Positions 1 to 64,000 of a stretch of 64,000 bases of DNA are shown piece after piece. The stretch is taken from contig OZ024742.1 of the NCBI GenBank assembly GCA_964016885.1, positions 195,672,001-195,736,000 of the forward strand, written 5' to 3'. Made by a program: the position numbers and the translations under genes. Source of the stretch: Eledone cirrhosa. Its lineage: Eukaryota. How positions within the stretch are numbered: the stretch's first letter is position 1; every line of letters begins with the position of its first letter. The notes under the pieces are model-generated. The model saw only the letters and a list, made by a program, of their open reading frames with translations. It was not told the DNA's origin and made no database searches.

Positions 1-1559
1 GGAGGACCCCTAGGCTTTGTTAGGGCATTCTTCTAGGAGAAGCAACTCAGGAAACTGGCATAACTCCGATATAAAACCTGCGGCTCAGTCGTTACCGATG
101 ATGTTGATCTTTTCTTCTTTTCGGGTTATAGCTGTTGTCGCTCAGAGAGTGGGATTGGCTCAGTGCACAGTCTTTCCTCACTTTAAAAAATATCTTCACG
201 CACAGGCATTGCACGATAGAATTAATTGATAATTATTAATAATGTTATATCGTGCAATGTCCATACTCGATAACGAGGGGGCAGCCATCATGTATGTATG
301 TATGTATGAAAGAAAACTGTGATTTAAAACCTGAGACTCGATGTTAGCCAATGATATTGACCTGTTCTTTTGGGATACCTATTACTGTTGTACAGAGAGT
401 GGGATTGGTCCAGTGCAAGGCCTTTCTTCACTTACTAAACGCTTCAAGCACAGGCATCACTTGATCTAAACGTTGTTCACGTGCTTTGCGTGAACATAAC
501 TGTCTGTAGCCGAAAAAGGCTTTCTTTTTTCACCTACTGCATATGCAGAAAGGAATCTAAGTCCTTGAGGGGACTAAAAAGTCGCATTTGTGCCATCTAT
601 GCGTGATGGCAATTCTCGAAAGCGTGATACAACAATCATGTATGTATAAATGTATGCATGGTTGTATGTATGTCTATGTATGTGTGTATGTATGTCTATA
701 TGTATGTATGTATGTCAGGTTGCTCTCAGGTGTTACTGGTAACATGTAACCCAGTACAACCTGTCTCATGGTCGGGTCGTTGGCGGCTAAATCGGCAACC
801 CCACCAAGCTTGCTTGATGAGGAGGGTGATATTTGGTCACCCTGTGGGATGAAATACAAGACACGTCAAAGGGCGGAGGAGCACAGCAGAGTCAACGGCC
901 ATCCAAATAGTACTTCTTTTTTTTTTTTTCAACTGGGAGTGAAAGGCCCCCAGTTGTTGTCACAACACCTTTCTAAGAGAGGGAAACACTGGAAAAAAAC
1001 CTGCGGCTTCGGAAGCAGCCGATGATATAGACCAGTTCTCCTTTTCGAGTAGTATTTTCGATGCTCAGAGAGTAGGATTGGTCGATTGCAAGGCCTTTCC
1101 CCCCACTTAAAAAACCTTCAAAGCACAGGCATTGCCTGTTCAGTATACGTTACAGGTTTGTGTGGCTGGCCTTAGCCTAAAAGTGCACCATATTCTGTAA
1201 TCTGACAACCTATTAGAATACTCTTAGCAAAATTTGCAGCCAACATGTATGTATGTATGTATGTATGTATGTATGTATGTATGTATGTATGTATGTATGT
1301 ATGTATGTATGTATGTATGTATGTATGTTCTTCTGGTTTTATAATTTCACAAAGTTTTACCAATAGAGAGAGAGTCGGTTTCTAACATAGACACAAGACA
1401 CTCTCATTGGAATTTACACAACATCAACTCGGTAGATATGTATGTATGCATGCATGTGTAGATATGGATGTTATTGTATGTGTGGATGTGTATGTTTTGA
1501 GTTGTATGTGTGCATGTGTATATGCTTTGCATCTGTACATGTGTATATGCAGTTATTAG

Positions 1560-3185
1560 ATGCAAAACGTTTGGAATGTTTTACATATTTTTACTGTTCC
1601 ATTAATGGATTGTACTTGTAATTTCCTAACTAGTTGTGTTCTTTCTGTTCCTGTGAAGCCTAGCTTCTCAAGATTTTGAGGCAGTTACTAACATATCCCA
1701 GTGCCCCAATAATCACAGGCATAAATCTGAAGGTGTAATCAGGGTGGAGTATATGCATATTTCTCATCCGTTCTGCATAGATATTCTCCTTTTCACTAAT
1801 CTTTGATATTATATTGGCATCTGCTGGGCAGCTAATTTCCACTACTGTGCATGCTTTCTTCTCCCTATCCCATATCATAATATCTGGTCTGTTATGCCTG
1901 CATTTTATTGGGGTTTTTACTGGAACATTCCACCAGTACTCTTTCATATTATGTACATGGATGTCTTCCACATTGTTGTAGTTTTTAATGTGTTTATTAT
2001 CGGGGCTATCTTTTTTACGAACTGCATTGTACAGTGTTTTGGCCACTACATCATGCCTCATAGGTAGATAGTACCGCGATGACATCTTTGGACAGCTGCT
2101 GATGACATGGGTGATATCCTCGATGTTAGTTCTGCAGAGTCTGCCCTTGTTATCACATCTAGGTGTTTTGCCTGCATCCCTATCTCTTTTGTGAATCAGG
2201 TATTTCGTCCTAATCTCCTGTTCCTGGATTGCAAAAGCGTATCCATCAAAGTGGGAGCCAATATAGCGGTTGTTGGTCCAAGATAGACTACTTTCCTTAT
2301 CTATATTACTCTCACTCTGGAGCTTCCTGGCAACATATCCATGCATGATCTTTTGCTGATAGGCATGCAGTCTTTCATCCATGGATTCACTGCGATACTG
2401 CTGAGCGACATCCCTGGGTGTGAGTTTTTGATTATCACACAGGGAATATCTCTCAAGGAGTTCCTTCCCAACTCTCATAATCTTATGTTTCATGCAGATA
2501 GACTTGCTCGAGAGACGGGCTCCTACGCTTTGAGGTTCGTAGATGTCGGAGAGATATGATGCGACATTTAAATGTTGTCTGGACTGATGTTAGGCCTCTG
2601 CCTCCCTGCTTACGTTTCAAGTAAAAGCGGTCTATGTCACTGTTGATGTGGAAGTTTCCGGTGTTGTTCAGTATTTTTCGAGTTCCAACATCAACTGCTC
2701 AGATTTCGTCTATTGTCCAATTGAGTATTCCAAACGTTGCTGTCAGGACAAGCACAGCAAACACATTGTGAGCCACTGTTTTGTTTTGCGCAGAGAGTTC
2801 CGATGACCAGATCTTTCTTAATCGGGTGTAGTATTCCCTGGTTACGCGTTCTTTATTACAGATACCATTATAGGATATGTTCTCATCTATCCCCAGGTAT
2901 CTGTAGCAGTCCTCATCAGATATTGGTGAAACAGTTAGGCCATTGATGACATCGTTGCTAGATTGGGTTGTTGTTTTTCCCCGTTTTACAGTCATGTATG
3001 AGCATTTATCTTGGCCAAACTCCATTCCTATATCCTTTGAGAACGTTGTAACCAGGTCACGATTTTTCTTCATCCCATCCATGTTCTTGGCATACAGTTT
3101 CAGATCGTCCACAAAGAAATTATGGGTTAGGTTCGTATTTCTGTCCTCCTGTGAGCCAATGATGTATCCCTCACATTTCTTGAGC
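1560..3185 (-). mobile_element. 5'-truncated, decayed R4/Dong-like non-LTR retrotransposon (RT C-terminus, zinc knuckle, restriction-like endonuclease)
   Basis: ORF 2699-3202 has FFVDDLKLY, GMEFGQDKC and YRYLGI. ORF 1660-2493 has RLC..EDITHVISSC, RHD, RPDI..D and VVEISCP. Confidence 0.85.
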
Positions 3186-3204
3186 AAAGAGCATACATAC
3201 ATAC

Positions 3205-3235
<31 letters not shown>

Positions 3236-3699
3236 TGTATGTATGTATGTATGTATGTATGTCTCTCCGGGAGAGATGACCCCTTAGCCTTTGTCAAGGC
3301 AGAATTCTAGGAGAAGGAAAACTCTGATATAACACCTGCAACCCTGATAGTATCCAATGATGTTGACTTGCTCTTCTTTTTGGTAAATATCATCTTGGTT
3401 AAGAGAGTGGGACTGGCTTTGTGCAGTGCCTTTGCTCACTATAAAAGCTTCACGGCACAGGCATTGCTTTATGTCTGGAGATCTCTCTGCACTTGTCGTC
3501 ACATGGTACCATGGGCCCAGCACTATGTGTCAATAATTGTCACAAGTGTAGTGTTTGTACCAGAGTTTTCATGTCGCAGGCTGGACTAAAAAGTCACACT
3601 CGTTCAGCGCATTGGTAGGAGTTCTCCTAATGGATATAAAGTAGTGGCCGTACTCGAAAACGAGTTGGCAGCCACCATGTATGTATGTATGTATGTATG

Positions 3700-3730
<31 letters not shown>

Positions 3731-3919
3731 TCGCCACAGCCACATGCTGGAGCCAAGGACACCAGAAGACTCCACTGCTACGGGCTCGACCGTAAACTTG
3801 TCGGAGAGCGACTGATTAGGTTTTGTACCTATCTCTGGATTGTGTGGCCTTCAGATAATTGTCTGCCGTTTCATTTACTGCCCCCAATTCTAATTTAGAG
3901 GGGTGTTTACTTATATTAG

Positions 3920-4040
3920 TGAAGGCGTGTGGCTGATTGGTTAGAGAACAGGATTCGGAATCGTGAGGTTGTCAGTTCGATTCCCGGACCGGGTGATGCG
4001 TTATGGCTTTGAGCAAGATACTTTATTTCGCGTTGCTCTT
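3920..4040 (+). mobile_element. tRNA-derived SINE, family 2
   Basis: Pol III A box (tggctgattgg) and B box (gttcgattcc), followed by ttgagcaagatactttatttc. A reverse copy lies at 25865-25990. Confidence 0.75.
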
Positions 4041-5940
4041 CTCCCAGGAGTTGCGACCGATAGATTGTATTAGCAATTGGAAAGACTAACGGAAGCATTG
4101 TTTCCTCAGTCCGATTTGAAAAAGTCGATTGACAAATTATTACTTATATTAGTATAGTAAGGCCTGCCACTGAAACTAAGGTTGTGTACCTGTTGAAACT
4201 TATCATTCCAGCTCACTTGTAAAGTGCCCACAAGTTTTCAGTGTTCTCTTTATACAGTAGACATATGGATGTCTATATTTTTAGTTGTTGGAGATTTATT
4301 ATATAAAAAAGGAAATTTAAATAAAAGAAAATAGGAAAATATAGAGAAAAAAGAGAAAAAGAAAGAAAAAATGGTAAGGGGAGGGGATGGCAAGAACTCT
4401 AGTGTCGCAGAAGAGAAGAGCTAAGTTGTTCGTATGTTGTTTACTGCTAGATTTAGCTGACCATTCTGTCGGTCCATCAGTGGAAGTGGGATCGTTATCT
4501 TGTAGCGCCAGGCTGCTCTGAATCAGATCGAATTTGTAGCGCCAGGCTGCTCTGAATCAGATAGTTCGGTTAGATGTATCAATTTACATCTAATGATAAG
4601 CTTTGCTTATTCATTTAAATGTCCGGTGGAGGAGACGGTGCCTTATGCTGATTGCTTGAGACTCAACAGATGTTTTGAATGTGTGTGAGAGAGAGGGAAA
4701 AGATGTTTAGTGATAGATAAAAAGAGAGACCATTGCTTTTTAAAAATGTATACTACATAGTTGTAGATTTATGCGAATAAGTTAGCTATCTCTGAGAGTT
4801 CTCTTTGTTAAATTTTAATAGCCTTTTCTCCTACTTTCCTATACTGCCAGATCTGCCCTTCTTTATCACTTCTCCTCTCAGTTCGTTGCTTAGTTTTGTT
4901 TCTTTTTCTCTCATATTTCCATCAATATCTGTAATGTATCTCTTATTTATTTATGGTTATATCATGTAAGTAGAGTTTAATAGAAAAAAAAAATTTAGAT
5001 TGAGAAGAAAGAATGGAATGTAAAATAGGAAAATATAAAGAAAAGAAAAAACGGAAAAGGGAGGGAATGCCAAGGACTCTAGTGTTACAGAAGAATGGGG
5101 GAGGTTGATTGGACTCTGGGCCTAGGGCGTGGTGGTAATGGGGCTGCACCCCACGGACAAGACCACAAAAGATTCCCGCGAACGATGGCCAGCGACTCCC
5201 GCTGCATGCAACTGTGAATTGATTTATTGTCTCTAATTTTATTTTAAGTAAAATTATTTCAGCTTAACTCAGGGGTGTGCAGCATATTCCATTGGCGGGC
5301 CACTTTTGAACATTGGAACAACTATTAGGGCCATTAATATTTATTAAGCACTATTCCAAAGATTCACCACAACTTCTTTCTATAACCCTATCAGTGAAGC
5401 CCTTTAGTATAGGTCAACTAACAGAATATTGTATTACGGTTACGAAAAAAATTATAAATAAGCCTACGAGGTAAAAATTAAAACTAGTCATCGCCGGCCA
5501 CTCTGACTGGTCTGGTGGGCTTAAGTAAATGGAAAATGTGATAAAAACTGTACAATATACATGGCAATAAGGAAACCAAAAAAAAGAACGATAAAGAAGA
5601 AAAAGAGTAAGAAAAAAGAATTAAGCTACGAAAGAAAGGGAGGGGGGAATGGAGCAACATACTCTACACCCCAGTCTGAACGGTGTTTCAGCAGCGCCCA
5701 GCAGATAAAATGGCAAAGGCATTGCCGCGGAGAATGGCCGGCAACAGCCATCCCACTTCACAGAGTACCTTCCTCAGGCGAGTTGCTCTCTTTCCGATTT
5801 TACGCAGGAAAAGACAGAACACATGTGGTCTCGATGGCGACCGGTACGAAAAGGAAGCAGTTGGTCATCAAACTTTGGTGGTGGAGGGGTTCAGATTGCA
5901 TGTGTGCTTCATATAAATCTCTGTAAGGAGTTTAGCTCCT

Positions 5941-6125
5941 GGACTGGCAGTATCGGTAGGGGGTCTGACGCCATGCTCTGCAGCAAAGCGTTACGGCCCT
6001 TTATGGTCTGAGTTAAAATCCCGCTGAGGTTAACTTTGCCTTTCATCCTTACGGGGTCGATAAAATAAAGTACCAGTAATACACTGGGATAATTGCTGGC
6101 CTTGTACCAATAATTGAAACAATAA
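5941..6125 (+). mobile_element. tRNA-derived SINE, family 1 (octopus-type)
   Basis: Degenerate A/B boxes plus the conserved body gcctttcatccttacggggtcgataaaataaagtaccagt, which recurs more than 10 times in the window. Confidence 0.85.
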
Positions 6126-6777
6126 TTGTAGTTAAGATAAGTTTAGCCATGATTTTGTCTATTCATTAGTATTTTCATTAAAATAGACAATGATCATTTT
6201 AAAAACTTTTGAGAAAACGATGTCAGAATTAAATTCAAATTTGTTCAGTTTTCTTTTAATTCTACATTTGTATTTAAACGTTCACGTTTGTGTCACGTTG
6301 TGAATTGTTTTGAAGCATTACGCCATGTTTGTTTTTATAAATGTTACAATATACTCTCAGATGACAAATAATAGGGGAGAGAATAAGCATGGGTGTTTGG
6401 AATAAGCGGGAGTGGAGGTGGAACAAGCGGCGTGGAAATCGTTAATTTTTCTAAATTGTCTCCGTTGAATTTTTACAAAAACCAGAACTAGTGCTTTAGT
6501 AACATATCATAGGTGTATATCTAAATGTATGTAAATGTAATCTGAGTTTTCCGAATATCAATAATAATATTCGATTCGTTTGCAATTATGCAAACAGGCT
6601 CTTTTATAAGCCATGTCAGTAGAATGAGCCTCCCACAGAACTGCAGACATTAGTGTGTCTGGGTGATTGCCCTTCATCAGTGCAGTTTATCTACCAAATG
6701 ACAGAGCTAGTGAAAATATATGATACTTTCTGAAATATACAGTGACTAATCGTATGCATGTAATTATGTATTTTTTC

Positions 6778-6867
<90 letters not shown>

Positions 6868-7499
6868 AGCGAGAGACTCCTAGTCTTCATTAAGACAAAT
6901 CTCTAGGAGAAGGTCACTCTGATATAAAACATCCAATGATGTAGACCAGTTCTTCTTTTTGGACAAATACATTCGATGTTCAGAGAGTGGGATTGGCTCC
7001 GTCCAAAGCCTTTCCTCGCTTAAAAGAGCTTCAAGCACAGGCATCGCTTGATATGTGACATTTGTTGCGATGCCTGGTATTGCTGACCATAGGCAAGTTC
7101 CTAACAGGACAAAAAAAAAGCCAAGTCCGTGATGCTCATGCATAAGTATCAAGCGATGGCATTACTAGAAATGTATGTATGTAGAAGGAACTCATAAGAC
7201 TCAATGCAATGACCATCCAATAGTGTGTAAGTATGTATATATTGTGTGCGTGTGTGGGATATATTGCGCACTTATCTGTGTGTGCATATATATGTATTTG
7301 ATCAAAAAAAATTCTTAAAAACTTTAAATTATTTCTTAATCCCTTACAACCTTTTAAAAAAACTTTAAAAACTTTAAAATAATTATTTTTAAATATACTT
7401 TTTTTATTTTTTTTATAACTCTTTTAACATTTTAACTTTCAAATGGGATCAAAGTCCCTGGACTATGTTTATGAAAAAGTCAGCGAATTATTGCAAATT

Positions 7500-9110
7500 A
7501 TTTATAGGCGTGTGACCCGCAGATGGGTAACAAGAAAATCTACTCGAAGTGAAGGACCTCGAGCTGTTGTGACAGTATCTTTCTAAAAGAGGGAAACTTT
7601 GAAAGAAAGCCTGCGGTTGATGTGATTACTGGTTATCTGGCTCAGACTTGTCACCAGACAATAATCACTGAAACTTAGAGAATGGTTCTCGTGTAGTTCA
7701 AGGGTTTGCCACTATAATCTAATGATGTACAGATGTCTCTTTTGTGATCTTCTCATGTCATTTTATCTGCTGAAAATCCTATGGCGATGGAGAAGTGGTG
7801 ACGTGTGCATACCCGACCAGTTGGACGCACACAGTTGCAAATCTGCACATAGTCGGCAGGGGTCTTATCATAATAGCGTTTTTGTGTTTTACTGTGACAG
7901 GGGCTACCTCCGATGGAGACTCCTATGTCTGAGCAGCCCTATTAGGGAGAGCACTGCTCACCCAAATTCTTGGAAAGGTGCTAGAAAAGGTGCATTGAAA
8001 ATTACTGAAGCATATATTGAACCAAATATAATGGTACATGTAACTAGGTTGGATGTAGTTGACACTTTTGTTTATCTGGGCAGTGTATTATCGAGAGATG
8101 GTTCCCTGGATGCAGAAATACACCCGCGCATTCAGAAGGCCTCTGTAACTTTCGAAAAACTTAAAAAGGGAGTATGGGTGGATCATGACATCAATATTAG
8201 TGTGTACCAAGATTAGTGTGTACAAGGCTTGCATACTGAGTGCTCTGTTGTACTCTTCGGAAACGTAAACAGTTCATCGTGGACAACTTAATTTGCTTGA
8301 ACACTTTAATCAAGTGTTTCGGACGAATCCTAAACATTAAATGGCAACAAAAAAATACCTGACACACAACTCCTTATAGATGCTGATTGCATGATCATTG
8401 AATCTGCCTTCATATCCTTTCAAATGCACGGGATAGGCCATGTTGTGCGCATGAACGAGGAAAGGCTCCCAAAACAACTATTGTTACGCCTCGGTACAAA
8501 CCAAGAAAAAGATATAAAGATTTCATAAAAAACAAGATCCACAGTTTGAAGTTCAGAACTGGGAGATGCTTGCTTTATAGAGGGTTTAATGGAGAGGACA
8601 TGTGAAGGAATGCTGCAGAATGTTTGAAGAGAGAGACGTCTTGACCATGCTTCGAAAAAGCAAAATTATGAACCTCAATAAGAACACAGGGAGCTTGAGT
8701 TGTGAAGTGTGTAGTCGTCTACTGCTCTCTAAATCTGGGCAGATCCCTCATTTAAAATCACATGAAAAGCCAACTCTATGCAGCACTATCCCTCCAGTAC
8801 TAGGTGAGACAACATGTGTGGTGTGGAAAAGAATCTGCAAATCATTCTCTGGTCTTAAAAGGCATATGAGGCTACATAAGGATGGCATCCCATAAACTGA
8901 CCCAATCAACCCACTAGAGGGCACATCATTTGTCTGTCAGATTTGCTGCAGACTGCAAATCAGCAGCTGAACTTTAAAACCACTTAAGAAGCCATGACCG
9001 GACGTCTGGAGATGGTGATGGTTGGTGGGGATGCATAGAGAGACGGCAATCATCTGCAAAGATGAAGCAATCACCATGTATAATTGTATGTATTGCCTAC
9101 GTATGTATTA
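7500..9110 (+). mobile_element. Decayed RTE-clade LINE fragment with C-terminal C2H2-like zinc fingers
   Basis: RT thumb motif VVDTFVYLGSVLSRDGSLDAEIHPRIQKAS; downstream CEVC..H..H motifs; multiple stops and frameshifts; ATGT-like tail. Confidence 0.75.
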
Positions 9111-9764
9111 AGTAAAAAGTACCATAGAACAACACACTACAATATAAAAAGTTACCTTCATTGTAAGGTAGATGCATATCGAAAAGAGAATGTTTAGGAG
9201 AGAGAACTATGTCGGAAGAGAAAAAATATGAAAATGGGTAGTTGTCAGATATCTTGTAATAATATACATGTGTGTGTGTGTGTGTGTGCGTGCGTACGTG
9301 TGCGTGCGTGTGTGTGTGTGTGTTTGTGTGTGTGTTGTACTTCAATTATCCCATCAGTACAGGATAAATGGAACAAATTGAACACGTTGAGTGTTGTTGA
9401 AATTTGGTGAGGTGCGGGATAAAAAATGTATAATGATATTAAACGTAATACAATATAGACAAGGGATGGTGTATGGAAGACTGACATACAGACAGACATG
9501 TAGTCAGACAAATTGGGAAAATGACAGAGGACAGGCTATAGACACACGACAGAAGACAGACAGACACATATTGATAGTCAGACAGACAGACAGACAGACA
9601 GTCAGGCAGAGAGACAGGCAGAGAGACTGACAGACAGACAGGCAGAGAGACTGGCAGACAGACATACATGCCACAGACGACGAACAGAGAGAGAGAGCAG
9701 ACGGTAAATAAATATAGGGAATTAATAAAATATAGAGAACAAAATAGAACGAAGATATACGTAC

Positions 9765-10389
9765 ACATGAGAATCTGCAGTCGCACGATATCTGAAACAT
9801 GTTCATTTAGTTTAATAAATTGGTTAAAAACAGTGTGTAATGTTTTCCTGTACACAATTCTAATGTCTTTTACATCTTTTAGTACTTTTTCCCACCAAAT
9901 CCCTATAGGGGTTTGGTCACCAACTATGTAGATATTAACATTGGGTATCACTCGTCGTATGCTCAATATGCTCATATAGTTCAAAAGTGAAAATGTGTAT
10001 TTACCGTAAACTACGTAAAAGGCATTTCGAGGGACAAGATTTCGTTTCGTTTCGATCAGTGATTGTATACATTCACTGCTGTTAGCTTTCAAGCCACGCT
10101 TAGAAGCCATCTGTGTTTGGTACATCCAGCAAAGTAAATCAATTCGTTCCAATGGTCCATCGAATCCAAAGAGAGAGAAGGTTTTATCGCTTGTTTCTAT
10201 CATTTCCAACAATCTTTCTATTGTGGAATTCCTGTAACATGTCTCCTTTCTGTCGATTACTGATCTGTCGTTGTAAACGCTATATCTTCTCTCATTGTTG
10301 TTATCTGTAATATAAATGACAAGCAATGTAATCCCTATTAAACAAAATATTATAGAGAGTAAAAGGCGATGTTTCAATGTTGTTCTCAT
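9765..10389 (-). CDS. First coding exon of GT32-like (DxD / alpha-1,4-glycosyltransferase-like) paralog 1; second exon not found in window
   Basis: N-terminal TM anchor and the motif HVSDIVRLQIL. The 625-nt exon ends at a phase-1 donor (ATG T|gtacgt). It is about 90% identical at protein level to 52101-52725. Confidence 0.8.
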
Positions 10390-10874
10390 TCTGATCCTTT
10401 TTGCACATCCATTTCAGGTGCAATACTATCTGCTGGTGAAATATGTTTATATAGGTTTATATATGAATATCCGTGTATTTGTGTATGTGAATATAGACTA
10501 GGGTGTGTGTGAGTGTGTGTGTGAGTGAAAGGAAGATTGTGTGCGTTGTATAATTGATTTTTATTGACATAAGCATAGAAAGTGAATCTAACGTGAGGAA
10601 GGGGAGGGTTTACATAAGTATGGTGGAGGTGGAGAGAATTGGGGTGGTGATGATGGTGGTGATGATGATGATGGTGGTGGCGGCGTTGTTGTTGTTGGTG
10701 GTGTTGGTGGTGATGGTGGTGGTGGCGGCGTTGTTGTTGTTGGTGGTGGTACGATGGTGGCAGTGTTGGTGGAGGTGATGTGGTGTTTTGGGAGCAGATA
10801 ACAATAACAACAATCACAATAACAACAACAATACTAACAATAACAACAACAATACCAACAATAACAATAACTGT

Positions 10875-11091
10875 TTTTAATTTAGGCACAAGGCCAACAA
10901 TGTTTTGGGGAAGGGAAAGTCAGTCGATTAAATCGATCCAGTGCATTACTGGTACTTTATTTTATCGACCCCGTATGGATGAAAGGCAAAGCTAACCTCG
11001 GCGGGATTTGAACTCAGATCGTAAATGGCCGCAACTCTCTGCTGTTAAGCAGAGTGTCCAACGCTCTACCGACACTGCCAATCCACTGCCA
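10875..11091 (-). mobile_element. SINE family 1 copy
   Basis: Reverse complement of the family 1 body and tRNA-like head. Confidence 0.85.
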
Positions 11092-11149
11092 ATAACAATA
11101 ACAACAACAATACCAATATCATCAACAACAACAATAACATTCGTGAAGA

Positions 11150-13630
11150 TGTCACACCCATTGTACTGTTGACACGTTACAACTCAGTCTCTGACACAAT
11201 TATAGTACATATGACTCGAACAGAGACAGACGGAGTTCCTGCTGGCCCCCACACACAGGCTGTTCATGGGACAAGCAATACTCCTCCCAACAAGAGGCGA
11301 GAATGTCCTGGATCTCTGCTTTACAAATAACGCAGGGTTCATCCACAATGTAAAGGTGACGATTTTCTGATCATAACTTAGTAGAACTAATGAAATATGG
11401 TCTGAGAAGGCCAGCAGAGATGCAACCATTAAGAAGCACCGGGAATTTATCCAGCCTAAAAACTTTTACAAGGCCAACTGGAAAAAGATCAAGGAAGAGA
11501 TCCTAAAGCAAAACTGGAGCGACGACATCACCACATAATAAAAACAATAAAAACTATATACCACATAATGACAACAATAAAAACTATATACCATAAGTTT
11601 GTCCCGGAGAAAAAGGCCAACGGACACAAAACTCTTATTCCCAGAGACGGGAAAATCCTTATGAGACGAAGAACTAAGCTCTCAAACCAGTTAGATGCAC
11701 AACAGAAGAACAAGAAGGAATCATATCTGAAAGAGGCACTACTTGAAATTGAAACTGCACTGAAACTTTTGAATGAGAAGGAGAGGACAGAGCGAGAAGT
11801 CAGAGACAGAAAATATTAAAACAAACCCTAAGGCCCTCTTTAAATTTGCAAAAGAAACTGCCTCGGTACACTGCACGATTGGGCCACTCTTCCATAAAAA
11901 TGGTTCATTAACCGAAGTTCCCCAAGGGATAAGTGAAATATAGAATGTACAGTACAAAAGTGTGTTCTCACCCCTAATGAGACACATGCAAATAACAAAG
12001 CTAGAGGATTTCTTTGATGCCACAACACTCCACGAGGAAATGGCGACCATCAACCATATAGACATAACGGAGGTAGATGTGATATCCGCCATAGAAGAAA
12101 TTAGAACAGACTCAGCTGCTGGACCTGATGGATTCCCAGTAGTCCTACTGAAAACATGTAAGAGTGCCTTACCAAGACCACTGAAGATCCTCTTCAGAAC
12201 TTCTTTGGCTAGAGGCAAACTACCTAGAGAGCTAAAAGAAGGCACAATATCCCTATCCATAAAGGAGGGAGCAGAGAGGTGGCTAAAATCTACAGTCTCC
12301 CTGACGTCACATATCAGTATGGTCGTGGAACGAATCATCAGAAAGAAATTGAAACGTTCCTCGAGGACAATGACCGCCTAACTAGTACACAGCATGTCTT
12401 TCTCCCAGGAAGTACCTGCCTTACACAGCTGTTACATCACTATGACTGGGTATTGAAACAACTGCTGGACAGCTTACATGTGGACTTGATATATCTTGAC
12501 TTTGCGAAGGCTTTTGACAAGGTCGACAACGGAATAATCAGTCATAAACTACACAGACTCGGCATGACTGGAAAAGTAAGTGACTGGCTGCATGATTTCT
12601 TAAAAGACAGAAGCCAGACAGTTGCATCCAATGGGGCCTTCTCAAAGGAAATATCAATAACAAGTGGAGTTCCCCAGGGAACAGTCTTGTGACCACTACT
12701 CTTTTTGGTGGCTCTCTCAGACCTGCCCTCTGTAGTACATACAACATCCCTCACTAGCTATGCTGATGACAAAAGGTTTGAACAGGCAATTAAAAACCTG
12801 ACTGATGCGGACCTTTTACTACAAGATCTGGATGCCATACACAAATGGGCTGAGGACAACAACGTGCAGTTTAATGCTGGAATATGTCAAGCCCTACAAT
12901 ACGAACCTGCTAACACAAAGACAGAACAACACAACTACACCGGACGACTCACTGGCTGGATCTTAAGGACTTTCTGGACAAGAAACCGAGAGACCATGTT
13001 GATACTATGGAGGACATTTGTTCTAAGCCGACTGAACTACTGCTCCTAACATTGGTCACCCCATAGTATCAAACTAACCACGGAGCTTGAGGCAATACAA
13101 CGAAGCTACACCAAGAGGATTGCCACGATGAAGGAGATGCGCTACTGGGAGAAGCTGAAAGATCTGAAACTCTACTACTTCGAATGAAGACGGGAGAGCT
13201 ACGCAGTGATATATGGAAAATCCTGGAAGGACTAGCACCAAAGTTTGGCATTAAGAGCTGGACCTGCCCCCGAACAGGACGTCACTGTGTGATGCCAAAG
13301 GTCCCGTCTTTCACGTCTAGAATAAGGAGCAGATATTGAAATAGCTTGAGGTTCAAAGGCCTTCAACACTTCAACTAACTGCCAAGAAATTTGAGAGATC
13401 TGCATGGTGTGAACGTAGATGTTTTCAATAAACATCTTCACACTCTGCTATCCAGGATCCATCATGAGAACACATCACGGTACGAAGATAACATAAGGGG
13501 AGCAGCAATGAACTATCTCTTACACCAATGACCAGCCAACACAGGCTGGAGATAAAACGTGTAGCAACAAGGGTGGTGCCTCAGCATGGCCTCAGGTGGA
13601 TGGTTCGAACATGTAAAAGAGTAAAAGAAT
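11150..13630 (+). mobile_element. Decayed CR1/L2-group LINE ORF2 with 3' end
   Basis: Motifs SAAGPDGFP, VDLIYLDFAKAFDKVD, SGVPQGTVL, YADD and SRLNYCS; many frameshifts. The 3' end (gtgcctcagcatggcc...gtaaaagagtaa) also occurs reversed at 47470-47527. Confidence 0.85.
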
Positions 13631-13829
13631 ATAACAACAATACCAATAACAACAACAACAACAACTATATCAATAACTCCAACAATTCCATTGATAACAA
13701 GAATACCAATAACAACAACAATAGCAATAACAACAGTAACAACGTCAAAAAACACAACAACAACAGCAACAACAATAGCAGCAACAATACGTCTTGGGAG
13801 AAGTGAGAAACAGGAAAAAATATTTAGCA

Positions 13830-14170
13830 ACAGGGAGGATAACTATAAGAATACCTTCAATGGTGTCCCAGGCTCTTACATCCAACAGTGTTACCAAATA
13901 TTCAGTGTTACAGACAACATCGCAGGATTACTAAGAAATAGTATAACAAGTTGGAAAACAGAGTTTACATTAGGAGATGTGGTACTAGTAGATATTAGCA
14001 TCAAAAGAGGGATTTCACAAGAGGATACGGTCTCATCATTGCTGTTTGTTGTGGTTTTGATTCTACTAACCTTAGTTATCAGAAAAACAAATTCTTCTTA
14101 TAACTTTAGCAATGGTGGGATAATAAATTACCTGAATTTATATCAATGATCTGAAATCGTTTGCTAAATG
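13830..14170 (+). mobile_element. R4-like RT fragment (copy 1)
   Basis: IKRGISQEDTVSSLLFVVVL is a degenerate IKRGIFQGDSLSPLLF motif. Near-identical to 24720-25036. Confidence 0.7.
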
Positions 14171-14211
14171 TGAGAGGCCAAAAAAAGACAGTGGGATGAT
14201 CTTAATTATTT

Positions 14212-14830
14212 AGGATTGGCAGTATCGGTAATATGCTTCGTGGCATAGGGTTACGGCACTTTACGGTCTGATTTCAAATCTCGTCGAGGTTAGAATTTCC
14301 TGATATCCTTACTGGGTCGATAAAATAAAGCACCAGTAATACACTGGGGTTGATTTAATCGACTCTCCCCTGCCCCCAAGTTGCTGGCTTTGTGCCTATA
14401 GTATAAATCATTATTTAGTTGACTTTACCTTTCATCCTTACGAGATCGATAAAATAAAGTACCAGTAATGCACTGGGTAATTGCTGGCCTTGTGCCTAAA
14501 GTAGAAACAATTATTTAGTTGGCCAATCACCGATTCCGTCGTAACCCGACAGCAGCAGTTCTACAATACTCCATAACTCAACAATGCACCTAACCTGAAC
14601 GAGTATGTGCAGGATGGTTTCACCACTTTGCATAAATCTCGGGTAAATCCGTCTGTCAGAACTTCCGTGCCTGAAGAGTTTGTCTCCAACCAGTAATACA
14701 ACGGGCTTTGTGTCTTATAGTTACGTCTCTTTCCGTTCTGAGTTCAAATCATGTCGAGGTTAGCTTTGCCTTTCATCCTTACCGTGTCGATAAAATAAAG
14801 TACCAGTAACATACTGGGCTGGATTTAATC
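14212..14830 (+). mobile_element. Three SINE family 1 copies or fragments (14212-14410, 14416-14513, 14736-14830)
   Basis: Repeated gataaaataaagtaccagt body. Confidence 0.8.
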
Positions 14831-15040
14831 CGTCTGTCAGAACTTCCGTGCCAGTAGAGTTTGTCTCCAACCAGTAATACAGCTCACACATCTGGTAGGA
14901 CTGCTATAACTTGTTTATTTGTCAATTATCCATAGTCCCCCAGACGAAAGTCTGCTGAATCAAGGAAAGATGTTTAGATACTTTACTATCATTTACATCT
15001 CCAATGAAGGTACAATACTATCAGCTGGCAAAATATCTTT

Positions 15041-15500
15041 GTATAAGTTTATATATGAATGTGTGTGCATGTGACTGTGATATGTCCGTGAGTAAGTGTA
15101 CGTGAATGTGTATGTATAAGTTTATATATGAATGTGTGTGTGCATCTGGCTGTGATATGTGCGTGAGTAAGTGTTTGTGAATGTGTATGTATAAGTTTAT
15201 ATATGAATGTGTGTTTGCATGTGGCTGTGATATGTGCGTGAGTAAGTGTTTGTGAATGTGTACGCGTAAGTTTATATATAAATGTGTGTATGTGTGGCTG
15301 TGATATCTATCTATCGAGGGCGGCGAAAATTCCTGAGATCCATGGACGAGTTCTCTCCAGCGGTCTCTGTCCCTCATTATCGCTGCCATGTCCTGCATTT
15401 CCAACAGACAAGTGTCTGTGCTTAGGGCATCAACATACGATAACCTTGGTTTATATATGAATGTGTGTGTGTGGCTGTGATATGTGCAGCGTGTATGGGA
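15041..15500. repeat. About 72-bp minisatellite interrupted by an RTE 3' fragment (minus strand, about 15310-15450)
   Basis: Repeating gtataagtttatatatgaatgtgtg...ctgtgatatgtgcgtgagtaagtg. The insert encodes PRLSYVD..RDRDRWRELV. Confidence 0.65.
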
Positions 15501-15556
15501 ATTTGTAAGTATTCCAGTATACACTTGAGTGTTTGAAAGTGTGTGTTTGGTCCTGT

Positions 15557-16988
15557 AAACAACAACAACAACAGCTGGGACAACAGCAACAACAACCACA
15601 GTCACACTTCAAACAACAACAACGACAACAACAACAACAACAACAACAGCTGGGACAACAGCAACAACAACCACGGTCACACTTCAAACAACAACAACAA
15701 CAACAACTACAGTTGGGACAACAGCAACAGCAACCACAGTCACACTTCAAACAGCAACAACAACAATAACAACAACAGCTGGGACAACAGCAACAACAAC
15801 CACAGTCACACTTCAAACAACAACAACAACAACAACAAAAGCTGGTACAACAGCAACAACAACGACATTCACAATTCAAACAACAACAACAACAACAACA
15901 ACAACTGGGACAACAGCAACAACAACCACAGTCACACTTCAAACAACAACGACAACATGAACAACAACAACTGGGACAACAGCAACAACAACCACATTCA
16001 CAATTCAAACAACAACAACAACAACTACAACAGCTGGGACAACAGCAACAACAACCACATTCACACTTCAAACAACATCATCAACAACAACTACAACAGC
16101 TGGGACAACAGCAACAACAACCACAGTCACAATTCAAACAACAACAACAACAACAACAACAGCTGGGACAACAGCCGGGACAACAGCAACAACAACCACA
16201 GTCACAATTCAAACAACAACAACAACAACAACAACAGCTGGGACAACAGCAACAACAACCACATTCACACTTCAAACAACATCAACAACAACAACAGCTG
16301 GGACAACAGCAACAACAACCACAGTCACACTTCAAACAACATCATCAACAACAACTACAACAAAAACAGCTGGGACAACAGCAACAACAACCACAGTCAC
16401 ACTTGAAACAACAACAACAACACCAACAGCTGGGACAACAGCAACAACAACCACAGTCACACTTCAAACAACAACAACAACAACAACAACAACAGCTGTG
16501 ACAACAGCAACAACAACCACAGTCACACTTCAAACAACAACAACAACAACAGCAACAGCCTGGGACAACAGCAACCACAGTCACATTACAAACAATAACA
16601 ACAACAACAACACCAACAGCAACAACAACCACAGACACACTTCAAACAACAACAACACCAAAAACTACAGCTGGGACAACAGCAACAACAACCACAGTCA
16701 CACTTCAAACAACATCAACAACAACAACAATAACTGGGACAACAGCAACCACAGTTACATTACAAACAACAACAACAACACCAACAGCAACAACAACCAC
16801 AGACACACTTCAAACAACAACAACAACAACAACAACAACAGCTGGGACAACAGCAACAACAACCACACTCACACTTCAAACAACATCAACAACAACAACA
16901 ATAACTGGGACAACAGCAACCACAGTCACATTACAAACAACAACAACAACAACAACACCAACAGCAACAACAACCACAGACACACTTC

Positions 16989-17020
<32 letters not shown>

Positions 17021-17987
17021 GCTGGGACAACAGCAACAACAACCACAGTCACACTTCAAATAACATCAACAACAACAACAATAACTGGGACAACAGCAAC
17101 CACAGTCACATTACAAACAACAACAACAACAACAACACCAACAGCAACAACAACCACAGACACACTTCAAACAACAACAACAACAACAACAACAACAGCT
17201 GGGACAACAGCAACAACAACCACAGTCACCTTTCAAACAACATCAACAACAACAACAACAGCTGGGACAACAGCAACAACAACCACAGTCACACTTCAAA
17301 CAACATCAACAACAACAAGAACAGCTGGGACAACAGCAACAACAACCACAGACACACTTCAAACAACAACACCAACAACAACAACAACAGCTGGGACAAC
17401 AGCAACAACAACCACAGTCACACTTCAATCAACATTAACAACAACAACAACAGCTGGTAGAACAGCAACAGCAACCACAGTCACACTTCAAACAACATCA
17501 ACAACAACAACAACAGCTGGGGCAAGAGCAACAACAACCACAGTCACACTTCAAACAACAACAACAACAACACAAAAGCTGCGACAACAGCAACAACAAC
17601 CACAGTCACACTTCAAACAACAACAACAACAACAACTACAACAACAACAACTGGAACAACAGCAACAACAACCACAGTCACACTTCAAACAACATCAACA
17701 ACAACAAGAACAGCTGGGACAACAGCAACACCAACCACAGTCACACTTCAAACAACATCAACAAAAACAACACCAGCTGGGAGAACAGCAACAGCAAACA
17801 CAGTCACACTTCAAACAACAACAACAACAGCTGGGACAACAACAACAACAACCACAGTCACACTTCAAAAAACATCAACATCTGGCACAACAGCAACAAC
17901 AACCACAGTCACACTTCAAACAACAACAACTACAACAACAACAACTACAGCTGGGACAACAGCAACAACAACCACAGTCACACTTCA

Positions 17988-18018
<31 letters not shown>

Positions 18019-18125
18019 GCTGGGACAACAGCAACAACAACCACAGTCACACTTCAAACAGCAACAACAAAAATAACAACGACAACAGCAGGCACAACAG
18101 CAACAACAACCACAGTCACACTTCA

Positions 18126-18159
<34 letters not shown>

Positions 18160-18896
18160 GCTGGTACAACAGCAACAACAACCACAGTCACACTTCAAAC
18201 AACATCATCAACAACAACTACAACAACAACAGCTGTGACAACAGCAACAACAACCACAGTCACAACAACAACAACACCATCAGCTGGGACAACAACAACA
18301 AAAACCACAGTCACACTTCAAACAACAACAACAACAGCAGCTGGGACAGCAGCAACAACAACCACAGTCACACTTCAAACAACATCAACAACAACAACAA
18401 CAGCTGGGGCAACAGCAACAACAACCACAGTCACACTTCAAACAACAACAGCAACAACAACAACCACAACAGCTGGGACAACAGCAACAACAACCAAAGT
18501 CACACTTCAAACAACAACGACAACATCAACAACAACAGCTGGGACAACAGCAACAACAACAACAGTCACACTTCAAACAACAACAACAACCACAACAACA
18601 GCTGGGACAACAGCAACAACAACGACAGTCACACATCAAACAATAACAACAACTACAACAACAACAGCTGGGACAACAGCAACAACAACCACAGTCACAC
18701 TTCAAACAACAACAACAACAACAACAACAGCTGGGACAACAGCAACAACAACCACAGTCACACTTCAAACAACAACAGCAACAACAACTACAGCTGGGAC
18801 AACAGCCACAACAACCACAGTCACACTTCAAACAGCAACAACAACAATGACAACAACAGCTGGTAGAACAGCAACAACAACCACATTCACAATTCA

Positions 18897-18929
<33 letters not shown>

Positions 18930-19167
18930 TGGGACAACAGCAACAACGACCACAGTCACAATTCAAACAACAACTTCAACAACAACTACAACAGCTGGGC
19001 AACAGCAACAACAACCACAGTCACACTTCAAACAACAACAACAACAACAACAACCACAACTACAGCTGGGACAACAGCAACAACAACCACAGTCACACTT
19101 CAAACAACATCATCAACAGCAACTACAACAGCTGGGACAACAGCAACAACAACCACAGTCACACTTC

Positions 19168-19200
<33 letters not shown>

Positions 19201-19823
19201 CCACAACAGCAGGGACAACAGCAACAACAACGAAAGTCACACTTCAAACAACAACGACAACATCAACAACAACAGCTGGGACAACAGCAACAACAACGAC
19301 AGTCACACTTCAAACAACAACAACAACAACAACAACAGCTGGGACAACAGCAACAACAACGACAGTCACACATCAAACAACAACAACAACAACAACAGCT
19401 GGGACAACAGCAACAACAACCACAGTCACACTTCAAACAACAACAACTACAACAACAACAGCTGGGACAACAGCAACAACAACCACAGTCACACTTCAAA
19501 CAACAACAACAACAACAACAGCTGAGACAACAGCAACAAAAACCACAGTCACACTACAAACAACAACAACAACAACAACTACAACAACAACAACAGCTGG
19601 GACAACAGCAACAACAACCAGTCACACTTCAAACGACAACAACAACAACATCAACAACAACACCTGGGACAACAGCAACAACAACTACAGTCACACTTCA
19701 AACAACATCAACAACAACAACAACAAATGGAACAACAGCAACAACAACCACAGTCACACTTCAAACAACAACAACAACAACAACAGCTGGGACAACAGCA
19801 ACAACAACCACAGTTACACTTCA

Positions 19824-19857
<34 letters not shown>

Positions 19858-20386
19858 GCTGGGACAACAGCAACAACAACCACAGTCACACTTCAAACAA
19901 CAACAACAACAACAACAACAACCACAGTCACACTTCAAACAACATCAACAACAACAACAACAGCTGGGACAACAGCAACAACAACCACAGTCACACTTCA
20001 AACAACATCAACAACAACAACAACAGCTGGGTCAACAACAACAACAACCACAGTCACACTTCAAACAACATCAACAACAACATCACCAACAACAACAGCT
20101 GGGACAACAGCAACAACAACCACAGTCACACTTCAAACAATAACAACAACAACACCACAAACTACAGCTGGGACAACAGCAACAACAACCACAGTCACAC
20201 TTCAAACAACAACAACAACAACAACAACAGCTGGGACAACAGCAACAACAACCACAGTCACACTTCAAACTACAACAACAACAACAACAGCTGGGACAAC
20301 AACAACAACAACCACAGTCAGACTTCAAACAGCAACAACAACAACAACAGCTAGCACAACAGCAAAAACAACCACAGTCACACTTC

Positions 20387-20418
<32 letters not shown>

Positions 20419-20521
20419 GCTGGGACAACAGCAACAACAACCACAGTCACACTTCCAACAACAACAACAACAACAACAACAACAGCTGGGACAACAGCAA
20501 CAACAACCACAGTCACACTTC

Positions 20522-20553
<32 letters not shown>

Positions 20554-21178
20554 GCTGGGACAACAGCAACAACAACCACAGTCACACTTCAAACAACAAC
20601 AACAACAACAACAACAGCTGGGACAACGGCAACAACAACCACAGTCACACTTCAAACATCATCAACAACAACAACACCAACAACAACCGCTGGGACAACA
20701 GCAACAACAACCACAGTCACACTTCAAACAATAACAACAACAACAACACCAACAACAACAGCTGCGACAACAGCAAAAACAACCACAGTCACACTTCAAA
20801 CAACAACAACAACAGCTGGAACAACAACAACAACCACAGTCACACTTCAAACAACATCAACAACAACAACAACAGCTGGGACAACAGCAACAACAACCAC
20901 AGTCACACTTCAAACAACAACAACAACAACAACAGCTGGGACAACAACAACAAAAACCACAGTCACACTTCAAACAACAACAACAACAGCTGGGACAACA
21001 GCTGGGACAACAGCTGGGACAACAGCAACAACAACAACAGTCACACTTCAAACAACAACAACAACAACAACAACAACTGGGACAACAGCAACAACAACCA
21101 CAGTCACACTTCAAACAACATCAACAACAACAACAACATCAGCTGGGACAACAGCAACAACAACGACAGTCACACTTC

Positions 21179-21210
<32 letters not shown>

Positions 21211-21254
21211 TTTAGGACAACAACAACAACAACAACCACAGTTACACTTCAAAT

Positions 21255-21285
<31 letters not shown>

Positions 21286-21643
21286 GCTGGGACAACAGCA
21301 ACAACAACCACAGTCACACTTCAAACAACAACAACAACAACAACAGCTGGGACAACAGCAACAACAACCACAGTCACACTTCAAACAACAACAACAACAA
21401 CAACAACAGCTGGGACAACAGCGACAACAACCACAGTCACACTTCAAACAACAACAACAACAACAACCACAACTACAGCTGGGACAACAGCGACAACAAC
21501 CACAGTCACACTTCAAACAACAACAACAACAACAACCACAACTACAGCTGGGACAACAGCGACAACAACCACGGTCACACTTCAAACAACATCAACAACA
21601 ACAACAGCTGGGACAACAGCAACAACAACCACAGTCACTCTTC

Positions 21644-21675
<32 letters not shown>

Positions 21676-21877
21676 GTTAGGACAACAACAACAACCACAG
21701 TTACACTTCAAATAACAACAACAACAACAACAACAACAGCTGGGACAACAGCAACAACAACCACAGTCACACTTCAAACAACAACAACAACAACAGCAAC
21801 AACAACCACAGTCACACTTCAAACAACAACAACAACAACAACAGCTTGGACAACAGCAACAACCACAGTCACACTTC

Positions 21878-21926
<49 letters not shown>

Positions 21927-22040
21927 AGGTGGAACAACAACAACAACAACAACCACAGTCACACTTCAAACAACAACAATAAAAACAATAATAACTACAA
22001 CTTCAATATCTAGAACAGTAACAACAACAACAACAGCAAC
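15557..22040. repeat. 6.5-kb complex tandem array, unit GCT GGG ACA ACA GCA ACA ACA ACC ACA GTC ACA CTT CAA (ACA)n, about 55-70 bp, roughly 100 units
   Basis: Directly visible. Unit length varies in multiples of 3. Confidence 0.95.
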
Positions 22041-22049
22041 CGAAATAAT

Positions 22050-23315
22050 AATTGTTTCTACTTTTTGGCACAAGGCCAGTAAATAATCAGTGTATTACTG
22101 GTACTTTATTTTATCGACCCCGTAAGGATGAACGGCAAAGTTAACCTCGCCGGGATTCGAACTCCGACTTTAAACAGAAATAATAACATCGTCTAAGGGC
22201 AATAACTCTAGTTGACTGATGTATATTTAGAGAAATAAATCTTCTAAACTACTATATTTAGATGTTGCAACCAATTTTGCCGGACGCCCTACCGATTTCC
22301 TCAATCCACGCCCTTCGTAATTATAATTGTTTCTATTTTAGGCACAAGGCCAGCAATTATACAGTACATTACTGGTACTTTATTTTATCGACCCTGTAAG
22401 GATGAAAGGCAAAGTTAACTCGGCCGGATTTGAACTCAGACCGTAAAGGGACGTAACTATGCTGGAAAGCATGGCGCCCGACCCTCTACCGATACTGCCA
22501 ATCCATCGCTCTACTTTAAACAGAAATAATTGTTTCTACTTTAGGCACAAGGCCAGCAATTACCAGTGCATTACTGGTACTTTATTTTATCGACCCCGTA
22601 AGGATGAAAGGCAAAGTCAACCTCGGCGGGATTTGAACTCAGATGGTAAAGGGACGTAACTATGCTGGAAAGCATGGCGTCCGACCCTCTACCGATACTG
22701 CCAATCCACCGCCCTTTAAACAGAAATAATAACATCGTCTAAGGGCAATAACTCTAGTTGACTGATGAAAATTTAGAGAAATAAATCTTCTAAACTACTA
22801 TATTTAGATGTTGCAACCAATTTTGCCGGACGCCCTACCGATTTCCTCAACCCACGCCCTTCGTAATTATAATTGTTTCTATTTTAGGCACAACACCAGC
22901 AATAACCCAGTACATTACTGGTACTTTATTTAATCGACCCCGTAAGGATGGAAGGCAAAGTTAATCTCGGCGGGATTTGAACTCATATCATAAAGGGACG
23001 TAACTCTATGCTTCAAAGCATGGCGTCCGACTCTCTACGGATACTGCCAATCCACGTTTCTAATTTAGGCAAAAAGTCAGCAATTTCGGAAGAAGAGAAA
23101 TCGACAATATCAATAATTGTTTCTACTTTTGGCACAAGGCCAGCTATTACCCCAGTGTATTACTGGTACTTTATTTTATCGACCCGGTAATCAATAATTG
23201 TTTCTACTTTTGGCACAAGGCCAGCAAATATCCAGTACATTACTGATACTTTACTTTATCGACCCCGTAAGGATGAAAGGCAAAGTCAACCTCGGCGGGA
23301 TTTGAACTCAGATCA
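22050..23315 (-). mobile_element. Tandem cluster of about six SINE family 1 copies, including an about 545-bp duplicated block (22170-22510 vs 22715-23055)
   Basis: Repeated ggcacaaggccagc...tactggtactttattttatcgacccc. The spacer tttaaacagaaataataacatcgtctaagggc is duplicated. Confidence 0.85.
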
Positions 23316-24719
23316 ATCAATAATGATTTCTTTTCACAAGAGACCAATTTGTGAGATTTGAATAGAGAATGAAAAGGGAGATAACCCTATTGCACGCTGC
23401 TGGGTATCAGACGCTCAATCGATACTGCCAAGCCTCCACCATTAGGAAACAACAACAATAACGAATGTCAACGTTGACCTGTTCCCCAATAGAATGGGGA
23501 CTACACTTAAGAATAATTCCAAGGAGAAAGCCCACACAAAACATCGAGATATTATGTTGCCTCACGGGCATTAAAATAGACCTCTCCCGGTTTCTCTTCC
23601 TACTGCTTAGAAAAGCACAATAAAATACACGGGAACTAGTTGACAACATGCAAGACGTTTTCATCGTCCTGCGTACATCTCTGACAGGTCATGTGGTTAG
23701 CACTTCTGTGTCTCTAGATCTTGTCTCGAACTTATAGTTCACTCTCTGTAGCACTACCATACCAAAGAGTTCTGAAAACTGTCTATAAACCACAAAGTTT
23801 CTTCAGAAGAACCTGTTCAGACTCTCCTTCTAAATACACTAAGCAGTTTCCTGGCCATTGTCACTCATACCTTCCACTAACCTTCTATAAAATAGAAGTG
23901 TTGTTTTCTAGACATCTTCGTGTTGTTCAGTTGGTACTGTGCTGTGAGCGCCTGGCAACACCTTAGATGCCAGTCGCCCAACTTTGGTTTGCCCGTAACC
24001 CACGACTGTAGCACGATCTGGAAAATAAGATGTGGACAGATGTGTCGTAGAAACGGTTAAGTTTCAGTTTAATTGTCATCTTCGTGGGCTAATTGAAGTT
24101 ATTCCACAGCTGAGTGTATGTGGTGGGTCAATGGTGATGGATTCCCGAGGACATGAGTGTATGTTGATAACAGATAGATTTGCTGACCAGCGGGTCTTGT
24201 CCTTTTCACTCAAAATAGAACAGATTGCATTCCAGTTTTGAGGTGTTTCGAGGGCTTGCCACGACGAACAGACATTAGTTTACTACCTAAGCAATATAGG
24301 TAGTAAACTAATGTCTGTTCATCTGACCTTTGAGGGACAGCTTTCTCTGGTCATTTCTGATCAAGATTTGCAACCTTTGGCGTGACATTTTCATAGTTCT
24401 TTACCTGGAGCTCCCGTTCCAAATGAGACTCCCAGCATTTGAACCTAGCTCGCGGCCCAGCGTGAGTTATTTTCACTGGCCGGCATGGGCTTGCCTCTCC
24501 ACAAGTTTCAAACACTGATTTACATCGGTTAATGCAAACTCCAGTAAACTGCTGGTATTCTTACAGTAAAGTACCAACTGTTTCTATATCTGAATTGTCC
24601 GACTCCATGACAGTGACGTCAACTGCTCCTGCTGATACAGCTCTCTCGCGACTACGTTCAAGCGGAATTCTTCTCAAGACTTTAATTAGGAAATAAATTT
24701 GAAACAGGGAGGATAAACT

Positions 24720-25036
24720 ACAAAAATGCATTCAATAGTGTCCCAGGCTCTTACATCCAAGAGTGTTTCCAGTGTTACAGACAACATTGCAGGATTACTA
24801 AGAAATAGTATGAAAAGTTGGAAAACAGAGTTTACGTTAGGAGATGTGGTACTAGGAGATATTAGCATCAAAAGAGGGATTTCACAAGAGGATACGGTCT
24901 CATCATTGCTGTTTGTTGTGGTTTTGATTCTTCTAACGTTAGTTCACAGAAAGACAAAATCTTACTACAAATTTAGCAATGATGGAATAAAAAATCACTT
25001 GGATTTTCATCGATGATCTGAAATTATTTGCTAAAA
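24720..25036 (+). mobile_element. R4-like RT fragment (copy 2)
   Basis: Same degenerate motif as 13830-14170. Confidence 0.7.
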
Positions 25037-25864
25037 GGACAAATAGTAGAGAAAATCAACGACGTTCTCGGGGAAAATCTATGCGTCAACCTGAATGAAC
25101 TGACCAGTGTGTTCCGCAGGCCTTTCGTTTTCCAGAAATCCGTGCTACCGAAAGTGAGGCTGACTTACCGGTTGTGACTGAAGTGCAGTCAGACGGGCTT
25201 ATCCGAGATGCACACAGTGGTGGCCCATGAGTCAGCATATACAGCAGGGAGGAGAGACGGAACACAATAAATACTGAGCACGTAATCCTTCGGGAAAATA
25301 TTTATTAGCTAACTGGTGACGTTGGCCTTACAAAAACGCTCTTAAGTGGTTAGTGGTTAGATGGCATTTGTATGTTTATAATATCCACCCCTACGAATTG
25401 CTCCAGTCTGTTCACTAGGTAAATAACATCCGGGATCTTTTCTCAGTTCTCTGGCTTTGCCTGGAGCAGAAGCTCATGACTGATCATAAACTCGTCCTCC
25501 CACCAAGTCTCTTCACGTTCATGAATGTCTCAACATCCACGAGGACAATACATGCCAAAATACACCAGATGTCGAAACCTGGTGGTACATACAATATACT
25601 TTGTCTGACAACGCCCCACCCCTCGAAGAAACTCCTCATTACGATAATAGCATGAAACTCTTTTCTGAGAGATGGTGCCATCTGCCTTTAACTCAGATAG
25701 CACCATTACCACGGTCCTTCTCCGGCCCATTCTGATAACTTACTTTTTATTAATCGATCGACAAGATCCTAGACCTCATTCGCTCTCAGAGTGGGGTGGG
25801 CCTCGCCAAATCAGGCCATTCGTCTTTCCATTGCTGATACTATCTACCGGTCGCAACTTCTGGC

Positions 25865-25990
25865 AGACAGAGCAACGTGAAATAAAGTGTCTTGCTCAAG
25901 GAGGACACAACGCATTACCCGGTCCTAGAATTGAGCCCACAACCTCACGATTACGAATCCAACTCTCTAGCCACTAAATCACACGCCTTC
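25865..25990 (-). mobile_element. tRNA-derived SINE family 2 copy
   Basis: Reverse complement of 3920-4040. Confidence 0.7.
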
Positions 25991-26224
25991 AAAGCCTGCG
26001 TCAATTTGCTATATAAGAGATTATAGTTATATCTTTATTGGTGCCCCTGCAGTGGCAAAAATACGTTTTGCTTGTGTTGCTATTGTTGTTGTTGTTGTTG
26101 TTGCTGTTGTTACGTTTTCTTTTTTTCTTCTACTCCTTCACCCGCTTATTTTTTTATATATATATACTGTATATATATATATAATGAAGAATATCAAATA
26201 CGAGGAAGAGACTAACTGGTGTTG

Positions 26225-26317
<93 letters not shown>

Positions 26318-26640
26318 ACCCACGCACACACCTTTTCCTGAACATGGAACCTCGTTCTTCCTCAAACTCTCACTTACACACGCACGCACACTCACGTACA
26401 CCTACACACATACACAAGCAACACCTTCAGCCTTCCCCGCTTCGACCCCCCCCCCCGCCTCCCTCTCCCAACTCCGCCGCCACCACCCTTACACGCTTCA
26501 CACCCTTCCACCACTTGTTCATCTTATTGTTTATTCTTGTTTATTTTTACGTTTATTTTTATTTTATTTGTTCTCCTTCCCTATTTTTTCTAAATGTATT
26601 TCCACACACCCTCTGAACTCTCTTCCTAACCTATTTACTC

Positions 26641-26668
26641 CTGAAGAAGGGATTATGCCCGAAACGTC
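26641..26668 (+). ncRNA. Degenerate PLE-type minimal hammerhead motif
   Basis: CTGAAGA-a-GGG attatg CCC-GAAAC-GTC, followed by AATAAA and (TA)n. The stem I partner is missing. Confidence 0.45.
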
Positions 26669-26753
26669 GTCGTCGTCGTCCCCCACTCTCAAAAGCGTGA
26701 ACCTAATAAACCTTTATTTGTCTGCCTCTCTGTTTTGTTCCCGTATAAATGTG

Positions 26754-26827
<74 letters not shown>

Positions 26828-26913
26828 CAGAAGCGAAAACCAACCAAACAGTGAGTGTGTTCTGTTATTAATTCTGGCAATATTATTACACAAATATGAC
26901 CCTCCCCAAGTAT

Positions 26914-26963
<50 letters not shown>

Positions 26964-27298
26964 GAAAGGAATCCCTGTTGTGAAATGAATCCTCTGTTCG
27001 ATCAAGGAATACCACGAGCGTGCATGTTACGTAAGTTGGATAACTGATTTCGGATTCATAGAAACACTTTAAACGTTTGATTTCTCCAGGTGTATCTTTT
27101 TAACCTGTTAGTTTTTTCGTTACTTTGGTATTGTGTGGTTAGGTTTTTGCCTACCACAATGTTCAATTTGTCAAGCTATTTAAACGTATGTTATTACTCT
27201 AATGACCTACCCTTATTGAGTGCTTTGCTAACTCATTCATATTGTAGGTCAACTTTGCTTGCCCACAGCCAAAGCTTCGATTTTACTAAGCTTCCACT

Positions 27299-27385
<87 letters not shown>

Positions 27386-27468
27386 CGTTATTCCGGGTTG
27401 AATCGGAGGTAACCACAGTAAGTAAGGTACTCAATACATAGCAGAGTATAACAGTTTTAATATAGATG

Positions 27469-27519
27469 AGATTCTACAGGACTAGAACTGTTTCATTCAT
27501 TTGAAATCATCAGGAATCT
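27469..27519 (-). ncRNA. Type I hammerhead ribozyme motif (element A, left arm)
   Basis: Inverse of 44351-44401. Confidence 0.7.
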
Positions 27520-28470
27520 GGGTATCAAAAAATAAATATGGTATTTATAGGTCTCTACAAGTGGTAGAGGAGGGTGGGGAGTGGGATGGGTGCAGGTCAT
27601 TGGTTGATAGAAAAGGGAATTCATTAAAAGCTAATTCTACAAAGCTATAGTTTATTTTTATTTTTATTTTTATTTATTTATGTTTTTAGAGTAACAAGGG
27701 CAGACAGAATTCTATAAACAGGTTCCGGATGGCCTACCATTCCTTGTCAATAAGTTTCTCTTAAGCTAACAGATGTCTATAAAATCAGTGGGGGGTCAGT
27801 CATAGTCGATAGAATTAAAGAAAAGGGAGATTCTTTAAAAGCTAAAGTCATTAAGGTTCTACTAAGTGACAAAGGTCTAGAGAATTCTGCAGACAGATTC
27901 AAAATACTGAGTGCATATCTTACTATTATCTTCGAACTTCTCTTAAACTAATCAACTATATGCCAAAAATCAACAGACACATTCACAAAAAAACTAAAAA
28001 ACACATACTCACTCACACACTTACGCGCAACCATAAACACACACACAAACACATATACACACATAAAAACACACACACATATATATAAAAATATATAAAT
28101 ATATATTCATGTACACACACGTACATACAGACATACATACACACATACATATATAATACATATATATATATATATATATATATACATACATACATATATA
28201 TATATACATATATATATATATAAAAATATATACACATATATACACACACACATATATATATATATATATACAGCTACACACACACACATACACATACATA
28301 CACACACACGTACATATATATATACACAAATAAATACACTCACACGCATACATACAAACACGAATATACATGTATATACACACAAATACACATAGACATA
28401 TATACATACACAACACAGATACATATATATATATACATACATATATATATATACACACATATATATATAT

Positions 28471-28682
28471 ATAGGAACCAGTAAGACCCCGACAGCTGAG
28501 CTCAAGCCGTTTCGACGGCTAATTCTGGACTAAATGTCCAGAATTAGTCCAGAATTAGCCGTCGAAACGGCTTGAGCTCAGCTGTCGGGGTCTTACTGGT
28601 TCCTATTACCCACTCTACTACCTCAAGTATTGAGTACTTTGGTGCGTTATGGTCCACCTGGTTCCTTACCACATTTCCTTCG

Positions 28683-28685
<3 letters not shown>
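28471..28685 (+). mobile_element. Small fold-back PLE terminal fragment inserted in a (TA)n of the element A left arm only
   Basis: About 63-bp inverted arms (28471-28533 / 28543-28605) plus a tail. It retains the hammerhead 3' half GAA-ACGGC..GCTGT-C. Absent from the right arm near 43400. Confidence 0.7.
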
Positions 28686-28735
<50 letters not shown>

Positions 28736-28740
28736 CATAC

Positions 28741-28775
<35 letters not shown>

Positions 28776-28935
28776 TACATACATACACATACATATATAC
28801 ACACACATACGCATACATATATATATACATATACATATACACATATACATATATATATATATATATATACATATATACACATATATACATACACACACAC
28901 ACATGCGCACACACACACACACACATACATATATA

Positions 28936-29003
<68 letters not shown>

Positions 29004-29136
29004 CATACACACACATATATATATACATATACACACACATACACACAAACACACACACACATATATATATACACAAATACATATATATATATACATTCAT
29101 ATATATAACCACATACATATATACATACATACACAT

Positions 29137-29220
<84 letters not shown>

Positions 29221-29276
29221 GTATATGTATACACACACATAAACAAATATATACACATACAAACACACACACACAC

Positions 29277-29327
<51 letters not shown>

Positions 29328-29442
29328 CACATATATATACATATATATATATACACGCACACACATATATATACACACACACATATATATACACACACAC
29401 ACACACACATGCATATGTATAAACATCTATACACACACACAC

Positions 29443-29499
<57 letters not shown>

Positions 29500-29639
29500 C
29501 ATACATATATATATATATATATCCATACATATACAAACATACACATACATACACAGACCTATACATAAATATACACATATATATACAGACATATAACGCA
29601 TATATACACACACATATATACACATATATATATACACAT

Positions 29640-29674
<35 letters not shown>

Positions 29675-29772
29675 CACACACATACATATATATATATATA
29701 CACACACACACACGCGCATACACACATAGACACACAGACACATAAATATATATACACACTCTCTCTCTCACG

Positions 29773-29878
<106 letters not shown>

Positions 29879-29959
29879 CATACACACACATACATACATA
29901 CACACATACACATACACAGACACATATATATACATATATATACACATATATACACACAT

Positions 29960-30001
<42 letters not shown>

Positions 30002-30013
30002 ACATATACATAT

Positions 30014-30094
<81 letters not shown>

Positions 30095-30207
30095 CATATA
30101 TACATATATATACACACACACATACATACACATATATATATATATATACATACAAATACACACACACACTCATATATTTATATATACACACCTGCCCACA
30201 CAACTAT

Positions 30208-30276
<69 letters not shown>

Positions 30277-30575
30277 TACATATATATATATATACACACA
30301 CACACACGCACACACATACATACATACACACACACACATACATATACATATATATATATATATATACACACACTCATATATACACACATACATACATATA
30401 CATATATACATATATATATATATACATACATATATATACATATATATACACATACATATACATATATATACACATATACACACACATACATACACACATA
30501 CACATACACATACATATACATAAACATACATACATACATACACATACATACATACATACATACATACACATACAT

Positions 30576-30618
<43 letters not shown>

Positions 30619-30954
30619 CATACATATACACAAGCATATACATACATATACATACATAAATATACACACATAAAACACATATACACACAAACATATATAT
30701 ATACACATATATAAATATATATATATACACACACACATACACATATACACACATACAAACAAATATATACACATACAAGTAAATAGGTACTCAATAAATA
30801 TACGCATATACGCAGGCACATAAAGACACCTCTACAGGCAGAAAATGTAGATACGAAAGAGGTACTCACATAACCATAGTGGCCGTATTTCAGGTTGAGG
30901 AGGGGTGGGGTAGGGTGGGGAGGAGGTATAGGGGCCAATAGGGGGAGGTCGTTT

Positions 30955-32138
30955 TTAGCCATCGGGCTTTAACACTGGCTTAAAGTGTTTGAATGTTGCA
31001 AAGTTCTTGTGCATGCAGTTCGGGCAGTGTTCAGAGAGTTTGTTCAGTAGCGGGCCCTTGGCGAATAAAATTTCGTAGCTCTCTGAAATACAAAGGTCGC
31101 AGCCCTTGTGTTCTCCGTTGTAAGAGCGCGCTTTCTGGAGTATTTTCCAATTAAGCGTGAAGGGGGTGGAGTTCCTTTTGAGGTCCCAAACGTGGGAGGC
31201 GAGTGTTGTCTGATTTGATTTATCCGGTCTTCTGAAGGAGTGGGTATGGGCATACCAACGGGTCTTAAAGTTGTTGGAGGTCATGCCGATGTAAGTTTTT
31301 TTGCAATCCTCGGTGCCTCAGATGACATCGCATTTGTATACGATGTCATTTGTGAGGCATTTGTTTTCAAGTGGGCATGCTTCCTTATTTAGGCAATTAC
31401 ATAGAGCCCCAGTCCGGGGATTGGTTTCGGAGGTGGTTGGCTTATTTAGTTTAGAATTGTGGTTGGCTATATTCCTAGCTAGGTTAGGTGTGGTGGAGTA
31501 AGACAGTCTTATAGTGTTCTTATTAAAGATGGTGTAGTACCTATGTTGTATGGGGAAGTGTAATTTCAGTAAAGTGAAGAAAATCCTAGCTATCGGAGTA
31601 GATACCTCTCTATTGAAGGGAGGGTTGTACCAGCTAATCTGCCTATGTCTATTCCTCCTCTGCAAACTTGCGGTGGTCTCTAGGTAAGTTATCTTATCTT
31701 TAAATCCGCTACGGGCTAGGGCGTCATTGTAGTAGGAGGCAGATGCATTAAAAATATCTTTGTTGGCGGAGAGGCCAGATATTCTAATAGAGACGCTTTT
31801 TACTAGGTTATCAGTGATGTTTTGGGGGTGGTTAGAATTAACATTAATATATTTAAGGGACTCGTTAGGTTTGTGGTACGGGTAATAGAGGGAAGTATCT
31901 AGGTCGAGAGTGACATCTAAGAAGTTGGCCCTAGTCAAATTAGAATCTATAGTTATACTAAATCCTAGATTAGAGAAGAAAGAGCTTAAGTTTTTCCGAA
32001 ACCCATCGGTGATTCTGGGGCTAACCTTATGCAGGGCGAAGAGGCCGTCGTCTCGGTATAAACCTCCAGTTAGGCCGGTAAAGAGGTTCTTCGGGTTATG
32101 TAGGATGTACAGGCCCACAAGGTCGCTAATTTCAGCCG
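30955..32138 (-). pseudogene. Truncated PLE RT/GIY-YIG ORF (element A inverted copy) with in-frame TGA at 31318-31320
   Basis: Motifs GLYRDDG, NFLDVT, WYNPPF, CNC..CPL..C, YIG and CDLC. Confidence 0.9.
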
Positions 32139-33919
32139 TTTATGAGGTAGACCCACAGACCTACAATAAGCTGGCAAAAAATACCATCACGACCACCTAC
32201 AAAAAGGTAATAGAGAGGGCACTGACTGAGACAAACGCGGCCGGAAAAGAAATCGCCAAGTCCCTTAAATTACATGACCGAACCGAACCTTTAAGGGTAA
32301 AGAACCCGCACTTTACCCTGAAGGACCATAAGGGAAATTTCCTCAACAAACCATCAGTCAGACTTATCAACCCCACTCGTTCTGACATCGGCTCTATCAG
32401 TAAGAAGATCCTGGATAGAGTTCTACCATCATTGCGGGCAGCCTCACCACTTCCACTCTGGAGTAGAACATCTGAGGCAATATCATGGTTCCAAGAATTA
32501 CCCGATAAACACCACACTCGCTTCCTGCAACTTGACATAGAAAACTACTATGCCTCTATCTCGGAGCCCCTCCTGAAGGACGCAATTAACTTTGCCAGGA
32601 ATTTTACCACCATTACCGATGCTGAGCAAGTTATTATCCTCCACGCTCGTAAGACCTTTCTATACCACGATGGATCTTACTGGATCAACAAGAAATCTCA
32701 GACCCCATTTGACGTTAGCATGGGGGCGAGTGACTCGGCTGAAATTAGCGACCTTGTGGGCCTGTACATCCTACATAACCTGAAGAACCTCTTTACCGGC
32801 CTAACTGGAGGTTTATACCGAGACGACGGCCTCTTCGCCCTGCATAAGGTTAGCCCCAGAACCACCGATGGGTTTCGGAAAAACTTAAGCTCTTTCTTCC
32901 CTAATCTAGGATTTAGTATAACTATAGATTCTAATTTGACTAGGGCCAACTTCTTAGATGTCACTCTCGACCTAGATACTTCCCTCTATTACCCGTACCA
33001 CAAACCTAACGAGTCCCTTAAATATATTAATGTTAATTCTAACCACCCCCAAAACATCACTGATAACCTAGTAAAAAGCGTCTCTATTAGAATATCTGGC
33101 CTCTCCGCCAACAAAGATATTTTTAATGCATCTGCCTCCTACTACAATGACGCCCTAGCCCGTAGCGGATTTAAAGATAAGATAACTTACCTAGAGACCA
33201 CCGCAAGTTTGCAGAGGAGGAATAGACATAGGCAGATTAGCTGGTACAACCCTCCCTTCAATAGAGAGGTATCTACTCCGATAGCTAGGATTTTCTTCAC
33301 TTTACTGAAATTACACTTCCCCATACAACATAGGTACTACACTATCTTTAATAAGAACACTATAAGACTGTCTTACTCCACCACACCTAACCTAGCTAGG
33401 AATATAGCCAACCACAATTCTAAACTAAATAAGCCAACCACCTCCGAAACCAATCCCCGGACTGGGGCTCTATGTAATTGCCTAAATAAGGAAGCATGCC
33501 CACTTGAAAACAAATGCCTCACAAATGACATCGTATACAAATGCGATGTCATCTGAGGCACCGAGGATTGCAAAAAAACTTACATCGGCATGACCTCCAA
33601 CAACTTTAAGACCCGTTGGTATGCCCATACCCACTCCTTCAGAAGACCGGATAAATCAAATCAGACAACACTCGCCTCCCACGTTTGGGACCTCAAAAGG
33701 AACTCCACCCCCTTCACGCTTAATTGGAAAATACTCCAGAAAGCGCGCTCTTACAACGGAGGACACAAGGGCTGCGACCTTTGTATTTCAGAGAGCTACG
33801 AAATTTTATTCGCCAAGGGCCCGCTACTGAACAAACTCTCTGAACACTGCCCGAACTGCATGCACAAGAACTTTGTAACATTCAAACACTTTAAGCCAGT
33901 GTTAAAGCCCGATGGCTAA
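32138..33919 (+). CDS. 5'-truncated PLE RT + GIY-YIG ORF (element A), interrupted only by one in-frame TGA (33554-33556)
   Basis: Motifs LKDHK..RLINP, LDIENYY, MGASDS, YRDD, CNC-x5-CPL, VYKCDVI*GTEDCKKTYIG and CDLCISE. ORFs 31910-33556 and 33590-33919 are in the same frame. Confidence 0.85.
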
Positions 33920-34254
33920 AAACGACCTCCCCCTATTGGCCCCTATACCTCCTCCCCACCCTACCCCCACCCCTCCTCAACCTGAAATACGGCCACTATG
34001 GTTATGTGAGTACCTCTTTCGTATCTACATTTTCTGCCTGTAGAGGTGTCTTTATGTGCCTGCGTATATGCGTATATTTATTGAGTACCTATTTACTTGT
34101 ATGTGTATATATTTGTTTGTATGTGTGTATATGTGTATGTGTGTGTGTATATATATATATATTTATATATGTGTATATATATATGTTTGTGTGTATATGT
34201 GTTTTATGTGTGTATATTTATGTATGTATATGTATGTATATGCTTGTGTATATG

Positions 34255-34313
<59 letters not shown>

Positions 34314-34632
34314 ATGTATGTGAATGTATGTATGTATGTATGTATGTGTATGTATGTATGTATGTTTATGTATATGTATGTGTATGTGTATGTGTGTATG
34401 TATGTGTGTGTATATGTGTATATATATGTATATGTATGTGTACATATATGTATATATATGTATGTATATATATATATATATGTATATATGTATATGTATA
34501 CTAGGGAGAGGATCAGGGGTGTATAACACTCCACTTATCCAGCAGGCAGTATAAGGTTAGCTCAATGTCTGAGGACAGAGCCGTGATATAATAAATAACA
34601 AAGAACGCCTATAGCATATGCATATCTTTACT

Positions 34633-34678
34633 TGCTAACATTGTTTCATCCGCACTATAAGTGGGACTCATCAGAGCA
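34633..34678 (-). ncRNA. Type I hammerhead ribozyme motif (element B 3' pLTR)
   Basis: tgct-CTGATGA-gtcc cact tat agtg c ggat-GAAACAATGT-T-agca. Confidence 0.8.
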
Positions 34679-35365
34679 TAAAGGTTAATTACATACCATA
34701 CAAGCAATAACAAATCCAAGACATTGAAGAATGAAAAATAATAATAGACGATAAAGGATATTAAGGAAGTAAAAGTAAAAATAAAAATAGGAATAAAAAT
34801 AAAAATAAAAATAAAAATAAAAATAAGATAATAAAATAAACAATGAAAAATAAGGGGTGCTATCAGTCACAGTTGGGCGGGGTGCTGTCAACATATAGTC
34901 ACATACAAGCATACACATGGATAAGAGAACAGACAAGAGTAGATAAGATAGATAGGATTAGGTAAGAGTAGGTAAAAAATAGGTGAAAAACAGACTTATA
35001 ATATATATAAGAAAATATAAAGAAATACATAACAAACTTACATATAAAATATAAAATATACAGATAATAGTGATACAGGGTAAGGAATGAGATAAAATAA
35101 TATAAAATTAAAATTAAAATTATATAAAATAGAACATAATATAATATAATCATAAAATAAGATAAAATAAGATAAAATAAGGTAAACTAAAATAAAATAA
35201 AATAGACTAAATTAAAATAATATAATATAAGATATAATTAAATGTAATTAAATAAAATAAATGAATAAATAAATAAATAAAATTAAATAAATAAGTAAAT
35301 AAAATTAAAATTAAAATTAAAATTAAATTTAAATAAATAAATAAATACATAAATAAATAAATAAG

Positions 35366-35400
<35 letters not shown>

Positions 35401-36905
35401 ATGGAATTAAATAAGTAAATAAATAAAATTAGATAACATGAAATGAAATAAAATAAAATAAAATGAAATAAAGTAAATTGAGATAAGATATATATTTTTT
35501 TTTTTAGAATATATCTCTTGAATATATCAGGGGCCCACGAAGGCACTAAGTGTCACAGTTATGTGTATCACTTGACCATTTTTTTAAAATAGATTTCTTG
35601 AAAATATCAGGGGCCCACGAAGGCACTAAGTGTCACAGTCACCAGTATCACTTGACCATTGCAAGGCAATGGAGGCGTCCCAGGTTGGGCAGTCTCAAAA
35701 GTTCACTCGAAAGTCGCGGGTGTGCATTCACACAGTTGAGCGGTGGGGTAATCACAAACCGGTTCACACCCGGGCAGGAGTCCAATGGTCAGAGAGAGGT
35801 GCATCGAAGGAAGGTAGGAGAATTCACGTGCATTAGCAAGCGAAGTGCAGGCGGGTTAGCCAAAGCAAGCAGACACAGTTGGAGCGCATACAAAAGATAT
35901 ATAAAAAGACAGAAGATATATAAAAAATAGCTTCAAGAGCCATGAAGTCACCGCATTGGGACATCACAAGATTGTACACATCAATATGTTCAGCACGTAT
36001 ATGCACATATACACACCACATGCATATGCAGAGACGGTATACATATATATATATATATTTTTTTATATACAGACATATACAACCACCTACACCCATACAC
36101 ATATAAATGTATACACGGACACACACGCACACACACACAGCGTAGGACACCCGGGTCAAAGCTGATATTAAACACCGAAATACCACGTTAGGCCAGACCC
36201 ACCACCACGGATAATACATTCAAAATAAATACATACGATGAGATGTAGTAAAATAAAGTTGAAATCCTACGGAGATAATCGTGTCCGCACGTGCCATTGC
36301 CCGATTCAAGTGTACACAGACCGTTAGTAACTACGGAGGGCTATCGGGGCCAAAACGTTACTTTCGGGATCATAACAACGACCGTCAATATATGGAAGGC
36401 CGATCGTGCTAGAAAGACTACAACCCCGGGCAAGAGCTCCCAGAAGTCAGCCTGTAGATCTTAAACCACAGAATATGAGGGCAACACGTACATGCGCCAC
36501 GTATCCACTGCTTACGGCGGGATGGCACAGGTCCGCCCACAGTTACAGGCTAAATTTCTATTAGTGCAGCCTAAATCACAGTACACGCTTTACATAAATA
36601 CATTACATCACAACTCATGTGCATACAGAGGTACAGATCCACAAGATATACGTCAGGATAGACCCACCAATGCACCAATGGTGGGTAGGCGAGCGTGGAT
36701 GGGTTACATCCGCTGTGCCAAACAGGGGTGCTTATTAACATACACACCCACTCACCTGTACACCCCAATATCCAGATCAATATCCTCCCACAGGCATACG
36801 TATACATTCACCGACTCATATACATAGACGACCAACAATAGGAGACAGTTACACACAATCAGAGACAGTTACACAAGACAGCCCAACTGGAGGAATAAGG
36901 AAGTG

Positions 36906-39395
36906 CTAGCTAACAGGTTTAAAGTAGAAGAAAGAGCTTAATATTCGGTGGGGGCAAGAGGAAAATATTTCAGACTTTCTATTTAGTAGAGGGCATTTAG
37001 CAAATATAATAAAGTGGGATTCGGCAAGGCATAGGTTACATACTCTATTATGAGGAGTATATGGATGGGATTTAGCAACCTGCCGCCAAGTAAGTGTGTA
37101 ATGTGTTCGTGCATTTTTTAAATTATGGACGTACGCTGCCAAGGAGGTGGAGTTCCTCAGTTTATTATGTCTAAAAGTGCATTGGTGAGAGTTAAACCTT
37201 GTCTTAAAGGGGGTGGAGGTTGATCCTATATAGGTCTTAGTGGACGCCGTAGTTACTACATCACACGCATAAACTATGTTTCTAACAAGGCAGAAACCAT
37301 TCAGGGGGCAGCCTGAAGCCCTTCTACAGTTACAACCTCTGGTGATGCTATTCTCAGAATGATCACCACTTGTGTTTCTGCCCACTCTGTCCACTACCGT
37401 GTTTTCCCCTAGGCTTAGGTTGTCCAGGCCTTCCTTTATTTTCTTATTATTAGTAATGGCCAGATGAGAGGCCAGATTTTGGGTTGTAGAATACGAAAGT
37501 TTAACAACATTCTTATTGAGGATAGAGTGGTACCTATTACCAGGAGGGAAGTTCCTTTCTAACACAGAGAAGAAGGCCCTAGGAATATTTATAGCCACTT
37601 CAGAATTAAAAGGGGGGTTGAAGTATGTATTCAATCTTCTTCTATTCTTTTTATTCTTTCTATTTCCATCAGTATTATTAGCATTATTATTTCTACGGTT
37701 CCTATGCTCACCTAGTCTATGCGGGGAGCTGCGAGGCCTACCATTGCTATTACTTAGACTAATGGTGCCCTGCTGGTTCATTCCACCGGCATCTAGAAAC
37801 CTCCCATTCGCGACACCTCTATTGCTATTACTTAGACTAATGGTGCCCTGCTGCTTCATTCCACCGGCATTTAGAACCCTCCCATTCGCGACACCTCCAT
37901 TACCAATGGACATATTATGTGTTATAACAACACTGGTAGAGCTACTATTAGGACTATTATTTCCCTGGGTGTAATACAATTTGTCCCTAAAGCCGGATCT
38001 AGCTAAGGCATCATTATAGTAATCAGCCTGCCAGTCAAACGCCTCCTCACTATGTGAGAGTGAACTTATTCTGTTAGATACGCCCTTCAGTATACCGCTG
38101 ATGACCGACCTAGGGTGGTTAGAGTTGGTATTCACGTAAGTCAGCAATTCATTAGGCTTATGGTACGGTGTGTACGTATGGTTATCCAAGTCCAATGTAA
38201 CATCCAGGAAGTTCACAGTTCTATCATTTATATCCATAGTAATGGATAGGTTAAATGTTTTAAAAAAACTATGCAGCTTTTTCCTAATGCGCACTATATT
38301 ATACTTACTAGTATCTATGGAGAGTAGGGCGTCATCCCGGTACAACCCGCCCCTAAGGAAAGGGAAGTTACTATGCAGTTCATTGAGGAGGTATAGCCCA
38401 ACTAAGTCGGTGACTTGAACAGAGTCACTCGACCCCATAGTAATGTCAAAATTATCAGGTGTGTTTTTTCTCGTCCATAGATTATCCTCAAACATGATAA
38501 TGGTTTTACGTGCAGCGAGAACAATATCTATCTGTGGCCTTGTAATTGCCCCCCTTTGCATGGCTAGGATGAGGGCCTTATTGAGGATAATAGGAGATAT
38601 AGATGTATAATAAGCATCAATATCAAATTGGATGAATTTGAGTGAGTCACGACCACAATCCGTAGAGAACCACGTAATGACCTCACTAGTGTTACCCCAA
38701 AGCTCAAGGAAAGTTTTTTCTCTAACCAGGGGAATAACGCTATCCAAGATTCCCTTACTAATAATCCCCAGGTCAGACTTGGAGGGGCAGATAAGCCTAA
38801 CTGAGGGTCTGCTAATAAAATCTTCCTTGTGGTCCTTGAGGGTGAATCTAGGCTGCTTGGGGTAATAAGGCTGAGTGTGTTTATCCAGACCTAGTTTTAC
38901 CACTATGTTATACCCCTCCAGATTAATATTATCTAAATTACTCTGCGTTGTTTTTTTGTAGTTCCTATGTAGTTCATTATAAATGAAGCCTCGATAGGTT
39001 TTATAATCCATACTATATAAGTTTTTAGTTTTGTCAGAGGGGACCAGAATGGATTTATTATCCCTAAAGTCCCTAACGATTGAACTTAGTTTACTCTGAA
39101 ATTTATTGGTACATCTAGATTTTTTATATCTAATATTCCTAACAAGGGATAATAGTTCACTTTCGAAGTTATCCAACAGGCTATTATGCGGGGGGCTCCT
39201 ATAGGTCTTAAATCCATAATTATTAAAACTACGCCTCTCTTCAGGACTATCATACTTCCTATCAAAATGGAACGCACGCCACCGAACACGTTTTACGAAT
39301 GAGTTTATGCTAGTTATCAGTGATTTCTCATATGAGATTTTAGGGGGGGTGGGAATATTCTTCAAGGAAATGGGTAAGTATGTCTTTGTTAGCAT
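36906..39395 (-). CDS. Uninterrupted Penelope-like RT + C-terminal GIY-YIG endonuclease (Hydra-clade-like); first ATG at 39395 (frame open from 39437)
   Basis: Motifs SLKNIP, SDKT, LKDHK, FDIDAYY, MGSSDS, YRDD, NFLDVT, FNPPF, CNCRRASGCPLNGFC, VY..YIG, CNLC..E and CPH. No stops. Confidence 0.93.
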   Translation of the reverse strand: MLTKTYLPISLKNIPTPPKISYEKSLITSINSFVKRVRWRAFHFDRKYDSPEERRSFNNYGFKTYRSPPHNSLLDNFESELLSLVRNIRYKKSRCTNKFQSKLSSIVRDFRDNKSILVPSDKTKNLYSMDYKTYRGFIYNELHRNYKKTTQSNLDNINLEGYNIVVKLGLDKHTQPYYPKQPRFTLKDHKEDFISRPSVRLICPSKSDLGIISKGILDSVIPLVREKTFLELWGNTSEVITWFSTDCGRDSLKFIQFDIDAYYTSISPIILNKALILAMQRGAITRPQIDIVLAARKTIIMFEDNLWTRKNTPDNFDITMGSSDSVQVTDLVGLYLLNELHSNFPFLRGGLYRDDALLSIDTSKYNIVRIRKKLHSFFKTFNLSITMDINDRTVNFLDVTLDLDNHTYTPYHKPNELLTYVNTNSNHPRSVISGILKGVSNRISSLSHSEEAFDWQADYYNDALARSGFRDKLYYTQGNNSPNSSSTSVVITHNMSIGNGGVANGRVLNAGGMKQQGTISLSNSNRGVANGRFLDAGGMNQQGTISLSNSNGRPRSSPHRLGEHRNRRNNNANNTDGNRKNKKNRRRLNTYFNPPFNSEVAINIPRAFFSVLERNFPPGNRYHSILNKNVVKLSYSTTQNLASHLAITNNKKIKEGLDNLSLGENTVVDRVGRNTSGDHSENSITRGCNCRRASGCPLNGFCLVRNIVYACDVVTTASTKTYIGSTSTPFKTRFNSHQCTFRHNKLRNSTSLAAYVHNLKNARTHYTLTWRQVAKSHPYTPHNRVCNLCLAESHFIIFAKCPLLNRKSEIFSSCPHRILSSFFYFKPVS

Positions 39396-39604
39396 ACTGC
39401 CTGATAATATACAAGGACACAAATTCACGTATATCAAAGTTTAAGCTCAACCAGTGGGAGCCGTATAGTATACTAGGGAGAGGATCAGGGGTGTATAACA
39501 CTCCACTTATCCACCAGGCAGTATAAGGTTAGCTCAATGTCTGAGGACAGAGCCGTGATATAATAAATAACAAAGAACGCCTATAGCATATGCATATCTT
39601 TACT

Positions 39605-39650
39605 TGCTAACATTGTTTCATCCGCACTATAAGTGGGACTCATCAGAGCA
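39605..39650 (-). ncRNA. Type I hammerhead ribozyme motif (element B upstream pLTR)
   Basis: Identical core to 34633-34678. Confidence 0.8.
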
Positions 39651-40963
39651 TAAAGGTTAATTACATACCATACAAGCAATAACAAATCCAAGACATTGAA
39701 GAATGAAAAATAATAATAGACGATAAAGGATATTAAGGAAGTAAAAGTAAAAATAAAAATAGGAATAAAAATAAAAATAAAAATAAAAATAAGATAATAA
39801 AATAAACAATGAAAAATAAGGGGTGCTATCAGTCACAGTTGGGCGGGGTGCACGTATATGCACATATACACACCACATGCATATGCAGAGACGGTATACA
39901 TATATATATATATTTTTTTTTATATACAGACATATACAACCACCTACACCCATACACATATAAATGTATACACGGACACACACGCACACACACACAGCGT
40001 AGGACACGTTTTGGCCCCGATAGCCCTCCGTAGTTACTAACGGTCTGTGTACACTTGAATCGGGCAATGGCACGTGCGGACACGATTATCTCCGTAGGAT
40101 TTCAACTTTATTTTACTACATCTCATCGTATGTATTTATTTTGAATGTATTATCCGTGGTGGTGGGTCTGGCCTAACGTGGTATTTCGGTGTTTAATATC
40201 AGCTTTGACCCGGGTGTCCTACGCTGTGTGTGTGTGCGTGTGTGTCCGTGTATACATTTATATGTGTATGGGTGTAGGTCGTTGTATATGTCTGTATATA
40301 AAAAAATATATATATATATATGTATACCGTCTCTGCATATGCATGTGGTGTGTATATGTGCATATACGTGCTGAACATATTGATGTGTACAATCTTGTGA
40401 TGTCCCAATGCGGTGACTTCATGGCTCTTGAAGCTATTTTTTATATATCTTCTGTCTTTTTATATATCTTTTGTATGCGCTCCAACTGTGTCTGCTTGCT
40501 TTGGCTAACCCGCCTGCACTTCGCTTGCTAATGCACGTGAATTCTCCTACCTTCCTTCGATGCACCTCTCTCTGACCATTGGACTCCTGCCCGGGTGTGA
40601 ACCGGTTTGTGATTACCCCACCGCTCAACTGTGTGAATGCACACCCGCGACTTTCGAGTGAACTTTTGAGACTGCCCAACCTGGGACGCCTCCATTGCCT
40701 TGCAATGGTCAAGTGATACTGGTGACTGTGACACTTAGTGCCTTCGTGGGCCCCTGATATTTTCAAGAAATATATTTTAAAAAAATGGTCAAGTGATACA
40801 CATAACTGTGACACTTAGTGCCTTCGTGGGCCCTTGATATATTCAAGAGATATATTCTAAAAAAAAAAATATATATCTTATCTCAATTTACTTTATTTCA
40901 TTTTATTTTATTTTATTTCATTTCATGTTATCTAATTTTATTTATTTACTTATTTAATTCCAT

Positions 40964-41002
<39 letters not shown>

Positions 41003-41699
41003 CTTATTTATTTATTTATGTATTTATTTATTTATTTAAATTTAATTTTAATTTTAATTTTAATTTTATTTATTTATTTATTTAATTTTATTTATTTATT
41101 TATTTATTCATTTATTTTATTTAATTACATTTAATTATATCTTATATTATATTATTTTAATTTAGTCTATTTTATTTTATTTTAGTTTACCTTATTTTAT
41201 CTTATTTTATCTTATTTTATGATTATATTATATTATGTTCTATTTTATATAATTTTAATTTTAATTTTATATTATTTTATCTCATTCCTTACCCTGTATC
41301 ACTATTATCTGTATATTTTATATTTTATATGTAAGTTTGTTATGTATTTCTTTATATTTTCTTATATATATTATAAGTCTGTTTTTCACCTATTTTTTAC
41401 CTACTCTTACCTAATCCTATCTATCTTATCTACTCTTGTCTGTTCTCTTATCCATGTGTATGCTTGTATGTGACTATATGTTGACAGCACCCCGCCCAAC
41501 TGTGACTGATAGCACCCCTTATTTTTCATTGTTTATTTTATTATCTTATTTTTATTTTTATTTTTATTTTTATTTTTATTTTTATTCCTATTTTTATTTT
41601 TACTTTTACTTCCTTAATATCCTTTATCGTCTATTATTATTTTTCATTCTTCAATGTCTTGGATTTGTTATTGCTTGTATGGTATGTAATTAACCTTTA

Positions 41700-41745
41700 T
41701 GCTCTGATGAGTCCCACTTATAGTGCGGATGAAACAATGTTAGCA
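41700..41745 (+). ncRNA. Type I hammerhead ribozyme motif (element B inverted arm)
   Basis: CTGATGA at 41704-41710, GAAA at 41731-41734, stem I tgct/agca, cleavage triplet GUU. Confidence 0.8.
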
Positions 41746-41789
41746 AGTAAAGATATGCATATGCTATAGGCGTTCTTTGTTATTTATTA

Positions 41790-41821
41790 TATATATGTAT
41801 ATGTATGTATGTGTGTATATA

Positions 41822-41852
<31 letters not shown>

Positions 41853-41997
41853 GTATATGTATGTGTGTGTGTGTATGTATGTATGTGTGTGCGTGTGTGT
41901 GTGTGTATATATATATATTTGAGTGTGTGTGTGTATTTGTATGTATATATATATATATATATATATGTGTATGTATGTGTGTGTGTATATATATGTA

Positions 41998-42062
<65 letters not shown>

Positions 42063-42065
42063 ATA

Positions 42066-42102
<37 letters not shown>

Positions 42103-42231
42103 ATATGTATATGTATGTATATATATATATATATATGTGTGTGTGTCTGTATGTGTGTATATATGTGTATATATATGTATATATATGTGTCTGTGTATGT
42201 GTATGTGTGTATGTATGTATGTGTGTGTATG

Positions 42232-42276
<45 letters not shown>

Positions 42277-42279
42277 ATA

Positions 42280-42325
<46 letters not shown>

Positions 42326-42417
42326 CGTGAGAGAGAGAGTGTGTATATATATTTGTGTGTGTGTGTGTGTATGTGTGTATGCGCGTGTGTGTGTGTGTAT
42401 ATATATATATATATGTA

Positions 42418-42468
<51 letters not shown>

Positions 42469-42628
42469 ATGTGTATATATATATGTGTATATATGTGTGT
42501 GTATATATGCGTTATATGTCTGTATATATATGTGTATATTTATGTATAGGTCTGTGTATGTATGTGTATGTTTGTATATGTATGGATATATATATATATA
42601 TACATGTATATAAATATATATATGTATG

Positions 42629-42713
<85 letters not shown>

Positions 42714-42752
42714 GTGTGTGTGTATATAGATGTTTATACATATGCATGTGTA

Positions 42753-42785
<33 letters not shown>

Positions 42786-42900
42786 GTGTGTGTATATATA
42801 TGTGTGTGCGTGTATGTATATATATGTATGTGTATGTATGTATGTGTGTGTGTGTGTTTGTATGTGTATATATTTGTTTATGTGTGTGTATATATATATA

Positions 42901-42971
<71 letters not shown>

Positions 42972-43107
42972 ATGTGTATGTATGTATATATGTATGTGGT
43001 TATATATATGAATGTATATATATATATGTATTTGTGTATATATATATGTGTGTGTGTGTTTGTGTGTATGTGTGTGTATATGTATATATATATGTGTGTG
43101 TATGGGT

Positions 43108-43172
<65 letters not shown>

Positions 43173-43591
43173 TATATATGTATGTGTGTGTGTGTGTGCG
43201 CATGTGTGTGTGTGTATGTATATATGTATATATATATATATATATGTATATGTGTATATGTATATGTATATATATATGTATGCGTATGTGTGTGTATATA
43301 TGTATGTGTATGTATGTATGTGTGTGTGTATGTGTGTATATATATATATATGTATGTATATGTATATATATATATATATTTATATATATATTTATATATA
43401 TATATGTGTGTGTATATATATATATGTATGTATATATATATATGTATCTGTGTTGTGTATGTATATATGTCTATGTGTATTTGTGTGTATATACATGTAT
43501 ATTCGTATTTGTATGTATGCGTGTGAGTGTATTTATTTGTGTATATATATATGTGCGTGTGTGTGTATGTATGTGTATGTGTGTGTGTGTA

Positions 43592-43634
<43 letters not shown>

Positions 43635-44418
43635 ATATATGTGTATATATTTTTATATATATATATATGTATATATATATATGTATGTATGTATATATAT
43701 ATATATATATATATATGTATTATATATGTATGTGTGTATGTATGTCTGTATGTACGTGTGTGTACATGAATATATATTTATATATTTTTATATATATGTG
43801 TGTGTGTTTTTATGTGTGTATATGTGTTTGTGTGTGTGTTTATGGTTGCGCGTAAGTGTGTGAGTGAGTATGTGTTTTTTTGTTTTTTTGTGAATGTGTC
43901 TGTTGATTTTTGGCATATAGTTGATTAGTTTAAGAGAAGTTCGAAGATAATAGTAAGATATGCACTCAGTATTTTGAATCTGTCTGCAGAATTCTCTAGA
44001 CCTTTGTCACTTAGTAGAACCTTAATGACTTTAGCTTTTAAAGAATCTCCCTTTTCTTTAATTCTATCGACTATGACTGACCCCCCACTGATTTTATAGA
44101 CATCTGTTAGCTTAAGAGAAACTTATTGACAAGGAATGGTAGGCCATCCGGAACCTGTTTATAGAATTCTGTCTGCCCTTGTTACTCTAAAAACATAAAT
44201 AAATAAAAATAAAAATAAACTATAGCTTTGTAGAATTAGCTTTTAATGAATTCCCTTTTCTATCAACCAATGACCTGCACCCATCCCACTCCCCACCCTC
44301 TCCTACCACTTGTAGAGACCTATAAATACCATATTTATTTTTTGATACCCAGATTCCTGATGATTTCAAATGAATGAAACAGTTCTAGTCCTGTAGAATC
44401 TCATCTATATTAAAACTA
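41790..44418 (+). mobile_element. Distal part of the element A right arm (compound microsatellite plus unique terminal segment 43860-44418)
   Basis: Reverse complement of 27453-30410. Confidence 0.9.
44351..44401 (+). ncRNA. Type I hammerhead ribozyme motif (element A terminus)
   Basis: agattc-CTGATGA-t ttca aa tgaa t-GAA-ACAG ttctagtc CTGT-A-gaatct: 6-bp stem I, 4-bp stem III, GUA triplet. Confidence 0.72.
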
Positions 44419-45030
<612 letters not shown>

Positions 45031-45204
45031 ATATGTGACTCAGGCAGCGCCAGTTAATATTTGATATTGTTCACTTTTGTTGACATTACTTACAATATCG
45101 TGTGATAATCTCTTAAGAAAACATGAGAGAAATAGATAACAAATCACTCAGGAACTGAAGTAATACACTTTCAAAACAAACAATTACTATAATAACAATA
45201 ATAA

Positions 45205-45422
45205 TGATTTCGGATTTAGGGACAAGGCCAACAATTTTAGGGGTGGGGAATGTCGATGAGATCTACCCAGTATGTTACTGGTACTTTATTTTATCGACCC
45301 TGTAAGAATGAAAGGCAAAGCTAACCTCGGTGGAATTTGAACCCAGAACGTAAAGGGCCGTAACTCTATGTCACGAAGCATGGTGTCAGACGATCTACCG
45401 ATTCTGCCAATCGACTGCCCCT
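45205..45422 (-). mobile_element. SINE family 1 copy
   Basis: Conserved body motif, reversed. Confidence 0.8.
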
Positions 45423-45579
45423 TAATAATAACAATAACAACAACAACAACAGTAACAGGCATAACAACAATACGTGGATTAGAAAATGCGCGTAGGCAAC
45501 CTTGAAGAGAGGCAAACTATTGAAAAACAATAATACCACGCTAGATAAAGACACTGAGATAAGGGAATTGAAACAAACA

Positions 45580-48105
45580 GGCATACAAATACTTAGAAAT
45601 CAATTAACTAGCCTGTTTTCAACACACAAAGATGAAAGGAAAGCTTAGAAAGGACCTCTATAAATGGTTTAGATTACTACTTCAGACAAAACTAAACACA
45701 AAGAATAAGGTAATGAGCCTCAATACTATATCGAACTCAGTAATAAACTACAGTTTCAGTATTTTGATCTAGAAACTAAAAGACCTTCTTGGAATAGACG
45801 GAAAAAGAAAAAAAATAATAGTTGCCTTTGAATATACGTAGAAAGATTATACCTACCAAGAATACAACTAGAAAACGAATATAAAATAACGACTGTAGGA
45901 CTACAAATATATCAATGAAATATAATGGAAAGTTCATACAAATAGCCATGGAACATTAAAAAAAAACTTCAAGGAAGCCCCCAAAAAAATCAAAGCAACA
46001 GCTGAGTTGACAGATAATTGTGCAGAAAATGAGATCACAAAAGAAACAAGGACAGAAACTGCAAAAATAAAAATCCAGATTGAAACCAGATTTCCAGAAC
46101 GCTATGCTAAAACGAAGGCAAGCAAATCCTTAACATGGCCAATACTCGACAAAATGAATAAGGCTAAGAAACAATGGACTAAAATCCGAAACTGAAGGAT
46201 TCCTAATTGTCCCCAAGATCAAAGCACCATCATCACGAACCACCAAAAGTACTTAATGAAGCAAATCATAGTAAATAACTACAGAATATGTTGAAATCTC
46301 AAATAGTGTTTTTCGGGGTGAATCTCTGTCAGTACTTTTATTTTATTTAGCGCTGATACCTCTATTCAGATTACTCACTGAAACAATATGGCTAAAACAT
46401 TTATCAACTTTTCTTACATGAATAATTTAAAGCTCTTCACAAAATATGACCAGCAACTACAAAACTTAGTCTCAGTTGAAAAACAGTTTAGTGACGACAT
46501 TGGGGTAGAATTTCACTTTGATAAATACGAGAAAGCTACCTTCATCAGAAGGAAACTGTCAAAAATATCCAACGTTGAACTTGATCAACAAACTGCAATA
46601 AACGAGTTAGAACGAGAGAAGAGTTACAAATATTTGGTTGTATATGAAGGTCATTGAATTAAACACCTCACCTTAGCTTAATCCCTTACCTGAAAAACTC
46701 AGATAACTGGATGCTAATACTTAAAGCACAAAAATGGCAAAAGAGGCAAGATAATATTGTAATGAATTCCAAATACAAGAAATCACTGAATTAGGTGAAC
46801 TAAGGACAAGCAGAGAAAACACTTACTAAAATTGCAGCTTTAAATAATCTTACTGACAAATGGCAAGAAAACCCATTTTATCCATCAGTGGTTAGTGTCC
46901 TCCAGCTTGAAATCAGAAACAGAAGGGTTTATCATAGTAGCCCCGGATCAATGCTTACCTACAGGAAGCTAATAGACGAACATCTTAAAGAACGGCAGTA
47001 TTCCAACTTGTCGGGTATGTAAATAATAACCTGAGACCATCGACCTCATTATTTCTATGTGTAACATTCTTACGCCCCCAGAGTATCTCCGCGGTCTTGA
47101 TAGAACTGCACATTATATCCACTAGTTAATTTGCAAGGACTTGGTGCTGCCCCATCTTAAACATTTGTGGAACACAAACCACCCCCAGTGCTTGAAAGAG
47201 ATCATATCTCATTCCTATGGAATTTTTTTTTCTTTTTTTTTTCAAACTGACGGAAAGATAGATACCAAAAAGCCAGACATTAGCGGTGGATTGGCAGTAT
47301 CGGTAGAGGGTCGGACGCCATGCTTTCCAGCATAGTTACGTCCCTTTACGATCTGAGTTCAAATCCCGCCGAGGTTGACTTTGCCTTTCATCCTTACGGG
47401 GTCGATAAAATAAAGTACCAGTAATGCACTGGGTAATTGCTGGCCTTGTGCCTAAAGTAGAAACAATTATATTACTCTTACCCTTTTACCTGTTCTAGCC
47501 ATGCGGCTGAGGCCATGCTGGGGCACATATTGAAGGATTTCAGTCATAAATCAGACCTCCTCGTTGACATGACTATCTCAGTTGATATAAATGTATCTGT
47601 CAACACCTACCAAACCTTGAAAAAGTAGAATGATCTTGAATTAGAAATTAGCAAAATGTGGAAACTCAAGACTAGAACCTGTGGTTGTATGTGCCTTAGG
47701 AATAATGATAACAGGGGCTGATTATTACATCAAATCTAGGAAATCCAAACATGGAAAAAATTCAGAAAATAGTTCTCATGGGGACTGCTCATATCCTACA
47801 AAAAATACTGTTTATGTAACACCAAAACATTTTTCTTTTTGAATGTCATAGTGTGATTTTAGTACCATACAACTACTTTTAAACGAACTTTTCATTTTAT
47901 GTTTTGACAATCATTTTCTAGAACAACATTCTTTCCCACAAACATGGCACTTATCACCCCCACCCCCTAGTTATAATGCCCACTTGAACATATAAGATGC
48001 TATCTCTTGATGCCTCGGGGTGAGACTTGGCGTCACCTCGTACGAACACAAAGGAATTTCCTAACACAACAACAACAACAACAACAACTATAATAATAAT
48101 AATAA
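45580..48105 (+). mobile_element. Highly decayed R4/Dong-like LINE fragments, with a SINE family 1 insertion at 47283-47470
   Basis: Remnant motifs YMNNLKLF..FSDDIG, YKYL, LKSETEGFI..PDQ, CRVC..ETID, KPDI and EISKMWKL; (AAC)n/(AAT)n tail. Confidence 0.65.
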
Positions 48106-49051
48106 TTTCTTTATTGACCACACGATTTTATAAAAAAAAGTTCGTGGATGATACAAGATGATACAGTGAGAATTTATATAAGAAAATGTTTCAAAACGAA
48201 GAATAACAAAACAATAACAAAAGTGGTAACAATAAAATTCGAAATAAAGAAAAATACCCAACAGTGGGGAAACTTCCGAGGGCTACATGTGGATAAAAAA
48301 AACACACAGTCACAGTCACTCTGTCAACTAACCCAAGCACCTTCTCCCAGCTTTCCTCCCCTAATATACAGGTGTTTACTCAAGCATGACTGTTAACACG
48401 GAATATACTCTCCACTCGCATCTACATTTCAACAAACTTGCTGGAAAGTAGTATTTCCATCAGCACTCTTAATTTCCTTTTCAAAGGAAACTTGAAAAAG
48501 TTGATGAAGGCTTGGCCAATGAGTTAGGTCTGCAGCCCTAGTGGGTCCTAGATAGCCAATACTCTGAAGACAAAGCCTTCGCTGTTGATCACAACTTGAA
48601 CCACTAACTTACATTCTGGTTCCAGGCAGATGGCCCGTATCTCAAAATCCAGATCTTTCAAAACAACACTGTGACCCCACCTCCTGATACCAGTTAACTT
48701 GGTGGTGGATATATCTTGTAGTCGCTGGAGATGATTGCGAAGATTTGTTTCCCAAAAATTTTGATCTCACTAATGGCCATTACATCTATATCTTGTGGTC
48801 TGAGGTCGTTGAAATTGTAGCCTTACTTCCAAGGTGACCCTAGGCCACATACATTTACACGGTCTTTTCTGAGTAAGGTCATGTTGGATGAAGACGAGGT
48901 AAGTACTGAAAAAGTCACTAAATCCAATCAATATGATGACCCAACGGCCGCTTTCTAATCTTTGAAACGATTAGATTATTAAAGCAGAATTAAAAAGAAT
49001 ACTAGAATATGTGAATAAACAGTTAAAAAAAAAAGAGTTTTTAAAATCCCT

Positions 49052-49539
49052 TCACGTTTTCTTAACGGATACTTTCGTTCGTAATCGTTTGTCGTTGTAA
49101 AAAACATATCTTAGCATTTCACCTGCAGTTGTATTTAAAGTATCAATTGATTGGAGACTTACAAGCTTTTGTGTAGACCCGTGAGTCCACATATGGACAG
49201 CCAGATTGTTGTCCCATGATACCACATTCTCATAAAGTTTATGAGTTTCAAACCAGCCCGGTTTATAAATATGTTCTCTGTCTACATTAATATGCTTGGG
49301 AAATATTTTAGATAGAAAGTATGGGATGAACATAGAGTGAAAACCCCATACTTTATAATCAAAAGTCTCGTAGCTTTCATACCAATATTCCATGAACTTA
49401 GAGTGTCTTTTTGCAAAGATTAATCCGTTCCCTATACTTCGCTTTTCAGTGAGTACACCCATCGTAATGGTTGGCTGCAGGAGGTCATCGATAGGTCGTA
49501 GAAATATGACGTCCGGATCCAAGTAAATACCACCAGAAA
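49052..49539 (-). CDS. GT32-like glycosyltransferase paralog 2, coding exon 2 (DxD motif)
   Basis: Acceptor tttctcgtctatatattgaag|TT TCT GGT GGT ATT TAC TTG GAT CCG GAC gives (V)SGGIYLDPDV, then GNGLIFAK and AVHMW. It is phase-compatible with exon 1, giving 370 aa. Confidence 0.9.
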
Positions 49540-49605
49540 CTTCAATATATAGACGAGAAAAGATGGATATAGATAAAGATATAGATATTTATATAAATAT
49601 ATATA

Positions 49606-49680
<75 letters not shown>

Positions 49681-49801
49681 ATGCGAAAAGAAAACTGAAA
49701 AAAGCACCGCAAACTATACAGTACAATGAAGATATATATCAGTTTAACGCTTGGTATAGCATGAAAAAAATCTCAACGTTTCGGGGCTGAGTTCGCTTCA
49801 T

Positions 49802-49838
<37 letters not shown>

Positions 49839-50360
49839 GTTATAAACTCAAATAGTCTTTTACAATTAAATAGCTCAAAAAAGGAATATTTCTGAGCCGT
49901 GTAATACAAATGAATATACGAAAGGGATAAACACTGATACAAGTATATAAGTGTTTGCATTGCAAATGACCATGTTAGCTAGATTGAAAAATACTAATTA
50001 AAATAATACGGTTTGCCTGTCTCGATTTAAAATAATAAATCAATAAAAACAAACCTATATTGGCAATAGCCGTGATACCTGGACAAATTTTAAATTTTAA
50101 ATTTGTTTCGCAACAATTAAGTGAAATTTCCTATTCCTGTGCTCTTCTGCAGGTATCCAGAAATTGGTAAGTTTCACTTCAAAATACTTAAGAAGACTGA
50201 GAGAAATGTGATGAAAGCACATGTGTCGCAGCGCCTAGCACGTCCCATACTCGTGCTGCTAAAAATAGCAGCCGGTTTTATGGGACTAAAAATTAGCTCA
50301 ACGCATGGAACCGAGAATATTATACATAGAGTTATAAACTCAAATAGTCTTTTATATATA

Positions 50361-50585
50361 TATATTGTTATATTTGGGGAGGGTCATATTGCCAGAAAAA
50401 TTATAGTAAAGCACACTCACTTAGCTTTGGGTTTCGCTGTTGGTCAATCAATGGTAAACATTGATTGCCAGCTGAAATATTTATTAAAAGTATTCTAAAG
50501 CGAAAACCAAACCAAACAGTGTATGTGTTTTACTATATTTTCCTGGCAATATTATAACAACATGACTCTCCCCAAATATAAAAAT
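50361..50585. repeat. Diverged fold-back element; single arms also at 26825-26920 and 61195-61290
   Basis: gcgaaaaccaaccaaacagtg...ctggcaat...tgaccctcccca.atataacaa in inverted orientation, next to (TA)n. Confidence 0.6.
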
Positions 50586-51339
50586 ATATTTCAACACATG
50601 ATTTCATATCAAAAACCTTGCAAAACAAATACATTTTCAATCTGTGGGCTACTCCACACGCCACCTCTGTGTCTTCGGGCTGGCACATTGTGCCGGACCC
50701 TCTGTCTCATGCTGGCGAAGAGAACGGCAACTTATTTTCTCTATACAAACCTTTCTTCCCCGTAACCTTAATGCGCCACACTGTGAATTGGTTTGTGGTA
50801 CCAGACTTGAGAAATAATAAGTGCTAAAATCGATATGATTGATTAAATCCCTTGAAACCCTTAAATATTTTATTTGTTACATGCAAATATCAAGTTATAT
50901 TTAGAGAAGTATAAGTTTTTATCTTTATATTCTGAGTTTGGCTTCAGATAAAAAATTTCTACAGTGACTCTGTAGGATTACCATTAATACACCTACAGTA
51001 CTCTCTATATATTACAAACATGGGGGATTGTATTTCTAATATACTCATTATTATTAAGTTACTTAATCTTTATAAACTTACTTAAGTAAAACATTATAAT
51101 AGTCAACATGTTGGTTAGAGAGAGACGCCTATCAAAATCCAGTTACTGTAATTTAAACAATGTGATCAACTCTGAAATTGTGACTTCGAATGATATAATG
51201 TTGAAGTTTATAATGTGTACGTGTAAAGTATCTAACTGTGATATATATGTAAACGTGTATGTATTAATAAGAAACGTCCGCCAATAGATAATATGTTTAG
51301 CACAAGATATGTTAATATTAAACAAAATTAATATCTAAA

Positions 51340-51905
51340 TGATAGCAATGGAAGACAGGATATTGAATTAAGTGGAAGAATTGCAGGAGCTGGTGCAGTT
51401 ATGCACCAGCTCCAGCATTTGGTAATCAGAAGAAGGGAAGTAGGTGTAAAAGCCAAATTCGTTATCTTCAATTCTGTATCCGTGCCAAACCTTACCTCTA
51501 ATCAACAATCTTGGGTAATGACCGGAAAAATACGATCGCGAATACAAGCGACCGAAATGGGGTTCCTCCAAAGGGTCTTTGGAGTAACGTTACTCGATAG
51601 AGCCGCTACTTCTCCATATTGAGAGGTCACCGCTCCGATACTATAGGCATATGGTTAGAACGTCTCACGAAAGAATCGCTGGACAGATTTTACGGGCAAA
51701 ACTAACCGGCAGGAGACCCAGAGGCAAACGCCGAGCAAGATGATTGGATAACATTCATGAGCTTGGCTGGTCTTCCTTGGGGATCCTGTCGGATTAGTTG
51801 GAGACGCTTGCTTCTGACAGGACCCGCTGGAAGGAGTGTCTGAGAACTCTGCCTCCACGACCCTTCCGGGAAGAAGAAGAAGAAGAAGAAAAAGAAGAAG
51901 AAGAG
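51340..51905 (+). mobile_element. RTE-clade LINE 3' fragment in the GT intron
   Basis: SWVMTGKIRSRIQATEMGFLQRVFGVT and GRRPRG motifs; (GAA)n tail. Confidence 0.7.
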
Positions 51906-52100
51906 GTAGTTATAAATATGAAGAACCTACTAATAAAAGAACTAGAAGAGGAAAAAATACCTAATATAATCCTATATACACAATTCAAGTAGTGTCTAAT
52001 AAACCAAAGTTATTTTTTGATATTGTCCAAAAAAATTCAAAACATACGTAACGTTACACAATAAAATATAGAGAACAAAATAGAACGAAGATATACGTAC

Positions 52101-52725
52101 CCATGAGAATCTGCAGTCGCACGATGTCTGAAACATGTTCTATATCTTGAATAAACCGATCAAAAATAGTTAATATTTTTTTCCTGTACACAATTCTAAC
52201 ATCTTTGATATCCTCCAGTACTTTTTCCCACCAAATCCCTATAGGGGTTTGGTCACCAACTATGTAGATATTAACATTGGGTATCACTCGTCGTATGCTC
52301 AATACGCTCATATAGTTCAAAAGTGAAAATGTGTATTTACCGTAAACTACGTAAAAAACATTTCGAGGGACAAGATTTCGTTTCGTTTCGATCAGTGATT
52401 GTATACATTCATTGCTGTTAGCTTTCAAGCCACGCTTAGAAGCCATCTGTGTTTGGTACATCCAGCAAAGTAAATCAATTCGTTCCAATGGTCCATTGAA
52501 TCCAAAGAGAGAGAAGGTTTTATCGCTTGTTTCTATCATTTCCAACAATCTCTCTATTGTGGAATTCCTGTAACATGTCTCCTTTCTGTCGATTACTGAT
52601 CTGTCGTTGTAAACGCTACATCTTCTCTCATTGTTGTTATCTGTAATATAAATGACAAGCAATGTAATCCCTATTAAACAAAATGTTATAGAGGGTAAAA
52701 GGAGATGTTTCAATGTTGTTCTCAT
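52101..52725 (-). CDS. GT32-like glycosyltransferase paralog 2, coding exon 1
   Basis: TM anchor and HVSDIVRLQIL motif; donor ATG G|gtacgt; 625 nt. Confidence 0.9.
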
Positions 52726-53415
52726 TCTGATCCTTTACACATCCATTTCAGGTGCAATACTATCTGCTGGTGAAATCTGTTTATATAGGTTTATATATGA
52801 ATATCCGTGTATTTGTGTATGTGAATATAGACTAGGGTGTGTGTGAGTATGTGTGTGAGTGAAAGGAAGATTGTGTGCGTTGTATAATTGATTTTCATTG
52901 AGATAAGCAAAGAAAGTGAATCTAACGCGAGGGAGGTGAGAGTTTAGATGAGTGGAGGTGGAGAGAATTGGGGTGATGGTGGTGGTGGTGGTTAAGGTGG
53001 GAGGGTGCTGGTGGTCGTCGGCGTGTGTGAGAATCTCCAAGAGAAATTTTGCAAGGCGGTACAAGAGCCCTTTGGGACCCGAAGCAGGCAAAGATTTTTC
53101 TCAAAATGGATGTTGCATGGTTACGGTAGGGCCTTCTTAGCTCTTGGACCCTGGAACAAAGTACCGGCTGGAACCCGCTCTCATAGGCCATGGCTGTAGT
53201 GGGGAGGTGGTACATTTCTCTACTCTGCAGAGCTTCCATAACTCTGGAGGTAATACCGTTTCCACAACCCTAGTCCTGGCTCGTGACTGTGGTGAGTGTA
53301 GGGTGGCGGTGCACAACTTTATCTTTCAGCCCTTTTCCTCATACGACTCAGTAGGGTGAAGGGAAATGTAAAGTGATGTGTAGTGTGAATTCAAAACGAT
53401 ATAGAGCAGGTGGAC

Positions 53416-54040
53416 ATAGAGGCTGGATTCTTATAGAATTCCAGTAATAATCAGCAACTGATTATACAGACCGGAAACCGCTCTGTATAATCAGTTCCTG
53501 ATTATTACTGGAATTCTATAAGAATCCAGCCTCTATAATTTTCGGCAAAGGCGGGAGTTCGATGCTCTGAGGATCAGAAACAGACTGTCAGCTTCTCTCC
53601 CTTCTTTTGCCGAAAAAAGAAGTAAGTGACATAGTCAGTACTTTAAAAATGATAGCGCAAGGTCTTCAAAATGTTTTTAATTAAACATACGGTATATTGC
53701 CAAATACACTATACATATATTCATGTATACATCGCTATTTCAGAGCACCAATCCTAATTTTCTTTTTTCTGGACCTGCAATCGCTCTGTATAATCAGTTC
53801 CTGATTATTACTAGAATTCTATAAGAATCCAGCCTCTATAATTTTCGGCAATGGGGAGTACGATGCTCTGAGAATCGCCAACTACGTGAAACAGAATCTG
53901 TCAGCTTCTCTCCCTTCTTTTGCCGAAAAAAGAAGTAAGTGACATAGTCACTACTTTAAAATTGATAGCGCAAGGTCTTCAAAACGTTTTTAATTAAACA
54001 TAGGGTATATTGCCAAATATATTATGCATACATTCATATA
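53416..54040. repeat. Palindrome (53416-53535) overlapping an about 300-bp-period direct duplication (53479-53725 / 53782-54037)
   Basis: Directly visible. Confidence 0.85.
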
Positions 54041-54088
54041 GGAAAGGTAAAGGAAAAGAGAGTGCTCTATGTAGGCTACGGAGCTTTT

Positions 54089-54326
54089 TAGTTATGTAAT
54101 AAACAACATAAGATAATTATTTCATTTACCAGTGGTTTCTTGAGTACAGATATTTATATCTGTCTTCAGTCCTCAGAAAGAATAGTAAGGAAAGTTTATT
54201 AAATATCTATATTTAATAAACTTTCCTTATTATTCTTTCTGATGACTGAAGACAGATATAAATATCTGTACTCAAGAAACCACTGGTAAATGAAATAATT
54301 ATGTTATATTGTTTATTACATAACTA
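54089..54326. repeat. Near-perfect 238-bp palindrome containing a hammerhead-like motif (54229-54299)
   Basis: About 118-bp arms. CTGATGA, long stem II (acagatat aa atatctgt), then GAA-ACC act GGT-A. Confidence 0.75.
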
Positions 54327-54342
54327 TATATATATATATATA

Positions 54343-56944
54343 GTAATGATAATAAATTTAAAGACTAAAATCCAAAGAGGGCTCGATAAGGATAAATATA
54401 TATCAAATATATAAGAACAGTAGAGCAAATATTTATTAAAATAACAGATTAAAGTTTAAGCAAAGAATCGCTGCTTTCACCCTTAACGGGATCTTCTGAA
54501 ACTAACAAAGTTAATCTGTGAACGCAGAAGTGAATATTTCAAAAAACGCTGCAACCGGAAGAAGACAGGAAGATGATACTTTGGTTCGTGGAAACGTTCC
54601 CTGGCAAAGAACGGGGGAAAACGAATATAATACGTCATTATTTGGAGCGGTGAAAAACAATTACACGCAAAGACAAAACCACGTTTATGGTATAAAAGAA
54701 GTCGTAGACTAATATTGTATTAGGTGGTTCATAGAGACGTTCTCTGGCAATGAACGAAAAAAACGAAGATAATACGTCATATGTGGAACGGGGAGAACAA
54801 TTGCACGCAAAGACAAAACTACGTAAATGGTAAAACTGAAGTCGTAGACTAAAGTTCTAACTAGGAAACCGAATGATTTCCAGCTTCAGAGTTAAGAATA
54901 AAGTAAATAAAATACAGAGGTAAATGAAATTAAATAAATACATACACACGCATCCATATACGTACATACACAAGCATACGCGAAAACACTCGCCATAGGT
55001 ATACAAAAACACGCACGTACAAAAAAAAACCGCACGCACATACAGAACCCACGCAACGCCTGTACCCGCACACATACGAATGTATACACCGAATACACAT
55101 AAAATATATATAAAAAAATATATATATATGTGTGTGTGTGCGTGTATACATATAATCAAATAAACGTATATAAATAAATAAATACGTATATAACAAGCGC
55201 ACACACAAACCTACATGTAAATACACTTATGTTCGGAGACGTACGTCAACCAAAAACACGAAGTACACATATACACACACCCTACATACGTACGAACCCG
55301 CATATTCACACAGACGCAAAACTCACGTATACACATAACCAAAAGCATATGTACCACAAAAAATAATATATACGCCATAACATATACAATCAAATATACG
55401 TACGAGAAAGTATACGTACCTTCACAAAACATACAGGTAATATATACTTACCTATACAAATAAGTAATGGTATAAACATAACATATACTTAGCTACCACA
55501 TCAAGACGTAAAATATCCGCGTAAAGTTCGTACTATCCGTTAGGGTATAATGTGGGGCTATAATACAGGAAAGTTTTGTGCAATTTATGTTTACAAGCCG
55601 AAATTGCCTCAGATTTTTTGTGTAAGATGTGGTCTTTGGCGTAGAGTATTTCCAGGGCCTCAGCGGCGCAGAGGTCACATGGTCTTTTATTTCCGTTATA
55701 CGATCTAGCCCTAGCTAGGATCTCCCAGTGTAATTTATATTGGGTCTGGTTGTCTTTTAGACTACAGATATAAGCTGAAAGTGACGTCATATTCCTTCTT
55801 AAAGGGTAACGAAAAGAATGGGTATGCATGTAAAGACGCTGTTTGAATCTATTGGCGGTTAACCCTATGTAGGCCCTACGGGACGTGGGTGTTTCAACCT
55901 TACATTTGTAGACAATGTTACTAGAGTGGCATTTCCCGGATAGGGGGCAGTCAACCCGATTCCTACAATTACAGTTAGTACTAACTACAGGGTTGCACGT
56001 GTTCCTACGGCTAGGTAGTTTAGCTAAATTTGAAGCTGTGATGTTATGTGCAAGGTTAGGACTCGTAGAGTAAGAAATTTTAATAGTATTTCTATTAAAA
56101 ATGTTACTATATTTATGTGTAGGGGGAAAATGCTTCATAATAAGGGAGAAAAAGATCTTAGCTAATGTTGTGGCCACCTCCATATTATATGGTGGGTTAT
56201 ACCATATAATGCGTCGGGATCTATTTCTTCTAGGTCTATTCTCGTACTCTGTATATGCGACATTATCGACAAATCCACTTCGAGCAAGAGCTTCATTGTA
56301 ATATGTGGAATGGTCGTTGAAAATATGCTCGTTAGTAGATAGACGGGAAAGCCTCAAAGAAACTTTACTTACCAGGTTCTTGGTTATGCTGGCAGGATTG
56401 TTAGAATGCTTGTGTATGTACGTATATGGATGCGTGTGTATGTATTTATTTATTTTCATTTACTTCTGTATTTTATTTACTTTATTCTTAACTCTGAAGC
56501 TGGGAATCATTCGTCTTCCTAGCTAGAACTTTAGTCTACGACTTCAGTTTTACTATTTACGTGGTTTTGTCTTTGCGTGCAATTGTTCTCCCCGCTCCAC
56601 ATATGACGTATTATCTTTGTTTTTTTCGTTCATTGCCAGAGAACGTCTCTATGAACCACCTAATACAATATTAGTCTACGACTTCTTTTATACCATAAAC
56701 GTGGTTTTGTCTTTGCGTGTAATTGTTTTTCACCGCTCCAAATAATGACGTATTATATTCGTTTTTTCCCGTTCTTTGCCAGGGAACGTTTCCACGAACC
56801 GAAGTATCGTCCTCCTGTCTTCCTCCGGTTGCAGCGTTTTTTTGAAATATTCACTTCTGCGTTCACAGATTGACTTTGTTAGTTTCAGAAGATCCCGTTA
56901 AGTGTGAAAGCACCGATTCTTTGCTTAAACTTTAATCTGTTATT

Positions 56945-56947
<3 letters not shown>
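54343..56947 (-). mobile_element. PLE element C: 5'-truncated ORF (55533-56410), TG-rich 3' region, terminal repeat, and inverted arm 56410-56947 (copy of about 54435-54972)
   Basis: Motifs WYNPPY, CNCRNRVDCPLSGKC, VYKC..YIG, CDLC and CKH; flanked by (TA)n. Confidence 0.9.
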
Positions 56948-57002
<55 letters not shown>

Positions 57003-57059
57003 GAATTTTATTTCTCGCCCCCTAGCACAGCTGACACATAAATGTAAGTATGCACACGT

Positions 57060-57092
<33 letters not shown>

Positions 57093-57100
57093 ATATATAT

Positions 57101-57323
57101 ATATAATATCGTCTTTTTTAATGTTTCATGGATTACGTTACTGATTAAATAAGACAGTGTAACGCAGTCTTCGTTCAATTATTTTATACGATTTTATTTC
57201 ATGTATCATATCTACATGTATATATACCTGCGTATAATATACACACTACACATGCTAGCAGAAAACCACCTGAAGGGTGGTTGTTCTGCTAGTTATTAAT
57301 AATGTTTGATGTAACCCCTACGT

Positions 57324-57389
<66 letters not shown>

Positions 57390-57620
57390 ACGTAGGGGTT
57401 ACGTCAAACATTATTAATAACTAGCAGAACAACCACCCTTCGGGTCGTTTTCTGCTAGCATGTGTAGTGTGTATATTATACGCAAGTATATATACATGTA
57501 GATATGATACATCAAATAAAATCGTATATAATACATAGAAATTGAACGAAGACTGCGTTACACTGTCTTATTTAATCAGTAACGTAATCCATGATACATT
57601 AAAAAAGACGATATTATATA
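57101..57620. repeat. Inverted duplication (about 230-bp arms) centred on a (TA)n tract
   Basis: 57101-57328 is the reverse complement of 57383-57620. Confidence 0.9.
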
Positions 57621-57874
57621 TAAACTGCATTAGGAGAAAATTAGTGACAGAAAATTAGTATGTTTATTTAAGTGATCGCCACCGGAAGTGTTGACATCAC
57701 ACACTCTCTCTTTCTGTATATATGGTAGTTGAAGTGGTGGTGGTAACGATATACCGGAAGTGCAACTTTGAAAAGAAGTCAATTTTAAATTATTTATTTT
57801 TACGAAATTATTTTTGTTTACGAAATTTAGTAGATAAATTATATAATATTCATTCATTATTTATTCAAAGTAAT

Positions 57875-58066
57875 AGGGCGGTGGATTGGCAGTATTGGTA
57901 GAGGGTCGGACGCCATGCTTTGACGCATAGAGTTATGGCCCTTGCCATTCTGAGTTCAAATCCCACCGAGGTTAACTTTGCCTTTCATCCTTACGGGGTC
58001 GATAAAATAAAGTACCAGTAATACACTGAGTAATTGCTGGCCTTGTACCTAACGTAGAAACAATTA
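57875..58066 (+). mobile_element. SINE family 1 copy with target-site duplication
   Basis: Flanking direct repeat attatttattcaaagtaat at 57856-57874 and 58063-58081. Confidence 0.9.
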
Positions 58067-58264
58067 TTTATTCAAAGTAATCCAACTTATTTTACTAACG
58101 GGATAAAAAAAAAATAAACCGTATGCAGTCCCGCAGACCTTCCTTTATTATAGTTTAGATTATCAATGTTCGATATAACCCATACGTAGATATGTATATA
58201 TGTGTGTATGTATATATATATGTGTGTGTGTATATATATATGTGTGTGTACGTGGCATACTTAC

Positions 58265-58313
<49 letters not shown>

Positions 58314-58321
<8 letters not shown>

Positions 58322-58670
58322 TAAACGGAAAATAAAATGCTGATAAATTGTTCCCAGTGAAAAATAGTTTAATTAGGAATAAGTAAAAATTAGTAATAGT
58401 ATTGGTTAGTATTCAGTTTTGGTTTTAAGTTTTACCGGTTGCGCATTTCTAATGCTTTTCAAAAATAATTTTGAGATAGAGCGTCCGTGATGTTTGCTCT
58501 AATCAGAGCAAACACCGGTAAAACTTAAAACCAAAACTGAATACTAACCAATACTATTACTAATTTTTACTTATTCCTAATTAAACTATTTTTCACTGGG
58601 AACAATTTGTCAGCATTTTATTTTCCGTTTACCAATATATCATAACTCGTGTGTTACACCTCTATTCTTT

Positions 58671-58675
<5 letters not shown>
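58314..58675 (+). repeat. TA-flanked fold-back element (about 125-bp arms, about 75-bp spacer, short tail)
   Basis: 58314-58439 is the reverse complement of 58514-58640. Confidence 0.85.
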
Positions 58676-58719
<44 letters not shown>

Positions 58720-58721
<2 letters not shown>

Positions 58722-58760
58722 TAGCAGCAGGACCCGACGTTGCACGGGGTAGGAAACGTG
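58720..58760 (+). mobile_element. Possible Helitron/Helentron-like terminus
   Basis: actagcagcaggacccgacgttgcacggg (ACTAG followed by a GC hairpin). A similar actagcag..ccc ttc ggg occurs at 57420. Confidence 0.4.
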
Positions 58761-58899
58761 ACATACCAAATTCAGACCCCTTAGTGCAAACCTCATTTGG
58801 TCATTCCATGAGAGTATCTTGGTTAGCCCATGAACTTTTCAGCCGAACCTTGTATTACCTTATGATATCACTCAAATATTTTGAATAAATTATTTAGTG

Positions 58900-59282
58900 A
58901 TACAGGTGACATTCGAGCAGAATTGCTTCAGAAAGCACAAAACAAACAGCATTGTCGGGCAGCAAGTCAACAAATATGCTGCCAGACAGGAAACACTCCT
59001 CATGATGGTGAAAAAATGGAACCTCACCTGGTACAGTCATATATCATGCTACGATTCCCTGTTTAAAACCATCCTTCACGCCACTGTTGATGAAGGGCGT
59101 AGAAAAGGCAGATAAAGAAAAACTTGTTTCAACAACATGAAGGCCCAGACAGGTCACAACACCACGATACTTCTATGCACGAGGGAAAATAGAGACCAGC
59201 GGCGACGCCTGACTAGGAATGTGTCTAGAGTGGCACTCCAACGTCTGGCTGCATCAGTTGCGGAAATTTGATGATGATGCAG
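58900..59282 (+). mobile_element. RTE-clade LINE 3' fragment
   Basis: LTWYSHI..KTILHATVDEGRRKGR; (GAT)n tail. Confidence 0.65.
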
Positions 59283-59296
59283 ATCATATATATATA

Positions 59297-59493
<197 letters not shown>

Positions 59494-59821
59494 TTATATA
59501 TATATATTTATTCAGGTGGCATGAGATTAACGCTAACTTATGTTCCCATCCCTTTCTGTTTTCCTTTATCTGACCGGTAGTAGCACATTGTAAGTTTTAG
59601 CCACGTCACTCGAGGGCGACCGGCAAAGGTAGAAGGTGCTGGATGGAGGTCGCCCTCGGGTCCTCGATTTTCAGCCCCGTGGATTTTATCTATTACATTC
59701 ACGTATTATATTTCGAATACCTGATATCACCCGATTCATACGGAACCCGGTCATTGAATTGATCATAGTATAATAAACCTTTCAAGGATTTACACAAATC
59801 CAGCCTCCTGTCATTTCATTA

Positions 59822-59851
<30 letters not shown>

Positions 59852-59853
<2 letters not shown>

Positions 59854-60189
59854 AACAATTAAGTTAAAAATGTACATCCACATATGTATACTGAAATACT
59901 AGTATGCATATGAATACACACACGTATACATATGTAGATGTACCGAGTTTTTCACTGGTCACTTTACTGTGAGTGTCCAGCTATTCTGTATGTAAACACA
60001 CAGACAAACCGGTTTTTAGAGTGAAAAACTCGGTACATCTACATATGTATACGTGTGTGTATTCATATGCATACTAGTATTTCAGTATACATATGTGGAT
60101 GTACATTTTTAACTTAATTGTTTAAGCGTCAGTCATACAAAAGTGAGTTACAAACGAAACAAAATTTAATTTCGTTTCGTTATTTGTTG

Positions 60190-60191
<2 letters not shown>
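59852..60191 (+). repeat. TA-flanked fold-back element (about 105-bp arms, about 63-bp spacer, about 65-bp tail)
   Basis: 59852-59956 is the reverse complement of 60019-60124. Confidence 0.85.
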
Positions 60192-60228
<37 letters not shown>

Positions 60229-60351
60229 CTGCATCATCATATATATATAGTTACTGAGTTACTTATCCGTAAGAGTTATGGTGTGACGTCTCGTTGATAA
60301 ATTGATAAACAGGTGTATGCAGGTAAGAACACTCCTCGTCTGGTATGTGTG

Positions 60352-60415
<64 letters not shown>

Positions 60416-60496
60416 CGTGTGTGTGTGTATTTACTTGTATGTTTTACTATATGATCCTTTTAGCTTTATATATATATATATATATATATATATTAA

Positions 60497-60861
60497 TAGT
60501 TATAATAATAAATGTGAAGACTAAAATCCAAAGAGGGCTCGATAAGGATAAATATATATCAAATATATAGGAACCGTAGAGCAAATATTTATTGAAATAA
60601 CAGATTAAAGTTTAAGCAAAGAATTGCTGCTTTCACCCTTAACGGGATCGTCTGAAACTAAAAAAAAATCAATCTGTGAACGCAGAAATAAATATTTCGA
60701 AAAACGTTGCAACCGAAGGAAAACAGGAAGACGATACTTTGGTTCGGAAAGACGTTCCCTGGCAATGAACGGAAAAAAGCGAAGATAATACGTCGTTATG
60801 TGGAGCAATGAGAACAATTACAGCGATTCTTTGCTTAAACTTTAATCTGTTATTTTGATAA

Positions 60862-60865
<4 letters not shown>
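60497..60865 (-). mobile_element. Terminal fragment of the element C family with its own short inverted end
   Basis: Homologous to 54343-54665. 60821-60864 inverts 60586-60629. Confidence 0.8.
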
Positions 60866-60902
<37 letters not shown>

Positions 60903-62375
60903 AGCGCGTGGCCTAGTGGTAAGGGTGTGTGTGTGTGTGTGTATTTACTTGTATGTTTTACAAATATGATCCTTTTAGCTTTAAATATATAAATAAATAA
61001 AATTAAAATGGCGTAGATATTACAATACAATACAATAGAAGGGAACATAATAATACTACCACTGATGATGTTGCAGATGTGCAACGGAAGAACTTTTTTA
61101 GACTATATATATATTTATATCTGTATTTTTAACCGTTGGTCAATCAATGATAAACATTGATTGCCGAATGAATTAACTATGGAGATATAAATGATACAGA
61201 AGCGAAAACCAACCAAATAGTGAATGTGTTCTGTTATTATTTCTGGCAATATTATTACAACAATGTGACCCTCCCCATATATAACAATATTCTATAAATT
61301 TGCCAAAATTCTATAAATTTAAAAAATAAGATATTCAGTTCTTGCAGACATCGCTAAAAAACGACTTTCCGAAGTATTTTTAATCTATAATATTCATTTC
61401 ACTTGATCACATCTTATATGTCTTTAAAATGCTTCTGGCGAGGTTTAGTGGTGTTTTTTTTATGTTTTTTTTTAAATGATTTTTTTTCCTTTTTTCTTCT
61501 TAATTTAATATTAATAATTTTACCAATGATATTCTTTTCCAAATGATAGTTTTCTTAATTTGTTTTTTTTCTAGATTGTTATTTTTAATACTTTAACAAC
61601 TAATATTGGAGTTATCTTTTCTTTATAATGGAGCAAACATAGACATTCTTCGTAACAAAGTATATATACTAAATTCTATGTAATTCCGTTAACTTAATAA
61701 TTTTCTGTAAATATTTTCAATCTTTGATGAAACTATTTGGATGTACAAAATGTTCTTCTCTACTAAAATTCGAACTACCTCTCTTTCTTAACTATATATT
61801 TAAAATGTAAACTCAACATCGTTCGTAATATATATTGAAAATATAAACAATTTATGTGTGTTTTATATCTATTAAAAATAACAGAATATATAATCACCAA
61901 TAATATTTATTTTACCTATATAGATATTTATATATTTATAACCTGGTGTAATATAATAATTACAACCATAATTCTTCATATATTCTAATTATAATGATTA
62001 TATATATAATATTATAACTCATGCTTTAGTTACATTTTAAATTTCTTGATTGATATTCTACCACTTCAAAAAACTTTAATTTTTAACGTTTTAATTTGTA
62101 AATTCACGTACACTCTAATATTAATATAAGCTTCTCTTTCTTCTTCCTATATCCTAATAATTATTTTAATCGACCTAGCGTCTAAAAATAACGATTTTTT
62201 TCAGCTCTACGCTTCAACCTCATTTGCATATTCATCAAAATAATTTGAAATATTTGTTCTTTTTTCCTCTCTTCCTCTTTTCTTATTTTTTCCTCTTTCT
62301 TCTCACTATCCAAACGGAACCTGAACTGTTCAGGTCTGATTCCTGGGTATGTCACTATTTATAAAACAAATTTTG

Positions 62376-62436
62376 TATTTTATCTGATGAGAGCGTACCA
62401 AAGTTTTGGTACCCTTGAAATATATATAATAGAATA
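62376..62436 (+). ncRNA. Type I hammerhead ribozyme motif at a solo PLE-like terminus
   Basis: tattttat-CTGATGA-gag c gtaccaaa gt tttggtac c ctt-GAAATATATAT-A-atagaata, followed by AATAAA and (TA)n. Confidence 0.72.
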
Positions 62437-62477
62437 AATATGGTTTTATAAATATAGTTTCCATTTATTAATATCAT

Positions 62478-63603
<1,126 letters not shown>

Positions 63604-63626
63604 AACGAGTTACATTTTCTTTTCTT

Positions 63627-63695
<69 letters not shown>

Positions 63696-63700
<5 letters not shown>

Positions 63701-63822
63701 GTAGGAGGTGAGTTTTATTGTAGTACAATTATGCATACTCCAGTCCCACAAACTGTAGAGTGCTTCTTATCCGATATCTGCATTGCTTTATTGTACTACA
63801 ATAAAACTCACCTCCTACATTA
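63696..63822. repeat. Short inverted repeat at the 5' end of PLE element D
   Basis: taatgtaggaggtgagttttattgtagtacaat / attgtactacaataaaactcacctcctacatta, adjacent to (TA)n. Confidence 0.8.
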
Positions 63823-63898
63823 ACTTGCTCCTTAACGGTTGAGCGCTTACTCTCATATTGGATACCTTTTGATGGTCCTTCACCTCTTCTTCTACAAC

Positions 63899-64000
63899 AT
63901 GGATTATTACAACATAACCAATTCAACTAAAGACATTCCTATACCTGGTAAATCTGAATTCACCAAACTTCTTATTGAAAAAACTGACTCCTTCGTAAGA
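63899..64000 (+). CDS. N-terminus of a fourth PLE ORF (element D), continuing beyond the window
   Basis: MDYYNITNSTKDIPIPGKSEFTKLLIEKTDSFVR aligns with the element B N-terminus SLKNIPTPPKISYEKSLITSINSFVK. Confidence 0.75.
   Translation, partial: MDYYNITNSTKDIPIPGKSEFTKLLIEKTDSFVR

Follow-up and report, generated by a model that had tools for sequence, protein, structure and literature searches.

Coupled tailed and tail-less ends in a young family of Hydra-clade Penelope-like elements of Eledone cirrhosa

Results

Element layout and genomic setting

The window analysed here is a stretch of 64,000 nt from Eledone cirrhosa (assembly GCA_964016885.1, contig OZ024742.1, positions 195,672,001 to 195,736,000 of the forward strand). 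It holds a minus-strand Penelope-like element (PLE), here called the window element, which is nested in the right arm of an outer element belonging to a second Hydra family. What appears as the left flank of the window element is the 3' UTR of this outer element. The features are listed below in window positions.

27385-32735, minus strand: left arm of the outer element (second Hydra family), tailed, with a tail of about 70 nt; hammerhead core at 27513
32137-44425, plus strand: right arm of the outer element, tail-less, interrupted by the window element; hammerhead core at 44357
34483-34499, strandless: left copy of the target-site duplication, within the microsatellite in the outer element's 3' UTR; that element's other arm gives the empty site
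34491-34496, minus strand: start site A, the tailed end, where tailed copies stop
34496-34585, minus strand: tail of about 90 nt, between start sites A and B
34560-34581, minus strand: bulged hairpin B, 3' copy (GCUC-stem-UU-GAGC)
34586-34590, minus strand: start site B with ATATA microhomology, where tail-less copies stop
34626-34683, minus strand: type I hammerhead, 3' copy, sense; core at 34674, predicted cut after 34637
34684-36905, minus strand: long 3' UTR with AT-rich microsatellites; 2.27 kb from stop to cut
36906-39395, minus strand: ORF of 829 aa with RT, thumb, low-complexity insert, CxCx5C linker and GIY-YIG endonuclease
36948-37334, minus strand: CxC-x5-CP linker and GIY-YIG endonuclease without CCHH (about aa 688-816)
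37659-37949, minus strand: in-frame Asn/Gly/Ser-rich insert containing a 78-bp tandem duplication
39445-39461, minus strand: bulged hairpin A, at the internal repeat-ORF junction only
39464-39467, minus strand: start site A at the internal junction, with TATA microhomology
39463-39851, minus strand: 5' partial tandem (pLTR), including site B and hairpin B at 39532-39553
39598-39655, minus strand: type I hammerhead, 5' copy, sense; core at 39646, predicted cut after 39609
39850-40007, minus strand: piece of 3' UTR, a copy of 35993-36150, joined over a 1.1-kb deletion with 2-nt microhomology
40006-41792, plus strand: inverted, 5'-truncated, tail-less arm ending at start site B
41695-41752, plus strand: type I hammerhead of the inverted arm, antisense to the ORF; core at 41704
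41790-41806, strandless: right copy of the target-site duplication, from the same empty-site alignment

With BLAST the direct repeats (34490-34883 and 39463-39851) were found to be one substitution and one AATAAA unit apart, and 4 substitutions and 3 slips separated the inverted arm (40006-41792) from 34586-36358 over 1,787 columns. These counts agree with an initial reading of the DNA, made from the sequence only, in which the two direct pLTRs and the inverted 1.8-kb arm were described as nearly identical and the insertion as recent. Alignment to the left arm of the outer element, which displays the empty site, gave a target-site duplication of nominally about 13 bp, or 10-17 bp through TA microhomology. 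The outer arms share the span 32137-32735, with 3 substitutions between them in about 1,365 bp, as compared to 4 in about 1,770 bp for the inner arms. Such few substitutions between arms indicate that both elements are young, in support of a recent insertion.

The 5' partial tandem lacks 34884-35994, and this 1.1-kb deletion was private to the window copy among 30 copies compared. An intron was rejected as the cause of the skip based on its privacy to this copy and on a junction that misses GT-AG by 3 nt.

Encoded protein

An open frame of 844 codons, stop to stop, extends from 39440 to 36906 on the minus strand, and its first ATG (39395-39393) yields a protein of 829 aa. RT and endonuclease share this single ORF, with the endonuclease at the C terminus. 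The protein carries RWR (aa 38-40), DKT (121-123), YRDD, the CxC-x5-CP linker CNCRRASGCP (688-697), CxxC (786-789) and CxH (814-816), and CxxC is absent between IVY and TYIG. The stop-free RT and GIY-YIG frame with this linker and without CxxC in the VY-YIG interval, as it was first described, was thus found in full.

A Pfam search and a PDB search by sequence gave no match to the protein. The best structural matches of its predicted model (pLDDT 85.8) were telomerase RTs (E 7e-10), at a TM-score of only about 0.3. The Asn/Gly/Ser-rich insert adds about 95 aa to the usual length and is predicted to be disordered; the spacer from thumb to endonuclease has 121 aa in the window protein, as compared to 20-72 in 58 homologues. 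With a pN/pS of 0.8 the insert evolves near neutrally. Three amino-acid changes are private to the window copy. One of them places Val at position 326 in RT motif B', a nearly invariant site that is Ala in 74 of 81 homologues and Val in none.

Clade assignment

The Hydra clade is defined by RWK, DKT, a CxCx5C linker, and loss of CCHH, together with CxxC and CxH near the protein end, canonical hammerheads and (TA)n targets (PMC8557442), and the window element shows all of these. The N-terminal RW[KR] motif is RWR in the window protein (K in 52 and R in 18 of 81 homologues), and DKT replaces DKG. CxxC was absent from the VY-YIG interval in all 54 parsed rows (82 rows in total), and C786, C789, C814 and H816 were kept in 80 of 81 homologues, the CxxC and CxH flanking a conserved E and N. 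All listed element ends adjoin a TA-rich repeat, and the 5' junctions of one-armed copies were TA-rich in 12 of 13 cases.

Phylogeny had been suggested as a check of the clade. In a midpoint-rooted RT tree of 37 rows, which excludes Athena, Coprina, Naiad and TERT rows, the window element grouped (100/99) with metagenome locus L271, the one published anchor, apart from six CCHH-bearing PLEs of the same genome that were labelled by motif only. L271 agrees with Penelope-1_NV, a published element, over a stretch of 43 aa and in the hammerhead with its flanks. The RT core of the window element was 37% identical to this Penelope-1_NV match and 46% to the second Hydra family, and about 25% identical to Neptune-type elements of the same genome over 67-86 aa.

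Other groups were considered and rejected. The endonuclease CCHH and the DKG of Neptune, Nematis and Penelope-Poseidon are both absent from the window protein; Naiad and Chlamys need an N-terminal endonuclease, whereas it is C-terminal here; and non-LTR retrozymes consist of short non-coding tandem units as compared to a coding unit of 5 kb. The description of Hydra elements as "generally short (<3 kb)" does not suit a unit of 4,972 nt, but is not diagnostic. Judged by its motifs and tree position, the window element almost certainly is a Hydra-clade PLE, as was first proposed.

Family age and activity

The same 3.0-Gb genome contained at least 40 ORF-bearing matches at 96-100% identity, and these 40 scored matches are the near-identical copies that a recent element was expected to have. 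Of 41 start codons examined, taken from 39 loci and the window element itself, 15 open full-length frames. The family is young, and shared variants among 14 frames of equal length, with a pN/pS of 0.19, place it under purifying selection. The earlier description of the element as potentially active therefore holds for the family (15/41 full-length frames, pN/pS 0.19) and less so for the window copy, which has its three private changes, Val326 among them; intact in frame, this copy is at most a putative source. Pieces with 0-8 differences per 137-263 nt were also found in another organism's DNA, where a stretch of 228 nt across tail and hammerhead was identical.

Hammerheads

The three hammerheads of the window element are identical to each other and all of type I, with CUGAUGA, an 8-bp bulged stem II, GAAA, ACA-A-UGU as stem III and the triplet GUU, in accordance with the canonical cores and very short stem III initially noted. 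The predicted cuts of the two sense copies are 4,972 nt apart (39608-34637). At E<=1 Rfam reported microsatellite matches only and none of these hammerheads, and the hammerhead 75-mer folded no better than shuffles (z -0.67). The predicted assignment is based on the intact core, on the match to published Hydra layouts (the layout is that of rows in File S2 of PMC8557442) and on conservation in the family. When 184 copies were compared (L066 and L140 left out), 123 were identical, and with a divergence of 0.49%, compared to 0.9-6.2% in other segments, the hammerhead was the best conserved of the segments measured; this variation is too little for covariation analysis.

In computed folds the C-G pair of monomer stem III had a probability of 0.002, and two hammerhead copies could pair via the stem III palindrome (-3.4 kcal/mol). 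A weak monomer stem together with palindrome pairing fits what is reported for animal type I hammerheads whose palindromic stem III is weak and which work better as dimers (PMC4209133, PMC7229834).

Two fixed ends and their hairpins

Copies of the family end either at site A (tailed) or at site B (tail-less), both with 4-5 nt of TATA microhomology to the TA run, and genome-wide 163 tailed and 122 tail-less exact junctions were found. Measured from the hammerhead cut, site A is about 140 nt and site B about 50 nt downstream, and the same 7-mer follows both of them on the RNA. A hairpin of the form GCUC-stem-YY-GAGC lies at +55 and +147 from the hammerhead in the window element. With relatedness ignored, it was detected at +30-65 nt in 34 of 45 distinct hammerheads (44 from metagenomes and that of the window element; background 0.6%) and at +90-165 nt in 21 of 41 (background 1.3%). 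The first inner pair was C-G or U-A in 53 of 56 hairpins, as compared to a shuffle mean of 40 with 0 of 10,000 shuffles reaching this number, again ignoring relatedness. The hairpin covaries, and it follows each start site both here and in distant Hydra elements.

In five distant families the copies end 3-6 nt ahead of the hairpin; one family (L206) misfits, as its divergence point is far from the hairpin. The second Hydra family of the window has hairpin B and no recognisable hairpin A. Since that family keeps the pairing of ends described below, pairing can do without the second hairpin in its present form. Tailed arms did not stall significantly more often at hairpin B (6/58 vs 1/61, p 0.057). 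The hairpins probably position the start of copying.

Pairing of the two ends

The window copy carries one end of each kind, tailed and tail-less. Among convergent end pairs on contigs C1-C6 this combination was found in 33 of 34 (49% expected, p about 1e-9), two of the 33 being one duplicated pair. The sole exception has mirror-image flanks, which points to a later inverted duplication or an assembly artefact. Reading by eye of 40 randomly drawn unpaired ends gave 16 with a hidden partner of the other kind and none with a partner of the same kind; the remainder consisted of 19 one-armed and 5 unresolved cases. In the second Hydra family, which has 5,163 tailed and 3,606 tail-less exact ends, all 28 head-to-head pairs in the first 83 Mb of C1 were mixed, and that stretch further held two tailed pairs in tail-to-tail orientation and one pair on the same strand. 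An independent choice of site at each end would make half of the pairs same-kind, and the observed mixing therefore indicates that the two priming events are coupled. The simplest such coupling would be one RNA with two binding sites.

The lengths of the arms were compared in 46 two-armed insertions. The tailed arm was longer in 24 and the tail-less arm in 17, and in 5 they were equal, ending within 10 nt of each other. In the 17 insertions with the further-reaching tail-less arm, each arm has sequence that the other lacks, so that simple snap-back copying is excluded for them. In 13 chosen long overlaps the arms of one insertion were nearer to each other than to any other copy; when all overlaps were taken, with short ones and alignment noise included, no other copy lay closer than the partner within the insertion for 42 of 81 inverted pairs and for 30 of 43 direct ones.

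Arms, repeats and tandems

Of 119 arms (L110 and L140 omitted), 104 pass the predicted cut site and one ends there, and truncations did not pile up at this site among the arms examined. Only the repeat-ORF junction has hairpin A and both start sites together. In 31 ORF-bearing insertions (omitting L031 as a second view of L032, L066/L068 as one array and L140 as a duplicate), variants shared with other insertions occurred 303 times in both repeats and 26 times in one, counts that are not independent and come in many cases from two long tandems; the same one-sided variant was seen twice at only two sites. Sharing in both the 5' and the 3' repeat indicates that each cycle resets both of them. 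The same pattern could come from gene conversion or from master tandems that have been homogenised.

Full tandems were found at 2 loci (C15 and C1002) among 42 exact junctions, with a near-tandem at L038. In both exact full tandems the junction is of the ATGC variant, which marks the more diverged subfamily, and no full tandem with the junction variant of the window element was found in the one haplotype searched.

Discussion

Proposed mechanism

We regard twin priming on one circular or tandem RNA as the best reading of the two-armed insertions, and somewhat favour it overall. The endonuclease would make a staggered cut in the (TA)n target, leaving the duplication of 10-17 bp seen here. Two RTs would bind the two hairpins of one RNA, each priming from one cut strand, and each target 3' end would pair with UAUA beside the hairpin. 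Two cDNAs, extended inward from opposite target strands, would then come to a stop independently of each other and be joined head to head, and one-armed copies would arise when one arm is lost or has zero length. In telomerase the primer likewise pairs with a short template stretch next to a structured RNA element, which is analogous to the start sites described here.

We are less sure of the template. Copying of the whole ORF would require an upstream unit, because the start sites together with hairpin A are found only near the 5' end of a unit transcript. As the simplest source of such a unit, the hammerhead-cut monomer of 4,972 nt may be circularised (or jumped end to end) and read for more than one round, and reading the circle more than once round would rebuild the 5' repeat each cycle. 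A circular template for PLEs has been proposed (PMC4209133); for this family, we give a circle and a tandem transcript about even chances. In Hydra-clade elements, a dimeric telomerase-like RT that uses two hairpins of one hammerhead-made circular RNA of 5 kb for programmed twin priming could account for the tail, the inverted arm and the regeneration of the pLTR at once, and this fuller account is put forward tentatively.

Uncleaved read-through RNA of rare full-tandem master loci might instead be the template, with the hammerhead serving otherwise or not at all, and twin priming would be compatible with it. Full tandems do occur, at C15 and C1002, with a near-tandem at L038. In the Poseidon element of Anolis carolinensis (PAc), the one PLE studied in vitro, hammerhead mutants insert normally, the hammerhead thus being dispensable for insertion, and the available data give no RNA ends at the cut (PMC11167929). 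The absence of a truncation pile-up at the cut and the barely populated monomer stem III (P 0.002) also suit this possibility. However, each read-through cycle would lose a junction, so that the arrays would need a way to regrow, and both full tandems belong to the more diverged ATGC subfamily, with none of the window's variant in this haplotype. Copying without the hammerhead is also at odds with its being the most conserved of the measured segments. We hold read-through copying to be rather unlikely.

Self-priming, in which a snap-back on the first cDNA or on an antisense template gives the inverted arm and the intermediate is then trimmed by the endonuclease at two TA sites so that one tail is left (PMC3846280), is improbable in this family. 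The arms are very alike, private variants were shared by both arms in 50 cases and confined to one in 141, arms ended within 10 nt of each other in 5 of 46 insertions, and palindromic junctions are reported for rotifer elements, all of which suits it. Shared private variants are also explained by conversion after insertion or by a common parent, however, and the 17 of 46 insertions in which neither arm contains the other argue against it, as do the in vitro results on PAc, where tail ends matched RT start sites rather than DNA trimming (PMC11167929).

It is very improbable that a released linear 4.97-kb unit, as in the sequence-only reading, is the transposition template and the window copy an active source. 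Two sense hammerheads flank an intact frame and the hammerhead is conserved, but copies carry the intact hammerhead and end 50 and 140 nt past the cut, sequences that the linear product has only within 150 nt of its 5' end. The linear product therefore cannot be the direct template: copying that started on it would cover no more than 50-140 nt, whereas 104 of 119 arms cross the cut. Val326 and the 1.1-kb deletion, moreover, are private to the window copy. The linear piece could at most be an mRNA or the precursor of a circle.

Significance

How the tandem and inverted structures of PLEs are formed, and what the hammerhead does in them, are stated open questions (PMC8557442, PMC11167929). The present family offers specific tests, with two mapped start sites, covarying hairpins, strict pairing and many intact young copies. 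If twin priming is correct, it would be programmed two-strand priming in the retroelement group nearest to telomerase, and the hairpin would provide a short module by which RNA is loaded onto an RT that targets TA. In the open-access literature covered, no account of the hairpin, of a counted pairing rule or of the repeat reset was found; most subscription papers and Repbase reports lie outside this coverage, as do the supplementary figures of PMC11167929 and PMC8557442, which may be relevant. The published wording available on the PLE tail is that it is "optional" or "often at one end".

Comparison with known systems

In itself the window element is ordinary, a new and long addition to a known clade; what is of interest is the pairing rule with its counts, together with the hairpins and the repeat reset. 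With the Hydra clade as described in the available part of PMC8557442 it shares RW[KR], DKT, CxCx5C, the absence of CCHH, CxxC and CxH by the endonuclease end, type I hammerheads having a palindromic stem III with a 1-nt loop, (TA)n targets, and a partial tandem plus an inverted arm. Published members are under about 3 kb (the longest is 3,045 bp including its inverted copy), as compared to a unit of 4.97 kb here, and the 3' UTR of 2.3 kb and the disordered Asn/Gly/Ser-rich insert are departures from the described members. The tail of about 90 nt also differs from the 30-40 bp stated for PLEs. Hydra-1_Obim, another member of the clade, was compared with the window element by eye only.

The Penelope elements of Adineta vaga (PMC3846280) similarly have two pLTRs in direct and one in inverted orientation, with a target-site duplication of 8-10 bp, an optional tail at one inverted pLTR and Asn-rich in-frame inserts. 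Those inserts have 460-550 aa as compared to about 95 aa here, and the self-priming model put forward for these rotifer elements does not fit 17 of 46 insertions of the present family. Non-LTR retrozymes share the type I hammerhead with weak palindromic stem III (PMC4209133, PMC7229834), but are non-coding and 170-400 nt in size, whereas the present unit is coding and has 5 kb; their cut monomers circularise, while for a coding PLE of this size a circle is only proposed in the available sources (PMC4209133, PMC7229834, bioRxiv 10.64898/2026.07.22.740005). Telomerase RT, the top structural match of the predicted model, differs from the window protein, which has an endonuclease and would copy kilobases.

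PAc belongs to another clade and has a different hairpin context with an AC-rich stem loop (PMC11167929). It resembles the present family in its AT-rich targets and in two internal RT start sites 3' of the hammerhead that set the tail, and in vitro both target strands are cut and extended, with a dimer being predicted. According to the available part of that study, the start sites of PAc are not homologous to the target and show no difference between strands in their use, whereas here both sites have TATA microhomology and one end of an insertion is strictly coupled to the other.

Structure of odd copy ends

Three ORF-bearing arms of the young Hydra-clade family (L038, L064 and L065) have their 5' ends at 39441-39443, immediately beyond hairpin A, the bulged hairpin that follows the tailed copy end on the RNA. 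At a fourth locus, L035, the 5' tandem terminates at site B, the tail-less end. The RT may have been halted at these points, or copies may have inserted into the start site that the element itself carries. Another locus, L110 (G000:C4:9385337-9387790), was found to be a perfect palindrome with mirror-image flanks, which is either a later inverted duplication or an assembly artefact. Within the 3' UTR of the young element, two 80-bp direct units were detected at window positions 35499-35660, and their copy number varies among subfamilies.

Other elements and repeats in the window and genome

Two further Hydra-like elements lie in the window:
27385-44425, two-armed outer element of a second Hydra family
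55551-56423, (-) strand, a third such element, now a remnant, matching the young element's ORF at 38-46%

The second family is far commoner than that of the young element, with more than 8,700 exact ends in the genome. Its copy here is 5'-truncated; the right arm carries a TGA at 33554-33556, and the 3' UTR is a microsatellite of about 3 kb. By eye, its hammerhead was read as having a stem III of 4 bp and the triplet GUA. Hairpin B is present, and a clear hairpin A was not found in this outer element. Additional hammerhead-core-like motifs were observed at 26641, 46548, 54169-54290 and 62384; two of these, at 54176 (-) and 54239 (+), together resemble a small head-to-head stub, and the motif at 62384 had a fold z of -2.2. 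Strand skew was strong across the 6 kb at 16000-22000 (AT skew about 0.74, GC skew about -0.57), which is likely a simple-sequence array. Elsewhere in the genome, loci L312-L331 comprise Neptune-type PLEs, whose long open frames reach up to 1,096 aa, and a further CCHH-bearing PLE type.

Read depth and comparison with other organisms

Sequencing runs X4 and X5 were looked at over window 33900-42000. There the depth at the 3' end exceeded that at the ORF start about 170-fold in X4, a run of unrecorded kind, and about 14-fold in X1, used for comparison. Near-identical pieces of the young element also occur in coded organism B, so they may stem from recent common ancestry or from transfer. At the metagenome Hydra-type loci (L204-L281), ACU and pyrimidines usually come after the hairpin; the young element lacks them there.
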